Notes under the pieces: model-generated
Told to the model about the DNA's origin: nothing
Database searches by the model: none
Seen by the model: the letters and a program-made list of their open reading frames with translations, nothing else
Assembly: GCA_030390025.1 (NCBI GenBank)
Contig: CM059432.1
Coordinates: 67,892,001-67,956,000 of the forward strand
DNA length: 64,000 nucleotides
Reading direction: 5' to 3'
Source: Squalus acanthias
Lineage: Eukaryota
Part shown: in pieces, positions 1 through 64,000 of the stretch
Layout of the letters: each line of letters begins with the position of its first letter
Position numbering within the stretch: the first letter of the stretch is position 1
Translations under genes and position numbers: made by a program

Positions 1-213
1 CTGTTTTATCTTTTGCTGTTCAAAGTCAGACAGGGACTGACAACTAACAAATTACTTATTGGTTAGATTATGGGGAAAGAGACCCTATTTAGCATATTAA
101 CCAGCTTTTAAAGAAAATGCAAGACTACACTTCTCTGAAGTAATCCAACTTTAAAAGTAATCTTTTTCAAATCCTTTATGTGGAAAAATGGCCAAAGAAA
201 TCCTGAACTGTAC

Positions 214-1058
214 GGGCTGGATTTTACCAGCCCTGAGGAGGCGGGTTTGGAGGTGGGACTGCTGGGAAAGTCAAAAAGAATGGGAGCAGGTCCCGAACCC
301 GCTCCCAACCCGGCTCCAACCAGTCTTCCCGGGAGTCGGGTCCCCGATTTGCACAGGGACCCAACTCCTAGCGGCGGGAAGAGAATTATATTCACTTAAC
401 TGCCTGTTAACAGGCTTTTCCCAATTTTTCGACTGCTGCTGTGGGCTTCCCGACGTCGGGGAACCCCGCCAGGGTAAGTGAGGCGTGCCGTGGGTCTGTT
501 GTTATGTTGGTGTTTGGATGACAGCTGCAGAAGTGGTGTGAAAGATGCAATGGGACAATGGTTAATATCAGAGGTAAGGAAATGTTGTGAAAGTAATTTT
601 TAATGTGGTTAAATGTTTCTGCAGGTGACAAGCTGTGAAGTGTTTGTGTAGTCTCATCTCATCGGGAGAAGTGACAGATGGCTTCTGCAATCTCAGCTGC
701 AACTGCCATCTGTTTTATCCTAAGGAGAGAGTAATTGGAGAGCCTGGTTTCAAGGGCCCACCTGTGTACAGTGATTGTCAGTGTTTGACAGCACCTCAAT
801 GCTGTCAAACACTGACAATTCATCTGTCAAACAAGAGTGGTACATATGCCTTTAAGAAAACTGGCAGATGAAGCATCATCAACTGACGTCATCTGACACC
901 GGCTTTCCCTTAATTGGCCCGCGAACCCGCAGGGCGGGCTTAACAAGGCCAATCAGGGCAAAATAGTGTCTGTTCGTCAGACGTCGCTGGGGGCGGGACT
1001 AGAACCCGGAAGGCAGCAGTCCTGCCCCCAACTCGTCTCGGTATGTAAAATCTAGCCC
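214..1058. mobile_element. Non-autonomous PIF/Harbinger-type element (MITE-like, ~845 bp)
   Basis: Terminal inverted repeats GGGCTGGATTTTAC (214) / GTAAAATCTAGCCC (1058), 13/14 match. The left end is homologous to the right end of the Harbinger at 36660-40947 and to 16970-17183. The right end recurs at 45662-45820. Confidence 0.7.
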
Positions 1059-1363
1059 GTAGTGTGGGAGAATAAATGAGCAGATGCTGCATCTCTTGCG
1101 TTTGCATCAGAAGGTACGAGGGAAGGACAGCTGGAAGTAGGGTTGGTGAAAGAATCAACAAGACAATCAACAAGAGATCAGCTCCTCTGAAAGGTGAGAG
1201 GGGAGGGGGAAATATGCTTAGTTATGGAATTGTTTTGTAGGTAATGGAAATGGCTGAAGATGACATGGCAAATGCAAAGTCTGGTCAATGGAAGGTGAGG
1301 ACAAGGGGTATGTTGTTGTTATAGTAGTAGTAATTGTATCAGTAGCTGTAATAATACAGGTAT

Positions 1364-2024
1364 GGTAGCATAGTGGTTATGTTACTGCACTAGTAATCCA
1401 GAGGCCTGGCCTAATAATCCGAAGACGTGAGTTCAAACTCCACCATGGCAGCTGGGGAATTTAAATTCAGTTAATGAAATAAATCTGGAATAAAAAGCTA
1501 GTATCAGTAATGGTGACCACAAAACTACCAGATTATCGTAAAAACCCATCTGGTTCACTAATGTCCTTTAGGAAAGAAAATCTGCTGCCCTTACCTGGTC
1601 TGGCCTATATGTAACTCCAAACCCACAGCAATGTGGTTGACTCTTGACTGCCCTCTAAAATGTCCGAGCAAGCCATTCAGTTGTAACAAACCACTACAAG
1701 AAACAATAATAAGAATAAAACCAGACGGATCGACCGGCTTCAGACACAACAACAGCACACGTGGCCCACTCGACCCTGCAAAATCCTCCTCACTTGCATT
1801 TGGGGACTTGTGCCAAAATTGTGAGAGCTGTCCCACAGACTAGTCAAGCAACAACCTGACATAGTCATACTCACAGAATCCTCCCTCTCTGCCAATCCAC
1901 AGTGGTGTATAGTCATCAACATGGCATCAGGTCAAACATGGGCAAGGAAACCTCCTGCTGATTACCATCTACCGCCCTCCCTCAGCTGATGAATCAGTAC
2001 TCCTCCATGTTCAACACCACTTGG
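1364..2024 (+). mobile_element. 5' part of a CR1-group LINE (second family) with a tRNA-like head, broken by CR1 insertions
   Basis: Starts GGTAGCATAGTGG...GAGTTCAAA (A/B-box-like). The 5' region and start of the endonuclease are colinear with the minus-strand copy at 54460-56216, and the GQGNLLLITxYRPPSADESVLLH segment is shared with 21850-24495. Confidence 0.7.
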
Positions 2025-2304
2025 AACATAAGGAACATAACAAGCAGGAGTAGGCCATTCGGCCCTTCAAGCCTGCTCCGCCATTCAATAAGATCATGGC
2101 TGATCTTCTACCTCAACTCCTCTTTCCTGCACTATCTCCATATCCCTTGATTCCCATAGTATCCAAAAATCTATCGACACCTTCCTTGAATATACTCAAC
2201 GACTGAGCATCCACAGCCCTCTGGGGTAGAGAATTCCAAAGATTCACAATCCATTGAGTGAAGAAATTTCTCCTCATCTCAGTCCTAAATGGCGCACCCC
2301 TTAT
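2025..2304 (-). mobile_element. CR1 LINE 3' fragment
   Basis: Minus ORF ...RRNFFTQWIVNLWNSLPQ...F...DRFL (CR1 ORF2 C-terminus) plus 3' UTR and CTTATGTT-type tail. Confidence 0.85.
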
Positions 2305-5300
2305 TAAGAACATAAGAAGTAGGAGCAGGAGTAGCCAACCGGCCCCTAGAGTCTACTCCGCCATTCAATAAGATCATGGCTGATCATCGACCTCAACTCC
2401 ACTTTCTCGCCCGATCTCCATATCCCTAGAGTCCAAAAATCTATCTATCTCAGCTTTGAATATACTCAAAGACTCAGCATTCACAGCCCTCTGGGGCAGA
2501 GAATTCCAAAGGTTCACAACCCTCTGAGTGAAGAAATTCCTCCTCATCTCAGTCTTAAATGGCCTACCCCTTATCCTGAGAGTATGCCCCCTAGTTCTAG
2601 ACACTCCAGCCAGGGGAAACAACCTCTCAGCATCTACACTGTCAATCCCCTTCAGAATCTTATATGTTTCAACATAAGAACATAAGAAATAGGAGCAGGA
2701 GTAGGCCAATCGGCCCTTCGAGCCTGCTCCGCCATTCAATAAGATCATGGCTGATCTGATCCTCACCTCAAATCTAAAGAACACAAGAAGTAGGAGCAGG
2801 ACCCGGCCACTCAGCCCCTGGGCCCGCTATGCCACCCACAGGGCCTCGACCGATCCGAACTCAGCCTCATGTCCAATTTCCTGCCCACTTCCCGTAACCC
2901 CTAATTCCCTTTACTTCTAGGAAACTGTCTATTTCTGTTTTAAATTTATTTAATGATGTAGCTTCCACAGCTTCCTGGGGCAGCAAATTCCACAGACCTA
3001 CTACCCTCTGAGTGAAGAAGTTTCTCCTCATCTCAGTTTTGAAAGAGCAGCCCCTTATTCTAAGTTTATGCCCCCTAGTTCTAGTTTCACCCATCCTTGG
3101 GAACATCCTTACCGCATCCACCCGATCAAGCCCCTTCACAATCTTACATGTTTCAATAAGATCGCCTCTCATTCTTCTGAACTCCAATGAGTAGAGTCCC
3201 AATCTACTCAACCTCTCCTCATATGTCCACCCCCTCATCCCGGGGATTAACCAAGTGAACCTTCTTTGTACTGCCTCGAGAGCAAGTATGTCTTTTCTTA
3301 AGTATGGACACCAAAAATGTATGCAGTATTCCAGATGCGGTCTCACCAATACCTTATATAACTGCAGCAATACCTCCCTGTTTTTATAATCTATCCCACT
3401 AGCAATAAAAGCCAACATTCCGTTGGCCTTCTTGATCACCTGCTGCACCTGCATACTAACTTTTTGATTTTCTTGCACTAGGACCCCCAGATCCCTTTGT
3501 ACTGCAGTACTTTCCAGTTTCTCGCCATTAAGATAATAACTTGCTCTCTGATTTTTCCTGCCAAAGTGCATAACCTCACATTTTCCAATATTGTATTGCA
3601 TCTGCCAAATCTCTGCCCACTCACCCAGCTTGTCTATATCCCCTTGTAGGTTTTTTATGTCCTCCTCACTTTCTACTTTCCTTCCCATCTTTGTATCATC
3701 TGCAAACTTTGATATGTTTCAATGAGATCACCTCTCATTCTTCTAAACTCCAGCGAGTATAGGCACAATCTCTCAAAATAGGACAGCCCTCTCATCCCAG
3801 AAATCAATCGAGTGAACATTTGTTGCACCACCTCCAAGGCAAGTATATCCTTCCTTAGATAAGGAGACCAGAACTGTTCACAGTACTCCAGGTGTGGTCT
3901 ACCAAGGCCCTGTACAATTGTAGCAAGACTTCCTTACTCTTATACTCCAACCCCCTTGCAATAAAGGCCAACATGCCATTTGCCTTCCTTATTGCTTGCT
4001 GTACTTTCATGCTAGCTTTCTGTGTTTCTTGCACAAGGGCACCCAAATCTCTCTGAATACCAACATTTGAAAGTTTCTCACCATTTAAAAAATATTCTGT
4101 TTTTCTATTCTTCCTACCAAAGTGAATAACCTCACACTTTCCTACATTATACTCCATCTGCCACCTTACTGCCCACTCACTTAGTCTATCTATATCCCTT
4201 TGCAGACTCTTTGTGTTCTCTTCACAGCTTACTGTCCCACCTAGCTTTGTATCATCAGCAAACTTGGATTCATTACACTCAGTCCCTTCATCTAGGTCAT
4301 TAATATAGATTGTAAATAACTGAGGCCCCAACACTGATTCTAGCAGCACCCAACTAGTTACAGCCTGCCAACCTGAAAAAGATCAGTTTATCCCTACTCT
4401 CTGTTTTCTGTCCATTAACCAATCCTCTATCCATGCTACGATATTACCCCCAACCCCATGAGCCCTAATCTTGTGTAATAACCTTTTATGTGGCACCTTA
4501 TCGAATGCCTTTTGGAAATCCAAATATATTATATCCACTGGTTCCCCTTTATCGACCCTGTTTGTTGCATCCTCAAAAAACTCTAATAAATTTGTCAAAC
4601 ACGATTTCCCTTTCATAAAACCATGTTGACTCTGCCGAATCATATTATGATTTTCTAAGTGACTTGATACCACTTCCTTAACAATGGATTCCAGCATTTT
4701 CCCGATGACTGATGTCAGGCTAACTGGCCTGTAGTTCCCTGTTTTTTCTCTCCCTCCTTTCTTGAATAGCGGTGTTATATTTGCGACCTTCCAATCCGCT
4801 GGGACCATTCCAGAATCTAGGGAATTTTGGAAGGTCAAAACCAATGCATCCACTATCTCTTCAGCCACCTCTTTCAGAACCCTAGGATGTAGGCCGTCAG
4901 GTCCAGGGGATTTGTCGGCTTTTAGTCCCATTAGTTTCTCTTGTATTTTTTCTCTACTTATATTAATTACGATAAGTTCCTCATCCTCATTAGACCCTTG
5001 GTTCCCCATCATTTTTGGTATGCTTTTTGTGTCTTCTACTGTGAAGACAGATACAATATATTTGTTTAACGTTTCTGCCATTTCCTTATCCAACATAATA
5101 ATTTCTCCTGTCTCAGCCTCTAAGGGACCAACGTTTACTTTTGCTGCTCTTTTCCTTTTTACATACTTGTAGAAACTCTTACAATCTGCTTTTATATTTC
5201 TTGCTAGTTTTCTCTCATATTCTATTTTTTCCCTTTTTATCATTTTTTTGGTCAACCTTTGCTGGTTTCTGAAACTCTCCCAATCCTCAGGCTTGCTATT

Positions 5301-6112
5301 ATTCTTTGCAACATTATAAGCTTCTTCTTTCAATCTAATGCTATCCTTAACTTCTTTAGTTAGCCACGATTGGATCACTTTTCCAGTGGAGTTTTTGTTT
5401 CTCAATGGAATGTATTTTTGTTGAGAATTATGAAATATTTCTTTAAATGCTAGCTACTGCTTATCTACCACCATACCTTTTAATCTATTTTCCAATCTAC
5501 CTTAGCCAACTCGCCCCTCATACCTCTGTAATTGCCTTTATTTAAGTTTTAAGACTTTAGTTTTGGACTTAGGCAAGTCACTCTCAAAATTAACGTGAAA
5601 TTCTAAAATATTATGATCACTCTGCCCCAGAGGATCTTTTACTATGAGATTGCTAATTAACCCTGTCTAATTACACAGTACAAGATCTAAAATAACCTGT
5701 TCCCTGGTTGGTTCCATGACATATTGTTCTAGGAAACTGTCCCGAATGCATTCCATGAACTCGTCCTCCAGACTGCCTTTGCCAAATTGATTTGTCCAGT
5801 CTATATGAAGATTAAAGTCCCCCAAGATTATTGCATTACCTTTGTTGCAAGCTCCAACTATTTCTTGATTAATAATCTGTCCAACAGTACAGCTACTGTT
5901 GGGGGCCTATATACTACTCTGTTTTCTGCCCCTTGTTATTCCTTATCTCCACCCATACTGATTCTACTTCCTGATCTTCTGAGCCGAGATCCTTTCTCGC
6001 GAATGTCCTTATGTCATCCTTTATTATCAGGGCTACTCCCCCTCCTTTTCCATTCTGCCTGTCTTTTTGAAACGTCAAGTACCCTGGAACATTTAGTTCC
6101 CAACCTTGCAAC
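2305..6112 (-). mobile_element. Long CR1 LINE (ORF2 endonuclease-RT, frameshifted), interrupted by a CR1 at 2673-3711 and by the LTR element at 6113; continues at 15440-15546
   Basis: ORFs 4383-5405 (KSPGPDG, NYRPVSLTS, QHGF, YLDFQKAFDKV), 3855-4349 (SVLGP..F.IYINDL, KFADDTK) and 5914-6112 (endonuclease GKGGGVAL). 3' tail at 2305. Confidence 0.9.
2673..3711 (-). mobile_element. 5'-truncated CR1 nested in the long CR1, with 11-bp flanking duplication
   Basis: ORF 2867-3688 is the CR1 RT C-terminal part; tail at 2673; ATATGTTTCAA occurs at both 2662-2672 and 3712-3722. Confidence 0.85.
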
Positions 6113-6689
6113 TGTAGAATTCGCAATATATCGCGATTTTATTAATAAGGAGAAAAACACAGAGTTTCGTTCAAACAGCTTTTATTCCAGCAGAATGCTG
6201 TCAGGTTTTCAAAGTGGACACAAGCAGCTTGTAAAATGGCCGCCGCACCTCGTGACAGAACATTCTAGACTTTTCGACAGGCAGACAAGATGGCGTTCCA
6301 ATAAACATTTGTGCAAGATCGATTAAGACTCAGCACATTTAAGATAATACACGAGACATCATGGGTTTACAGTATACACATAAATACTGAAATCGGTCTC
6401 CCAGGTGCGAATAAGAGCTATTGTACCAAGTAATCAAGAACCCATCCAAAGACATTAATATGTAAAATCCCAACGACTCTACGATGAGAGAGCCGTTAGC
6501 GGGTAGTTACAGAAAACACTTGGAAGCCCCAAAACTCCTCCAGGGAGAACACCGACCGATTAAACAATGGGAGAAATATTAACAGGTACTCAGACAGTTA
6601 CGAGTAGCCCCGAAACCCATTAAAACGAAGATCACCCTATACAAGACATTTGAGCGCCAAACCCTAACAAAAGAAAAGACATTAAGGTT

Positions 6690-6720
6690 GGGCGGGAAAC
6701 GGAAGATTTTGCACTATAAT
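6690..6720 (+). promoter_or_regulatory. Candidate LTR core promoter (GC box, ETS-like site, TATA-like box)
   Basis: GGGCGG 6690-6695, CGGAAG 6700-6705 and TATAAT 6715-6720, with a pyrimidine-rich initiator-like tract ~25 nt downstream. Motif inference only. Confidence 0.45.
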
Positions 6721-7491
6721 TGCAAGCTCCAAACCGTCCATCTCTCTCTTATTCTTGGCTCTTGACTCTTGACTCTTATCCTCGTGGCTGCCCTTGACTC
6801 GCCGTCTTGTTCCTGTTTGATGAACTGGGCTCTGAAGCCTTGAAGCGGGCGCACCATCCCGATAAGTCGGTAAACGGTGTTGGAACCGAAGGCCCGAGAT
6901 GAGATGAGATGAGATGAGATGAGATGAAAAGAGAAGAAGACCATACTTATCGCCACGGTCAGTAAGCTCCGACCGCGCCTGTAGGTCGAATAGACATTTT
7001 CCTTGCCAGGAAGACTTCTTCGAGTTTTACAGAACTGCCAGGAAGATTATTCTTCGAATTCTATCGCATCCGTGCGAGGGCACAGGAAGACTCTTTTTTG
7101 AGTAGAGTCGGAACTCCGAGGACAACACAGATCTTCATGACAGCAGACGTTCCAGCCTGCTAGCCGGAGCAGAAACGAGTAAACAAGTGGGGCCAGGAGA
7201 CCCCCTGATCGACACGTGGGCGCTGCGGTGAAAAACATCCGATCAGAGTTTTCGGAATTCTCCGAGTTATCACGAGTGGTGAGCATGAGTCTCGAATCCT
7301 ACGAATCTAGCTTAGGACAGATATTGATAGGGGAGGGTTTTAAGTATTAAGGATAATTGTAATGTGTGCCCCCATTTACGATGTGTCGTTCGTTCCTCGT
7401 TTCCCTGAAATTAATTACATAACTGCGTGTAAGATTGTACTGTCATTAATCTGTGCTTATGACATGTATTTCGTAATCTTAAATATTATGC

Positions 7492-7497
7492 AATAAA
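7492..7497 (+). promoter_or_regulatory. Candidate LTR polyadenylation signal (equivalent 15195-15200 in the 3' LTR)
   Basis: AATAAA downstream of the putative promoter in both LTRs, in an AT-rich context. Confidence 0.5.
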
Positions 7498-7741
7498 GAT
7501 TTTCCATTTCGTACCATTCAACCGAGTCTACCTGAGTTTCATCTCCATTACTGCTCTCGCATCTAAGTCCAGTGTCTAGAACCGTAAGGGCGAGTGGGTC
7601 GAACCACTCACAGGTGTGTCTAGTGCTCCCAGACTGGCTGGAGACCAGAACAGGCAACAAGGCCTAAACCCGCACTAGCACCCGGGCTGCACAGAGCCAC
7701 ACGAATCTCACAGGCTGAGAGACAAAAAACCCTTACAGAAA

Positions 7742-9549
7742 ATGGCGACCGCGGCAGGACACTGGCAGCGAGAGAATAATGTGTTCGACCCTGGTATGAA
7801 TGGGCGAAATGTCATGGAAGAGAGAATAGCAGATTATGTGTTCGGAAAAGTAAATTTGACTAAGAAATGGATAAGTGACCTGCTAGTGGATAAGTGTCCA
7901 CTAGAGGCAGCCGAGAGGTGGACAGATAGTAAGGAACATAAAAAGACAGTCGAGAAAGCAGTCTGGTTAATGTGTTATAAAAGGCAGGTCCAGATTTCAA
8001 ACCAGGTCATTACAGCGCAGGCAGCTCAGATCAAGAGTTTAGAGGTGGAAATGGACGAGAAGGTCGCGGGGGGGGGCAGCAGCTCATCACGACTTTAAAT
8101 GCGTTACATCAAGAACGCCAGTTAGTCACCAACCACCATGAAGCAAAAATAGATTACCTCGAGTGCCAGGTCACCGAGGCAAAGTTAAGTGAGGGTAGAT
8201 TAAAGGAACGATGTGCCCGCCTAGCTGCCCAAATAAAAGCCCAGGAAGAGAGCTTAACGGGGTTTAGGGCGGCATATAAGATGGCCCTCGAGGATAAATT
8301 TCAGGGGGCCGATCACAGCGTCTGCCAAAGAGAGATAGGGAACCTTAAAAATGCCTTGAACAAAGCGCACGGCATGGTGTGCCTTATCAGTCCGTCAGCA
8401 CACCAGCCGCTAGTAGATGAGGAGTTTCAGAAATCCCCACCGAACAAAGCAAAGGAAGTATTAGCCACTACGCCCTCCGCGCCACCCAGCTATTCGGCAA
8501 CCTGGGTGAGGGAGGAAGTAGTAGAAGAAACGAAAGAGCCCACTGAGGGAGAAGTGGAAAAGGGACCGTTGTGTCCGGTTACGGGTATCAAAAGAGGCCC
8601 GAACGGAGCGAATGCGGCAGAGGGGGATCTCCTCAACCAGCTTGTGTTGCCTCACAGCTCACACCAGCTGAGGGTTATGATCAGTCACGTACGGAAGCTG
8701 GCCGAGTCAGACGACCCTTCCGTACATTTCAGGGAAGTAGAGCAAACCGCAGCCATTAACGGCTGCGATGATGGGGAAAAAGCAAAAATGCTGTTATTCT
8801 CATTAGACAGCTCGATCCTTCAGTGTCTCTCAGACGAGAGCAAGAGGGGAATTAATACCTATGGGGAGCTAAGAGATGAGGTCCTAGAAGTGTTGGGAAT
8901 GGACGATGAAGGTCCGTTCGTTAGACTGGGACAAACAGTGCAGATGGAGGGAGAACCCCCGAAGGTTTTCGCCGACAGGCTGTGGCCAGTATATCAACGT
9001 AGCTGCCCAGGCGCACCAGCGCGTCACCGCCTAGACGGTGTCGGTTTAACTCATTGGCTCAGGTGTATAGTAGCCAACAGTTTGCCAGCCGTCAGGGAGC
9101 AGGCCAAAGCGTGGTTTGATCCCACTAACCCCGCCACAACAGAGGAGTCGGTCCTAAATCGACTCACGGTAGGGTACCGTAATACCAGGAGTATGGGAGC
9201 ACGTCCCCTTAAGGGAAAGGTGCATGAGGTACGACCCGCAGCCCCGGCTCAAAAGGAGTGGCATCAGGAGGGTAACCGCGCCCCGCAGGCCAGCAATGCT
9301 TGTTACGGGTGTGGGAAGACAGGGCACTGGCGCAAGAACTGCAGGAACCCTTGGAAGGATTCCAGGGATAGAAATCCCGCGGTCCGAGCCCAGGCGCCTG
9401 TCTCTGATAGGGGAGCTAGTGCACCCATCCATCCCGACGCGATCGAATCAGTGTTGGGAGCCATGCGCAACCTCATGAGTGCGCATGGAAGGGTGGCGGT
9501 TGCTACCGGCCCCGCAGGTGCCACAGCCCCGTCCAATAGTACCCAATGA
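7742..9549 (+). CDS. gag: Gag polyprotein (~602 aa if the frameshift in the G9 run at 8068-8076 is corrected)
   Basis: ORF 7742-8098 joins the frame that is open from 8077 to 9549. N-terminal coiled coil; PSAPPSY 8473-8493; MHR-like QMEGEPPKVFADRL 8941-8982; zinc knuckle CYGCGKTGHWRKNC 9301-9342. Confidence 0.85.
7743..7760 (+). other. Primer-binding site, tRNA-Arg (TCG type)
   Basis: TGGCGACCGCGGCAGGAC, 5 nt after the LTR end, is the reverse complement of ...GTCCTGCCGCGGTCG-CCA, which I recall as the 3' end of vertebrate tRNA-Arg(TCG). Confidence 0.85.
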
Positions 9550-10659
9550 CTAGAGCCCACGCAGCCTGCCTACCTGTGTCCTTTTAAAAGACACGCACAG
9601 GAGGGGCTCTCCGGTGAGGAGGCCAGGTTAAAAGAGCAGGCCTTGCGGGAGGAGAACGCCCGCTTAATAGGGAAAATAGATGGGCTGGAAGGGCAGCTTA
9701 GAGAGCAGGCCCTGCGGGAGGAGAACGCCCGCTTAATGGGAAAGTTAGACGTGCTCAGGCTAGAAGGGCAGCTTAGAGAGATAAAAGCAGCCTACAAGGG
9801 AGCCAGAAGCAGGGATTTAAACCAGTGCAAACTGTACAAGCCAGGTGCACAAGGGAAAACCACAGGGGCAAAACCTGCGAGTGGGGACTCGCAGCCCCAG
9901 GTAGGACCACAGGGCACACAGGCAGGCAGAGCAGCTTGCATCAGGGAAGGAGGCATCCTGGAAAATTGTGAAACATTTTTGTGGGGTTGGGAGTCAGATG
10001 AGGGAGAGTTCCGGGAACTCAAGTCAGATGAGGATAGTGAAGGTAGTGGAGAGTGGGTATCGGAGGACGCAAGGGTCGCCCCCGATTCAGGTATAGGGAG
10101 GACAGGGGCTGCAGATAGAGATCCACACAGGGTGGACACCGAGGCTGCAGGTCCCGAACACAGGAGGGAGGAGCTAGGGGAGGCGGAGTCAGCCACTGTG
10201 AGACCACAGGGCGTGACGGCGGAAACCTCAGAGCCCGAGCCGCCCGCCTTGAACGTCCTGCCCTCGAGGGAGGTAGGGATTGCGAGTGAAGGGCCGCCTG
10301 CTGGGCCGAGCAGGGCGGTGCCACAAGCTGCAAGTCCCGAGGTCAGGGAGGCGGAGTCAGGGGAGGCGGAGCCAGCGACTGTGGTGGGACCACAGGCCGT
10401 CCCGGTGGAAGTCTCGGAACCCGGTCCGTCGGTCCTGGGATTCCTGCCCCCGACAACTCCTCGTAGGTCAAGTCGAGCACCCCAGCCCAGGAAAATGTGG
10501 TCATGTCCCCAGACTGCCCCAAGGCGTAGGCTCAAGGTTAGGGCAGCCCAGGAAGGGCCCAGTCCCATCGCAGCAGCAACAGGCTACGGCAGATCAAAGG
10601 AAGGGGTCAGTGCCCTCCCACCGTCGGGAAGAGCTCGCAGCAGCCTTCTCAGAATTTAA
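9550..10659 (+). CDS. In-frame ORF after the gag stop (369 aa; coiled coil plus acidic/Pro-rich disordered region) occupying the pol position, with no PR/RT/IN motifs
   Basis: Open in the gag frame from the codon after TGA 9547-9549 to TAA 10657-10659. Contains a 69-bp tandem duplication from 9634 and a duplicated GEAE.ATV..PQ.V..E.SEP.P..L..LP segment. Confidence 0.6.
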   Translation, partial: LEPTQPAYLCPFKRHAQEGLSGEEARLKEQALREENARLIGKIDGLEGQLREQALREENARLMGKLDVLRLEGQLREIKAAYKGARSRDLNQCKLYKPGAQGKTTGAKPASGDSQPQVGPQGTQAGRAACIREGGILENCETFLWGWESDEGEFRELKSDEDSEGSGEWVSEDARVAPDSGIGRTGAADRDPHRVDTEAAGPEHRREELGEAESATVRPQGVTAETSEPEPPALNVLPSREVGIASEGPPAGPSRAVPQAASPEVREAESGEAEPATVVGPQAVPVEVSEPGPSVLGFLPPTTPRRSSRAPQPRKMWSCPQTAPRRRLKVRAAQEGPSPIAAATGYGRSKEGVSALPPSGRARSSLLRI

Positions 10660-10691
10660 AGGGGCCGCCCTGGGAACGGGCGGCGCTGTAC

Positions 10692-10844
10692 AGTAATAAG
10701 TTTAAGTTTAGGATAAGTTTCTAGGTTTATAGTTTAAGGTTAAGAATAAGTTTATAGTTTTAGAAAAGGTTATAAGTTTATAGTTTTAGATAAGGTTATA
10801 AGTTTATAGTTTTAAATAAGGTTAAGTTTGTAGTTTAATTTTAA
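10692..10844. repeat. AT-rich, almost C-free tandem repeat (26-bp period)
   Basis: ATAAGTTTATAGTTTTAGAWAAGGTT-like units start at 10746, 10772 and 10798; only one C in ~150 nt. Confidence 0.85.
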
Positions 10845-11017
10845 CAGAAAATGGCAAAATGATGGGAGCTTTAGAGATAGGTCTAGTTAAAGTTTATTTA
10901 GTGAACATTGAAGTTTACGTGAGGCGAGGTCAGGGGACCCGCTCACCCTTCACAAAAGCCAGAGACTCTTGCGAGGCTGGCTACCTCATTCTATCTGATC
11001 ACAGGAACCAAGGAAGG

Positions 11018-13369
11018 ATGGAACGAATTCTAGTATTGCTCGCGGCAATCGGATGTGGATTGGCCTATCGAGGCCGCACCAAGGATGTCGTGGTGTTTGG
11101 ATGCTCCGGGGACACGGCCCCCATCGCGGTGGATGGGACCGGAAGACGGGAGGCTGAGGAGACCACCACCTATTTCCACAAGGGAAGGTGGCCAGGATGG
11201 CTGGGAACAAACTCAACGGAGTATTCTAGCACATCGGGGTTTGCCTACCAAGAGACTTCTTTAATGTGCCCCAAAGTAAGGATCATCGCACCCAGGATCA
11301 GCGTCACCGTCGGCAAACGGATTTGTTTGACTTGTAATGGGAATGTCCCATTGAGCCGATGGTGGTGGCTGCGAAAGCTGAGCAAAAACATGAGGAACTC
11401 TTCGGTCGAGTGGGAACGACTGGGTAATAATACCCATCGGACAATTACGGGGACAAACGGACAAGTGAGAGTCTGTTGGGACAAATGGTGGGAACCGGAT
11501 GAGGGAATTTATGTATGCATGTGGGGGTCAAAGTACGCTTGCCCCAAAGGCATCTCCATATTTTTCATTAATCAATGGCAGGATAACGGACAGGGGATGA
11601 GGTGGGATGCGAGCACCAGGGGGTGCGGAGCCCCATACTCTTCGATCCCGGTAAATGCCACTGAGCTCATTACGCGCCCACGCAAAGCCCCGCCCACGAT
11701 TCCGGTGGTTCTAGCTAAAGAGGAAGGGTGCCCTAAAACTAGTAAGGGACCCGGGAATGGTTTGGTACTGGTCCCCACAGACCAGATACTATTTCAGGGG
11801 GTACATTACGCGGTGGCCTCGGTGATTTTAAATCTCACCGAGGTGCGGTTACCAGAGTGGTGCCCCAAAAAGACGGAACAGTTATATCAGGTCCTGTTGA
11901 CCAAGATGTTCAGACAATTTTACGAATTCGATTTTGCGGAAATTGATAAAACAAGTTTGTACACCGCACCACATGAAGTTTCTGATCAGGTGGGGAGGCA
12001 AAGAAGGGGTGTAGTGAACGACGCGTTCACTGCTTTTAACACGGGTACATCTGTGGTCAACGCTCTAGACAGCGTGGAGCTGCAGACCCAGATTAATGGT
12101 TTAAAGACGCAATTAAAAGACATTCTAACAGATGAAAATAAAGTGGTTGGGTCGGGTTTACACGAGGACCAAGCAATAACTCTCCATTTAAAGGAAATTA
12201 TAGCAGAGTTAGAGAAACATGCAAAGACGGTAAATGCCCTGATTAGGGAAGATCGGAATGCATCCGATCAAGCTGCGCAGAATGAGGTGTGCGTGCTTTA
12301 CGGGGCGTGGTTACTGGGCGAGGGCCGCAGTAATTTGGAGGATTTAAAACAAGGTTTGGTCCCGTCCTGGATAAGTAACAAACACCTGCGGGCGCTCCAC
12401 CCTTTTCAGAACGCATTAAGCCCGTGCCAGCTCAGGCTAGCTTCAGAAGCATACCCAGTCCCCGTGGACTGCGGACGATCAAACCATACTATCATGGGTA
12501 TAGTATTACGTATGCCGGTTTTGGGCGACACAGCAAAGCCCGCCCCGGTGTATCGGGTAGAGAACATTGGTGTCATTCAGGGGGGAGCCCACATTCGCTA
12601 TGCAGCGGTTCCACCCTACGTCATCCGCTGGGAGCAAACGATGACAGGTACAGATCTCTCTGGTTGTCGTGGCAGGGGAGCACACATAATACTGTGACCC
12701 CAGCACTTGAATGCCTTTTTAACACCACAGTGCGGGTTCAGAACGGCTGGCGCCAAGTCCATGAATTGCACCATGGAGGCAATGGCACAAGATCATGTGC
12801 CTCCGCAGGTAGCATACATCGGGGGTGGAACATATTGTGTTACCACTGCAGCGCAACACTACCAGCATGGAAACCGTAGCCGGTGTCCGGTGAGTGACAG
12901 CAGTTTCTGTTTCAAACCCAGGGCGGAAGTTCAAGTAGCACAACAGCGAATTGTCCCAATCCCTGAACCATCCACGGTTCATCTCACCGTAAAAGAGAAT
13001 TTCACCGACTTGCAGCGATTCGTCGCGCATTTCGGATACCTCATTCCCCCTCTCCCTGAACACCTCACCAAGCTTTTGAAAGCCGTCGCGGTGTCACAGA
13101 AACATTTTTACACACTCGAGCAGAAAACTGTCGAAATAGGGACAGACATTCTGGATATAGTAATTCCACCGTGGTGGAATCTGTTCACCAATATTGAAGT
13201 ACCTTCATGGATCAGAATAGCCTCCCACATTTTAGTCGTATGCCAAGTTTTTATTGTAGTGTACCTATTGGTCGTACATTGTAAGAGAGGCAAACGCCTC
13301 ACCAAGCATGAAAACACGGGAGAGTGGCGAGAACGTTATGTGCACGTGCACAACGAAAGCACCGTGTAA
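11018..13369 (+). CDS. env: Envelope glycoprotein, class I F-like fusion protein with N-terminal Ig-like domain (783 codons; one in-frame TGA at 12695-12697)
   Basis: Signal peptide MERILVLLAAIGCGLA; Ig motifs; furin site RQRR 11996-12007 followed by a fusion-peptide-like segment and heptad repeat; Cys-rich F1-like core; many N-x-S/T sequons; TM segment ~13210-13280; short tail. ORFs 10859-12697 and 12707-13369 are in the same frame. Confidence 0.88.
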
Positions 13370-13806
13370 TCGGAAAATGGCGTCACTCCCGCTTGCCACG
13401 TGCGCCGCGGAAGTTTGTACTCGATCATGATTTTCAAAGACTGTAAATACGTTTGGAACTCGACATGTTTTAAGAGTTGGTGTTGATTATTTTGGTGATG
13501 GTGTTGTAGTTAAAAATGATTGTTTGGTTTTGGTTTTGTTTTCCTTTCCCTAAATAAAAAGATGAATATACAGGTGATATGAAAGGCATCGGCCTGGTTA
13601 CGCCGGGAAGGAAAACAAGTGGTGTAAGTTTAAAGGCAAATGATGCCTACGGTGATATAAAGTGTAATTTTCTTGGGAAATAAGGACGACGCAAAGACCC
13701 TAGATAGTTTAAGTTATGGGTTTAAATTTTCTGGATTCGGAGAAAATCGAGATAATATTGCTCACCACTATTTTTTGATACGATAAGCGGAGTTATTCGC
13801 ATCAAC

Positions 13807-13814
13807 AAGAGGGA
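13807..13814 (+). other. Short polypurine tract
   Basis: AAGAGGGA immediately upstream (1-nt gap) of the 3' LTR start TGTAG at 13816. Confidence 0.6.
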
Positions 13815-13815
13815 C

Positions 13816-15439
13816 TGTAGAATTCGCAATATATCGCGATTTTATTAATAAGGAGAAAAACACAGAGTTTCGTTCAAACAGCTTTTATTCCAGCAGAATG
13901 CTGTCAGGTTTTCAAAGTGGACACAAGCAGCTTGTAAAATGGCCGCCGCACCTCGTGACAGAACATTCTAGACTTTTCGACAGGCAGACAAGATGGCGTA
14001 CCAATAAACATTTGTGCAAGATCGATTAAGACTCAGCACATTTAAGATAATACACGAGACATCATGGGTTTACAGTATACACATAAATACTGAAATCGGT
14101 CTCCCAGGTGCGAATAAGAGCTATTGTACCAAGTAATCAAGAACCCATCCAAAGACATTAATATGTAAAATCCCAACGACTCTACGATGAGAGAGCCGTT
14201 AGCGGGTAGTTACAGAAAACACTTGGAAGCCCCAAAACCCCTCCAGGGAGAACACCGACCGATTAAACAATGGGAGAAATATTAACAGGTACTCAGACAG
14301 TTACGAGTAGCCCCGAAACCCATTAAAACGAAGATCACCCTATACAAGACATTTGAGCGCCAAACCCTAACAAAAGAAAAGACATTAAGGTTGGGCGGGA
14401 AACGGAAGATTTTGCACTATAATTGCAAGCTCCAAACCGTCCATCTCTCTCTTATTCTTGGCTCTTGACTCTTGACTCTTATCCTCGTGGCTGCCCTTGA
14501 CTCGCCGTCTTGTTCCTGTTTGATGAACTGGGCTCTGAAGCCTTGAAGCGGGCGCACCATCCCGATAAGTCGGTAAACGGTGTTGGAACCGAAGGCCCGA
14601 GATGAGATGAGATGAGATGAGATGAGATGAAAAGAGAAGAAGACCATACTTATCGCCACGGTCAGTAAGCTCCGACCGCGCCTGTAGGTCGAATAGACAT
14701 TTTCCTTGCCAGGAAGACTTCTTCGAGTTTTACAGAACTGCCAGGAAGATTATTCTTCGAATTCTATCGCATCCGTGCGAGGGCACAGGAAGACTCTTTT
14801 TTGAGTAGAGTCGGAACTCCGAGGACAACACAGATCTTCATGACAGCAGACGTTCCAGCCTGCTAGCCGGAGCAGAAACGAGTAAACAAGTGGGGCCAGG
14901 AGACCCCCTGATCGACACGTGGGCGCTGCGGTGAAAAACATCCGATCAGAGTTTTCGGAATTCTCCGAGTTATCACGAGTGGTGAGCATGAGTCTCGAAT
15001 CCTACGAATCTAGCTTAGGACAGATATTGATAGGGGAGGGTTTTAAGTATTAAGGATAATTGTAATGTGTGCCCCCATTTACGATGTGTCGTTCGTTCCT
15101 CGTTTCCCTGAAATTAATTACATAACTGCGTGTAAGATTGTACTGTCATTAATCTGTGCTTATGACATGTATTTCGTAATCTTAAATATTATGCAATAAA
15201 GATTTTCCATTTCGTACCATTCAACCGAGTCTACCTGAGTTTCATCTCCATTACTGCTCTCGCATCTAAGTCCAGTGTCTAGAACCGTAAGGGCGAGTGG
15301 GTCGAACCACTCACAGGTGTGTCTAGTGCTCCCAGACTGGCTGGAGACCAGAACAGGCAACAAGGCCTAAACCCGCACTAGCACCCGGGCTGCACAGAGC
15401 CACACGAATCTCACAGGCTGAGAGACAAAAACCCTTACA
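13816..15439 (+). repeat. 3' LTR (1624 bp)
   Basis: Direct repeat of 6113-7737; ends CCCTTACA, followed by TSD CAAC. Confidence 0.97.
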
Positions 15440-15546
15440 CAACCATGTCTCTGTAATGGCTATTAGATCAAACCCATTTATCTCTATTTGTGCCACTAGT
15501 TCGTCTATCTTGTTACGAATGCTTCGTGCATTTAGATAAAGTTCTG
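15440..15546 (-). mobile_element. Continuation of the interrupted CR1 (endonuclease N-terminus)
   Basis: Minus translation LYLNARSIRNKIDELVAQIEINGFDLIAITETWL joins QGWELNVPGY on the other side of the LTR element. Confidence 0.9.
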
Positions 15547-16967
15547 AGACTGAGCCCGTGAGACTCTCCAGCCAAGGGAAACATCCTCCCTGCATCTACC
15601 CTGTCAAGCCCTGTAAGAATTTTGAATGTTTCAATGAGATCACCTCTCATTCTTCGAAACTCTAGAGAATATAGGCCTAGTCTACTCAATCTCTCCTCAT
15701 GGGACAATTCCCCCATCCCAGGAATCAGTCTGGTGAACCTTTGTTGCACTCTCTCTATGGCAATTATATCCTTCCTTAGGTAAGGAGACCAAAACTGTAC
15801 ACAATGCTGCAGGTGTCATCTCACCAAGGCCCTATATAATTGCAGTAAGATGTCTTTACTCTTATACTCAAAACTTTTTGTAATAAAGGCCAACATACCA
15901 TTTGCTTTCCTAATTGCTTGCTGTACCTGCATATTAACTTTCAGCGATTCATGTACAAGGACACCCAGCTCCCTCTGAACACCAACATTTCCCAATCTCT
16001 CACCATTTAAAAAATACTCTGATTTTCTATTTTTTCTACCAAAGTGGATAACTTCACATTTCTCCACATTATATTGCTATTGCCATGTTCTTGCTCACTC
16101 GCTTAACCTGTCTATATCCCCTTGCAGCCTCTTTACATTCTCCTCACAACTTACATTCCCACCTAGCTTTGTATCTTCAGCAAACTTGGATATATTACAT
16201 TTGGTCCCCTCATCTACATCATTGATATAGATTGTAAATAGCTGAGGCCCAAGCACTGATCCTTGTGGTACCCCACTCGTTGCAGCCTGCCAACCCGAAA
16301 ATATTCCTACTCTCTGTTTTCTGTCTGTTAATCAATCTTCAATCCATGTTAATACATTACCCCCAATTCCATGAGCCCTAATTTTGTTTAATAACCTCTT
16401 GTGTGGCACCTTATCGAATGCCTTCTGAAAATCCAAATACACCACATCCACTGGCTCCCCCTTATCTATCCTGCTAGTTACAACCTTAAAAAACTCTAAC
16501 AGAGTTGTCAAACATGATTTCCCTTTCATAAATCCGTGTCGACTCTGCCCAATCCTATTATTACTTTCTAAGTGCCCTGTTACCATGTCCTTTATAATAG
16601 ATTCTAGCATTTTCCCTACTACTGACGTTAGGCTATCTGGTCTATAGTTCCCCGTTTTCTCTCTCCCTCTCTTAAATAGTGGGATTACATTTGCTACCTC
16701 CCAATCCGCGGGAACCGTTCCAGAATCTATGGAATTTTGGAAGATGACAACCAATGCATCCATTATCTCTATAGCCAACTCTTTTAAAACCCTAGGATGT
16801 AGACCATCACATCCAGGGGATTTATCGCCTTTCAGTCTCATTAATTTCTCCAGTACTATTTCCTTACTAGTACTAATTTCTTTCAGTTCCTCATTCTCAC
16901 TAGACCCTCGGTTCTCTACTATTTCCAGAATATTTTTTACGTCTTCTGCCGTGAAGACAGACACAAT
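15547..16967 (-). mobile_element. CR1 LINE RT fragment
   Basis: ORFs 16332-16964, 15816-16067 and 15513-15749 carry CR1 RT motifs. Confidence 0.9.
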
Positions 16968-16969
16968 TT

Positions 16970-17183
16970 GGGCTGGATTTTTACCAGCCCTAAGGAGGTG
17001 GGTTTCGAGGCAGGACTACTGGGAAAATGGGAAAAATTGGGAGCGGGTCCCAACCCCGCTCCCAACCCGCCTCCGAACTATCTTCCCGGGAGGCAGAGGA
17101 CCCAATTAACTGCCTGTTATCAGGTAGTTAACAGGCAGTTAAGTGGCTTTTCACCATTTTACGCCTGCTGAAGCGGGCTTCCC
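16970..17183. mobile_element. Terminal fragment of the Harbinger-type MITE family
   Basis: Begins GGGCTGGATTTTTACCAGCCC; colinear with 214-450. Confidence 0.65.
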
Positions 17184-17688
17184 TTGGAGGCGGTGCAACG
17201 AAGGTTCACTAGATTGATTCCTGGGGTGAGAGGGCTGTCCTCTGATGATAGATTGTGTAGAATGGGCCTATACTGTCTGGAGTTTAGAATAATGAGAGCT
17301 GTTCTCATTGAAACATACAAGATTCTGAAGGAGATTGACAGGGTAGTTGCTGAGAGGTTATTTCCCCTGGCTGGAGTGTCTAGAACTAGGGGGCATAGTC
17401 TCAGGATAAGGGGTAGGCCATTTAAGACTGAGATGAGGAGGAATTTCTTCATTCAGAGGGTTGTGAATCTTTGGAATTCCCTGTCCCAGAGGGCTGTGCA
17501 AGCTGAGTCTTTGAGTATATTCAAGGATGAGATAGATACATTTTTGAACTCTAGGGGAATCAAGGGATATGGAGATCGAGCGGGAAAGTGGAGTTGAGGT
17601 CGATGATCAGCCATGATCTTATTGAATGGTGGACCAGGCTCGAGGGGCCGTATGGCCTACTCCTGCTCCTATTTCTTATGTTCTTATG
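17184..17688 (+). mobile_element. CR1 LINE 3' fragment
   Basis: ORF 17184-17597 is the CR1 C-terminus; tail CTTATGTTCTTATG. Confidence 0.9.
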
Positions 17689-17689
17689 A

Positions 17690-20610
17690 TAGTGTCCTTA
17701 CAGGAGATGGGTTTGGAAGAAGTATACTTGTGAGAGTCAGTGGGCTTGTATAGATGTCAGTAGAAAGCCCAGCACCAGAGATAGAACAAAGTCCTTCAAG
17801 GGAAGGGAAGGGTCAGAGCTAGACCATGTAAAGGTGAAGAATGGATGGAAATTGGAAGTATAGCTAATGAAATTCTCGACATCAGAATGAGAGCAGGAAG
17901 CGGCACCAACATAATCAATAGAGGAAGAGGTCGGGGGGTAGTGGGGGAATGCCTTAATAGGATTGGAACAAAGAATTTTCCACGTATCCTACAAAAAGAG
18001 CATATCTTGGGCTCATGTGGGTTTCCATAGCAAAACCTTTTATCTGAGGGAAATGAATGGCGTTAAAAGATAAGTTGCTCATGATGAGAACAAGTTCAGC
18101 TAGGAAAAGGAGGATGGTGGTGGACAGGGACTGGTTGGTCCACTGCTGAAGGAAGTTGACAAATTTTGTCTGTCCTGCTAAGAGAGACTGAATATCCATG
18201 TTAATGAGGAGATAATTGGGGCTGGACAATCTGAGATTGTTAAAGTGGCAGAAAGCATCAGAAATGTTATGGATATAGATGGATAGGAACTGAATAAAGC
18301 AGTAATGATTGAGCCTAGACAAAAGAAATTTAGATTGGTGGAACAGGAATAGGCTAAAATAATCAATCTGCTGGGACAGTCCTATTTGTGTTTCCTAGGA
18401 TGGAGCTATAAATGAGCTGTACGGTGCTGGGGAACAATTGGACTTGAGGTTGTTGCAGAAAAATAACTGGACGAAGTGAGATTAGTAACAATCTGGAAAA
18501 TTATGCTTGGGGTTCAATAGTAGGATTGTGGTCTCGAGGGAGATACGGAGTCATCATAAAATTAACACTCAGCCTTAGACAGGTAGAGGTTCGGCTGAAA
18601 TACAACAACAGCACTTCATTTTCAGCGGGTTTAATGATGATGTCAGGGTTGAAGCTGAGATAGCAGAGAGGAACAAGTTCAGAATGGGGGGGTAGAAAAA
18701 ATGAGACAGCTGATATCACAGCCGCAGTTCTCAATGAAAATGTCAAGGGACCAAAGGGTGTAAGGATAAACCCAGCAACTACAGGCCAGTCAGTTTAACC
18801 TCGGTAGTGGGGAAGCTTTTAGAAACGATAATCAGGGACAAAGTTAACAGTCATTTGGACAAGTGTGGATTAATTAAGGAAATCCAGCATGGATTTGTTA
18901 AAGGCAAATCGTGTTTAACTACCTTGATTGAGTTTTTTGATGAGGTAACAGAGAGGGTTGATGAGGGCAATACGGTTGATGTAGTGTATATGGATTTTCA
19001 AAAGGCATTATAAAGTGCCACATAATAGGCTTGCCAGCAAAGTTGAAGCCCATGAAGTAAAAGGGACAGTGGCAGCATGGATATGAAATTGGCTAAGTGA
19101 CAGGAAACAGAGAGTAGTGGTGAACGGTTGTTTTTCGGACTGGATGAAGGTATGCAGTGGTGTTCCCCAGGGATCGGTACTAGGACCACTGCTTTACTTG
19201 ATATATATTAATGACTTGTACTTGGGAGTACAGGATACAATTTCAAAATTTGCAGATGACACAAAACTTGGAAGTATAGTGAACAGTGAGGAGGATAGTG
19301 ATAGACTTCAAGAAGACAGACAGGCTAGTGAAATGGGCAGACACATTGCAGATGAAATTTAAAGCAGAAAAGTGCGAAGTGATACATTTTGGTAGGAAGA
19401 ATGAGGAGAGGCAATATAAACTAAAGGGTACAATCCTAAAGGAGGCGCAAGAACAGAGAGACCTGGGGGTACATGTGCGCAAATCATTGAAGGTGGCAGG
19501 GCAGGCTGAGAAAGCGGTTAAAAAAGCATACGGGATACTGGGCTTCATAAATAGAGGCATAGAGTACAAAAGCAAGGAAGTTATGATGAAACTTTATAAA
19601 ACACTGGTTCGGTCTCAACTGGAGTATTGTGTCCAATTCTGGGCACCACACTTTAGGAGGGATGTGAAGGCCTTAGAGAGGGTGCAGAAAAGATTTATGA
19701 GAATGATTCCAGGGATGAGGGACTGCAGTTGCGTGGATAGATTAGAGAAGCTGGAGCAGAGAAGGTTGAGAGGAGATTTGATAGAGATATTCAAAATCAT
19801 GAGGGGTCTAGACAGAGTAGATAGAGAGAAACTGTTCCCATTGGTGGAAGGGTCGAGAACTAGAGGACACAGATTTAAAGTGATTGGCAAAAGAACCAAA
19901 GGCGACATGAGGGAAATCTTTTTTATGCAGCGAGTGGTTAGGATCTGGAATGCACTGCCTGAAAGGGTGGTGGAGGCAGACTCAATCGTGGCTTTCAAAA
20001 GGGAATTGGATAAGTATCTGAAGGAAAAAAATTCGCAGGGCTATGGGGAAAGGGTAGGGGAGTGGGACTAGCTGAAGTGCTCTTGCAGAGAGCCGGCACG
20101 GGCTCGACGGGCCGAATGGCCTCCTTCTGTGCTGTAACCATTCTATGATTCTAGGTGAGACAGGAGACAGAAGAAGGGGTCGAATTACGGAGAGAGGGGA
20201 CCAAAAAAGAAGTCCTGGAAGTAGAGGTAATAGAAGATGGGCTTAGCATCATGTCGAATTCCAAAAACGTTCAAGTGGGGACATAAGATGAAGAAACTCA
20301 AGCCTTTGCTCAGGACAGATTATTCAGGGTCAGAAAGGGACCGTCAGAGGGATGGTGGAAATCCAGCAAGAAATAAGATTAGGGGGTGGAACAGCATCCA
20401 AACTGTGCATGAACTTCTGGTTCTTAACATTTGCAAGGAAGAAAATGCAGACAGCATCGGCTCAATCTTTACAGTAGCTATCCTGGTCCTCAATTCCACA
20501 ACATCCTTCATCTCATTTACTTTAATAAAGAAAACTTTTCTTCTCCTTCTCTCCATGTGGGGGAGCACCTGAGCAATAATAATCATTCAATCATCAGATT
20601 TCAGTTGGTT
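17690..20610 (-). mobile_element. Degenerate Penelope-like element RT remnant, split by the CR1 at 18760-20153
   Basis: Minus-strand MDIQSL, QIKGFAMETHMSPRYALFVGYVE and DIIIKPA resemble the Penelope RT motifs MDV.SLY, Q..GVAMGT.MGP.YA.LF and IKPADKG. Boundaries approximate. Confidence 0.55.
18760..20153 (+). mobile_element. 5'-truncated CR1 LINE (ATTCTATG-tail subfamily)
   Basis: QHGF, YMDFQKA, GVPQGSVLGP, KFADDTK, ORF 19286-20071; tail TTCTATGATTCTA. Confidence 0.92.
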
Positions 20611-21849
20611 CCGGTTGGTTTACTGTTGCAGATAATTTAATGTTAGCACGAGACTTTAGGAGGGCTCACTTTTCAAATATGAGGGAAGATTTGGGGGGTG
20701 AAATTGGATTAGGCCTGAAAATGGGTGCAGGGATCGCAATGTGCGATCTGCCCACGCCTGTTGAAAGTGGTGCAGGTAGCATGCAAAATTCGTGCTGCCT
20801 GCTCATTATAATGATTGGAGCGCCGAGCTCAGCACTAAACGCGCTGCTGGTTGGCTCAGCACTCAACAGGGGACCAATATCAGGTGCCGTCTCCTGGCCA
20901 ATAAAATTTTGCCAAGGCTCTCTGCACTTCTTAAAGAGGAGGTACTTTGTTGCAGAAGCACCTCATTGTCACTGTCACTGTAGCAGCAGCAATGTTGCAA
21001 CAGGGAAGAGAAAGGGCACCTCGCTTCTCAGATGCAGCACTGAGGCCTTGGCCCAAGGGGCATACAGAAAAAGACAGGTCCTCTACCCACAGGGGGACAG
21101 CAGGCTTTCCAGGCAGCACACTAGAAGGCAGTGGAGAGAGATAACACAAACCGTCAGTGTCACCAGTGTTGCCCCCAGGACCTGGATCCAGTGCCGCAAG
21201 AAGTTTAATGGCCTCACACGAGTGGTCAAGGTGAGTGAATGAAACTTCAAATGCCATATCCCACCAACTGCACCACTAGCCTCATACACTGCTCAATGTA
21301 CCACACCCCCAGCATTACCTACCAACAATCACTAGCAATCACAACTCACACCTCACAATCATAGTTTCACCTCACCCTCACACACTTACCCCTGCTGCAA
21401 GCCTCACATGCACATCTCACACCTTGCACACAATGTCAGCTATTCAAGCATGACAGGCACATCACCCAAACACATTGTACCACACACACCAACACATATC
21501 CCTTTCTCTTGCAGGCCAAGGTGGCTCACAATAGGTGTGAGCAGCAGCAGATAGGTGGGGGTGAAGCATGTCTACACAACCATACTGCGCTGGAGGAGAC
21601 TGTGCTGGAGATAATTAGAGGGGCCGTCCCTGAGGCCGTGGCGAGCGGCGAGGTTGAAAGCATTGATGATGATGTTATGCTCATACCTAATCCATCTTCT
21701 CACATCCCACTTCCCCCCCAATCTCACAATCTCTTCTCAATGACATGCTGCCAATGGTGTAAGCATGTACATCTCGCTTTCCCCCCCTCTCCTCACCACA
21801 ACCCGACCCTTGTGCCTTTTTCCTTTTAGATACCCAAGAACTGCCAGCA

Positions 21850-24495
21850 TCACCACTCCTGGGTATGTCCCGTCCCATCGGCAGGACAGACCCACCAGAG
21901 ATGGCGGCACAGTGGTATACAGTTGGGAGGGAGTGGCCCTGGGAGTCCTCAACATTGACTCTGGACCCCATGAAGTCTCATGGCTTCAGGTCAAGCATGG
22001 GCAAGGAAACCTCCTGCTGATTACCACCTACCGTCCTCCCTCAGCTGATGAATCAGTACTCCTCCATGTTGAACACCACTTGAAAGAAGCACTGAGGGTA
22101 GCAAAGGCACAGAATGTACTCTGGGTGGGGGACTTCAACGTCTATCACCAAGAGTGGCTCAGTAGCACCACTACTGACCGAGCTGGCCGAGACCTGAATG
22201 ACGTGGCTGCCAGACTACTGACCTCATCCTCGCCAATCTATCTGTTGCGGATGCATCTGTCCATGACAGTATTGGTAGCGGTGACCACCGCACAGTCCTT
22301 GTGGAGACGAAATCCCATCTTCACATTGACGACACCCTCCATTGTGTTGTGCGGCACTACCACCATGCTAAATGGGATAGATTCAGAACAGATCTTGCAG
22401 CTCAAAACTGGGCATCCATGAGGTGCTGTGGGCCATCAGCAGCAGCAGAATTGTATTCCATCACAATATGTAACCTCATGGCCCAGCATATCCCTCACTC
22501 TACCATTACCATCAAGCCAGAAGAGTGATGGTTCAATGAAGAGTGCAGAGTGCAGAAGAGCATGCCAGGAGCAGCACCAGGCATACCTTAAAATGTAGTT
22601 CCAACCTGGGGAAGCTGCAACAGCAGAAGCAGCATGCTATAGACAAACCTAACCGAATCAGATCAAAGCTCTGCAATCCTTCCACATCCAGTCGTGAATG
22701 GTGGTGGACAATTAAACAACTAATAGGAGTTCAAGGCTCTATTAATATCCCCATCCTCAATGATGATGTAGCCCAGCACGCGAGTGCGAAAGACAAGGCT
22801 GAAGCATTTGCAACCATCTTTAGCCAGAAGTGCCGAGTGGATGATCCATATCGGAATCTTCCTGAGGTCCCCACCATCACAGTCTTCAGCCAATTCGATT
22901 CACTCCACGTGAAATCAAGAAACGGCTGAGCACACTGGATGCAGCAAAGGCTGCGGGCCCTGACAACATCCCAGCTGTCGTGCTGAAGACTAGTGCTCCA
23001 GAACTAGCCGCGCCTCTAGCCAAGCTCATCCAGTACAGCTACAGCACTGGCATCTACCCGACAATGTGGAAAACTGCCCAGGTATGTCCTGTCCACAAAA
23101 AGCAGGGCAAATCCATTCCGGCCAATTACCACCCCACCAATCTACTCTCAATCATCGGCAAAGTAATGGAAGGTGTCGTCGACAGTGCTACCAAGCAGCA
23201 CTTACTCACCAATAACCTGCTCACCGATGCTCAGATTGTGTTCCACCAGGACCACTTGACTCCAGACCTCATTACAGCCTTGGGCCAAATATGGACAAAA
23301 GAGTTGAATTCCAGAGGTGAGGTGAGAGTGACTGCCCTTGACATCCGGGCAGCACTTGACCGAGTGCGGCATCAAGGAGCCCTAGTAAAATTGAAGTCAA
23401 TGGGAGTCGGGGCAAAACTCTCCACTGGCTGGAGTCATACCTAGCACAAAGGAAGATGGTTGTAGTTGTTGGAGGTAAATCATCTCAGTTCCAGGACATT
23501 GCTGCAGGAGTTCCTCAGGGTAGTGTCCTAGGCCCAACCAGCTTCAGCTGATTCATCAATGATCTTCCCTCCATCATAAGGTCAGAAGTGGGAATGTTCG
23601 CTAATGATTGCACTGTGTTCAGTTCCATTCACAACTCCTCAGATATTGAAGCAGTCCATGCCCGCATGCAACAAGACCTAGACGATGTTCAGGCTTGGGC
23701 TGATAAGTGGCAGGTAACATTCACGCCACAGAAGTGCCAGGCAATGACTATCTCCAACAAGTGAGAGTCTAACCAACCACCCTTGACATTTAACGGCATT
23801 ACCATCACCGAATCCCCCGCCATCAACATCCTGGGGGGTCACCATTGACCAGAAACTTAACTGGACCAACCACATAAATACTGTGGCTACAAGAGCAAAT
23901 CAGAGGCTGGCTATTCTATGGCGAGTGTCTCACCTCCTGACTCCCCAATGCCTTTCCACCATCTACAAGGCACAAGTAAGGAGTGTGATGGAATACTCTC
24001 CACTTACCAGGATGAGCAGCTCCAACAACACTCAAGAAGCTCGACACCATCCAAGACAAAGCAGCCCGCTTGATTGGCACCCCATCCACCACCTTAAACA
24101 TTCACTCCCTCCACCTGTACCATGGCTGCAGTGTGTACCATCTACAAAATGCACTGCATCAACTCACCAAGGTTTCTTTGGCAAATCCTCCCAAACCTGC
24201 GACCTCCACCACCTAGAAGGACAAGGGCAGCAGGCGCATGGGAACACCACCACCTGCAAGTTCCCCTCCAAATTACACACCATCCTGACTTGGAATTATA
24301 TCGCCATTCGTTCATCATCGCTTGGTCAAAATCCTGGAACTCCCTCCCTAACAGCACTGTGGGAGTACCTTCACTACACGGACTGCAGCGGTTCAAGAAG
24401 GCGGCTCACCACCACCTTCTCAAGGGCAATTAGGGATGGGCAATAAATGCTAGCTTTGCCAGCGATGCCCACATCCCAGGAACCAATAAAAAAAA
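21850..24495 (+). mobile_element. CR1-group LINE (second family), endonuclease plus RT, degenerate, with 3' end
   Basis: Endonuclease (HRQDRPTRDGGTVVY, YRPPS, WVGDFN) and RT (KAAGPDNIP, ALDI..A.DRV, GVPQGSVLGP); 3' UTR ends in an A-rich tail. Confidence 0.85.
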
Positions 24496-25925
24496 CCATT
24501 ACAGGCACATCACCCAAACACATTGTACCACACTGACTGACACATTTCCCTTTCTCTGGCAGGCCAACGTGGCTCACAATAGGTGTGAGCAGCAGCAGAT
24601 AGGTGGGGGTGAAGCACGTCTGCACAATCTTACTGCGCTGGAGGAGACTGCGCTGGAGATAATTGGAGGGGCCGTTTCTGAGGCTGTGGCGAGCGGCGAG
24701 GTTGAAAGCATTGATGATGATGAAATGCTCATATATAATCCATCTTCTCACATCCCACTTCCCCCTCATCTCACAATCTCTTCTCAATTACAAGCTGCCG
24801 ATGGTGTAAGCATGTACATCTTGCTTTCCCCCCCCCTCCCCTCACCACAACCCGACCCTTGTGCCTTTTTCCTTTTAGATACCCAAGAACTGCCAGCAGC
24901 CCAGCCAGTCCACGAACAACTACAGGAGGAGAGTGATGGAGAAGAAGAGGCTCCGTCACTCAATCTGACACTCCCAGTCACCAGCTCAGAAAATGGCACT
25001 GCGCAAACTTTAGAGTGTAGGCGGGATCTGTACGTGGTGAGTCACCAAGCACGAGTGGGCTGCAGCCAGGCCAGGGGGAAAGGGTAGCTCAGGTGCTAGC
25101 TGCCCGGAAGGCGAGTCCGCACATGAGTACAGCTGCGCAGGACTCAGATGAAGACTTTGATGGGGCAGTCTTCAGAAGAAGGGTATTGGGCATGCACACA
25201 GAAATGCTTGGTGCAATGGCAGGTCTGCCAGAGAGCCCCTTGTCAGTGTCAAGGAGCATGGAGGGATCTGGCTCCAGCATTGCACGGGGCTTTGCATGTA
25301 GCTTGGAGCCCATGATTTCTAGGTTGAAGCTGATGGGCAACTCCATTTGAGCACTTGTGGACCCAGCCATGATGCTGGGTGTGATGAGCGATGTCGCAGC
25401 TTCAACTGCAGCACAAACGGAAGTGACCCAATGCCTCAGTGCTGCAGTGGAAGCTCAGACTGCCCACATGCAGGCTCAGTTTGCTGCCACACAAGCTCAG
25501 ACTGATGCCATCGTGGCTGGGTTTACGAGTGTGAAAAGCAGCTTGCAGGGTCATAAGCAGCCCAGCAATCTGTCCTCCAACAGATTACTAGGATTGCTGA
25601 GCCACCGCCCGGGGAGAGTGGCAGTGGCTCAGTGGAGCAAGAGCCTGCTGTCCTCTCTCAGAATGACAGCATTCGTACTCCCACCACTGCCACTCCGCCA
25701 GTGCCCTTGCTCTTGCCTGTCACCAGCCAGCCCAGACTGCTGCCACCCATGCCGAGGTGGTGCAGTCTACAGCCGGGCCTTCTAGGCCCAGAGCTGCTTG
25801 AAGTCATTTAGCAAGGTCATCTGCAGTCTCCCCCCACAGAAAGTCAACAGCCTTCTATCAGCCATTGGGGGAGCACTTTGTACGCGCACTAGAATAGGCA
25901 AAGGAACACGAAAGACAGACACTAA

Positions 25926-26702
25926 GGGCTGGATTTTCAATGACCCGTGGAGTTGGGTTTGGAGGCGTGTGGGGGGTTAAAGTTGCAGATTCAGGGGTCC
26001 CGACCCCATCCCGACTCCATTCCGCCTCCACGCAATTTTGACAAAATCGGTCGTGGTGTTCCCGACTCCGTCTCGCCTCCAAGAGGCGGGAGAGGCCATT
26101 AAAGCCCTTAACAAGCCCTAAATTGGCTCTGTAATGCCATTTTGAAACGTTTTAGCTAGTTTAACCCTTTTCCGACGTGAAGTACGCCTGATGTGAAACA
26201 CGCCAGTGAAACCTGATGGGAGCACAAGTGGATAGCTGACTATCAGCTGCAGGTCCACTATTACAACGGAGATGTGATGAAGGTAGTAGTAGTATTGTGA
26301 TAAAGGTAGTAGTAGTATTAGGTCTGAAAGTCGCCTCTGATGCTGCTGCATTGAATGTCTTCAGAGACTGCCTGGGAGGACTTGGTTGCAAAAAATTCTC
26401 TCTCTCTCTCTCTCTCTCTCTCCTCTCTCTCTCAGATGCTGCTCATTTTGCATCCAGTTCCTCTCACAGCAAAGGCCAGGCAATCTCTGAGACCAGGCAG
26501 TCTCTGACCTGCAATGATGACATGATCAGAGGCAACTTTCAGACTGAAACCACTAATTGGTTCATGGGTTCCCACATGCTGGAACTCAATTGCCCAATTA
26601 AGTGAAAATTGCATCAATCTCCCACATCCAATTGCAGGCAGGTGGATAACACGAAATGCGGATGACATGAACCCAACCCGCCCCAGTATCAAAATCCAGC
26701 CC
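25926..26702. mobile_element. Non-autonomous Harbinger-type MITE nested in the preceding Harbinger
   Basis: Perfect 12-bp TIR GGGCTGGATTTT / AAAATCCAGCCC; the host element resumes after it. Confidence 0.7.
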
Positions 26703-27225
26703 ACAGAGAATGCACACGGGTGATTAGTTGACTTTGTTATATGGTATTGGATTAAATCATTCATAAATTATGTTTGGAATGTTTGTTTTGTGATGGCTTT
26801 CATTTCAGCTTTGTGCCCAAGAGGAGGCTGTGATGTTCCATGACAGAGGGATGGTAATGTGGGGAAGTGTTGAGCAATGGGGATCTGGGGTTTCATTCAT
26901 TGGAACCAGAGTCTGATGAGGCACTCATGGACAGCCTGTTCGGAATGAGGATTTGCTGCCTGCCTCCTCCCTTCCTCCTCCTCCTTCTCCTCCTCCTTCT
27001 CTGGGAGATGTTAGCTATGTTTCCTACTCCAGACTGGAAGGATCGAATGGCGAAAAGATTCAGGGCCATGGTCACCTTGAGAGCCACTGGCAGCACCGTC
27101 GCCGCCCTGCTCTGATGCTTCAGGTCTGGTTCCAGGAGGTGGCAGAGTTCTGTGACCACCTCCTTGGTGAAGCGGAGCCTCCAAATACACTGATCCTGGC
27201 TTAAGTGCAGCCACCAGCAGGAGGG

Positions 27226-27518
27226 TTGGTAACCAGAGGACACAGGTTTAAGGTAATTGGGTAAAGAAGCAGAGGGGAGGTAAGGAGAATTTTTTTACGT
27301 AATGAGTTGTTATGATCTGGAATTCACTGCCTGAAAGGGAAATGGAAGCGGATTCAATAGTAACTTTCAAAAGGGAGTTGGATAAATACTTGAAGGGGAA
27401 AAATTTGCAGTGCTATGAGGAAAGGGCAGGGGGTGGGACTAATTGGACAGCTCTTTCAAAAAGCCAGCACAGGCACGATGGGCCGAATAGCCTCCTTCTG
27501 TGCTGTATGATTCTATCT
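27226..27518 (+). mobile_element. CR1 3' fragment
   Basis: IWNSLPER..EADSI.TFKRELDKYL, 3' UTR and TATGATTCTAT tail. Confidence 0.8.
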
Positions 27519-28984
27519 TTTATTTTGTTATTAAAAACTTTCCATTTATATTCTACGTTGGTTTAATCACCGGTGAGCAGCGTTAACCAATTTACTTGTT
27601 CCAAATCTTTTGCCATTTTAGAAAAGTTTGTTCTTCTGTAATTAATTGTAGATTTACACTAGGGGATATATTTCCCCCTGGTAGTGATTATAAGAAAGTA
27701 TCTCATCAAGAGCTTCAGCTGATATTAACTGTGGGAAGAAAGTTCAAGAAATTTATATATAGCAGCTGAAATAATTTCTGGATATTTAATACTACTTCAT
27801 TTTGTTTTAATTTGATATGTGTGAGAGGGGGAGGGGATGTTTATTCTCTTTTATGTCAGTTTCCATGCTAATCGTGGCTGTCAGTGTTAATGCTAACTGT
27901 CAGTGCAACTGACATCAATGATGCACAATGACATTCACTCAAAAGGATGAGTAATTAAGATCTTATTACAATAGGTTTAAAAAGAAATAACCTGATGTTG
28001 ATCACTAAAAAATATATGTCTGGATTTTATGAATGTCTGTCTGGTGGAGAACTTCACACGCTGGAGCACACGTTGGGAAGTTGGGCACAGAGGTCAGGAT
28101 AACTCACAGTATTTTCCATATAATGCAAAATAGATTTGACAGAAAATCCTGCTGGGTGCATTGACCTCCATGCCTGAATTCCCAATATGTCCTATTACAG
28201 GAAGCTCAGCAGCAGGACCACAAAATGGAAAAATATGTATGTAAAATGTTCAGGAAGTATTTCAGAATTAACTAGTTTCTACGTTAATTCTGCTGTCATT
28301 CTTGTTGTCACTCATATTTCTTGGTTGTCTGCACATAATAGCCACAAATAGAAACCAAGGGACCAATTTTCTTCTGCATTGCATGCTGACTATTCCTATT
28401 TCCTGGGCACAAGGCAGAGGAAAATGGAGCTGATAACCATTACACCAGGGGTGGATCTTTCTACTTCAGCAGGGGCATAAAATGGGCAATATTGGATCAG
28501 CCGCCATTTAATACACCCAGCACAATTTTTGTTTTCATTGAAGTTAGTGGAAAGGAAATTCAGGCAGGGAGTATAGCAGGAGACCGATCTGATATCGCCC
28601 ATTTTACGCCCCAGCAAAATTAAATGTTCTAGCACAGGTATCCCGCTCCCTTGCACTGCATTTCTGGATATCCCCTGAGTGTGAATTTACATCCAATGAT
28701 CCCTTGAGAGGAATTTCCCAGATTTTTCCCCCAAAATTGGCCTGGGTTTTTATCTGGTTTGTTGCCTCTCCCAGGAGATCTCATGGTTTCAGGTGGGGTG
28801 GAGTGTATATGTTGCAATACACAAGGTATTGCAATTGTGTGGGACAGGCTTGGTGGACCAGAGGGTCTTCAACTGTCTGTCATTGTTCGTATGTTCATAT
28901 AATAAGAACATACCTTCTCATTTCCCTAGATCTCTGCTTGATGGAGATTCAGATGTTATAGCACCCACTGAAAGTATAGAAGCA

Positions 28985-29115
28985 TAGAAGATAGGAGCAG
29001 GAATAGGCCATTCGGCCCCTCGAGCCTGCTCCGCCATTTAATGAGATCATGGCTAATCATCCAAATTCAGTACCCTGTCCCTGCTTTCTCTCCATATCCC
29101 TTGATCCCTTTAGCC
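28985..29115 (-). mobile_element. CR1 3' UTR fragment
   Basis: GGAGCAGGAATAGGCCATTCGGCCCCTCGAGCCTGCTCCGCCATT, as in the other CR1 3' ends. Confidence 0.7.
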
Positions 29116-29482
29116 TTAATAGAAGCACAAGTAAATTCTTGGAGATTGAGGATCTGAGAAGGCTTTTTTTTAGAGCTTGCAATGAGGATCATTGGGGTTG
29201 GAGGCATTCTGGCTGCTGTTTTTGAACAGTAGCCAGAAGGCCCCAAGGCCAGTAGCCATTTCAAGGGACTTTCCTGCAGCAACTCATATAGGAGCTGATC
29301 AACCAAACCCAGATATACAGGTGGGTTCAGGTCTGTTCAGGTGGATTGCATTTAGTCTGACTTGAGTTCAGGTGGAGAGAGGAAGAAAATCGGCTCCATT
29401 ACTTTATGAAAAGTTATATATAATGAACGATATAGAATAATAAGTCATTATTAACTTTTATTAAATTTATTAACATTCTTCG

Positions 29483-29797
29483 GTATGTGGGCATCGCTGG
29501 CAAGACTATCATTTAATGCCCATTATGATGAAAGTTGCCTTAATGTCAAGGGCAGCAACTCTCACCTCACCTCTGAAATTCTGCTCTTGTGTCCATGGTT
29601 GGACAAAGGCTGTAATGAGGTCTGGAGCCAAATGGACCTGGCGGAACCCAAACTGAGCATCATTGATCAGGTTATTGATGAGTAAGTGCCGCTTTACAGC
29701 ACAGTTCAAACTCTTCAACTGCCAGGGAGGGTTTTGATTTGGATTATTAACCCAGGCCTCCGGATTACTAATCCAGTAAAATAACCACTATGCTACC
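29483..29797 (-). mobile_element. Collapsed remnant of the second LINE family (tRNA-like head, RT piece, 3' end)
   Basis: Minus translation LINDAQFGFRQ.HLAPDLITA...GEVRVAALDIKA; head GGTAGCATAGTGG ends at 29797. Confidence 0.6.
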
Positions 29798-29812
29798 ATA
29801 TCCAATTCAAGA

Positions 29813-32800
29813 GGGGAGAAATTGGGCTCTGTGGCGCCCGTTTTTTAGGCGCTATGCAGCCGCCTAACGGTAGAAAATGGTGTCCGAAATGCGCGCGCAC
29901 ATGTTCGACGGGAAGTATGCCGGACTCCATCTTGTTAAAGAGGTTTGCGCGTGTGCACTGGCAGAGCTGGCAGATTATGATGTCAATCAGAGTGCACCAT
30001 TGATTTGAAGCCAGCGCTGTCATTTTCGAACGTTGTGCTCCAGCCTACTTCCCTGTTTTAACAGCGCACAGCTGAACACAGCATTAAATGGAATGAAGGA
30101 CCTCACACCAGCGCTATTTAAAGGGATCATAAACTACTTACAGATTAGTTGCTGGATTATGTCGTCTGGCTGCTGGTGCAATTGTATGCGTTTTTGAAGT
30201 TTTCCTATATTGGCTAAAGTTTCAATAGTCTACAGGGAGTGGTCTGGCTGGTGCTGAAGTACTTTTTTGTTGATTTAAAAGCTTGTGCTGAAGCAAGTTG
30301 CTTCCAAACATGGGTGGCCTTGTAGTCTGGTGTGCGACCACAGGCAGCATATCATACAGGTCAATGCCCATTATCCTGGCAATAGTTATGATTCCTTCAT
30401 TTTGCGGCAGTTCTCTGTGCCACCTGTAATTGACTGATCACAGCAAGTCAAAGGCTGTCAACTGGGTGACAAGGAACCCATGCACACGTGCACAGCAGGC
30501 CTACAATGAGAGCCGTGCCCCCGCAAGGAACATTATAGAGCACACCATCAAGCAACGCTTCCGCTGCCTGGACTGCTCTGGAGGAGCCCTGGAGTAGACA
30601 GCTGAACGGGTATCATGTTTTGTGGTAGCATGCTGCATGCGCATAACGTCGTCATTATGAGGGAACAGCCGTTGCCACCACCTATCAGGTGAGAAGCTGA
30701 GGAGCAGGAGGAAGACGAGGAGGAGGAGGAGGAAGAAGAGGAGGAGGAAGTACAACAGGAAGTGAAGGAACAGGAAGAGGAAGGGAGGCTACAACACAGA
30801 CAGCCACTTTCTGCCCTGGCTCTACGTGAACAAATAATTCATGAGCGATATCAGTAACCTCAACCACACCTCCCCATTCACCAACAGTCCCACACTCCTT
30901 ACCTTTCCTCTGTCACTGACCATCACATCAACCTCTTTCTGACAACGCAAAATTTAAAACCACCAGAAAATGCGCATTCCAATCCAAATTTATAAATTCC
31001 ATCATGAAATAATGCATACAAAAATAAACTAAGCACGCTTGTGCATTCCCTTAGTGCCTGTCTTCCGTGTGCCTTTGTCCATCCTAGTGTTCCTGTGAGG
31101 TGCTTCCCCAGTAACTGCAGCATGGGTGGTGGAAGGCTGCTGACCTCCAATTGAAGAGACTGCAGATGGCCTTGGAGGGCAACCTAGAAGGTCCAGCCTC
31201 AGACTGCACCATCTCAGCCTGGGCTGCAGCATTCTGGGCTGGCTGGTTGACAGGCAACAGCAAGGGGACTGTTGGAATGGCAGGGGTGGGAGCAGGAATG
31301 CTGTCATCCTGAGAGAGGACAGGAGATTCGTGCTCCATGGAGCCACTGTCTCTCTCCCAGGGCGGCGCCTCAGCAATCTTACTGATCGGTTAGAGAACAG
31401 ATTGATGGACTGCTGTGACACCCTGGAAGTCATGATGGCAGCAGTTTGAGCTTGCAAGGCAGCAGACTGAGCTTCCACTGCAGCACTCAGACCTTTGGTG
31501 GAAGCTGTTTGTGCAGCAATGATAGTGGTGACATCGGCCATCAGACACTGCATCTTGATAGGTTCCACAGGTGTGCTGATGGAGGTGACCACCCATTCCA
31601 TGTTGGAAAGGATGGGCTCCAAGGTCTGCGCAAAGCCCTGTGCAAAGTTGGTGCTGGACTCCTCCATGCTCCTTGACATTGTGCACAGGCTTTCTGGCAG
31701 GCTTTCCAGTGCACCAAGCATTTGGGTGTGCACACCCATCAGCCTTCTTCTGTAGCCTGGCCCATCGAAGTCCTCATCTGACTCCTCTGCAGCAAAACTA
31801 GTGTGTGACCTCACCCTCCGGCGAGCTGGCACCAGCGCTATCCTTTCCCCCCACCCTGGCTCCTGCACACTTGTGCCCGGTGTCTCACCGCATGCAGATC
31901 ACTCCTCTATCCTAGCCTCTAAAATATGTGCAGTGTCTGAGCCTGTGGCTGCGAGTGTAAGATCAAGTGACAGTGTCTTCTTCACTGTCTTCTTCATCTT
32001 CCTCCTCTGACTATGAAGGTTCCAGTCCTTGGGTGTCTGAAATGAAAAAGGGACAGTGGTTGGGTTGTGGTGAGGGGAGAGGAGAAAGTAAGAAGTGGGT
32101 GCTTACACCATCTGCAGCTTCTAAGTCAGAAGAGATTGTGGGATGAGGCAGAAGTGGAATGAGAGGAGGAGGATTTCTTATGCAGATACCCTCAACACTC
32201 TATCGTTTCAGCCCCGCCAGTATCACAGCCTCTGTGATGCCCCTCCCATGATGGCCACACTGTCTCCTCCATGGGGGTTAAAACATGCAGGTGCACTTGT
32301 CCTCCTCCAGTTCTTTGCTGCTGCCTGCTGTTATGCGCCATCTTCTCCTGCAAGAAAGAGGGAAGTGTGTCAGTGAGTGTCCTGCAATACATTTGGGTGA
32401 TGTGGCTGATGGTTGAATAGCTGCCAGTGTGTGTGAGTTGTGAGTTGTGGGTGTGAGGCTTGCAACAATGTTAAGTGTGTGAGGGTGAGGTAAAACATAT
32501 GAATTTTAGATTTGAGTGCTGATTGATAGAGATTGTTGGTAGGTGGGTGATGGGGATGTAGTGAATTGAGCAGTGGATGAGGCTAATGGTGCAGTTGGTA
32601 GAATATGCCATTTGAAGATGAACTCACTCACCTTGACAACTCGTGTGAGATTGTTAAACTTCTTCCTGCACTGCATCCATGTTCTTGGAGCTACACTCCT
32701 GGCATTGACTTCCACCGCTACTTGTTCTCACTGCCTCCTGAGCATGTGTCTGGAGGGCCTCCTGCTCCCCCCACCCCCACCCCACCCTTTTGGATACAGG

Positions 32801-33242
32801 GCGTCTCTCCTTCTTTCTACCTCTTCCACCAAGACCTCCAGTGCATTGTCTAAATACCCTGGTGCTCGCTCTCTCGCATGTTCAGCCATTGCTCAAAGTA
32901 TCACAGCCTCCCAAAAACTCCCACCATTTCTTGCAGCCACAATGTACCTCCCCTTTAAGAGGTGCAGGCTGCCTTTAAGTAGCGCTAGCCACTCGTGATA
33001 TCGGGCCCCCTGCTGATGAGCACAGCCGATGGACAAAAATAACCTATAAAGTGCTAAAATTCAGATCCCTTCATTTGTTACATCAATCAAACAGCGTGGG
33101 GAGCGCAGGCTGCACGCAGCAATCATTTAAAAGAGCAGGCAGCACCAATTTAATGTGCTGCCTGCAACACAATGCACGGACATGGGTTAATCGCGTACCG
33201 CAATCCCCATGCCCATTTTCAGGGGTTCGCCAATTTCTCCCC
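29813..33242 (-). mobile_element. PIF/Harbinger element, internally deleted (Myb-like gene on -, transposase remnant on +)
   Basis: Perfect 13-bp TIR GGGGAGAAATTGG / CCAATTTCTCCCC. RTWMQCRKKFNNL Myb exon at ~32630-32880. Transposase C-terminal remnant EHTIKQRFRCLDCSGGALE plus acidic tail at ~30500-30800. Confidence 0.8.
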
Positions 33243-35827
33243 CAAAGATTTTAAATAATGTTACATTTTGTGATGAATATCTGATTACTGCTTTGAAATC
33301 ACTCCAGGGTAATTTTTAACTAAAAAATGTATATTAAATTCTATGGTTTGATACAGTTTTGCATCCATTTTACCACTGGCACAGTTCTGAATAAAGATAC
33401 AAGCACAGCTTTGTTGACCAATGATGATGTTCATATTAATGATTGGAATATAATTACTGCAAGATTATAAGGGAAAATAATTTATAGTTTGATTTCCAGG
33501 AAACTAAACCTTATTGCAAAAATGGATAAGAGCAAAATGCAACCGGTACTTCTACAGAGAGCTATCAGCATTCAGACAAAAATTAACTTCTTACAAGAAA
33601 GCCCCTATTCATCACCACTAATAATCATAATCACTAGTAAATAAGCACAAGAAAGAAAATAAATTCATCACCTGAACAGAGCTAAACTGGACAAAAATAA
33701 CCTATAAAGTGCTAAAATTCAGATCCCTTCATTTGTTACATCAATCAAAATTACAACGTTCCATGTTCTCTTAAAGAAAAGACACATTTTCATTTAATGG
33801 AAATTTTTGGGCATTCATTTAAGGATTCACACAAGAATAACCTTTAAAGCTCACTATTCAATAGCATTGATAGCAAGCAAGGTTGGAAAACAAGGACTAT
33901 TCTCTTTTCAAGGTAACAGTTTAACGATGTAGACCAATGAAAATCAATGAAATGTAACCATGGATACATCGACTGAATACATATTTTCAATTTCTTATTC
34001 AACACTTACTTCTTAGTATATGATATAAAAGGAAGGTAAATAGCAGGAACATCGAACTTTCAGCTAGGAGAAGTTTGAATCACTGGCATTCTCGAGGGCA
34101 AGTTGCCCTGCTTTATTTCATTGTATAATATAATTGTACTTGATATAATAGTAAAAGCAATAGCTGAGTAACAGTACAGATGTCAGCTTTTAAATGAGGA
34201 TATTTAAAGGCTACATGGCAAGAGTTCTAAGGAGAATTAAGTGGAAAACAGAGACACATTCTTCCAATGGTCTAAGTCATATAGAGAGGGTCCCAGGTTG
34301 GATTTTCAGATTCTCAGTTAGTTTATCACAGCTATGGCAGCACTCAGGATATATCAACTGATTTCAGTGCCTCTGATCAGGGAGGAGAAAAATCAGCCAG
34401 GTTTCTCACTCCTGATCATTACCTAGTAATCCCTATTATTGATGTGAATGTGGATGTTGGATAAGAACAGGATTGGGCTTGGCTTGGACAATCTCCATAG
34501 TAGAATCATTTGTTAATACTCAGGCCAGAATTTTGCACTCTGACAAAATCCCAGCACATCTGAAAGAGGATGGGAGTTCCCTGACCCATGCCAATTTTCC
34601 AGGATGAGACTGTCTGAGGTGGGCTCACCAGCCTCCACCGAGGAGTCGGTCTGGAGTGGGGGGGGAGGGGGGCGGAATGGAGAATGGCTGGCGCAAACCT
34701 CATAAGAGGGGGAGAATTAAAAGAAATTCTCAAATCGATTCAACTCCCACCTCTGTTGTCCATAGAAATGCTTAATATTGGAATACACTGGCATTCTTTA
34801 TGCCCATTAGGGTATGGGATCTGTTTATGGGAGCAAATGACACAATGGAACCCAAGAAGGTATCTACAGCAGATCCAAATTTGTAATTATAGGTGGCAAC
34901 AATCTGGGATACCGAGCAACACTGGTGACAAAGGCGATACAAACCGTTTGAAATTTAAAACTAAAGTGGATTAAATCCAAATCAAAAAAGTTGAGTTAGC
35001 TGAAAGTGGCTGAAGAGAGAGCAAAGTAGAAAGAGTTTCAGCTAGAAAAATGTGAGTTTTATTTAGAGTATGAGGGGCGCAGACAGGAAGAAGATCACCG
35101 CAAATGGAAAGAAGAGCGAGAATGAGAACAATGCAGTTTGAAAGAGAGAAACTATACAAATTTGAGACCAGCAACAAGGAGAAACAGTATGGAGAGAAAC
35201 AGCATCAGCATGAGTCTGATAAAAAAATAAGTGACTATGCCAGTATGAAGCCAACAATAAGGTAAAAGAGCATTACCATGCCCTTGAACTAGTAGAAAAA
35301 AATACACATCTGCAAGTGTGGTAAGTGGGGCTGCACAATTTGGAGCCCACTATTTTATTAAATCAATCTTACTGTCAATTTTGAAGAGGGAGATGATATT
35401 GATAGTTTATCATGGCACTGAACTCAAGCCGTTATCTATGGCAACCTACTTCACCCACTTGTGCAACCCTAAGAATTGGTTCTTTGCAAACTGCATCTAA
35501 GCTCTCTGAACTTAAGTAAGTAGGTTGCATTCCTATTGGTAAATATCTGGTAAAAATCTGGCAAACAGAAATAGTGTGTGAAGTTGTCAGCAGTTTGGAA
35601 ACTCTTAAGCATGGTGATTGGTTTCTGTGCATGTCAGACACTTAGATGACAAAAACTAGTTAAGAGAACTATAGAAAGGCAAATTGCAGATAGTTATGTA
35701 GAATTTACAGCACAAAAACAGACCCAACTGGTCTATGCTGGTGTTTATGCTCCACATGAGCCTCCTCCCACCCTACTGACATTTGAATCTCTTCCTGATA
35801 TCTGCTTTAAATTCATTTTTCATTAAT

Positions 35828-35957
35828 TTATCTGTGTAAATAAAATGTTTAATGGTATAGAGAAGACTGACCAAGAATATTACCTCAAAGGTTCCTTTGA
35901 GGTAATATTCTTGGTCAGTCTTCTCTATACCATTAAACATTTTATTTACCCAGATAA
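35828..35957. repeat. Near-perfect palindrome, 64-bp arms, 2-nt loop
   Basis: 35836-35891 is the exact reverse complement of 35894-35949; the arms extend 8 more bp with one mismatch. Confidence 0.97.
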
Positions 35958-36945
35958 GGTTTACCCTTAACCATTTTCATTTAAGGCCATAGAGCTCGTT
36001 CTCTAATCTTTCCTCAGAACTCATCCCCTTTACACTTGGTATTAGTCTTGTTTCTCTGAATTGATATACATGACCAGATCTAATGTGTAAGATTGCACTA
36101 AATTGGAAAGGGCTGCTGGTGAACTCACCAGCGACCCACTGAACCAACTCATGGCTAGATGAATAAACTGGCTCTTGGTACACTAAGAGTTAAACCAGCA
36201 GCATCCATTGAGGATTTTATTACCCAATGCACTACCAAAGTCCATTAGTTTAGAAGAATCAAAAGAACACTTTTAGCTGTGTAAGTAGTAGAGGTCATGT
36301 TAAATACCAGATCGATCCTTTGAGGGATCAGATGGATAGAAATATTAGGAGTAGGTTTGTGGGAATGAATTACCATTTCCTGTTCCATGCTTTCTTCTGT
36401 TCTTGAAGTGTTGCTCTCTTACGCTAACTGGAAATTACCTACTGACAAGTCAGTTGAGCAGAATTGACAACATTCACGAACCGTGTTGTTTTGTACTCTC
36501 AACCAAAATGAATAAATAGTAGATATGTGAAGACTAGCTTTGGGGAAGAACAAAAATGGAGGTAATACTAAAAAATTGGGAGGGGGAAGGGTTAAAAAGT
36601 AATTCCATCAAGAACACCAACAGCAAAAGATATTGCAGGACTTTTTGGATGGTATTGATGGGCTCGATTTTGCCATTGGTGGCGGGTTGGGTGCGGGTCA
36701 GGTGGTCGGCGGGTCCTGATCCCGCCTACGCTGTCGGGTGGGAAAAAATTGTGATTTTGCCCTAATTGGGCAATTGATTCCCAGCGTGTGCAAACCCCTG
36801 GCCCAATTAGTTTTTTGGGCCTGAAACTCGCCTCTGATGACATCATTTATCCAGCTGCATTTAAGGGCTCCAAGCAGCCTTGGTTCATTTTGTGCCGAAA
36901 CGCTTGTGTTTGCTTCTGATCAAAATAATTTTTGGAGCTAGTGCA

Positions 36946-38916
36946 ATGTCGACTTCAAGGCCCAAGGCCTCACCACACTTTAATGATGACTCACTCCATG
37001 CTCTGGTGGAGGGAGCCAGAGCACAAAAGGAGGTGCTCTTTCCATCCTCTGGGAGGAAAAAACCTCCTCAGCAGACCAAAGCTGTGTGGCTGCAAGTTGC
37101 CCAGGAGGTCAGTTCCAGATCGATGTGCAGCAGAACCTGGCTGCAGTGCCGAAAGAGGTTCAATGACCTTGTCCGAACAGGCAAAGTGAGTATAGCATCA
37201 CCTTTACCCTCATTCTGCTCCCCATCTCCTCTCAGCACCAGCACTCTGCATTGTCAACCTACTCCTACACATCCCACTTTACCCTTACATCCCTTGCACC
37301 CTTAACCATTCCCTCTCTCTCTATGTACACAATCACTTCACTATTCGATTATGCTGCCCTCACACTCCCTATCACTGTTATGCTATGACAACAACTAACA
37401 ACACACAGGGAGGGCCCTTAGTATTGGGACCTCACTCCATATTTGTGTCCTTCTAAGCATCTATGCTATGGATTATCTACACTCACTCCATTATTCTCAC
37501 TCAAACTCCACTTGTGTCCCTCACTGCAGGAAAAGAGAGCCCACAATAAGAGGGAAAGGGCGAAGACCAGAGGAGGGCCAGCCTCAATAGCCCATCTTAC
37601 CAGCGCAGAGGAGGCGGCCCTAGAGATCATTGGAGCCGAGGAGGATGTGGAAATGGGGGACGGACAGACTGGCACATCAGAGCAAGCTGGTGACAGAATA
37701 GTTTGCATCTCTCTCATTGACATTGCATGAGTGACTGATATGGCTTCTGATGCTCAAACAGATTGACTTATGATCATCTGCACTATTCAATGTGCATATA
37801 ACATTTATATCACATGTCTAACTCATGCCTTTACTCCCCCACAGGACCATCGACAGCCCCCCTTCCCCATTGTCCAGGAGGAAGAGGCTGAGCCGGAAGA
37901 CTCCTCAGAGGAACCTGCAACCTCTGAGGGCGCAGCGTCAGCAGAATTAAGCGCACCCAGCACCAGCGCAGATACGCACACCTCGGTGGGACCTTCAGGA
38001 CACAGAGTAGTGTTGTCACCTGGTGTATCACAGCTCACAAGTGAGCATCAGCAGATGGGGGAGACAGGGACAGCAGTGGAGAGTCTTCGTCAGAGGCCAC
38101 AGGGTGCTCCCAGCTCTGCTCAGCTGCATGTGGACCCTGTGCCTCCGGGTCCATCCAGAAGGAGAGCAGTGCTGGAACTCCAGGAACAGGTTCAGGAGTC
38201 TCTGGCAGGTTTTGTCTCCAGGGTCACTGCGAGTGTGGAGCGGATGGAGGAGTCCAACGCTAACATGAGCAGAACCTTTGTGGAGGCATTGGCGAATGAA
38301 CACATCACCATGGAAAGGATGGCTACTTCCATGGAAAGGATGGCTACGGTAGAGGAGAGGATGGCTATGGCCATGGAGGAGCTAAGTCGCCAGAGTGTGG
38401 AAAACATGGTGAATGTTCAGAATAGACTGACATCTCTGGAGGAGCGATGGATAGCTATTGATCAGAGAAACCAGGCCTTCATGGAAGTCCTCTGGAGTAG
38501 GACTGCTAGTGCAGAAACGGGTCCTCATGGCCCCCCTGATGTGCAGCAAGGTGCTGTCAAGCCACTTGCTAGCTCTGAAGTGGGGCTGACCCATGGGAGG
38601 GATGTTGGTGGCAGAGAACATGAAAGTGGGGGCTCCTCTCCAAGCGCTCACACTCCCATGCCACTGCGGAGCCCTCGGTCAGAGCCCCACCAGAGTCCTC
38701 ACCCAACTGAGATGGGCGTCTCAGCCCCTGCACAGACGCAGGAGGAGCAGACTGTTGGCGAGCCCTCATAGGCTCGCAACCCCAGAGAACGCCCGCCAAA
38801 GGTGTCGAACGAAGCAGGAGCAGCATGAGAGTGAGCAAGGGGCCTCCACATCTGCTGAAGCCACAGGGGAAGCACCACGTAGGAGCACGCGTAAGAGGAA
38901 GATAATGCACAAGTAG
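36946..38916 (+). pseudogene. Harbinger Myb/SANT-like DNA-binding protein, 3 exons (approx. 36946-37185, 37530-37689, 37845-38916), frameshifted
   Basis: PHFNDDSLHALVEG...W.QVAQEV...RTWLQCRKRFNDL; GT-AG junctions; exon 2 EKRAHNKRERAKTRGG; coiled-coil exon 3 ending PRRSTRKRK. Confidence 0.75.
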
Positions 38917-39174
38917 TCACAAGGGCAGTCACTTGGGTGTTCTGTTGTGTTTAATTATTAAATGCCATCCTTTAGTCAATGTATTAAAATGTAGTGATGG
39001 CAAACTGTTGAAGTTCTGGAATCTGTCATTTCAGAAATGGAAGTTCCACATTGAGGGCTCAGGGCGAAATGTATTTGTCATGATGGTGGTCAGAGTGATA
39101 GGAAGCCACCGGTTCTTGTCCATTGTCTATGGTGTGGTAAGAAGGTGCCAGGCACATGTGTTTTTATGGGCAAC

Positions 39175-40420
39175 TTAAGCAAATCTGGTCAAGATGAGTG
39201 CATTCCTTGCATCCCGGGCAGCAATGTGCTTGCGTGCTGCTGCAGCTGGTTGATGCACATCCACAAGGCCTTTGTACTCGTTCTCCTCCTCCTCCTCCTC
39301 CTCCTCATCTGAGGAGGCTATGCGCTGAGCCACTTGTTCCTCAGGCAGCTGCAAGCCACGATGCTGTGCGATGTTGTGCAGTGCACAGCAGACCACGATG
39401 ATTCTGGAGACCCTGGCTGCTGAGTACTGCAGGGCTCCACCTGATCTGTCAAGTCATCTGAATCGCATCTTCAGCAAGCCGATGGTTTGCTCGATGATGG
39501 ATCTGGTGGAAATGTGGCTGGAGTTGTAGCGCTCCTCAGCTTCGTTGGATGGCCTCCTGAACGGTGTCATTAGCCACATCTTCAGGGGATAGCCCTTGTC
39601 TCCAAGTAGCCATCTGCAAAGTTGGTTTGGCGGACTGAAGCGCGGAGGCACACTAGACTGCCACAGGATGAACGAGTCATGGCAACTGCCAGGGTACTTG
39701 GCGCAAACATGCAAAATGTCCTTCTTGTGGTTACACACCAGCTGCACGTTGAGGGAGTGGAAGCCCTTGCAGTTGACAAAAAGAACTGGGTTGTGATGGG
39801 GTGCCTTAAGGGCCACTTGTGTGCAGTCTATGACGCCCTGCACCCTTGGCAAGCCTGCCATATTTGCAAAGCCTACCACACGCATGTTTATAATTGCTTG
39901 ATCCGTGGAGAAGTGTATGTAATTGTGCGCCTTTGCAAAGAGGGCATCGGTAACCTGTGTGATGCAAGTGTGTGCGGTCGACTGGGAGATGCCGCTGATG
40001 TCTGCTGATGATCCCTGGAAGGAGCCTGAAGCAAAAAAGTTGAGTGCGGTGATGACTTTGACAGCCACTGGTAAGGGGTGTCCACCCGCTCCACTGAGCT
40101 CCAGGTGTTGGTGCAGCATTGCGCAGATGTCACCGACTACCTCTCGAGAAAGTTTCAGCCTCCGTTGGCACTGCTGCTCACTCATGTTGAGGAAGCTCAT
40201 CCTCATCCTGTAAACCCTGTTTTGGGGGTATCTGCTGTGGCAACGTGCTTCCCTGCGCTGGCGCCTTCTGCCCTGTGAACCATCAGGTGGGTGAGCAGCA
40301 AGTTTGGTGCTCCTGTTGTTGCTGCTGTTGGTGCTGCTGTTGTGCCTGCTTCTGCTGCTGCTGCGGCTGCTCGTCCTCCAAATCTGAGGACCAGGATGAA
40401 AGGAAATAAATGGTTCCCAT
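39175..40420 (-). pseudogene. Harbinger DDE transposase (HARBI1-like) with a premature stop at 39454-39456 and a 5' frameshift
   Basis: [58 protein letters not shown]. Confidence 0.9.
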
Positions 40421-43214
40421 GCTGCTGGTAGATATCTCCGTTGAGGAAGCGCTCAGTCAATATGGGGAGAGGGTTTTCCCAGGAGGTCACAGTGGAGATG
40501 GATCACAGCTTCACCACTTCCAAGATCAGTGGACCTGCAAAAAGTTCTCCAAGACCTGAAAAAACAAAGTTCTGCCACCTGCAACTGATCCTTGTTGAGA
40601 GCTCTGTCTTTATGGTGGAGCTGCAGCTGTTAGGAAGCCAGCCACTTGTGAACCCGATAGGATTAGCTGGCGTGTTTCAGGAGAGATGTGCAGCACGCTG
40701 GAAATGTGGAACAATTTGAAAGGCCTCTCAAAATGGGATTATAGAGGTGCTTAAGTGGTAGTTAAGTGCCTTAAGGGCCTATCCCGCCGCCTGGAAGCGC
40801 GGCCGAAACTGACTCTGCAAGCCCGCCTCTGGCAAAGTTGCGCAGAGGCGGGTTGATAGCGGGATCGGAACCTGCCGTCATTTTTTCAAATTTTACCACC
40901 AGTCCTGCCTCCAAACCCACCTCCTCAGGGCTGGTAAAATCCAGCCCCATGTGTCCAGCAGGGGGAGTGGAAAGATAGCAGGATAAAAGAATGTTTGCCA
41001 TGGAGACCATAGTGTGGTACCTTGCAAACGGTACGAAGGAAAGTGTGTGGTGTTTCAGCAGCAGGTATATTAGAAGAGTGCAAAACCTTTCTAGATCCTC
41101 TTTTCCTAATTTTATTTTGTACAGATGCTTAATATTATTGCAGAAATGTTAAACACATCTCATTTGATTTTACACAGATATGAATGAGCGTTGTGAAAGG
41201 CAAAAGCAACATAAAAAGAAAAAATTGACCTTCTTCAAACATATCAAATTTCTGCAAATTGATTAACCTTATACATAATCCTATTAACATCTGGACCAGA
41301 TAAACAATGCCTTGAGGGTTTACACTAACAATAATCAGATTTTTACATATTTAATTCCATTTTCTTTTATTCCTAATGCTTTTTGCATTGGAATAAAAGC
41401 ATTTAAGATTATCCTTTAAAATAGAATCACAGAACCTTTCAGCACAGCAGGAAGTCATTTGGTGCATCATGCTCCTGCTGCTCTTTGAAAGACTTGTTCA
41501 CTTAGTCATAAGTTCCTTCCCGTAATTGGTCCTTTTGCTCTACTTTTTCCATTCAGTAGTAATGGTTTGGCAGTAACTGAATGTGGTGAATGATATGCTA
41601 CCCCCAAGTGCTTTTATATTCACAAATCATAGGACCATCATCCCCAAATTGATGGGTAGTTAGTATCTGCTGCAAAATTGGACAAGAGCTTTGTTCCTCT
41701 TTTCTTTTTTCTTTTTAACAAGCTCTGGTTTTTATTGGTTCTACTTCGAGAGGCATTACATAATTCTAATAGAGACACTTCCTTTCTTTAATAAATGTCA
41801 CCTTAGAAAGATGCAGTTTTAGGCAGCTGGAAAGTTGAGATACAACTTAACATAATCAGTGTCCAAATGCTGGAGGCAAAATCAATGCCGATATGGATGA
41901 ATCTGTTTAATGAAGGTTAGACTCCTGAAGAGCCCTATATATTCAGGAATAAAAACAAAGACAAGATAATAGGAATGGCCATGTTTTCTGTTTTCAGAAG
42001 TAGGAGCAGTCCAAACTTTTTTCTTGTTTTATTTCATCTTTTACCTGTCCCTTCGTGAGTCTATGGGAATCAAATGCCCTGTTGCTACTCCAGGATTGTT
42101 CCCAATTCTGACATACCCACCCATTTTAGCAAATCAGAAATGGTTTGCTGGCTAATTAATTATGATAATAATGGTGCAGGCTGCACAGATACATGTGGAG
42201 CGCATAATTCCATAGGAATTTTGGCTTAGCGATATTAGTTGGGAAGCATGTTTTATTGGTCGGGCCAAGGAACAACTCATTCTTGCCATGCTGGCTGAGG
42301 AGAAATGTTCTTTTTGGCACTGCATGGGTTATCTTCTACCCATTCTGTTGAAAGATGGCTTGACAGGGGGTTGCTCATGTTTCAACCACTATATGCATCT
42401 GGAAGGAGCTGTGTAGGAAGTTTCATGAGCTCAGGGGAAGGTAAGACAACAGGAATACACTAAGGAAGGCTTTAAGCACAATGATATACATGCTCATCTA
42501 AATGAAATGTCTGCATCCTGTTACAATAGCAATAAAATGTTCTTACTGCTTAACTGCCAGCTGATGTTCTGCAAATGCTGATGGAACCCATATATGGATG
42601 TCGAAAATACCTTACTTTCAGTTGCAATGCTTTATGCCCCAGAATAATGCATCAACTGGCAAACAGAAAGCAGGACTGACTGTACATATAAACAGCAATC
42701 ACATGTATAGTTCCTGGATCCAAATGATCACTTCTTTAGAAACTAGTGGTAGAACTATCACGATGAATAGTTCTCTTTAATGAAGCATTATTTGGAAATG
42801 GGGGATCTAAAACACATGCTGAGCAAGTAATAGCCTGGCACCTGCTGCCCAACCGCTATAATCATAATGTTGCAGTAGAAATTCTAGAACCGTAATCAAC
42901 ATCTAATTGTGTATATAAATCATTGATGTTCTATTCATTGCAGGTTGTGATTCATTGCCGCAATTCACAAGGCAGGAACACAACTGGGGGTGGAACTTTC
43001 AAAGAGAAGACCCTGACTCTCTGGGAAACATGTCTGGTGGCGCTCATTGTCCTAGAGACTTTCCTAGGAATAGGTTCTTCACAAGTGGGAAAGCGGCACA
43101 GACACTCTTATAACTGCAAGTTACACTGCTCCTAAGGAGATGATGTTGTGAGTCGTGTTCCACAGAGGTCTGTGCTGGAGCTGCTCATATATATAGATAT
43201 AGATAGATAGATAG

Positions 43215-43935
43215 CTGGTATGGATGAAAAAGTTAAGAAAAAAATATCAAAATATGTTTATGGCACCAAATTGGAGGGTATGAGAAAGTGTGCAAAGAAA
43301 GATTGCAGGAGGCCATTGATAGGCTAACGGATCATACGTGGTAGATACAGTTCAGTGTAGAAAGATAGAAAGTATTAAACTTTTGAAGTAAGAATAGGGA
43401 TAGGGAAAGGGAATACACCTTAAATAGTAAGATTTTAAATGGAGTAAAAGAGCAGAGGGACTTTCATGTGCAAATACACAGCTTATTAAAAGTGGCAATG
43501 CAAATAAATAAGGCCATAAAAAAAGCAAATGGAATCCTTGATTTTGTAATCAGGCAGAGAATACAAAAGTAGGAGTTAATGTTGGCTTGTTCAAGACCTT
43601 AGTTTGGTAGCAGTTGGATATTGTGCATAGCTTTGGGTAACCCATAATAGGAAGGATATAAAAGCAATGGAAAGGGTGCAGCATTGATTCACTAGGATGT
43701 TACCAGGGTAGGAAGGTTACAGTTCTGAAGAGACACTTGAGAAGTTAGGTATTTTTTTCATAAGAGTAGAGAAGGTTAAGGGGTGACCTAGTACAGGCAT
43801 TCAAGGTTTAAATGGATTATAATAAAGTAAATAGTGATAGATTGTTTTCACTGGTCAGTGGGACAGTAACAAAAGGGCACATATTTTAGATCACAAAAAA
43901 AATTAAAAGAGGAGGGTAGAAAAAATGTCTACAGA
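43215..43935 (+). mobile_element. Old, heavily decayed CR1 RT fragment
   Basis: Recognisable KKANGIL and MERVQH.FTRMLPG segments colinear with the other CR1 copies, with many stops. Confidence 0.65.
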
Positions 43936-44075
43936 GAATGGCCCGACCAAGTTCCCTGATCGCTTGATGTAATTTCTGGGAGATCGCCAGAATCCCTGGA
44001 GAAATGACACAAACGGCTGTTTGTGGATTCTTGTGGAAATTCCAAGCGAGGGTATTTTAGAATGTGGTATCCTTT

Positions 44076-44425
44076 ACAACAACAGCAACTTGTATTTATA
44101 TAGCGCCTTTAACATAGTAAAACGTTCCAAGGTGCTTCACAGGAGTATTATAAGACAAAAAATTTGACACCGAGCCACATAAGGAGAAATTAGGGCAGGT
44201 AACCAAAAGCTTGGTCAAAGAGGTAGGTTTGAAGGAGTGTCTTAAAGGAGGAAAGAGAGGTAGAGGGCAGAGAGGTTTAGGCAGGGAATTCCAGAGCTTA
44301 GGGCCTAGGCAGCAGAAGGCACGGTCACCAACTGTTGAGCAATTATAATCAGGGATGCTCAAGAGGGCAGAATTAGAGGAGCACAGATATCTCAGGGTGT
44401 TGTGGGGCTGGAGGAGATTACAGAG
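44076..44425 (-). mobile_element. L2-type LINE 3' end
   Basis: Minus ORF NLLQPH..LRYL.SSNS.LL..P...GDRAF..LGPKLWNSLP; 3' end AAAGGCGCTATATAAATACAAGTTG followed by a (TTG)n tail. Confidence 0.7.
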
Positions 44426-45504
44426 ATTTTTGCCCAATAAACAGGTGTAAATTGGAACAGATATGCATCATGCTGGAACTCTGCCATTTCGCAGGTGGAT
44501 CCATGCAAGCGACATCAAAATGACCAAATTGCATTGTGTTGTTTCACGTGCATGACCATTTGAAATGGGCATCCAGGATTGCTAGGGACTGTGTTGTTAT
44601 TTTCCGACTACCATTTGGAAAGGATGCTGAATTTGTTCAAAATCCCATGGGTGGGGTCTTTTTAATATTCAGGTTGGGCAGCCTGCTGTTGTAGAATCTC
44701 TACAGAGCCACCCATCCTGAGGAGATGCTGGAAACCTAGTGGATACTGGTTCCACCCCAAATTCCTGCCCCCACCCTGCCTCATGTGCAATTCTTGATTT
44801 CCTCCCTCTCCAAACCCAGCAACTCCAGCTCCATTGTTTTTCTAACGATACCCTGCGGATCTATGAATCATCATGCCTACCCCTTTAAGCAGCTGGAAGC
44901 CTTTAAACCTTGCAACAGAACTTCACTTCTTGCTCATGAGCAGGCGAGCTCCCAGTCACAGGTGTTATCCATGCTGGGAGCTTGGCCATATTTTGGTATA
45001 CACGCAGAGGTCAGGGTGTTAAAAGTGGAGCAGGTGCTCTTCCTACACCACCCCACTTCTAGTCTAGCTTAAGCGCAATCAGAAACTCTAGGCTCAGATG
45101 TTGAAACTCAGGCACATCTCGCCTTGTGAATCCAAGCATCATCATACATTGGTCCTCCACGATGTCAAGGTAGCTACATCTCTCTCAGCAAACCCGATCC
45201 CTGGGGCAGCTTGTGTTCTGTGTGATTACTGTTTGATGAAGTTAGTGCTTCTGATCTGCTTTCCACTGCCATCAGTGACACACATCAAGGTAGCCTAAAA
45301 GGGGCACTTGACCCATTTTCCAAAAGGTCATGCATCACTCATTGCTGATGCCTACTACTATTGCTATTTGGTTAAATAAACTCCAGTTCAGCACCTGAGA
45401 TAATTCCTAGTTGGTCATTATTTCATTCCGTGAACAAAGCTCCTATTTTCTAGTAACATATAGGCTTAGCAAACAAATGTTTACTCTTTCCAGAAATTTA
45501 GTAT

Positions 45505-45660
45505 TAGCTTTGTTCAGTTGGCAGCACTTTCACCTTTGAGGCAGAAGCTTATAGATTTTAATATGTAGTCCATGACCTGATCTACTCTGACACTTCAGTA
45601 CAGCGCTGCATGGCTATCTTTCAGATGAGATGTTAAACAAAGGCCCTGTCTGCCTGTCTA
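45505..45660 (+). mobile_element. Deu-domain tRNA-SINE fragment (SacSINE1-like)
   Basis: Decayed tRNA-like head followed by TCTTTCAGATGAGATGTTAAACAAAGGCCCTGTCTGCC, which resembles the DeuSINE core as I recall it. Confidence 0.5.
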
Positions 45661-45661
45661 C

Positions 45662-45820
45662 TGGCTTTCTCTTAATTGGCCGGCAAGCCCTCAGGGCGGG
45701 CTTAACAAGGCCAATTGACGCAAAATAGCGTCTGTGCGTCGGACGTCGCTGGGGGCGGGACTAGAACCCAGAAGGCAGCAGTTCCGCCCCCAACACGCCT
45801 CTTCAGGTAAGATCGCGACC
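45662..45820. mobile_element. Right-end fragment of the Harbinger-type MITE seen at 214-1058
   Basis: Colinear with 900-1058 (GACGTCGCTGGGGGCGGGACTAGAACCC). Confidence 0.65.
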
Positions 45821-46334
45821 ATGGTATCTGTCTTCATGGAAGAAGACACAAAAACAATCCGGAAATAGTGGGGAATCATGGGTCTAGTGAGAATAAGGAA
45901 CTGTAAAAACAGGATTTGGCTGTGTCAGTGACTGTTATATTAATTTTCCTTGACATTTTTTGACTAATCCTAATATATCATGAAGCTCAGACTCTGGGGA
46001 TGAAATGGTGTTTGGCAGAAGTCAATGGAAAAGGAAATGGCAGCATGTAAAATGGGTTGCTGATTCATTATCACCTGTTTTATACTACCGCCGAAGACCA
46101 ATTTCACCCTCTGTGTTTTTGCACATTAACACTTTGCAAATAAACCTCAGTAACCATTTCCAATCTTCTCATCTTCAGCTGGTTCCCATCTCTATATGTC
46201 AGTTATGAAACAAGAGAAAATATTGGTGGTGAAGTTGGCCTGGGGCGGTAGCGCAAAATAGGCGATAGCGAATCAGCAGCTGGTCTTACATGCCACCTGA
46301 TTTTCTTTTCCATTGACCAAGTAGTACCATAAAA

Positions 46335-48080
46335 TCTTCCAAATAAGAGAAATGAGTTCATGTATTCGCGCCAATAGTGCTTCTCCGCCATGTTTTAACG
46401 CCTTGGCGTGGATTCCATCTGCTCCTGAGGCCTTGTTGTTCTTCAGTTGTCGGATGGCCTTTTCAACCTCATGCCGGGCTGGGGTTGTGCTGAGGTGGTG
46501 GCGGGTAGCATGCTGCGGGATGGAGTTGAGGACACTTGCATCGAAGACAGAGTCTTGGTTAAGGAGATCTTCGAAGTGCTCCATCCAGTGGGCACTGACT
46601 GCCTCTCTGTCCTTGATGAGTACCTCTCCATTCTTGGCCCGCAGTGGGGTAGGACCTTGGGTGCTTGGGCCGTAGGTGGTCTTGACTGCACTAAAGAATC
46701 CACGCACGTTGTGGTTGTCGGCTAGCTGCTGGATCTCCTGCGCTTTCTCCACCCACCATCTGTTCTTTAGTTAGCGAGTTTTTTGTTGGACCTTGGCCTT
46801 CAGGCGTCTGTAGAGCTGCTTTCTTGCTCTCGAGTTCTGTTGCTGTTTCCAGATCAGGAATGCCTTGCGCTTGCAGCTTATTAGCTCCTGGATCTCCTGG
46901 TCGTTCTCGTCGAACCAGTCTTGGTGTTTCCTGGTCAAGTGTCCGAGCGTCTCTTCACAGGTGCTGATTATGGAGGCCTTGAGTGCAGACCAGGCGCTGT
47001 GGACACTCTGTGTCTCTGAATCACTGGGAGTCGTCAGGTTGGTTGTGAGGTGCAGGCTGAATAGGGCTTTCTTAGCAGGGTCTTTGAGTGCTTCAGCGTC
47101 GATTTTCCTGCAGCATTGCTTCTGTTGCCACCGCTGTTTTGGGGCTACGTTGATGGAGATGACAGAGCGGATTAGGCAGTGGTCTGTCCAGCAGCCGTCA
47201 GCTCCTGTCATGGCGCGGGTGATGCGGACGTCCTTGCGGTCCCTTGCTTGGACGATGATGTAGTCCAGCAGATGTTAGTGCTTGGAGTGAGGGTGTTGCC
47301 ATGAAGCCTTGTACTTGTCTCTCTGATGGAAGAAGATGTTGGTTATGACAAGGCCATGTTCTAAGCATTTCGTCAGGAGGAGGGTACCGTTGGAGTTGGC
47401 TTTCCCTACCCCCTCTCTGCCGATCACACCTCCCCAGAGGTCTGTGTCCTTTCTAACTCTGGCGTTGAAGTCGCCAAGAAGGATCAGCTTGTCGCCCGTT
47501 GGGACTCAGCACAGGGATTGTTCGAGGCTGGAGTAGAATTCCTCTTTGGTCTCGTCTGTGGCTTCCAGTTTTGGGATGTACGCACTGATGACCGTAGCGC
47601 ACTAGTTCCGGGCTAGGGTGAGCCGTAGAGTCATGAGGCAGTCATTTATTCCACAAGGGGAGTCTCTGAGACGTTCAACTAGCTCGTTTTTTATGGCGAA
47701 GCCTACCCCATGGAGGCAGCGTTATTCTTCAGGTTTGCCTTTCCAGAAGAAGGTGTAACCACCGCCTTGCTCCTTGAGCTGGCGTTCCCCTGCCCATCGG
47801 GTCTCGCTTAGGGCAGTGGTGTCTATGTCGAAACGTCTGAGCTCCCGGGCAACGATAGCAGTATGGCGTTCCGGTCTGTCACTGTTGGGGTTGTCCATGA
47901 GGGTCCTGATGTTCCAGGTCCCGAACTTCATTTTAAAGGGTGGAAGATGCCTGTGCGTGAATTCTTTTAACGTGGGGTGGCCGTTGCACACCAGCTACCA
48001 CACGGGCTTGACAGAGCAAGGTCTTGGTCCAATGGCAAGGGGATCCAAGATGATTGGAGACCAGGCTCTGCTGCATTGGC
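46335..48080 (-). mobile_element. RTE-clade LINE: 5' UTR, endonuclease and start of RT, 3'-truncated
   Basis: MKFGTWNIRTLMD...RPERHTAIVAREL...ALSETRW..YTFFWKG; HQDWFDEND; KASGADGI. Confidence 0.85.
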
Positions 48081-48225
48081 CTAGCACACACACACAAACA
48101 TACTCCTACTGTCCTCCTCCTTCCTTCCCGCAGGTCCTCTCTGCCTGGGTTTCATAGGCTGCAGTGTGGTCCTCCCGACCCCGCTGCTGGTCCACGCTGC
48201 GCCACTCCTGGGCGTCGACCTCGCT

Positions 48226-48766
48226 GCTGGGCTCGTCCTCGCCCCTGGGCCTCGTCCTCGCCCCTGGGCCTCGTCCTCGCTCCTGGGTCCCGACCTCGCT
48301 CCTGGGTCCCGACCTCGCTCCTGGGTCCCAACCTCGCGCCTGGGCCCCGTCCTCACCCCTGGGCCCCGTCCTCGCCCCTGGGTCCCGACTTCGCTCCTGG
48401 GCCTCGTCCTCGCTCCTGGGCCTCGACCTCGCTCCTGAGCCCCGTCCTCGCCCCTGGGCCTCGTCCTCGCCCCGGGTCCCGTCCTCGCTCCTGGGTCCCG
48501 ACCTCGCTCCTGGGCCTTGACCTCGCTCCTGGGCCTCGACCTCGCTCCTGAGCCCCGTCCTCGCCCCTGGGCCTCGTCCTCGCCCCGGGTCCCGTCCTCG
48601 CTCCTGGGTCCCGACCTCGCTCCTGGGCCTTGACCTCGCTCCTGGGCCTCGACCTCGCTCCTGAGCCCCGTCCTCGTCCCTGGGCCTCGTCCTCGCCCCG
48701 GGTCCCGTCCTTGCTCCTGGGTCCCGACCTCGCTCCTGGGCCTCAACCTCGCTCCTGGGTCCCGAC
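48226..48766. repeat. GC-rich 19-bp minisatellite (CTGGGTCCCGACCTCGCTC variants) with a 113-bp higher-order repeat
   Basis: About 28 units; the diagnostic CTGAGCCCC variant recurs at 48435, 48548 and 48661. Confidence 0.95.
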
Positions 48767-50017
48767 AGGCTGTCTAAGCAGCCAATCAAAACACAGAATT
48801 CGCACAGACAGCGAACAAGGAAGTGAGTAAGCTCTTAAAATTCTAACATTTTAAACATGTTAGAGAGAGCAAAACAAATATTGGAGCTCTCACATGGGGA
48901 AAAGGGAAACCCTAAATAAAGATGAACAAACTTTTTTTTTTTTAAATAATTTTTGAAAAACATTTTTAAAAATTTTTTATTTTTATTAAAATGGATAAAT
49001 TTGACACTGCACAAAACTAAAAATGAGTTTTTCAGGGCCAGAACCTTTGTTTAGCAGTCAATACACTGTTAAAACTCCAGTTACACCTAATCACATTAGG
49101 ACTAACTTTTAGTGGGGAATTTAACAGAGTAATTACTGCAGAAGAGCTGAAGTTTTCATCAGTTTTCCTGATTTGAGAGATTACACTGATTGCCGGCTCT
49201 GTGACGGGGGTCGGGGGGCGGGGGGGGGAGGGGGGCAGCGGTGTGGGTGGGCACAGCGCAGCCAGTGTCGGAGCAGTGAATGACAGACTGCAATTTCAGA
49301 ATTTCCGCATGCACTTGCACATGCGCCAAATCCCGAAGTTGTGGTCAGTTTCAAAGCCGGAATGACGGCGAACGCTACCAGTTCGCTGTCATCCGGACTG
49401 CAAATTCTGGGCCAATGTAAAATATCTTTAATAGTATGCATCAAAGTAAAATATGTTCTGATGTTATTTTGATTTTTTTGAAATTAAGTCATACATCATA
49501 ACTGGTAAATATGCCACATTTAAATGTAATATATAATGAGCATAGTAGGTATGTTACCAATGCAAAAATGTAATTATTTTAATTTACATTTGTTTCTTAG
49601 GTATGTCAAGAAGCTATGGTATGTTATACCTTGCTAAACATTTATGTTCATGTTCCTTCATACCAGGCAAGGGGGAATTTATTAAAATCCATGTGAATTT
49701 ATTGTGCTGTTATGCTCACATATCAACAATTTTTGTTAATGCCTTTCATTCAAAGGCAGCTGATGTGTCAGTAACAACTGCCCTCATTTTATATTCTGAT
49801 ACTTTTGCTTAACGCAGGTTTTGTTCATTCAAGGTTAGGGGCCTCTGGAAGCATTTCTCAGAATACACCGTATCGATGAGCTACTGATCTAGAGCACAAA
49901 TTTAGGCAGAAAAATCAAACCAATATCAAACAAAAGATAAATGATGACTACCTAAAAAGAAAGAATTGCCTTTCACGACTTCAGGACCTCTGGAAATGTT
50001 TTACAGCCAATGAATTA

Positions 50018-50520
50018 CATAAGAACATAAGAATTAGGAGCAGGAGTAGGCCATACAGCCCGTCGAGCCTGCTCCGCCATTCAATAAGATCATGGCTGAT
50101 CATCGACCTCAACTCCACTTTCCTGCCCGATCCCCATATCCCTTGATTCCCCCAGAGTCCAAAATTCAATCTATTTCAGCCTTGAATATGCTCGATGATT
50201 CAGCATCCACAGTCCTTTGGGGTAGAGAATTCCAAAGATTCACAATCTTCTGAGTGAAGAAATTCCTCCTCATCTCAGTCTTAAATGGCCGACACCTTAT
50301 TCTAGATTCTCCAGCCAGGGGAAACAGCCTCTCAGCATCTACCCTGTCAATCCACCTTAGTATCTTATGGGCTAGAAATTCGGTTCATTTGCACTAAATT
50401 TAGCACCCAGGCGATGTTAGCGACCCAAAATGGTCACTAATGAGTTTTTCCCCCTCAGTAAGATCACCTCTCATGCTTCTAAACTCCAGAGTGTATAGGC
50501 CCAATCTACTTAATCTACTT
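50018..50520 (-). mobile_element. CR1 3' fragment with a short insertion at ~50369-50455
   Basis: Tail CATAAGAACATAAG and 3' UTR as in the other copies. Confidence 0.8.
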
Positions 50521-51799
50521 TTGAAGTGTAGTCACTGTTATTTTTTACGTCAATGCAGCAGCCAATCTGCACCACAGTTTGGGATTCAGTTATGCATTCA
50601 CCCATTTGCTAATATGGTTTTAAAATTTGGAATAGAGGAATACAAATGAATGGTTTACAATCTCTATCCCAATTCGATATAAGTAAACACATTGATGTAG
50701 TTAGAATGGTAACTGGGACTATCTTACCTGCATTATTTCAAAATTGCAGCACTTTGGAGGGACTAACCTCGTGGCAAATTATATAATCCCTGTTTCAGGG
50801 TGATGAGTAGCAGTCAACTCATTGGGCAGGGTTTTGCTGTAGTAATAACAGCAAAGCTATCAAGGCTCGTCGTTTTTACTGGGTAAATCTGACAGCAACT
50901 TCTGGTGTCCGCACATGAGCAGTTAAATGCGGAAATCCAGAAGTTGCAGTCTTCGATGATGGAATCTGCACAGAAATCAATGAAATGGTGTGAACTTGGG
51001 TTAATTGTCCATTTGTCCCACGATAAAAACGGCTTAAAAAGTTGGGCTCATGCTTTCAGGAGTAAATGAAGTTTTAACGGCGTAATAAGTGATAATTAGT
51101 GCCCAACAACCTCTGTGGCCCTGAAAAACTAATTTTACCAATGTGGAGTCTCATTCCCTCAGAAGAAAATTAATGTTGCAGATTTTTTAAGAAATAACTT
51201 TTTTTTTAGTTTTTATGTTTTTCTCTTTTACCTCTCTCCCTTAATCCCATGTATATGTTCCAATCTTTATTTTGCTTCCTGTACAATGATTTAAATGGAA
51301 TTTATATTTCCTGCTTTTTACTTCCTAGTTTGCAGTCTGCGTGTCTCAGTGAGGATGCTTCAATCGGATTGGTTGAAGAGCCTCGTGGCTGTATGACCTG
51401 CGACACCCCAGATCCCCTGTAGAGGGTGATGCTCTGAAACAGATGCCAGATTTGTAGAAATCTCCACTGACGAAATGTCTCTGGGCAACAGTATATGAGG
51501 TGAACTGCGAAACCTGTTCCTTTACCACTAAGAGGAAAATCCAAGCCAATATATTAAAGGAACAGTACATTTACTTGATTTAATAGAAATTTCCACCTAC
51601 CTTCAATTTAACTAAGAGATACGCCGAAACTTTCAACCTCAGCAGGGGCATAAAAAGTAAATGAAAGGGAAATCGCGCAGAGTGTATAACAGGCAGATGT
51701 TCTGTTATCGCCCATTTTATGCTGACACGAAAGTTGTAAGTTCCACCCATACCAGCGCCAGTCATTAAGGCCGGTTTTGATGAAAAAGTGCCTTGCTTC

Positions 51800-54108
51800 T
51801 GCCTACTTCTGGAGCGGGACATGGCGCCCGCAATTTTGGTGAGGGCCATAGCGCTGCCATTGACAGCACTGGCCTCTCAAATTTAAATAATCAGATTGTG
51901 ATGTCAATCGGAGTGCAACGCCTGATTTGACGGCATGACTGCTATTTTGGACATTCTCGGTCTCCATAACACCGTGTCCTGAATACACACAGAAAAACAT
52001 GCATGAAGTAGCCCTGCAGAGACACTGTCAGCGCTTCTTAAAGGAAAACACACATTTTTCAGGTAAGTTTGTATTTCAGCTTTTGGACTTTTAAAATATT
52101 TTATTGAAGTAGTGGCTTGGTGCAATACATTTTAAAAGTTGTTGAAGTGTGCAAGGAGTGCTGGGAATGCTGCTGGATGCTTGCAAGGTTTTGGCTGGTA
52201 AAGGAGGGCCTCTGAGAAGACAGAAAATGCTGGAAATACTCAGCAAATCAGGCAGCATCTGTGGAGAGAGACACAGATTTAAAGTCTCAGGTCGAAATGC
52301 TGCCTGACCTGCTGAGTATTTCCAGCTTGTTCTGTTTTTATTTCAGATTTCCAGCATTTGCAGTATTTTGCCTCCGAGAAGACCACTTGCTCACAGTCCT
52401 GGGGGGCACATGGAGATGAAGCAGAGGCAGCAAAGGAGACAAGCTGCTCGCAGAGGGAAGAGGAAGAGCAGAAGAGGAAGACACAGAAGAGGAAGATGCA
52501 GAAGGGGAAAACTCAGAAGAGGAAGAAGTAGAAGAGGAAGAAGCAGAAGAGGAGGAAGCAGAAGGAAGGATGCAATCCCGACAGCCCCTTTCTGGCCAGG
52601 ATATCCAGGATTGAATCATCTGCCAGTGACCACAACCCCAATTACCCTTTCAACATTTGTCGCACACCTTACCTTCCCTCTATTACTGACCATCACAGCG
52701 TCCTCTTGGCCACAATGCTGAAATAAAAGCAAACTTTCCAATCCAACTTTATCCATAAATGCATCCAATATGACATCAATAAATCAACTAATCACCCTTA
52801 GTGACTGTCATGCGTGTGCCTTTGCCTATCCTAGTGATGTCATGCAGTGTTACCACAGTGGCTGCAGCATGTCTGGTGGAAGGCTGCTGACTTTCAGTGA
52901 GAGGCACTGCAGATGGCCTTGCAGGACGACCTTGAGCTGGTGGCTGGGAGTGTGAAATCGAGTGATGCTGTTTCTTCCAATTTATCTTCTTTACTCTCCT
53001 CACCCTCTTCAGGGTCAACCACTGGCTGGGCAGGCTGGATTTCTTGGGTGTCTAAAATGAAGAAGGCACAAGGGTAGGGCTGTGGTGAGGGGAGGACGGG
53101 AAAGCAAGAGCTACATGCTTACATATTTTGCACCTTGTAAATCAGAAGATATTGCGGGATGAGGGGGAAGAGGTGTGTGAGAAGAAGGATAACATATGAG
53201 GATACCGGCATTTTGTATTCTTTCAGCCCTGCAGCTGACCATGGTCTCAGCCATGCCCCTTCCAAGAATGGCCAGAACCATCTTTTCCAAGGCGGTGAGG
53301 TGAAGCTAGGAATGTGAGGTGTGCCTTGTGATTGGTACAGAATGTTGTTAGGTGAGTGATGGGGGGTGGGGTGGTCATGGATTGAGCAGTGTGTGATGCT
53401 AGTGGTGCAGTTGGTAGGAGATGGCTTTTGAAGATGCATTCACTGACCTTGACCACTGGGCTGAGGTCATGAAACTTGTTTGGGCACTGGAGCCAGGTTG
53501 TGGGGGCAACACTCATGACGACCTCGGCGATCTGTTCTTTCTGGAGGTCCTGCTGGCCCCATGTGAGTAGAGGAGTCTCTTGCAGTGTTGACCCCCTGCA
53601 CAAAGCTGGAGTGCTGCATGCAAAACCCTGGCTGCCCTTCCCCTGGCTTGTTGAGCTATTTGTGTCAGTGTTCCATCACTTCTACCATTTCTTTACACGC
53701 AGAAGGCAGTTCAGCTTTAAGAGCTGAAGACTGCCAATTCGGAATTATTTTTAATGTTTTTTTTTCAGAAGACAGTTGAGCTCTAAGGGCCAAAGACTGC
53801 CTATTTTTAAATGATTTTTATTTTTTCATTTTAGAAGGCAGTTCCCCATTAAGGGCTCGAGACAGCTTTCTAAAATGACAGTCTAGCTTTAAGACAATGC
53901 TGCCTTGCTCCAGGGACACTATGGCCATGCTGCATTGGGCCTCCTGCTGAGAGTACCACCTGAAAAAATGCGTTGCATGGTAGTTTCTGCGCTCCGATCA
54001 TTTAAATCAGCAGTCAGCACGGTGCTGCCTGCTCTCTTTTTACGGGCGGGAGTTAACCTCGCCCCGTGGTGTCACTGGCCGTTTTCCTGTGCTATCGGAT
54101 TTCTAGGC
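51800..54108 (-). mobile_element. Highly decayed Harbinger element related to 29813-33242
   Basis: Myb exon APTTWLQCPNKFHDLSPVVK|VS at ~53440-53530; acidic transposase tail at 52430-52570; flanks similar to 29900-30130. Boundaries approximate. Confidence 0.6.
52217..52372. repeat. Short inverted-repeat element of the type associated with fish Penelope ends
   Basis: ACAGAAAATGCTGGAAATACTCAGC...GGCAGCAT pairs with ATGCTGCC...GCTGAGTATTTCCAGC...TCTGT. Confidence 0.5.
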
Positions 54109-54459
54109 CACAGTAGTAAATAAATTAGAAGCTTTAAAAATATTTGGTTTAATTTTTTTTTTTAATTAGATAGTGGTTACAATAGTATATCTGAGTTGTA
54201 GTTAGTGTCTAGCATTACTAAATTATCTCCTCACATTAATCTTCCAGAAGAAGTCAGGATGTTGTCTGATATGGAGGAGAACCCTGAGACGCTGATGTTT
54301 CTACAATCTTATTGAGGTGCTGTTGAAGTAGGTTTGGTGAATCACTGCTGTGCATCCTGTAGATATATGTTGTGCCGCAGTGCACAGGTAGTGGAGAGGG
54401 TTGATATTATCCAGTGGCAGTAGTGCCAATCAAGAGGGCATTTTCTTTATTTTTCATTT

Positions 54460-56216
54460 ATGGAATGTGGGCGTCACTGGCAAGGCCAGCATTTATTGCC
54501 CACCCCTAATTGCCCTTGAGAAGGTGGTGGTGAGCCACCTTCTTGAACCGCCGCAGTCCGTGTGGTGAAGGTACTCCCACAGTGCTGTTAGGTAGGGAGT
54601 TCCAGGATTTTGACCAAACGACGATGAAGGAACAGCGATATACTTCTAAGTCAGGATAGTGTGTAACTTGCATGGTGTTCCCATGCACCTGCTGCCCTTG
54701 TCCTTCTAGGTGGTAGAGGTCACGGGTTTGGGAGGTGCTGCCAAAGAAGCCTTGGCAAGTTGCTGCAGTGTATCTTGTAGATGGTACACACTGCAGCCAC
54801 GGTGCCTTGATCTGATCCATTGATTGTGGGATCGCTTAGCCCTGTCTATAGCAAGCTGCTTCCACTGATTAGCATGCATGTAGTCCTGTGTTGCAGCTTC
54901 CCCAGGTTGGCACCTCATTTTTAGGTACTCCTGGTGCTGCTCCTGCCATGCTCCTCTGCACTCCTCATTGAACCAGTGTTGGTCCCCTGGCTTGATGGTA
55001 ATGGTAGAGTGAGGGATATGCCAGGCCATGAGGTTACACATTGTGGTGGAATACAATTCTGCTGCTGCTGATGGCCCACAATGCCTCATGGATGCCCAGT
55101 TTTGAGCTGCTAGATCTGTTCTGAATCTATCCCATTAGGCACGGTGGTAATCCCACACAATACAATAGAGGGTGTCCTCAGTGTGAAGACAGGATTTCGT
55201 CTCCACAAGGACTGTGTGGTGGTCACTGCTACCAATGCTATCATGGACAGATGCATCTGCGACAGGTAGGTTGGTGAGGACGAGGTCAAGTAGGTTTTTC
55301 CCTCATGTTGGTTCTCTCACCCCCTGCCACAGGCCCAGTCAGCCAGCTATGTCCTTCAGGACTCGGCCTGCTCAGTCAGTAGCTGTGCTACCTAGCGACT
55401 CTTGGTGATGGACGTTGAAGTCCCCAACCCAGAGTACATTCTGTGCCCTTGCTACTCTCAGTGCTTCTTCCAAGTGGTGTTCAACATGGAGGAGTAACGA
55501 TTCATCAGCTGACAGAGAGCAGTATGTATCCTTGCCCATGCTTGACCTGAAGCCATGAGACTTCATGAGGTCCGGAGTCAATATTGAGGACTCCCAGGGC
55601 CACTCCCTCCCAACTGTATACCACTGTGCCGCCACCTCTGGTGGGTCTGTCCTGCCGGTGGGACAGGACATACCCAGGGATGGTGATGGAGGAATCTGAG
55701 ACATTGGCTGAAAGGTATGATTCTGTGAGTATGACTATGTCAGGCTGTTGCTTGACTAGTCTGTGGGACAGCTCTCCCAATTTTGGCACAAGTCCTCAGA
55801 TGTTAGTGAGCAGGACTTTGCAGGATCGACTGGGCTGGCTGGGTGTGCCATCGTCGTATCTGGATTTATTCTTATTACTGTTTTTCGTAGCGGTTTGTTA
55901 CAACTGAGTGGCTTGCGAGGCCATTTCAGAGGGCAGTTAAGAGTTAACCACATTGCTGTCGGTCTGGAGTCACATATAGGCCAGACCAGGTAACGACAGC
56001 AGATTTTCTTCCCTAAAGGACATTAATGAACCAGATGGGTTTTTTAAATGACAATCCAATAGTTACCATTACTAACTCTTTTTTTTAAAAGATTTATTTA
56101 ATTAATTGAATTCAAATTCGCCCAGCTGCCGCGTTGGGTTTTGAACTCATGTATTACCCAATTATTAGTCCAGACTTCTAGGATTACTGGTCCAGTAACA
56201 TAACCACTATGCTACC
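54460..56216 (-). mobile_element. Internally deleted copy of the second LINE family (tRNA-like head, 5' UTR, endonuclease, 3' end; RT missing)
   Basis: Head at 56216; endonuclease QPDIVILTESYL...HRQDRPTRGGGTVVY. The junction near 54805 joins sequence equivalent to ~22665 directly to ~24120 of the longer copy. Confidence 0.8.
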
Positions 56217-59200
56217 TTTCCCAGCTGCTCTGTACTGGATGGTGTTGAGTACTTGAGTGTTGTAACAGCTACACCAATCCAGACAAATAATGAATATTCC
56301 ATTACACTCCTGACTCAAGGGATCAGGAGATGAAATACTTGCCACAGAATACCCAGCCTCTGCCCTACTCTTGTAGCCACATTGTTGATATGGCTGGTCC
56401 AGTTCATTCTCCAAGATACTGATTGCAGGGGCCGTCCATTATACACCCCATCGGTTTTCCTTTCCACTGATCCGTTATTGCCAGTTTTCCACCCCCGAAA
56501 AAGTTGAAAGTTCACCCCTAACAGTTCTGATGTTTGGACCACATGGGGAGGGGGTGCCTTATGTTAGTGGTGTGGTGTACTGTACAACATAGCCGTGAAA
56601 AGAGGCATATGGGAGGTGGAGAAGGAGGAGCGGGATTGATTTACCAAGTTTTATTTGAGGAGTTTGCCCCATGCTTTTAAGTTCACGGGCTGTTGTTTTA
56701 AGCTCCTTTTACGAGCTTTTTATTTTTTGCTATTTATTTGGAAAACAGAGATTTTGAAAGAATGGAATGATTACAAACATTAAGATGATTGATGTGTTGT
56801 ACCTTCAATGCACCATCATTGAATATAAATTATAATTCTCTTCTATTAAGTGTCTTGAAACATTTACTATATTAATGGTGCTATTTAAATACATGTTAAT
56901 AATAATTATTTTCATGTACTAGTACTTGCACTTGTTCTAGTGTAATATCCCTATACTACTGCAAGTTGAGGGTGTGAATGTTTCCTGAGAGGCCTGCTGA
57001 GAACGTGCATCTGATTTGGCTGCCCATCTATCACTGTATGTTGGAGACCCTGACGGTCCTCCCTTGGTGCCAGAAATAACCTGTCCTATTATGGCTGCAT
57101 GGGTCTCTTTGCTTTGGAAGGTTTCTTCTGTTACTCATCCATAGATACATAGGTGGTACATTTCCACAGGGGTTCTCCCAATCGTCCACTGTAACTTCAG
57201 TGCAAGAGCAAATGGCATGCACGATGTGTACACAATGGCTCCTTCACTGAAGTTACCACAGCTGAGCAGGAGAATCCCCCCAACCATGAAAACTCACCCT
57301 CCTAAGTCAAAGGACTGGTAGCGACTTAAAACCTGTTCCTGTGCATCTGCCAACATGTTCCTGCTGGACGTCACATCTGCCACTAATCTGCTCAAGCGTG
57401 AACCGTTGCACTCCCATAGAGTCCTTTCACTGGTGGCTCACTGCAACCTGTGGCCAAGCTCATGGAAGTGGCCTTTAAGGCATCTCGTATTTTGGCACGT
57501 AATGCCTCAGCTGCATCAGTGGGAGCACTCATGAGAGATGCTGTAACTTTGCTCACTTCCTGAGTGCCTGAAATCTCTCTTGTAGATGCCATTGATGCTG
57601 CATACAACCTAATGACAGTCTGCAGAGAAGTGAACCTGCTGCATATTACCTCCCAACTCTGTACTAACTGCTTGCATTATGCTCTGTAAGGAGGCAAGTG
57701 ACTGGTGAGTCGAATCTTGTTCTTCCATTTTATAGTTGGCCCATATGGCTGGAATCATTAGTAGCTCAACAGGGGCCACAGCAATATTAGGTCTCTGCTC
57801 AACAGCAGCCAGTCTTTCGTCAGCCACCAACTCAGCCCCTTACACACCTATGAGTGATTTACCCTGTGCTTCTTCCTATAAATCTGACAGACCTTCTAGA
57901 GTATGCGTCTGCGAATGCTTCAAATGGTAATGAGGCAAAGCGCTCTGATGAAGCTCATTAATGAGTGGACCTCACTTACTTTGACTGCAGCATATTTGTA
58001 ACAGGAAGAAAATATGCACATGATCAGTCCATGTGCATGTAATGTACCATGCTACGCGTACACACAATACATGGCACTTTTCAGGGCACATCACATTCAT
58101 TGCTTGACAACTGCTGAAACACAACTGCACAAATAAAGTATGCAATTTCAGTTGTATAGACATGAAGCACCTTCCTTTTCTCCAGTTTGCACAGCGTGCA
58201 TAGCAGGTGCTGCCTCCTATCCAGTACTTCAGTTACCACCTCTTATAGGGGTTTGGCCTGCTGAGAGCCTCTGCTCTTCTGCACTCAGTGCTTTCTGTTG
58301 TATGCTGCTTCTTTCTCCTAGAAGAAGAAATAATATGCAGGGAACGAACAAATAGTTTGTGCTTTCCTTTTTACATTTGCAGCATAATCTGATAGCTTCA
58401 TGCATAGTTTATTGTAAAGTAGCTTGCTTACAGGTATCTGAAATAGTTTACAGTCTGCTTGAGTGCATTGGAATTGCCAGCAAGTATGAATAGCAATAAT
58501 CTTTCTAGGCTATCTTTTCTTTGGCCTGCTGTATTAATTATAAACAATTTTCATTACTTCCTTTTATGTTGTAATTGTAGAGGTGATTGCATCAGTTTGG
58601 ACTAAGTACAACAAGGTAATGAAACAATGTTGCCTGACAGCTGTAACTTACTTTGGTTGGCATCTGTGGATACCTTCATACATTTTCCACAATTATCCTC
58701 ATTTTAAACCTTGACATTTTTTTTTAAATACGGACAATATCCTTCAGTTGCTGCGAGTACAAGATCGCATGTTCATGGCAGGGTGCTGGCCTTCAATGTG
58801 TACTTGATCCTCTGGTTATTAATGGTTTGCAATCTGCGCGATACAGAGCAGTCAACTTTCCCTCACACCATTGACTATGATCTACAGTGCTTCATCTGCA
58901 AATCCTGGTATCGGCTGTCTTGTGTGTCTCTCCATTTCTCCCAGAAATTGATGAGTCTGCATCCTCATTGATCCAAAGAGCACTATTTAAGGCAGCTAAG
59001 TGACTATTTTGCTAGTTAAGCAACAGTCTTGCAGATACTTTTGTACTGGTCACTCAAACACTCTTGAGCTTCCAAAGCGGCTGCCAAGTTCTGCACTGCT
59101 ACAAATGTGCTTAATAAAGGGCTAAACATGCTACTCCCATTTAATGCCATAGCCCTGATTTTAACCTAACCTTTCAGACAGGAATGGCTTCAATGGAGAG

Positions 59201-59594
59201 TAAAATCAGATGGGGTGTAAAACGGGCGTCCAACCTGAACCCACCCAGTTCCTGCCGGGCGGTTAGGTTAAAATTAGTGCTACTGTCTTTATGCTAAAGA
59301 TTTAACCCTTTGTTAGTTATGCATTGAAGACCTGCTAAATGTACATGAAACTGAAGGAAATTGGTTTCCTTAACTAAAACTACACCCTCTATAAAGTTTC
59401 CTCTATTCCTAGGTTCCCATTATTAACTTCTACATATGTTCTATTACAAGCTACAGTTGTAAAACTTGTAAAAGAGCCTGGCATGTGATATTACCTTCAA
59501 ATGTCATTCTGGAGTTTCTACCGAGCCTTCCTGTTCTGTGCGACTGTACTTTCAATTGGCTGAATTCTTATGTGAATTGGTTCGCGGCCCCTTT

Positions 59595-60193
59595 GGGGCA
59601 CGAACTTCGCCGGGGCCGCCCCCACCATCGAAATTGAATGGTAGCGCCCCAAGCAGGAGGCGGGCGCTACTGGAAGCGCCCCCCCTCCCTCTTGGGGCAT
59701 TCCAGTTCAATATCTCGGCACTACGTGCAGCAGCGCCATGCGCGCTGGCATGTAGCGCCGTGGTACTGCAGGCCTCCTTCTCCTTATTAAAGGGGAGGGG
59801 CCTAGCGCAGTGCGAACTGGGGCGCTGCTGGGCCACCAGGGAGCGGGGTGCCGGCAAAAGAGCCCGGCAATCAAGAGGAGGGCAGCGGGGGCAGGTGCTG
59901 GCAGGCGGCCCACAAAAAGAATGGTCACCCGGTACCTCCCCTTTAAATATCGGCGCCCCAGTCGTAAGTACACCCCCCCTGATCCTGTCGGACATAGTGT
60001 CCAGCGGTACGTCAGGGGGCGCAACCCAATTTTGCGTCTGGGGCGCGAGCGAGGCGCTGCGCACGGCGATGACGTCATTGTCGGAGGCACAGCACCATGG
60101 GGCGCCACCTGCTACCGCTGCCACTATCCTCCCACTGAATTTAGCGGGAGGCGTTAGCGGCTCCGCGCCCGGGCCCTAGTAGAATTTTGCCCC
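59595..60193. mobile_element. CpG-rich non-coding element with short GGGGCA...TGCCCC termini (probable MITE)
   Basis: Abrupt GC/CpG-rich block in an AT-rich background, with imperfect termini similar to the local Harbinger TIRs. Confidence 0.4.
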
Positions 60194-60252
60194 CACTAAG
60201 TTTAAGCCTCAGTGATATGCTTTTACATTTAAGCTATTTATGATATTAAAAA

Positions 60253-61828
60253 GTGACATCAGTAGTAGGGAAAATGCTAGAATCTATTATTATGGACGTG
60301 GTAATAGGGCACTTAGAAAATAATAATAGGATTGGGCAGAGTCAACACGGATTTATGAAAGGGAAATCATGTTTGACGAATCTGTTAGAGGTTTTTGAGG
60401 TTGTAACTAGCAGAATAGATAAGGGGGAATCAGTGGATGTGGTGTATTTGGATTTTCAGAAGCAATTCGATAAAGTGCCACACAAGAGGTTATCAAACAA
60501 AATTAGGGCACATGGGATTGGGGGTAATATAGTAGCATGGATTGAGGATTAGTTAACGGACAGGAAACAGAGAGTAGGAATTAACAGGTCATTTTCGGGC
60601 TGGCAGGCTGTAACTAGTGGGATCAGTGCTTGGGCCTCAGCTATTCACAATCTATATCAATCTTCTTCTTCTTTTGTATGGCAGTAGCAAAGCAAATCAA
60701 ATGTCAATATCTAAGTTGGATATCCAGGCCAAAACCTCCGGTGTAACAGCGTGGATATCTTGTAGGCTGCCTGTGAATTTCCTCTGAGGGCAGTGCTCAG
60801 TGATGTGCTCCAGGGTCTGATTAGGAGCTCCACAGTTGCATGATGGGGATGCTTTAATCTTCCATCTATGGGGAAGGTGGCAGCATCTAGCATGACCAGT
60901 TCTGAGGGGGTTGATGGTTGTCCACTGTTTGCGAGGAAGGTTTGATCCTTCAGGTTGTACTGTGGGGTCCTCTATAAGGCTTCAAGACAGGCTAAGTGAG
61001 TGAGCAAGAACATGGCAATTGGAATATAATGTGGAGAAATCTGAAGTTATCCACTTTGGTAGGAAAAATAGAAAAGCAGAGTACTTTTTAAATGGTGAGA
61101 GATTGAGAAATGTTGGTGTTCAGAGGGACCTGGGTGTCCTTGTACACGAATCACTGAAAGTTAACATGCAGGTACAGCAAGCAATTAGGAAAGCAAATGG
61201 TATGTTGGTCTTTATTACAAGAGGATTTGAGTATAAGAGTAAAGACATCTTACTGCAATTATATAGGGCCCTGGTGAGACCACACCTGGAGTATTGTGTA
61301 CAGTTTTGGTCTCCTTACCTAAGGAAGGATATACCTGCCTTATAGGAAGTGCAACGAAGGGTCACCAGACTGATTCCTGGGATGGGGGGATTGTCGTATG
61401 AGGAGAGATTGAGTAGACTAGGCCTATATTCTCTGGAGTTTAGAAGAATGAGAGGTAATCTCATCGAAACATACAAAATTCTTACAGGGCTTGACAGGGT
61501 AGATGCAGGAAGATTTTCCCCCTGGCTGGGGAGTCTAGAACCAGAATAAGGGGTCGACCATTTAGGACCGAGATGAGGAGAAATTGCTTCACTCAGAGGG
61601 TGGTGAATCTTTGTAATTCTCTACCCCAGAGGGCTGTAGAGGCTCAGTTGTTGAATATATTCAAGACAGAGATCGATAGATTTTTGGATATTAAGGGAAT
61701 CAAGGGATATAGGGATAGTGCAGGAAAGTGGAATTGAAGTAGAAGATCAGCCATGATCTTATTGAATGGTGGAGCAGGCTCGAGGGGCCGAATGGCCTAC
61801 TCCTGCTCCTATTTCTTATGTTCTTATG
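60253..61828 (+). mobile_element. 5'-truncated CR1 LINE, interrupted at ~60661-60985
   Basis: ORFs 60253-60552, 61019-61345 and 61349-61549 carry CR1 RT motifs; tail CTTATGTTCTTATG. Confidence 0.9.
60661..60985 (-). mobile_element. 3' end of an I-group (Ingi/Vingi-like) non-LTR element
   Basis: Minus translation CNCGAPNQTLEHITEHCPQRKFTGSLQDIH...WISNLDIDI* (C-terminal CCHC knuckle), followed by an (AAG)n tail. Confidence 0.55.
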
Positions 61829-62147
61829 TGAGTGATAGTTTTATTATTCCAGGAAAAGTTTGCATGCTCTGTGTCATAAGCACCTTTTTATTCTGCTTTA
61901 TTGAAGGGTCCTTCCTAAAGAGAGAACCTATTAGTTGAAAGTGGAAATACTTCTAAAAAAGGGATGGAGCTGCCATGTTGTAGAATTACATCTGGAGTTC
62001 CTGTTGAAAATTATTTTGATTCATGAATTTGTATAGGCTGCCTCCTATACATACTTCAGACTATAAGTAACCACTGCTGAAATAATGTACCAGTGAAGAA
62101 TGAAATATGATTTAAATTCAAGATGAATCCTGGAGTGTTTTGTTTTT

Positions 62148-62370
62148 ATTCGTTCATGGGATGTGGGTGTCGCAGGTAAGGCCAGCATTTATTGCCCATC
62201 CCTAATTGCCCTTGAGAAGGTGGTGGTGGGCCACCTTCTTGAACCGCTGCAGTCCGTGTGGTAAAGGTACTTCCACAGTGCTGTTAGGGAGAGTGTTCCA
62301 GGATTTTCATGCAGTGACAATGAAGGATCAGTGATATATTTCCAAGTCAGGATGGTGTGTGACTTGGAGG
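62148..62370 (-). mobile_element. 3' end of the second LINE family
   Basis: Reverse complement of 24270-24485. Confidence 0.8.
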
Positions 62371-62569
62371 GTTCAATACAAACTACAGGAAATCAATTAC
62401 AACCATTTGGTTGAATTAATTTTTTTTTTTCTGTTTAAACTGGCTGCCTGAGTTCTAAAGTTAGAACATCAAACTTCAGTGTGGTCAGCCTAATTCTCTG
62501 CAACTCCTTTCCTGAACCCTTTCTTCAAGATATTTCATTCCCCGTTCTTAAAATCCTTTTCCAACCCGG

Positions 62570-63562
62570 ACTAGGTCCCTTGCTTTTTGTGGTATATATC
62601 AATGATCTAGACTTGAATATAGCGGGTATGATTAAGAAGTTTGCAGATGATACTAAAATCAGCTGTGTGGTTGATACTGAAGAAGGAAGCTGTAGACTGC
62701 AGGAAGGTATCAATAAATTGGTCAGGTGGGCAGAACAGTGGCAAATGGAATTCAATCCGGAGAAGTGTGAGGTTATGCATTTGGGGAGGGCTAACTAGGA
62801 AAGGGAATACACATTAAATGGTAGGACACTGAGTAGTGTAGAGGAACAAAGGGACCTTGGAGTGCATGTCCACAGATCCCTGAAGGTAGCAGGCCAGGTA
62901 GATAAGGTGGTTAAGAAGGCATACGGAATGCTTGCCTTTATTAGCCGTGGCATAGAATACAAGAGCAGGGGGGTTATGCTTCAACTGTATAAAACACTAG
63001 TTGGGCCTCAGCTAGAGTACTGCATGCAGTTCTGGTCACCACATTACAGAAAGATGTGATTGCACTAGAGAGGGTACAGAGGAGATTTACAAGGATGTTG
63101 CCGGGAGTAGAGAATCTTAGCTATGAGGAAAGACTGGATTGGCTGGGTTTTTTTTCCTTGGAACAGAGGAGGCTGAGGGGAGACCTCATTGAAGTGTATA
63201 AAATTATGAGGGGCTGAGATAAAGTGGATAGAAAGGACCTACTTCCCTTAGCAGAGGGATCAAAAATCAGGGGGCACAGATTTAAAGTAATTGGTGGAAG
63301 GTTTAGAGGGGATTTGAGGGGAAATTTCTTCACCCAGAGGGTTGTGGGGGTCTGGAACTCACTGCCTGAAAGGGTGGTAGAGGCAGGAACCCTAACCACA
63401 TTTAAAAAGTACTTGGATGTGCACTTGGGATGCTGTAACCTGCAGGGCTACGGACCAAGAGCTGGGAAATGGGATCAGGCTGGATAGCTCTTTTTTGGCC
63501 GGCGCAGACACAATGGGCCGAAATGGCCTCCTTCCGTGCTGTAACTTTCTATGACTCTATGA
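62570..63562 (+). mobile_element. 5'-truncated CR1 LINE
   Basis: LGPLLFVVYINDL, KFADDTK, C-terminal VWNSLPERVVEA; tail TTCTATGACTCTATGA. Confidence 0.9.
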
Positions 63563-64000
63563 TAAGTTTCCAGTCATCTCTCCGAACTCTTCTACTGCCA
63601 TTTACCATCCACTTCTTCTCTGTGAAATGTATTAGCATGTTCACTGTTAAAAATGTTATATAAATGAACTATAATAGCTGTTGTTGGAGCTGTTATCAAC
63701 ATCACTGAAAATCTGAAGTGAGAATAAGTTTCATGTTACAAGCTCAATTTCAAGGTTAATATAAAACAACTTTATATTACAAGTAATTATGTTTTCTTAG
63801 ATCCAGTTAGTCAAGTGCATTAGTTTGAATCTAATGATTGTTCACACAACCGTATCTTTGTTATTTCTAGGTCAGCTGCAGCAGGATTTTGATTTGAGCA
63901 ATTCAACACTTCATCGATCCATTTTCTCTGTTCTTGGCAAAAATACTAAATTCGAAACTTCAGAACAAAGTTCAATTTGCTTCAAGGTCTCTATTCACAG

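Follow-up and report, generated by a model that had tools for sequence, protein, structure and literature searches.

Structure of the element

The window analysed here, a stretch of 64,000 nucleotides of Squalus acanthias DNA, contains an endogenous retrovirus (ERV) with the layout LTR-gag-ORFx-env-LTR (Table 1). This layout was proposed in an earlier note on the same DNA and it holds, except that ORFx is not a separate gene but the remainder of pol. The two LTRs differ at 3 of 1,625 sites (2 substitutions and 1 single-base indel) and CAAC is found on both sides, so that the element is a real, young insertion, as the earlier note had claimed; the other cis elements it had listed were all found as well, the polypurine tract being short. 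Compared with most LTRs of the family, the 5' LTR is shorter by about 80 bp. The insertion site lies within a minus-strand LINE, which we take to be of CR1 type, and the target-site duplication (TSD) is flanked on both sides by LINE sequence. The LINE itself is a high-copy repeat. The primer-binding site (PBS) is complementary to the 3' terminus of tRNA-Arg(TCG) as encoded in the same genome (431 pattern matches, none with a reversed control), and ARAGORN confirmed tRNA-Arg at 2 of 3 fetched loci.

Table 1. Features of the element and their positions in the window
Feature	Position	Strand	Remarks
Left target-site duplication CAAC	6109..6112	.	right copy at 15440-15443
5' LTR	6113..7737	+	1,625 bp; TG..CA; AATAAA at 7492
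gag	7742..9549	+	coiled coil, capsid-like region, one CCHC knuckle; haplotype B; ends in TGA
Primer-binding site, tRNA-Arg(TCG)	7743..7760	+	18 nt, after a 5-nt spacer
TGA-CTAG stop context, gag to pol/ORFx frame	9547..9553	+	putative readthrough site
ORFx part 1	9550..9581	+	initial 11 pol codons
ORFx part 2	9582..9817	+	78-codon coiled coil; internal 69-nt duplication
ORFx part 3	9818..10659	+	final ~280 Pol codons; A/P/G/E-rich tail after the integrase GPY/SH3 module
env	11018..13369	+	signal peptide, RQRR cleavage site, predicted F-like fold, transmembrane helix
Polypurine tract, short	13804..13814	+	precedes the 3' LTR
3' LTR	13816..15439	+	1,624 bp; TG..CA

In none of the six interior frames scanned with Pfam was a protease (PR), reverse transcriptase (RT), RNase H or integrase (IN) domain detected, which confirms the interior described earlier as pol-less; an antisense frame of 263 codons (9792-10580) likewise had no Pfam match. 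Contrary to the earlier description of both structural genes as intact, gag and env are each interrupted in the window copy: the gag frame is broken within a G run near 8067-8075, and env carries an in-frame stop at 12695-12697 that was found in none of the 24 other copies covering the site. The first ATG of the gag frame overlaps the PBS, and packaging signals therefore probably lie within coding sequence. Look-alikes of gag were of the retrotransposon-Gag/Ty3-capsid type (score 0.95), which serves as a lead only, and a single-sequence structure model of the capsid region had a pLDDT of 38. The TGA-CTAG context at the end of gag is identical in 23 of 23 pol-less copies, in the inspected long copy described below and in a sister ERV family, and may thus be a site of translational readthrough; no stable RNA structure was detected 3' of the stop (z -0.08 and +1.69).

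Short and long forms in the genome

We found that the window copy belongs to a short form of about 9.4 kb, which has its LTR, PBS, gag, Pol tail and env in common with a long form of about 12.8 kb (LTR-gag-TGA-pol-env-LTR), the Pol of which contains RVP, RVT_1, tether, RNase_H, H2C2, rve and SH3 domains. Between the forms, Env is 97-99% and the LTR 96-99% alike. Across the whole genome, with at most 2 mismatches allowed, the short junction was counted 1,111 times and the long junction 2,269 times, with a control count of 0, although these counts may contain haplotype duplicates from small contigs; the 3' junction of the window copy occurs 180 times, as against 1,111 for its 5' junction. All 24 other short copies that were fetched, a biased sample in that 20 had been chosen by similarity to the window's ORFx, are colinear with the window around the 5' junction, and one copy chosen by its LTR has a different 3' junction that is also in frame. 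Perfect 4-bp TSDs with differing flanks were found in 12 of the 14 short copies having both LTRs, with LTR divergence of 0.12-2.95%; the short form was inserted many times independently, and the search for other pol-less copies with different TSDs that the earlier note had proposed thus yields many. Pol-bearing elements with the same LTR and PBS, which it had proposed to look for, were also found; they carry an env of their own. Both long copies read (n = 2) have their own gag and env, and for 11 of the 40 top-ranking pol matches, an env match from the corresponding top 40 lies as far away as expected.

Gag occurs as haplotype A in 2 long and 17 short copies, and as haplotype B in 7 short copies, with mosaics present. 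On one contig (C1), 8 sites carry the B motif (0-1 mismatch), of which 2 precede a long junction and 1 a short junction, the form at the other 5 being unassignable from the junction lists. Gag haplotypes are exchanged between the short form and the long, helper form.

Origin of ORFx

In ORFx, a coiled-coil insert and the Pol tail follow in frame downstream of the TGA-CTAG stop. The insert stands in place of about 3.6 kb of pol and is absent from the long form. At the DNA level it matches the coiled-coil part of gag in the sister ERV family with 81-82% identity (E 4e-27 against sister gag in both fetched copies), its source having been traced through a contig joint. The sister and studied families are 32% identical in Gag and 61% in protease. 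When the insert was compared with Gag of its own family, 13 of 1,000 shuffles scored equally well, and a protein search with it gave no match among longer proteins. In the short form, PR-RT-RNase H-IN has been replaced in frame by a piece of sister-family gag. Both insert junctions, the second type of 3' junction and the duplication all preserve the reading frame; the chance of four such rearrangements is roughly 1 in 80 if they were independent. Coverage of the insert in the organisms designated C and D extends across the 5' junction by fewer than 31 letters, a weak hint.

Envelope protein and its fold

A sequence resembling a splice acceptor, as judged from the nucleotides, ends at 11005, upstream of env. 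Pfam assigned no family to Env, and PF00523 was absent in 38 of 38 Env relatives; a profile search of the PDB with Env gave a best E of 0.18, and an Atlas match with a score of 0.84 carried no name. Since the sequence searches gave no family, Env was placed by fold search only. Foldseek with the Env model returned the F protein of hPIV3 as the top match (E 6e-11, TM 0.29/0.49), and all 37 PDB matches listed were F proteins. The model thus indicates that Env folds like the F protein of paramyxoviruses and pneumoviruses, in agreement with the Mononegavirales-F-like Env suggested earlier. The head (residues 1-230) was modelled with pLDDT below 50; its Ig-like matches (E 0.23 and 0.72, and 0.0085 for one homologue) hint at a possible Ig-like domain. 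Relatives of Env were found in a skate (75%), a sawshark (58%) and further sharks; judged from these, the host is likely to be a cartilaginous fish, be it shark or ray.

Affiliation of the family

To our knowledge, a dual RNase H is common to all retroviruses; its presence in the helper (tether plus RNase H) is therefore not diagnostic for lokiretroviruses. RT and RNase H were compared by eye with rows of the alignments in the paper that defined lokiretroviruses (Dataset S3 for RT). Over 132 positions, helper RT was identical to SnRV at 69 (52%), to Loki-Lch at 52 (39%) and to feline foamy virus at 52; the motif LPQGF is shared by helper RT and SnRV, whereas all 24 Loki RT rows have PFG at this place. 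Helper RNase H appears similar to the SnRV row, and matches from amphibians and coelacanth are of the SnRV type, unlike Loki-Lch, Loki-Rca and Loki-Xtr. The protein search made for an RT tree returned 57 proteins, SnRV Pol not being among them. The tree, which had no SnRV or Loki reference and from which 7 of 58 proteins were dropped (4 short, 3 without a match), placed the family outside the gamma/epsilon/lenti group and inside the dual-RNase H clade (support 80/81 and 90/97, with 80/81 for the query's group). The earlier note had suggested a chondrichthyan lokiretrovirus, and the F-like Env with a cleavage site of the RXKR/RXRR kind, the dual RNase H, the coiled coil at the Gag N-terminus and the automatic 'NYNRIN-like' names of the nearest Pol proteins would fit that suggestion. 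However, an F-like Env is found in foamy viruses also, according to the available part of PMC11468914, and is not specific to lokiretroviruses. Given the likeness of RT, and the apparent likeness of RNase H, to SnRV, we filed the family as SnRV-like and regard the lokiretrovirus assignment as very unlikely.

Selection and open frames

Selection was evaluated in 23 short copies, after removal of L011, in which an LTR is nested within gag, and of L034, which has a flank in common with L030. For shared variants, pN/pS in gag and env ranged from 0.03 to 0.24, and was lower than for singletons in gag haplotype A (0.16 vs 0.50, Fisher p 3e-5), env SU (0.06 vs 0.31, p 3e-3) and env TM (0.03 vs 0.45, p 2e-11). 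The coding frames contained no shared stops, and frame-shifting accounted for 0 of 3 shared indels inside frames, as against 31 of 35 in non-coding parts. Gag and env of the short copies therefore bear a signal of purifying selection, which may be inherited from the helper; because both genes recombine with the helper, the signal is not assignable to the short form. In the insert, 5 synonymous and 6 non-synonymous shared variants gave no significant selection (p 0.47), the Pol tail had a shared pN/pS of 1.3, and the absence of shared stops from ORFx was not significant (p ~0.09). The importance of ORFx most likely lies in its frame being open, or in its RNA, and not in the amino acids encoded. 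Among the 23 copies, gag was open in 18, env in 13 and the readthrough frame in 17, with all three open in 6.

Proposed mobilization and alternative explanations

We consider that the element probably represents a non-autonomous, pol-replaced subfamily within a recently expanded SnRV-like ERV. Missing enzymes, fresh TSDs and near-identical LTRs together suggest mobilization in trans, and the 1,111 short junctions and independent TSDs agree with the non-autonomous family borrowing Pol that was proposed earlier. The LTR would drive transcription of short-form RNA, from which Gag and, via splicing, Env would be produced, and readthrough at UGA-CUAG would yield Gag-ORFx from the short form and Gag-Pol from the helper. 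Short RNA would be packaged into particles also containing helper Gag-Pol, the enzymes of which would reverse-transcribe it from tRNA-Arg and then integrate the DNA; recombinants would arise from particles carrying one long and one short RNA. In this scheme, the short form would parasitise helper enzymes, probably still contributing structural proteins.

The short form may instead be a pure parasite, in which open gag and env reflect youth and recombinational repair from the helper, and only cis-acting RNA is kept (the PBS, packaging sequence in gag, the Pol-tail region, the env splice site and the polypurine tract). This explanation, to which we give somewhat less than an even chance, differs from the scheme above solely in allowing no role for the short form's proteins. 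Gag haplotypes swapped across the forms, the near-identity of their env, the lack of significant selection on the insert (the sole part specific to the short form), the shared pN/pS of the tail, and the few copies with all three frames open are in accordance with it. The four in-frame rearrangements argue against it, as does the observation that no env- or gag-deleted subfamily dominates (short-form LTR spacing on C1 was 7.7-7.8 kb in 5 of 5 cases), when env loss is usual in ERVs, as in a canid example in the available text of PMC6407205. Those same rearrangements, together with the invariant stop context, would be expected if the short form were a cooperating partner, that is, a dedicated donor of Gag and Env with a working Gag-ORFx, the second Gag-type coiled coil of which might aid packaging of its own RNA or tune the Gag:Gag-Pol ratio. 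The gag-pol fusion of IAP 1delta1 works in cis (PMC6466679) and gag and env of pol-less Athila are under purifying selection (PMC2410132), as far as the available parts of these papers describe. The insert and tail, however, show no amino-acid constraint, the lack of shared stops in ORFx could be due to chance, and a helper with its own gag and env that outnumbers the short form 2:1 needs no donor, so that we regard such a partnership as rather doubtful.

The earlier note had also raised half of a complementing two-component system, in which the partner carries pol without env. No such partner was found: the long form, with PR-RT-tether-RNase H-IN and its own env, is a complete helper, and of 26 LTR pairs on C1, 19 were spaced at 10.7-11.2 kb and none at 8.3-9.0 kb, where an env-less pol copy (~8.7 kb) would be expected. 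Unless env-less copies with diverged LTR starts are hidden in the genome, this arrangement is extremely unlikely. A single post-insertion deletion or misassembly among otherwise normal copies has next to no probability: both frame breaks are private to the window copy, one being in a homopolymer, and may be errors, but the 5' junction recurs in 1,111 copies beside 2,269 normal ones and the 3' junction in 180, and a contig from an independent sequencing run, possibly of RNA, spans the 5' junction. A broader proposal holds both that a vertebrate retrovirus diverged into one form with the enzymes and another, stable one under selection to retain gag, an env of F type and a novel readthrough protein based on a captured Gag coiled coil, the pol-less form aiding mixed particles and not just exploiting them, and that F-type Env is ancestral in retroviruses, the latter because the SnRV-clade Env would be F-type like those of foamy viruses and lokiretroviruses; taken jointly, we consider this unlikely.

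Successful defective ERVs normally lose env and coding capacity. Here, about one third of some 3,400 young proviral interiors have lost the enzymes only, with capsid, envelope and readthrough frame retained, and thousands of dated copies are thereby available on which to test whether the short form is a parasite or a partner. The data also reveal that SnRV-like elements underwent a very large and recent expansion in a cartilaginous fish; few ERVs have been described from this group. As modelled, the Env would add the SnRV clade to the foamy viruses and lokiretroviruses as carriers of the F-type fold, a point relevant to the four scenarios of retroviral Env origin set out in the available part of PMC7947760. 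In the open-licence literature, neither the studied family nor an Env of F type from the SnRV clade was found described.

Comparison with known systems

SnRV has a tRNA-Arg primer and an in-frame gag-pol stop, and the studied family resembles it in both; foamy viruses are not known to use either priming by tRNA-Arg or readthrough from gag into pol. EAV-HP may be a further precedent for pol deletion. The SnRV clade, including elephant-shark CmiERV lineage I, shares with the family RT and RNase H motifs, a dual RNase H and the highest RT identity. In contrast to SnRV, the stretch from env to the LTR holds no 3'ORF-like frame of 60 codons, and a pol-replaced subfamily distinguishes the family from the SnRV clade; its Pol has 305 residues after the integrase GPY motif, versus 38-158 in 4 homologues. 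A cartilaginous-fish host was previously known for this clade, and CmiERVs are few and old (55-75 My) in the available parts of PMC4422223, PMC12193657 and PMC4977317, unlike the thousands of young copies found here.

Lokiretroviruses and BHIKHARI are similar in their F-like Env, dual RNase H and coiled-coil Gag; zebrafish BHIKHARI-2 is non-autonomous and BHIKHARI retains gag only (PMC7947760; bioRxiv 2024.03.25.586437), and none of 6 chondrichthyan genomes is given as containing lokiretroviruses in the portion of PMC7947760 available. Foamy Env, a class Ib fusogen, has a paramyxovirus/pneumovirus F core plus a module upstream of the furin site, like the present Env as modelled; orthoretroviral Env is assigned to class Ia in the accessible part of PMC11468914, whereas the SnRV-like Env studied here models as class Ib.

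Pol-less Athila of Arabidopsis is likewise LTR-gag-env-like-LTR, with purifying selection on its ORFs and recombination between families, but is a plant Ty3/gypsy element moved by other families (PMC2410132, in part), whereas the present element is a vertebrate retrovirus with an own-family helper and, as modelled, a true fusion-protein fold. The closest parallels in organisation are IAP 1delta1/IAP, ETn/MusD, recKoRV/KoRV-A and bovine ERVK D/C, in which, according to the available text of PMC10924933 and PMC6466679, the LTRs are the same as those of the autonomous partner, a central segment has been exchanged for a piece of another retroelement, and the forms recombine; IAP 1delta1 also has an in-frame gag-pol remnant. 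Those defective partners are described there as being without intact genes or env, unlike the short form, with its open gag (18 of 23 copies), env (13) and readthrough frame (17); here, moreover, the swapped-in piece is an in-frame Gag coiled coil and the helper outnumbers the parasite. The short form would work like IAP 1delta1, ETn and recKoRV, yet with its structural genes open.

Anatomy and Age of the Window Element

The element, which was inserted within a minus-strand LINE, has LTRs of 1,625 and 1,624 bp that differ by two substitutions and one base; CAAC is found at either end, and Pfam detected no enzyme domain in any of the six interior frames. The young LTR-gag-ORFx-env-LTR element without enzymes described in the earlier note was thus confirmed. 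With the mammal and shark rates of PMC4422223, the LTR divergence of 0.12% gives an insertion age of 0.3-2.8 My. Its gag carries a frame break and its env a stop; because this stop was found in 0 of 24 other copies, these breaks are private or assembly errors. The window LTR lacks about 80 bp present in most copies, a junction common to 3 of 26 other loci, all of haplotype B, one of two gag sequence types. The rest of the window contains frames that we take to resemble Harbinger-type transposase and Myb-like partner proteins, as well as a minisatellite and two 15-nt repeats that may be exons coding for acidic proteins.

Coordinates of features in the window and, where a contig (C) or fetched copy (L) is named, elsewhere in the source genome
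Feature	Position	Strand	Remark
Whole element	6113-15439	+	from 5' LTR to 3' LTR
PBS	7743-7760	+	18 nt, complementary to 3' end of tRNA-Arg(TCG) genes of the source genome
LTR junction	6819-6822
gag frame break	near 8067-8075
Pol tail	9818-10659
env stop	12695-12697
Harbinger/Myb-like frame (presumed)	39454-40452	-
Harbinger/Myb-like frame (presumed)	20583-21242
Harbinger/Myb-like frame (presumed)	31029-31898
Harbinger/Myb-like frame (presumed)	37767-38771
Minisatellite	48224-48804		GC-rich, 19 nt, at least 22 units
15-nt repeat	30703-30795		glutamate-codon-like
15-nt repeat	52454-52573		glutamate-codon-like
Array locus	C661:55573-71267		pol-less junction spacing 7.4-7.7 kb
Array locus	C3485:7047-21841		as above
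Array locus	C1:143657925-143673389		as above
Array locus	C1252:732750-740453		as above
tRNA arrays	C26:38996704-41883849		1.62-kb units
Nested LTR	L011:868-2498 (oriented)		inverted
Short copy without duplication	C2:100309704-100309892		junctions 69 nt closer
Short copy without duplication	C2:128041561-128041749		junctions 69 nt closer

Family and Helper

An LTR search returned pairs spaced about 7.7 and 11.1 kb, and two 11.1-kb copies were found to be gag-TGA-pol-env, their pol encoding PR, RT, tether, RNase H and integrase followed by a long tail. Pattern searches of the source genome (at most two mismatches) gave 1,111 short copies, 2,269 long copies and 5,536 LTR starts, counts that are lower bounds and may include haplotype duplicates; the control pattern for each had 0 matches. 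Perfect 4-bp TSDs with differing flanks were found in 12 of 14 short copies having both LTRs, whose LTR divergence ranges from 0.12 to 2.95%. On contig C1, the first 100 exact matches to the LTR start yielded 26 LTR pairs: 19 spaced by 10.7-11.2 kb, 5 by 7.7-7.8 kb, 2 by intermediate distances and 0 by the distance expected for an env-less pol copy. Since both long copies also have env, the pol-bearing partner is a complete element. These copy numbers and independent TSDs uphold the earlier idea of a multi-copy pol-less family needing Pol in trans, but not that of half of a complementing two-component system, as the partner carries gag, pol and env itself.

Tandem arrays of the interior plus one LTR were also seen. 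The 3'-end pattern of tRNA-Arg(TCG), the candidate primer, matched 431 times in all in the source genome; this tRNA and tRNA-Ser(GCT) occur in long tandem arrays.

Origin of ORFx

ORFx lies in frame with gag behind a TGA-CTAG stop; this context favours readthrough and is conserved across 23 of 23 short copies. It is a pol with 3.6 kb replaced, consisting of 11 pol codons, 78 foreign codons and a tail of about 280 codons, the Pol part behind the integrase SH3 module. The DNA of the insert is 81-82% identical to that of the Gag coiled coil in a sister ERV family (E 4e-27), and the match follows the sister gag's own reading frame. This family (61 motif matches genome-wide), found through a joint within a contig from an independent run, has the same TGA-CTAG boundary as the window family, with Gag 32% and protease 61% identical, and sequence likeness identifies it as the donor of the insert; both sister copies read (L038, L039) are broken. 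The window-type 3' insert junction matched 180 times genome-wide, against 1,111 for the 5' junction, so most short copies have another 3' junction; the sole other type seen, in copy L011, is also in frame. That insert-to-tail junction includes about 24 codons, and the L011 gag holds a nested family LTR, 86% identical. A 69-nt duplication in the insert is present in some short copies and absent in others.

Classification

Among Pol proteins the nearest is a relative at 86%, followed by proteins from amphibians, coelacanth and turtle at 35-42%. A 52-row RT tree without SnRV (snakehead retrovirus) or Loki references placed the helper and its nearest relatives in a weakly supported group (80/81) that falls within the dual-RNase-H clade and apart from the gamma/epsilon/lenti group. 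By eye against the PMC7947760 alignments, the helper RT is identical to SnRV at 69 of 132 positions, and to the lokiretrovirus row Loki-Lch and feline foamy virus at 52 each; LPQGF is found in helper and SnRV, with PFG at that place in 24 of 24 Loki rows, and RNase H likewise resembles the SnRV row. The lokiretrovirus membership proposed earlier was therefore not sustained. PMC7947760 reports 0 lokiretroviruses in six chondrichthyan genomes, and PMC4422223 describes SnRV-like ERVs from elephant shark.

Env has relatives in skate, sharks and frogs. Its predicted model (pLDDT 61; core 80-95, head without resolved structure) best matches paramyxovirus and pneumovirus F (E 6e-11, TM 0.29/0.49); predicted viral proteins (BFVD) matching it include walleye and foamy Env (rows 15, 20 and 45: walleye epidermal hyperplasia virus 1, E 5e-10; walleye dermal sarcoma virus, 4e-9; feline foamy virus, 1e-4). 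Because foamy Env has an experimentally determined F-like fold (PMC11468914), such an Env is no marker of lokiretroviruses.

Selection, Recombination and Proposed Working

Selection was assessed in 23 short copies, 20 chosen for ORFx likeness and 3 by LTR or as the window itself, all with the minority 3' junction. For variants shared by at least two copies, pN/pS was 0.16 in gag A, 0.06 in env SU and 0.03 in env TM, with singletons well above (0.50, 0.31 and 0.45). The frames contain no shared stops or frameshifts in these copies, and of 35 shared indels in non-coding parts 31 have lengths not divisible by three, a generous contrast because the non-coding parts are repeat-rich. Open frames were found for gag in 18 copies, ORFx in 17, env in 13 and all three in 6. 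The gag sequences fall into two haplotypes of about 89% likeness, alongside mosaics; haplotype A is on long and short forms alike, and the B motif precedes long as well as short junctions. Long and short forms therefore exchange sequence by recombination, a sign that their RNA is co-packaged, and selection on gag and env may thus have acted in helper lineages.

Alongside the observed anatomy, copy numbers, independent insertions, co-resident helper, insert origin and recombination, it is very probable that the short form is non-autonomous with helper-supplied enzymes. LTR-driven short-form RNA would yield Gag, spliced Env and readthrough Gag-ORFx; in mixed particles, helper Gag-Pol would provide protease, RT and integrase, and tRNA-Arg would prime reverse transcription. 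With selection possibly exerted in helper lineages, a pure parasite whose own proteins have no role is a serious contender, at somewhat below even chances. A true partner with a working ORFx is rather unlikely: ORFx is open in most copies sampled, but shared variants gave no significant selection signal in the insert and none in the Pol tail (pN/pS 1.3). Shared Pol-tail variants are mostly non-synonymous (39 versus 10 synonymous; singletons 29 versus 25; p 0.007) and mainly G>A and A>G. The remaining probability falls between the two, to structural proteins that are made and used with ORFx merely an open frame.

Comparison with Known Systems

Bovine ERVK D/C, ETn/MusD and recKoRV (PMC10924933) resemble the short form in having the ERV centre replaced by a piece of another retroelement. 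IAP 1delta1 (PMC6466679) likewise has an in-frame gag-pol remnant, there cis-acting, and pol-less Athila (PMC2410132) similarly retains gag and env, kept under selection. The short form is new in bringing together, within a vertebrate retrovirus, gag and F-type env that are open, a captured Gag coiled coil that lies in frame and more than 1,000 young copies.

Follow-up and report, generated by a model that had tools for sequence, protein, structure and literature searches.

The locus described here raises the question of what lies behind the gag stop codon of an endogenous retrovirus (ERV) and whether selection keeps it there. The window, by which is meant the whole stretch of 64,000 nucleotides of Squalus acanthias DNA that was analysed, contains an LTR provirus at 6113-15439 that is young and comes from a family with many copies. 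Its gag ends with ACC CAA TGA CTA GAG at 9547 and is followed in the same frame by 369 open codons that run to 10659 (ORF X), as had been read from the letters originally; a frame of this length was met in 1 of 20,000 base shuffles.

Anatomy of the provirus

The features of the element and of its target site are as follows.

6109..6112 (left) and 15440-15443 (right), + strand: target-site duplication, 4 bases
6113..7737, + strand: 5' LTR, 1625 bases, TG...CA
7742..9549, + strand: gag, with a coiled coil at the N-terminus, capsid and a single CCHC knuckle
7743..7760, + strand: primer-binding site, complementary to tRNA-Arg(TCG)
9547..9553, + strand: readthrough-type gag-pol stop TGA-CTAG, shared with pol-bearing relatives
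9550..9581, + strand: pol start, its first 32 bases, 11 codons preceding the protease core
9582..9817, + strand: captured coiled coil, its source being gag in a third related family; one unit of 69 bases is present in duplicate
9818..10659, + strand: pol 3' end, the last integrase SH3 residues and a 280-codon disordered tail
10459..10500, + strand: basic motif R-R/K-S-x-R-x-P-x-P-x-x-x-W in the tail
10660..11017, + strand: spacer, an AT-rich minisatellite of varying length, used as the non-coding indel control
11018..13369, + strand: env, F-type fusion protein, with a furin-like site at 11996
13804..13813, + strand: polypurine tract
13816..15439, + strand: 3' LTR

The features of a non-autonomous ERV (LTRs, primer-binding site, polypurine tract and target-site duplication) are all present, and the two LTRs are 2 substitutions and 1 indel apart. 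The primer-binding site overlaps the gag ATG at 7742 and matches tRNA-Arg(TCG) genes in the same genome. The best named relative of the Gag is a skate protein (56%), and its CCHC knuckle is recognised as zf-CCHC with E=0.003, which is below the curated cut-off. The copy in the window carries a frameshift in gag near 8070-8100, on account of which it is unable to make full Gag-X from the gag start, and a premature TGA at 12695 in env. The + strand of the region that separates env from the 3' LTR has no frame reaching 100 codons, and hence no accessory ORF was found there. A frame of 263 codons lies on the minus strand at 9792-10583; it has no Pfam match.

Composition of ORF X

Comparison at the DNA level with the pol of a relative maps 9550-9581 to the start of that gene and 9818-10659 to its end, the latter block starting just inside the C-terminal edge of the integrase SH3 domain. 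X is thereby made up of 11 pol codons, a coiled coil of 78 codons and a tail of 280 codons that lies behind the integrase. Over 819 bases the tail is 98.5% identical in DNA to the 3' end of pol in a pol-bearing copy. Since 291 of the 369 codons are pol, the original view that the frame is not Pol has to be given up, and with it the idea of an unrelated protein in place of Pol: X is a pol with an internal deletion that has taken in a piece of another family's gag. Relative to intact pol about 3.6 kb has been lost and 236 foreign bases gained, the net change being divisible by three, and the distance to the tail is 268 in X-type copies as against 3649 in pol-type copies. The description of the product as coiled coil plus disorder was sound, in that a single-sequence fold prediction gives a single helix at residues 22-94, at high confidence, and disorder elsewhere.

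Protease, RT and integrase are absent from the element in the window. A pol-bearing partner with a common LTR, gag and env is present in the same genome, and pol-bearing copies share gag at 94-98% protein identity together with the same TGA-CTAG. The pol of these relatives reaches about 1496 codons and encodes protease, RT, tether, RNase H and integrase. Exact matches to junction patterns place at least 876 X-type and at least 639 pol-type copies in the genome. The primer-site pattern occurs at 3495 places in the genome, of which 429 lie behind a tRNA T-loop, and a sample of 40 consecutive primer-site loci (L185-L224, three loci sampled before being skipped) contained 10 copies of the coiled-coil X-type and two of a second deleted type that is described below.

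The gag-pol stop

The stop context is a constant feature of the family. TGACTAG was found in all 77 X-type copies fetched, while pol-bearing copies have TGACTAG at the gag stop in 56 of 59 cases, TGACTGG in two and CGA in one. It is present in 96 among the first 100 of 792 genome matches, and the 37 scored loci of the 40-locus sample, which come from four or more families, comprise 33 with TGACTAG and four with TGACTGG (one of the three unscored loci has TGACGAG). The same stop is also found in three other families. As pol-bearing relatives in the same genome have TGA-CTAG directly before the protease, the signal in the window is an inherited one, and the proposal that the stop is a Gag-Pol switch is upheld by the protease that these relatives carry behind the identical heptamer. 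We hold this anatomy, and the inheritance of the stop, to be established with very little room for doubt.

The pol-bearing parent has no other evident route to its protease, and UGA-CUAG is almost certainly a true readthrough site, as judged from its position and conservation. It has been reported that human UGA-CUAG sites are read through at 0.5-6.4% and are tuned by sequence up to +27 (10.64898/2026.07.14.738498); the 32 bases of pol that X retains are enough to span such a window. Folding detected no stable RNA structure behind the stop (z -1.4 to +0.7). A Gag-X fusion of low abundance, as originally proposed, is the likely product predicted from the sequence. A strong dedicated start near the 5' end of the frame is lacking, as had also been observed, the in-frame ATGs being limited to 9736 (codon 63 of X, with T at -3) and 10495. 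Our literature search, which covered neither subscription papers nor Repbase entries, found no paper on this ERV family and none that places UGA-CUAG at any gag-pol junction. The present family would add this context, known from cellular genes, to the retroviral gag-pol switches.

Origin of the captured coiled coil

First comparisons of the insert with Gag coiled coils gave weak signals (z 3-6). A closer source came with a third family represented in the primer-site sample (L201, L217), the gag of which matches the insert with a DNA score of 213, the maximum among shuffles being 84. Older versions of X (L194, L214, L221) retain more of the third-family gag, from which they stand at dS 0.14-0.26, and show the order helix, linker lost in frame, capsid piece and pol tail. 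In later steps the capsid piece has gone, the 69-base unit has been duplicated and triplicated, and the helix has been rejoined to family-1 pol at several points. The resulting cassette is found in both family-1 and family-2 backgrounds.

Other sources fared less well. With the element's own gag the match is poorer than with that of the third family (z about 3, with the DNA at shuffle level), and the integrase C-terminal helix gave z of 0.7 or less in comparison with pol. A protein search with the insert yielded no true relatives among 880 candidates, and a search of 1.84 billion representatives returned only two chance matches, both repeat-rich. The 'smc' gene of lokiretroviruses was also considered as a counterpart of X and set aside, the headings of the published supplement putting smc upstream of gag.

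A second deletion architecture

Families 2 and 3 have given rise to a different kind of derivative, in which TGA-CTAG is followed by half of the protease, the border between RNase H and integrase, and the tail. When open, this second architecture has 363-364 codons with stop and tail in frame, although only two of 12 copies in one set are open to the end, and the breaks that occur at a C-run vary between copies. In a variant at L201 the last junction lies 2-3 codons ahead of the border word of the tail. Among the older versions of X described above, L214 has a frameshift at a junction.

Selection on the frame

Differences found in at least three copies (shared), which have passed through replication, were compared with private differences, which mostly have not. 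The enzymes of pol served as a positive control, with dN/dS of 0.07-0.22 for shared and 0.4-1.2 for private changes. In X-type copies gag gave 0.24-0.55 and env 0.04-0.12, and on these ratios both genes are under purifying selection. The insert of X gave 0.41 by the same test, which is not significant (p=0.19). The X tail gave 1.05-1.14 and the pol-bearing tail 0.68-1.16; going by this value of about 1, the X tail is drifting except for its basic motif.

The indels gave a clearer separation. Among 77 copies of X, 12 shared indels were in frame and none shifted it, as against 11 and 14 of the private ones. Because 20 of these 77 copies had been picked for open frames, the test was repeated on 66 copies not chosen for an open X, with nine primer-site copies added, in which X was open in 46 and broken in 20. 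All nine shared indels were again in frame, as against 14 of 28 private ones (p=0.007), so that the frame is conserved among family copies. Five of the nine fall in the insert or a junction. One shifting indel in X is common to two neighbouring copies on one contig; gag has two shared shifting indels, one of them in a G-run, and the non-coding spacer has two indels in frame and five shifting. Stops in the X tail were shared in no case and private in seven (p=0.006). X tails are 95-100% identical to a pol-bearing tail in 13 of 15 cases, with 92% and 82% in the others, and owing to this match the fact that no stop or frameshift in the tail is shared is for the most part an inheritance and not specific to X.

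The evidence for selection that is specific to X is provided by the junctions and by the 5' cassette. In about a dozen junctions, deletions and duplications that are specific to X, the joined blocks keep the frames they had in their donors. Deep pairs of the cassette stand at dS 0.2-0.4 with dN/dS mostly between 0.17 and 0.55 (0.6-0.73 in two pairs), and near 0.3 for the captured helix. Pooled disjoint pairs with CpG changes removed gave p=0.0004-0.005, from site counts that take no account of transition bias and may inflate the signal; in single pairs codons 1-62 mostly miss significance (p=0.04-0.28), and private changes give dN/dS of 0.83 rather than 1. Re-capture from a donor gag could also import selection from its source into the cassette.

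The uninterrupted frame had been taken as a hint of selection. In a copy that is very young, and with a tail that is repeatedly refreshed from pol-bearing copies, a single open frame is weak evidence; what sustains the idea is the conservation of the frame across the family, the indels and the junctions. Taken together they make it very probable that selection keeps the X frame.

The tail behind the integrase

The tail varies from about 60 to 280 residues across families. Its motif R-R/K-S-x-R-x-P-x-P-x-x-x-W is retained in all related families sampled, with R, S, R, P and W invariant in 13 sequences and basic residues after it. A border word, which stands at 9931 here and persists in the tails across families, resembles the other domain borders of pol, which makes it a putative protease site. 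An arginine-serine-proline run likewise closes the Pol of L225, which is taken as SnRV, and in most frog and coelacanth relatives Pol ends at the SH3 domain. Arginine-rich segments of MLV p12 and foamy Gag have been shown to tether cores to nucleosomes (PMC9040877), and the tail motif may likewise be a chromatin tether. A prediction of the motif in complex with host H2A-H2B, run without an alignment and by a method unvalidated for peptides, scored 0.00 and is taken as evidence neither for nor against such a role.

A proposed role for Gag-X

All derivatives sampled lose the enzymes and keep the stop and the tail, which points to a function, encoded where Pol ends, that either acts in cis or is limited by dose. 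The reading that we favour, at about even chances, is that the element is a helper-dependent ERV in which readthrough yields Gag-X as an enzyme-less stand-in for Gag-Pol. Its pol has been stripped of protease, RT, RNase H and integrase with the frame intact. A few per cent of ribosomes would be likely to pass the inherited UGA-CUAG and produce Gag-X, which could then enter particles alongside the Gag of the element itself. The helix taken from another Gag may add a contact to other Gag or to helper Gag-Pol, helper protease may free the tail at the retained border word, and the basic motif of the tail could act as a nuclear or chromatin tether. Enzymes being catalytic, a few borrowed copies would be enough, whereas a tether would be needed in numbers; the retained tail would restore the tether dose when parasite Gag dilutes helper Gag-Pol. 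In this way Gag-X would help the element to spread with enzymes borrowed from its relatives. A wider form of the proposal, put forward tentatively, is that the tail is a separate, protease-released tether, a p12-like function in the pol of a basal lineage, that parasites have twice converged on a leaky stop plus tail, one of them adding a Gag helix by which to latch on to helper particles, and that UGA-CUAG is an old switch common to this family and lokiretroviruses.

It is also conceivable, at a similarly modest probability, that translation itself is selected: readthrough might clear UPF1 behind gag and shield the unspliced RNA from nonsense-mediated decay, or might aid packaging in cis. This would account for a frame that is retained though most of the tail drifts at dN/dS of about 1, and in the MoMLV system readthrough has been reported to stabilise RNAs with a long 3'UTR (PMC4917968). 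The amino-acid constraint on the captured helix is not expected if translation alone matters, nor is the finding that every 3' junction ends before the border word and the motif of the tail; moreover, of the roughly 5 kb that follow the gag stop X takes up only about 1.1 kb.

That X is a passive relic, kept open by recombination with pol-bearing relatives, by its youth and by lucky in-frame junctions, seems unlikely. The near-identity of X tails to pol-bearing tails within each subgroup, the nearly identical LTRs and the many broken copies are what a relic would show. The 5' cassette, however, is confined to X-type copies and has reached dS 0.2-0.4; its dN/dS is near 0.3, and no stop or shift in it is shared between copies. 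The frame is also preserved in both architectures and at about a dozen junctions. It is less likely still that X is made alone as an accessory protein from the ATG at 9736, by a spliced or internally started RNA, with the stop context a leftover: the first Met is at codon 63 in 65 of 77 copies and a pyrimidine run with a terminal AG lies at about 9570-9590, but the 62 codons upstream are in frame with the stop and include the shared 69-base duplication, the ATG has T at -3, and neither that helix nor that start is present in the second architecture.

Natural deletion series of this kind reveal those parts of a polyprotein that a helper cannot supply.

Comparison with known systems

By its RT the family is a basal true retrovirus and not a lokiretrovirus, as read from the trees. 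They place it with the true retroviruses, and a 100/99 branch splits it from proteins with the lokiretrovirus motif, which places it outside the lokiretrovirus clade; the references for the latter are eel proteins assigned by an RT motif compared by eye. A quick tree joined the family and SnRV in one 14-row group at 89, while a careful tree, for which 41 of 122 rows were kept and references were labelled by motif or length, gave an open basal fork in which the family stands with SnRV and with ERVs of frogs and the coelacanth. When viral contigs were searched with RT, nothing matched.

SnRV here is L225, so taken from its length of 10,688 bases and its UAG-GGC stop (PMC12193657, PMC13517186). 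It resembles the family in having an RT of the basal retrovirus type (33% identity over pol 19-772), a coiled-coil Gag with CCHC, an in-frame gag-pol stop and a short basic Pol tail. It differs in the UAG-GGC context of that stop and in the accessory ORF behind env, which is missing here, and the similarity between the two env genes is not significant (E=0.18).

Likeness to lokiretroviruses is seen in the F-type Env, dual RNase H and coiled-coil Gag (PMC7947760; 10.1101/2024.03.25.586437). The tether plus RNase H, a lokiretrovirus feature, is present in the pol-bearing relative, and the Env falls in the PF00523 (paramyxovirus F-like) cluster with a score of 0.94 obtained without an alignment, and resembles published lokiretrovirus Env by eye. 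In the lokiretrovirus supplement four of 17 TGACTAG matches lie, by eye, in frame before a protease motif, and the accompanying main text, in the portions available, is silent on readthrough (PMC7947760). Lokiretroviruses have been reported in none of six cartilaginous-fish genomes, and BHIKHARI, a non-autonomous lokiretrovirus element, differs from the present one in retaining gag alone (PMC7947760; 10.1101/2024.03.25.586437).

An in-frame stop between nucleocapsid and protease is likewise found in gammaretroviruses, epsilonretroviruses and unclassified fish and frog retroviruses (PMC13517186; XtERV-S, PMC8278194). The retroviral gag-pol contexts given in the available part of a 2026 review are UAG-GGA/GGC, UGA-AGA, UGA-CGA and UGA-AGU, with UGA-CUAG not among them (PMC13517186); the present family differs from these viruses in its UGA-CUAG and in that no downstream structure was found. 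The short arginine-rich sites of MLV p12 and foamy Gag are proposed as functional analogues of the tail motif (PMC9040877). Those tethers are Gag products, and the tail here lies behind the integrase.

The closest parallel in way of life is mouse IAP 1-delta-1, like the present element a non-autonomous ERV with an in-frame internal deletion and a gag-pol fusion, which is mobilised by intact relatives and has copies equal to or exceeding those of its helper (PMC6466679). Its fusion has been reported to act in cis (PMC6466679). In IAP 1-delta-1 a portion of gag is deleted and the remainder is joined straight to pol, whereas here gag is whole and the stop is kept; a Gag helix has been captured from another family, selection maintains env, and two architectures have arisen. 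Because it depends on readthrough of the stop, Gag-X is predicted to be a minor product, unlike the IAP 1-delta-1 fusion. The element may therefore be said to work like IAP 1-delta-1 without being a member of that group, its gag being whole and its fusion needing readthrough, and it would offer a second, independent case of the puzzle that IAP 1-delta-1 poses, namely why non-autonomous retroviruses remain in frame.

Primer-binding site and gag start

The primer-binding site and the gag ATG of the provirus overlap (7742-7760) and, because of this, the first residues of Gag are encoded by the tRNA-Arg site. The overlapping ATG is absent in the related retrovirus families 3 and 4 of the same genome (copies L201, L217, L220, L188 and L203). 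Across the whole genome 429 matches to the primer-site pattern lie behind a tRNA T-loop. Genes for tRNA-Arg(TCG) and tRNA-Ser(GCT) were observed in a large tandem array at G000:C26:38990000-42220000 (loci L242-L244), which has a period of approximately 1623 bases.

Repeats and arrangement of copies

Between X, the frame that follows the gag stop, and env lies an AT-rich minisatellite (10690-10850), the length of which is highly variable from copy to copy. The word GAAAATGGC is repeated at 7738 (the LTR-primer junction), at 10845 (ahead of env) and at 13374 (directly after env). Outside the provirus the window has a 19-base minisatellite, and LINE-like fragments are scattered there in large numbers, in either orientation (48224-48804; 2000-5500, 15560-17700, 60250-61830). 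X-type elements, which are without pol enzymes, were also seen in head-to-tail runs with a spacing of ~7.7-8 kb:

G000:C3295:86900-118600, head-to-tail X-type run
C1:143657000-143674000, head-to-tail X-type run
C661:55000-71300, head-to-tail X-type run

Gag stop and Env in relation to lokiretroviruses

Of 17 TGACTAG hits in the lokiretrovirus sequences of the PMC7947760 supplement, four, as judged by eye, precede the protease motif in frame; the main text passes over this without comment. In a single pol-bearing copy (L043) the gag TGA is replaced by CGA.

The frame at 11018-13369 encodes an F-type Env in which a weak immunoglobulin-like signal is seen: PF13927 matches with E=0.26, and junction adhesion molecule with E=0.84. 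The gene model of P0005, a frog Pol relative, extends into an immunoglobulin-like stretch (C-terminal 130 residues), hinting that frog relatives, too, possess an immunoglobulin-bearing Env. Here the F-type Env is paired with an RT that falls outside the lokiretroviruses, a combination relevant to the origin of retroviral Env.

Follow-up and report, generated by a model that had tools for sequence, protein, structure and literature searches.

The pol-deleted provirus

The window, a 64,000-nt stretch of Squalus acanthias contig CM059432.1 that is numbered here from its first letter, carries a 9.3-kb provirus in which pol is deleted, gag is frameshifted and env is interrupted by a stop codon. The features outside env are listed below.

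6109..6112, + strand: left copy of a 4-bp target-site duplication, identical to the bases at 15440-15443
6113..7737, + strand: 5' LTR (TG...CA) of 1,625 bp, 99.8% identical to the 3' LTR
7742..9549, + strand: gag, with a coiled coil, a presumably capsid-like middle part and one CCHC knuckle (zf-CCHC, E=0.0027)
7743..7760, + strand: primer-binding site (PBS) for tRNA-Arg(TCG), complementary to the 3' end of host tRNA-Arg(tcg) genes in 3 of 3 loci scanned
9550..10659, + strand: what is left of pol, following the gag stop in the same frame; residues 90-369 correspond to Pol 1217-1495 of a sister copy (89% identity)
13804..13815, + strand: purine-rich tract (PPT) ahead of the 3' LTR, with a purine-rich 8-mer conserved in sister copies
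13816..15439, + strand: 3' LTR, from the LTR comparison

At the two substitution rates of 2.2e-9 and 2.2e-10 per site per year taken from PMC4422223, the 2 substitutions and 1 single-base indel that separate the two LTRs translate into an insertion age of roughly 0.3-2.8 million years. Target-site duplications of 4 bp were found in 6 of the 7 elements for which both ends were read, while 3 more were unreadable. The frameshift in gag lies near position 8075 and is absent from all 7 sister copies compared. The 369 aa of the pol remnant comprise the first ~16 codons, a coiled-coil filler of ~75 aa and an acidic tail from the C-terminus, with no PR, RT, RH or IN left. Because of the gag frameshift and the env stop, the window copy is most likely inert now.

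Several smaller features accompany this layout. The filler (9582-9817) contains an internal repeat of ~90 bp and stands in frame in place of PR-RT-RH-IN; a search for its source found none. The tail is ~280 aa long, acidic and proline-rich (9818-10659), lies behind the integrase in a sister copy (L050:4785-5622) and is retained in pol-less copies. The probable gag start codon overlaps the PBS (7742-7760), with almost no leader behind the LTR. The PBS matches the best site of the SnRV record at 13 of 18 positions, and was dropped as a link to that virus since the match is too loose. Ahead of env the sequence is AT-rich and made up of short imperfect repeats (10690-10850); its length differs between copies, and a candidate splice acceptor is located near 11004. 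No env splice joint was seen in three contig sets that cover 30 of 30 element bins and are not on record as RNA, and no RNA data set was listed among the sequencing runs searched.

Anatomy of the Env protein

The env reading frame extends from an ATG at 11018 to 13369 (783 codons), with a single in-frame stop at codon 560 (12695-12697) that was treated as X in the analyses. The original prediction had placed the start at 11750, which omits the first ~244 residues, including the signal peptide and an N-terminal arm of ~220 aa. The parts of the frame are as follows.

11018..11068, + strand: predicted signal peptide (hydrophobic aa 3-16, mean 2.21)
11279..11572, + strand: Ig-like domain of the N-terminal arm, a likely receptor-binding head (Pfam Ig_3 E=0.01, sub-threshold)
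11729..11995, + strand: long beta strands and a helix that make up an F2-like portion of the fusion core (pLDDT 85-93 at aa 241-300)
11996..12007, + strand: RQRR furin-type cleavage site, from sequence
12008..12073, + strand: putative fusion peptide, from its position behind the cleavage site (low pLDDT)
12074..12349, + strand: HRA-like long helix or heptad region (helices predicted up to aa 444)
12446..12952, + strand: domains I/II-like region, beta-rich and Cys-rich, with the in-frame stop at 12695-12697 (foamy Env profile alignment)
13058..13150, + strand: HRB-like membrane-proximal helix (predicted at 681-711)
13217..13369, + strand: TM anchor and short cytoplasmic tail up to the stop (hydropathy)

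Env has a hydrophobic N-terminus, one TM (aa ~734-755, mean hydropathy 2.36), 22 cysteines and 11 N-glycosylation sequons. All elements that the prediction had read from the letters, namely RQRR (aa 327-330), a post-cleavage part of ~450 aa (453 aa here), a Cys-rich block, a TM and the quoted motifs, were located in this frame. Helices are predicted at aa 331-375, 383-444 and 681-711, and beta-rich blocks lie at ~493-552. The predicted fusion segment is present and starts with G directly behind the cleavage site, but it is mildly hydrophobic (0.7 across aa 331-350). Similarly, the long heptad repeat is borne out by the helices up to aa 444 but its a/d pattern is modest, the best registers being 0.56-0.59 hydrophobic.

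A pattern scan of the 783-codon frame upheld the claim that the CX6CC motif is absent; as a control, the same pattern matched 18 ORFs of Env size from viral loci of the gamma/delta type, and 4 other ORFs, in a set of 238. The single CXXC (103-106) lies inside the Ig-like region. A search of 1.84 billion proteins yielded 49 Env homologs at E<=0.001, the close ones from Rhinoraja, Pristiophorus and Scyliorhinus and the more distant ones from other sharks and from frogs. Ten core cysteines are conserved in 81-100% of the aligned homologs covering each position, and C470 in merely 9 of 19. Given these homologs and conserved cysteines, the anatomy read from the sequence is not due to chance.

Predicted fold of Env

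An AlphaFold model of Env was inferred from a 36-row alignment (mean pLDDT 60.6, pTM 0.45). It is confident at residues ~241-310 and 411-650 and poor across 10-233, and the pLDDT is mostly 70-95 in the beta-rich core (245-650). In a Foldseek search against PDB, paramyxovirus or pneumovirus F accounted for 37 of the 37 matches listed, with F of hPIV3, Langya, RSV and NDV at the top. The best of these was hPIV3 F (E 1.1e-10, TM 0.47 by target, rmsd 25.5). The alignments to F begin at aa 238-245 and span ~245-650 across the cleavage site, and in the predicted structure the F-like domains I-III are built from both subunits.

Using VIA-align against 48,161 chains, the best 16 rows were F or foamy Env proteins (Z 10.7-5.4) and the first unrelated chain had a Z of 5.2; values of 7-10 exceed the tool's background of 7-8 modestly, and a note to the tool warns of high chance scores for helical proteins. 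The matches included NDV F (Z 10.7, 379 aligned, rmsd 18.1), measles F (9coh; Z 8.9, 282 aligned, rmsd 9.7) and foamy Env (Z 8.5 and 8.4, rmsd 7.9 and 6.0). Overall the model superposes poorly (TM 0.28 by query, rmsd 6-33 A); the large rmsd probably reflects a monomer model that is intermediate between the pre- and post-fusion shapes.

Searches of predicted structures in BFVD gave F-type proteins of lispiviruses, a fish filovirus, baculoviruses and paramyxoviruses, and also the Env of WEHV-1 (Q9WHI8, E 4.2e-9) and feline foamy Env, while a PF00523 cluster (47% of members) and a Baculo_F cluster were found at 0.94 in the Atlas. As a single sequence, Env matched neither Fusion_gly nor Baculo_F in Pfam, and phmmer found no match in PDB. 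A gamma-type TLV_coat match, which the prediction had named as the outcome that would speak against it, did not appear in Pfam, Foldseek PDB, BFVD or VIA-align.

Could the F match be an artefact of long helices and a TM in a weak model? The low global TM-scores and the proneness of helical proteins to high chance scores are what such an artefact would produce, but the aligned range takes in the well-modelled beta-rich core, and independent sequence-profile and language-model results concur. With searches of four independent kinds speaking against it, we regard this as extremely improbable. The fold matches support the predicted class I F-type protein, a putative fusogen, on a vertebrate LTR element. 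We estimate a probability of about 80% that Env is, as modelled, an F-type (class Ib) fusion protein encoded by a young endogenous retrovirus and broken by a stop in the window copy.

As a kind, F-type Env is already known from published accounts of lokiretroviruses, foamy viruses and errantiviruses, and since it has been published for the first two of these, its presence on a vertebrate LTR element is less surprising. The lokiretrovirus Env is described as F-type in PMC7947760 (Wang and Han), with a signal peptide, an RXKR-type site, a fusion peptide, a coiled coil and a TM, as here. Foamy Env is a class Ib, F-type fusogen according to PMC11468914 (Fernandez et al.; PDB 8RM0, 8RM1 and 8OZH), and its fusion core is likewise built from both subunits. 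The F-type Env of errantiviruses is covered by bioRxiv 10.1101/2023.10.26.564294. The paramyxo- and pneumovirus F proteins (PF00523), those of baculoviruses (PF12259) and the errantivirus Env resemble the protein studied here in predicted fold and domain order, but identities are 9-16% and no Pfam match reaches the threshold.

Env homologs among retroviruses

Reference genomes of retroviruses were taken from IMG/VR, with labels assigned as follows. Those that we take to be foamy and delta viruses each form a tight clade. The locus taken as SnRV (L073) was recognised from the RT start printed in the supplement of PMC7947760 and from the 10,688-nt length given in PMC12193657, and the WDSV (L107) and MuLV (L098) labels follow the RT starts printed in the same supplement.

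The Env profile was searched against the 238 ORFs of 48 viral loci. Sixteen foamy-type Envs, the SnRV Env (one record, present twice) and a WDSV-type Env were ranked at E values of 3.8e-7 to 0.2, and the gamma and delta Envs below them at 0.73 or worse. In a shuffle control with 200 shuffles each, the best scores were 2.3 and 5.4 bits as compared to 16.7 and 17.3 bits for the real sequences. With hhalign, the Env profile matched SnRV Env over 333 columns (probability 95.9%, E 6e-9); a second run gave 94.7% for SnRV, 94.6% for the WDSV-type Env (E 7e-8) and 43% for foamy Env, and one gamma and one delta Env had probabilities of 1.2% and 0.3%. In PDB, the best profile match was foamy Env (E=3.4e-4), residues 675-839 of which aligned to the block at 12446..12952. 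The profile also matched a HERV-K-derived chain across the membrane-proximal and TM region (E 6e-4), probably as an effect of composition.

BLASTP of Env against SnRV Env was insignificant (E 0.09), and a scan of viral contigs with the single protein found no relative. Since the single-sequence Pfam and PDB searches and BLASTP were uninformative, these relatives of Env are reached by profiles and folds alone. Taken together, the matches are evidence that the F-type Env reaches into SnRV and the walleye viruses. Accordingly, the contrast that the prediction had drawn with orthoretroviral envelopes holds against gamma- and delta-type Env but not in general, since the Envs of SnRV and the walleye epsilonretroviruses match the profile and both are classed in Orthoretrovirinae in PMC12193657.

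The walleye Envs (WDSV, WEHV-1) differ in their length of 1,229-1,317 aa, and their RTs form a separate, supported clade. The walleye ORF carrying the match is L107:5962-9648, and walleye Env is called 'distinct' and lacking gamma-type hallmarks in PMC9967133. In the SnRV Env ORF (1,134 aa), both the N-terminal part and the tail are far longer, and accessory ORFs occur in SnRV. In the literature searched, the Envs of SnRV and the walleye viruses were nowhere called F-type and the present Env family was undescribed, although recent work may do so.

The N-terminal arm

The arm of ~220 aa precedes the F core and contains an Ig-like stretch at aa 88-185. Pfam Ig_3 matches are below the cut-off in 4 family members (E 0.003-0.02), the window Env (E=0.01) being one of them. 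Clusters of Ig domains in the Atlas (0.83-0.84) provide a lead only, and the model of the arm, with a pLDDT of 34, matches mostly Ig folds at Z<=5.1. The PDB matches obtained from one alignment of the arm were discounted because of a zinc-finger sequence from a fused gene model. On balance, aa 88-185 probably form an Ig domain. No Ig match to Pfam was obtained for the N-terminus of SnRV Env.

The four Loki Envs printed in the supplement of PMC7947760 start, behind the signal peptide and as aligned by eye, at a block corresponding to about residue 244 here, that is at the F core, and the arm is thus an addition relative to these four. Residues 217-543 of foamy Env, its binding domain, are inserted between the two subunits (PMC11468914), whereas the extra module is N-terminal here, as in the coronavirus spike described in the same text. 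From its position and the modular scheme in PMC11468914, the arm may by analogy serve in receptor binding.

Placement by reverse transcriptase and integrase

The Pol of a sister copy contains PR, RT, a tether, a second RNase H and IN, with matches to both RT_RNaseH and RNase_H, and its nearest named relatives are frog proteins annotated as 'NYNRIN-like' (44-45%). From 157 RT hits we inferred trees of 50, 25, 29 and 33 rows, leaving out redundant loci of the gamma, delta and foamy groups and the majority of the Gypsy hits; the trees are without ERV-L, ERV4 and CmiERV-I references. For lokiretroviruses we used 4-5 database proteins, labelled by RT motifs that they share with published Loki sequences; the motifs were matched by pattern in 4 of 5.

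Identity of the family RT with that of SnRV is 43%; the values for other groups are 36-38% (epsilon), 35-38% (most gamma), 32-37% (foamy) and 33-35% (Loki). The family RT falls within the canonical retroviruses (support 100/98), outside the Loki clade in three RT trees and in a polytomy with SnRV. The foamy RTs form a 100/100 clade that excludes it, which removes membership in Spumaretrovirinae. The element has a CCHC knuckle in Gag and pol in frame behind gag, and we know of no foamy virus with either. The Gypsy rows are set apart (100/99); this separation and the retroviral dual RNase H dispose of an identity as Errantivirus (Ty3/Gypsy). In an AU test, a grouping of the family with Loki was rejected (p 0.003), while groupings with SnRV (p 0.23) and foamy viruses (p 0.24) were not. 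The integrase groups with Loki and Gypsy (97/93), not inside Loki, and outside its own group is closest to the Loki-motif proteins (41-42%). On these sequence comparisons, the RT marks the family as a deep canonical retrovirus, and its integrase looks Loki/CGIN1-like.

The element was initially read as a lokiretrovirus, the first from cartilaginous fish. It shares with that group, as depicted in PMC7947760, a vertebrate LTR element with an F-type Env and dual RNase H, the integrase leans towards the CGIN1/NYNRIN-like type of Loki, and the F core parallels, by eye, the Loki Env blocks in the supplement; the tether and second RNase H are common to all retroviruses. That reading was dropped on the RT, which is without Loki motifs, resembles SnRV in its motifs and is placed elsewhere by the trees and the AU test. 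The Loki Envs compared are also without the 220-aa arm, and Loki has been reported from 0 of 6 chondrichthyan genomes. It is thus largely refuted by RT sequence, and we consider it quite unlikely.

A closer contender, to which we give slightly less than even odds, is that the family belongs with the SnRV-like viruses (clade Huo, CmiERV lineage I) and that the ordinary, unrecognised envelope of this clade is F-type and bears an Ig-like head. In RT identity SnRV ranks first of the named references, its Env core is homologous and it shares the in-frame gag-stop-pol layout; moreover, SnRV-related endogenous retroviruses of this clade are described in PMC12193657, PMC6001957 and PMC4422223, the last for the elephant shark. 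However, none of the trees unites the two with support, the foamy grouping is equally unrejected, the integrases do not cluster together and the SnRV N-terminus gave no Ig match. Adopting this classification changes the filing of the family and leaves the mechanism the same as for a deep canonical lineage of its own.

Copies of the family and selection on env

A first look with a 691-bp env probe gave 2,356 candidates in the 3.7-Gb genome, 40 of which were scored and found to be 99-100% identical, the window copy included. Twenty copies were retrieved as 10-kb stretches: a pol insert of ~3.6 kb is present in 13, pol is missing from 5, and the other 2 are partial or rearranged. The 5 pol-less copies, and in addition L070, have the same junction as the window copy, and the pol-less form is hence a subfamily that spread. 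The family is young and abundant, and the window locus is one non-autonomous, pol-deleted copy of it. The genome also contains tandem copies sharing an LTR and nested or inverted self-insertions of the family (L063-L064, L069-L070), as well as a more distant subfamily with 70% identical Env (L071-L072).

A further 38 env copies were compared. Full length is reached by 36 of them, and env is unbroken in 18 of these 36, a fraction that is inflated since the copies were picked as best matches. The stop at codon 560 is absent from all 38. To quantify selection, we calculated pairwise pN/pS values for 37 copies, which are non-independent and gave 0.11 for env, 0.17 for the arm, 0.10 for the F2-like part and 0.09 for the F1-like part. 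Variants shared among copies were strongly synonymous (99 synonymous, 26 nonsynonymous) as compared to private ones (112 and 79; Fisher p=1.5e-4), which argues from sequence that env is under purifying selection during copying and suggests spread through particles, for example by germ-line reinfection.

Alternatively, the family could spread as an intracellular retrotransposon, with Env as a passenger or serving the host rather than virus entry. The very high copy number, the presence of pol-less and env-broken copies and the recurrence of three stop positions in copies on different contigs are in keeping with this. Yet the recurrent stops may be mutation hot spots, env is unbroken in 4 of 6 pol-less copies (window copy counted) and the shared variants are strongly synonymous, making such a mode of spread rather unlikely.

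A proposed mechanism and its implications

For the preferred reading, an F-type fusogen on a retrovirus that spread through particles, we propose that cleavage of the intact precursor at RQRR would yield an N-subunit, made up of signal peptide, Ig-like arm and F2-like strands, and a C-subunit of 453 aa comprising the fusion peptide, HRA, beta domains, HRB and TM. Both subunits would remain associated as a trimer. Binding by the arm would then let HRA refold into a coiled coil and the fusion peptide insert, and HRB would zip as in paramyxovirus F and foamy Env. Cleavage, trimer formation, fusion and the receptor role of the arm are all inferred. The pol-less subfamily, including the window copy, may have been mobilised by the Pol of pol-bearing sister copies, and the window copy would have lost gag and env function since.

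What is added to the known F-type envelopes is likely a young and abundant lineage, neither Loki nor foamy, with an extra N-terminal arm. If the Ig-like head on F is real, attachment and fusion would be combined in one protein. More tentatively, and with the odds somewhat against it, the F-type fusogen could be the ancestral retroviral envelope, kept in Loki, foamy viruses, the shark-and-frog lineage, SnRV and the walleye viruses, with the SU-TM of gamma- and betaretroviruses as a later replacement and the Ig-like head added here; the family may still move in sharks and rays. From the dissimilarity of their Envs, PMC9040795 argues that Loki and canonical retroviruses each acquired Env on their own. 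This argument is weakened by an F-type Env on an element with a canonical RT and by the homology to SnRV and walleye Envs, and an ancestral F-type envelope becomes testable. A structural class is thereby offered for two unclassified fish-retrovirus Envs. SnRV is a laboratory virus and requires Env for its spread, according to PMC12193657, so the structure of SnRV Env could be solved. For all these questions, the single window locus is relevant merely as a sample of its family.

Other repeats in the window and the genome

Elsewhere in the window, there is a tandem repeat with a 19-bp period at 48224-48804. Dispersed fragments of one repeat type, presumably CR1-like LINEs, occur at 2000-5500, 15500-17700 and 60200-61900. 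The pattern for tRNA-Arg(TCG) has 424 matches genome-wide, and tandem arrays that match it with a period of ~1.6 kb (L122-L124; G000:C26, about 39-42 Mb) contain tRNA-Ser in the loci scanned.

Follow-up and report, generated by a model that had tools for sequence, protein, structure and literature searches.

A 64,000-nucleotide stretch of the genome of Squalus acanthias (the window) contains an endogenous retrovirus whose env gene appears to place an immunoglobulin-like (Ig-like) domain in front of a fusion core of the paramyxovirus F type. The questions raised by this locus are whether the domain indeed has an Ig fold, whether it was taken from a host, and what it could do at the N-terminus of a fusion protein.

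The env gene and the provirus that carries it

The env gene and the parts of its product are arranged as follows.

11018..13369, + strand: env, 783 codons from the ATG at 11018, interrupted by a single in-frame stop, codon 560 (12695-12697)
11018..11062, + strand: likely signal peptide, aa 1-15 (judged by eye from a hydrophobic N-terminus)
11063..11266, + strand: N-terminal arm, aa 16-83, low-confidence beta strands (pLDDT mostly <50)
11267..11572, + strand: Ig-like domain, aa 84-185, with C106 in strand B, W117 in strand C, C167 in strand F and the extra conserved C84, C103, C153 and C175
11573..11722, + strand: linker, aa 186-235, low-confidence (pLDDT 26-42), partly Pro-rich, the most variable region
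11723..13192, + strand: F-type (class Ib) fusion core, with F2-like part, furin site, fusion peptide, heptad helices and beta domains
11996-12007, + strand: furin site RQRR, aa 327-330
13214..13282, + strand: transmembrane helix (by hydropathy), followed by a tail of ~28 residues

The F-type core posited by a previous sequence-only reading is supported by structure search and profile evidence. The core is predicted to have the F fold of class Ib fusogens, with Foldseek matches to the F proteins of hPIV3, PIV5 and RSV (E 1e-10), and has the features of this class, namely the basic cleavage site RQRR, a fusion peptide, heptad helices and a TM anchor. A profile match to foamy virus Env (E 4e-4) required the deeper profile A3; coiled coils were the sole matches of profile A1, and profile A2 matched nothing in the PDB because whole fused proteins had swelled it to 418 positions. 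At E<=0.5, none of 36 members gave a match to Pfam PF00523 in the 25 families listed. The 783 Env residues contain no adjacent Cys pair, and hence the CXnCC motif of gamma-type Env is absent. In BFVD, the models of the Envs of the walleye epsilonretroviruses WEHV1 and WDSV match the F-type core as well (E 6e-12 and 1e-8, respectively), so that F-type Envs may be commoner among fish retroviruses than the papers cited here state.

The env gene lies in a 9.3-kb provirus flanked by a 4-bp target-site duplication (TSD).

6113..7737, + strand: 5' LTR with TG...CA ends, the TSD CAAC directly before it
7743..7760, + strand: primer-binding site complementary to tRNA-Arg(UCG), matching host tRNA-Arg(tcg) genes at their 3' end plus CCA
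7679..9549, + strand: gag region, divided between two frames (7679-8098 and 7981-9549) and encoding a CCHC zinc knuckle
9550..10659, + strand: pol remnant that keeps the Pol ends, the first ~16 and last ~290 residues (blastp against a pol-bearing copy)
13816..15439, + strand: 3' LTR, the TSD CAAC directly after it

The two LTRs are 99.8% identical (2 mismatches and 1 gap in 1627 columns of their alignment). They are unusually long (~1.6 kb) and contain internal microsatellite-like repeats. The primer tRNA, tRNA-Arg, is of the same type as in snakehead retrovirus (SnRV). Long tandem arrays at C26:38.99-42.2 Mb, with a period of ~1.62 kb, have as their unit the primer tRNA-Arg(tcg) together with tRNA-Ser(gct), a pattern with 424 matches genome-wide. 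The gag region ends in TGA-CTAG (window 9547-9553), a known stop-readthrough context, with pol in the same frame, and Gag-Pol would likely be made by UGA readthrough.

In the pol remnant, PR-RT-RH-IN has been swapped for a short coiled-coil-like repeat. This in-frame tandem repeat (window 9576-9820) keeps the ORF open into the Pol tail of the pol-deleted subfamily, possibly a non-autonomous form with a retained product. Twenty copies picked for long env frames were fetched: 12 have a pol-length insert and 8 the same deletion as the window copy, and both pol-bearing copies that were scanned encode PR-RT-tether-RNase H-IN (a dual RNase H Pol). The Ig region has at least 150 genome matches at 98-100% identity (150 scored among 5481 candidates), and 15 of the first 30 lie inside open frames of at least 785 residues. 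The element belongs to a young, many-copy endogenous retrovirus family and, given the many near-identical open copies, the Ig domain is a trait of this family rather than a quirk of the dead copy in the window.

Upstream of env, T/A-rich tandem repeats (window 10690-10850) end in TTTTAACAG, a candidate splice acceptor for the env mRNA; no splice joint into env was seen in the env-matching contigs, which speaks neither for nor against expression. Contigs 95-99% identical to env (window 11018-12600) are present in sequencing runs of four organisms from four studies, hinting at recent spread among related hosts; one of the four may be the source of the assembly. Elsewhere, the window holds a minisatellite with a 19-bp period (48224-48804) and many decayed fragments that, from the look of their ORFs, are of LINE-type reverse transcriptases.

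The named relatives of this Env come mostly from sharks and a skate, which points to a cartilaginous-fish host. Pol shares 44-45% of its residues with proteins from frog and coelacanth and no more than 34% with gypsy-type proteins; it scores 210 bits against the MLV reverse transcriptase (RT), at most 198 against a protease-RT chain of foamy type (a label taken from the entry name) and 146 against Ty3. In a by-eye count over 109 RT residues, made against the supplement alignment of PMC7947760, 52 are identical to SnRV, compared with 41, 39 and 34 to Loki-Lch, Loki-Oja and Loki-Xla, respectively, and ~35 to CoEFV; the RT motif is LPQGF, as against C/T-PFG in the Loki RTs shown. A lokiretrovirus label was dropped after this comparison; the lokiretroviral combination of a dual RNase H Pol and an F-like Env is found here but is common to other retroviruses. 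Because the RT is by eye closest to that of SnRV, lokiretroviruses are recorded in 0 of 6 cartilaginous-fish genomes in PMC7947760, and elephant shark harbours an SnRV-like lineage (CmiERV lineage I; PMC4422223), the element is provisionally called SnRV-like, as judged from RT counts.

Fold and conservation of the Ig-like domain

The motifs that had suggested an Ig domain sit in the env frame where they were first noticed: ISVTVGKRICLTC at 11297-11335, WWWLRK at 11360-11377 and DEGIYVC at 11498-11518. The spacing of C106, W117 and C167 is that of an Ig domain, with 61 residues between the two Cys. A six-frame translation of the window contains the pattern D-x-G-x-Y-x-C once; shuffling the 559-aa ORF 20,000 times produced it in 36 cases, and produced C..W..DxGxYxC, a pattern chosen post hoc, in 4.

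Several details of the sequence-only reading need to be adjusted. The span given there, 11264..11530, omits at its end the likely G strand (aa ~175-185), and the domain is better placed at aa ~84-185. It does lie between the signal peptide and the F2-like region, but ~65 residues (aa 16-83) separate it from the former; the linker behind it, described as Pro-rich, is only moderately so (by inspection, aa 205-240 contain 7 Pro). Six conserved Cys take the place of the expected two. The canonical D-x-G-x-Y-x-C motif is present but its Asp, D161, is variable, with Glu at this position in 29 of 30 loci from sister subfamilies. Among these loci, C84, C103, C106, W117, C153 and G163 are invariant (30/30), and C167 and C175 are kept in 28 and 29, respectively.

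Pfam, PDB sequence, Atlas, alignment-based model and structural search agree in supporting the Ig fold. Ig_3 is the only Pfam family at E<=1 for aa 83-171 (E 0.0075) and is matched by all five sister-subfamily domains (E 0.001-0.01); since the scores (17.2 bits here, 16.7-20.1 for the sister domains) lie below the gathering score of 30, the domain is filed as Ig-like and not as a Pfam member. All 56 PDB sequence matches are Ig proteins (best E 0.053), and the Atlas rows are V/I-set (top score 0.92). The model predicted from a 90-row alignment is a two-sheet beta sandwich of Ig topology with seven strands (pLDDT 55-77), in which C106, W117 and C167 fall on strands B, C and F. In rows 11-50 of a wide structural search, 37 Ig-domain chains aligned to the Ig part (rmsd 2.1-3.4 A, 73-92 residues), V domains and titin-type I domains being tied within 1 Z unit. 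Residues 84-185 are thus predicted to adopt a divergent V/I-type Ig fold with a C106-C167 disulfide; judging from strand positions, C103-C153 and C84-C175 perhaps form two more. The N-terminal arm (pN/pS 0.41-0.55), in which structural matches begin at Env aa 31-32, may add one strand to the domain.

That the motif match is due to chance and the domain has some other beta fold is very unlikely: the scores are sub-threshold and, with a single-sequence AlphaFold model judged uninformative (pLDDT 51, no Foldseek match at E<=0.001), the structural aligner favoured TssK and bacterial adhesin sandwiches outside the Ig superfamily (IgSF), but the tests by Pfam, by PDB sequence, by language model and by alignment-based structure converge on the IgSF, and the signature residues have been kept although synonymous sites are saturated.

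The Ig domain is under purifying selection, with pN/pS of 0.29-0.31 and upper bounds of at most 0.45 in 5 of 5 comparisons, synonymous sites being near saturation. In the five comparisons, dN is 0.23-0.30 for the Ig domain, 0.10-0.20 for the core and 0.37-0.56 for the linker. Skate Envs retain the domain at 71-72% identity.

The N-terminal slot of related Envs and the origin of the head

Across the related Envs, the core is common and the head differs or is absent. Distant Envs align only from aa ~221-237 onward. In three relatives (P0038, eel P0049 and coelacanth P0050) the signal peptide runs straight onto the core, and 7 of the 8 lokiretrovirus Envs viewed are likewise headless, the eighth being partial. 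Headed relatives carry heads of 140-230 residues: that of a bamboo-shark Env, with related families in the S. acanthias genome, is called Ig-like by UniRef (an automatic name), that of a frog Env shows the pattern C..W..D-G-x-V-x-C, and others are Cys-rich with no Pfam match. Residues 10-130 of P0037 give a Cys-less V-set match (Pfam E 0.045) and no PDB match at E<=1; this head, whose look we take to be of the CEACAM/CD2 type, seems more host-like than that of the window Env and is a candidate for a separate, younger capture. An Ig Pfam match was found in 0 of 7 heads of families C, D and F, and the sole match of the profile of heads B-E is Fc-gamma-RIIa (E 0.7-1), so that the Ig nature of these heads is a by-eye assignment together with the one UniRef name. 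The genome of S. acanthias holds several further F-type Env families with differing N-terminal heads (L051-L080, L111-L130).

In a core tree with a midpoint root, in which long branches meet among the bare Envs and E_L065 (out of frame, 44 X) is ignored, the Ig-head family has support 97/99; the nearest families have non-alignable heads, with open support (84/88), and the bare Envs fall among Ig-headed amphibian-type Envs. The simplest reading of these patterns is repeated gain, loss or exchange of heads. Only tentatively can this be extended to an exchangeable slot in the SnRV-like F-type Envs of sharks, rays and amphibians that was loaded several times independently with host IgSF domains (head A, which is the Ig head described here, the B-E head, the frog head and the Cys-less V-set head) and with non-Ig heads. 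If true, a bare F fusogen would become a self-sufficient entry protein by capturing adhesion domains, and these Envs would form a natural series for how class Ib fusogens acquire receptor specificity.

The capture of the head from a host IgSF protein, as first proposed, is plausible in that the domain has the Cys of strand B, the Trp of strand C and the Y-x-C of strand F, but the searches brought up no donor. The 49 sequence matches among 1.84 billion representatives include no host IgSF protein, those through the domain being close Env relatives only, and structural identity to any match is at most 21%; searches of the shark's own genome were filled by copies of the element and therefore could not reveal a donor. 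Given that the domain is already shared with the skate Env, the capture was not recent, and an IgSF gene of a host, acquired in the distant past, is the likely source of the head. A serious contender, if the less probable one, is that the head came from another virus (e.g., of the retroviral RBD-C type) or that all heads diverged past recognition from one ancient Ig domain. The lack of a host donor fits such an origin, transfer of receptor-binding domains (RBDs) between retroviruses is documented (bioRxiv 10.1101/2024.03.17.585361), and among 36 head pairs compared with HHalign, heads B-E are mutually homologous (B-C, B-D and B-E at 94-97%) and share by eye the layout G-x-x-V/L-x-x-x-C ... W ... 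G-x-x-x-C/W with head A. However, head A aligns significantly to no other head (probability at most 2.9%, with reversed controls up to 2.8%), and RBD-C lacks the B-F disulfide, the two Cys of which are conserved in head A; an old host capture is thus the preferred origin.

Attachment role and comparison with known systems

We put at about 60% the probability that the divergent V/I-type Ig domain before the F-type core is the built-in attachment head of the Env of this young endogenous retrovirus. Position, intermediate rate, exchangeability and precedent make an attachment role likely by analogy. After furin cleavage at RQRR, the head would stay on the F2-like subunit via the flexible linker and would bind a host cell-surface protein or glycan; once bound, it would bring, and possibly trigger, the fusion core without a separate attachment protein, by the logic that gamma-type Env follows, on another scaffold, with its Ig-like RBD and proline-rich region. 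The premise of the sequence-only reading, that a fusogen of the F type relies on a separate attachment protein, does not hold generally: foamy Env has an inserted RBD and the coronavirus spike an N-terminal one, both on the same scaffold (PMC11468914).

It is unlikely that the domain, albeit a genuine Ig domain, acts instead on host immunity or shields the core, as a decoy for an IgSF receptor or ligand, with the core itself binding cells. Immune modulation is a frequent role of viral Ig domains, and bare Envs exist, so that attachment need not depend on the head; the head, however, shows no likeness to a particular immune receptor, which mimicry would usually need, and its position and linker copy the RBD-C layout. 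Quite unlikely, too, is a structural role, in which the domain, without binding to any host molecule, would serve to cap or stabilise the prefusion trimer or pass on the trigger: purifying selection, the six conserved Cys and an N-terminal arm that seems to pack on the domain are consistent with it, but a long low-confidence linker separates domain and core, and sister clades fill the slot with non-alignable modules, which is hard to square with fixed packing.

Ig heads on retroviral Env and F-type retroviral Envs have each already been published, separately. In the openly searchable papers and preprint main texts, the combination of an Ig head and an F-type retroviral Env was not found; term look-up found none in the accessible text of PMC9040795, PMC13709493, PMC10435555, PMC12193657, PMC4977317, PMC4422223 and bioRxiv 10.1101/2023.10.26.564294 and 10.1101/2024.07.05.601823. 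The nearest parallels to the head are the gamma-type RBD-C (MLV, FeLV, EnvP(b)1) and the RBD of Env-Dbi, likewise Ig-fold domains at the N-terminus of a retroviral Env. Type-C gamma Env uses a proline-rich region to join its Ig-like RBD, and the RBD of Env-Dbi is a SIRP-like IgV domain, a published host capture that keeps the B-F disulfide (bioRxiv 10.1101/2024.03.17.585361; Hotzel). These Envs have a gamma scaffold with CXnCC, whereas the shark Env has an F-type core and no adjacent Cys pair; moreover, the donor of the Env-Dbi domain, SIRP, is clear, whereas none was found for the shark head. Retroviruses would thus have reached the layout of an Ig head and a flexible linker on a second, unrelated fusion scaffold.

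On the side of the core, the lokiretrovirus Env is likewise F-like, with signal peptide, basic cleavage site, fusion peptide, coiled coil and TM (Wang and Han, 2020, PMC7947760); by eye, a similar PGP-x-x-G-[IL]-V-L motif stands at the start of both cores, and the dual RNase H Pol is also common to both. SnRV and SnRV-like ERVs, compared by RT (PMC4422223, PMC4977317, PMC12193657), include the named RT that by eye comes nearest; the Env tail of SnRV is 136 residues long and the virus has accessory ORFs, as against a tail of ~28 residues in the shark Env. The F proteins of paramyxoviruses and pneumoviruses and the coronavirus spike share the predicted core fold, at an identity of 8-14%; paramyxovirus F has no N-terminal head. 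In foamy virus Env, also class Ib, a large insertion ahead of the furin site forms the RBD, which has another fold (PMC11468914), whereas the shark Env has a 100-residue Ig head in front of the core. The small, separable head would open a way, through simple binding assays, to the receptor used by a cartilaginous-fish retrovirus. As the coronavirus spike demonstrates, this scaffold can acquire N-terminal binding modules, and the F scaffold has been proposed as a minimal fusogen that receives receptor-binding modules (PMC11468914); bare, Ig-headed and otherwise-headed cores within one group of fish and amphibian retroviruses would be a compact form of this add-on idea.
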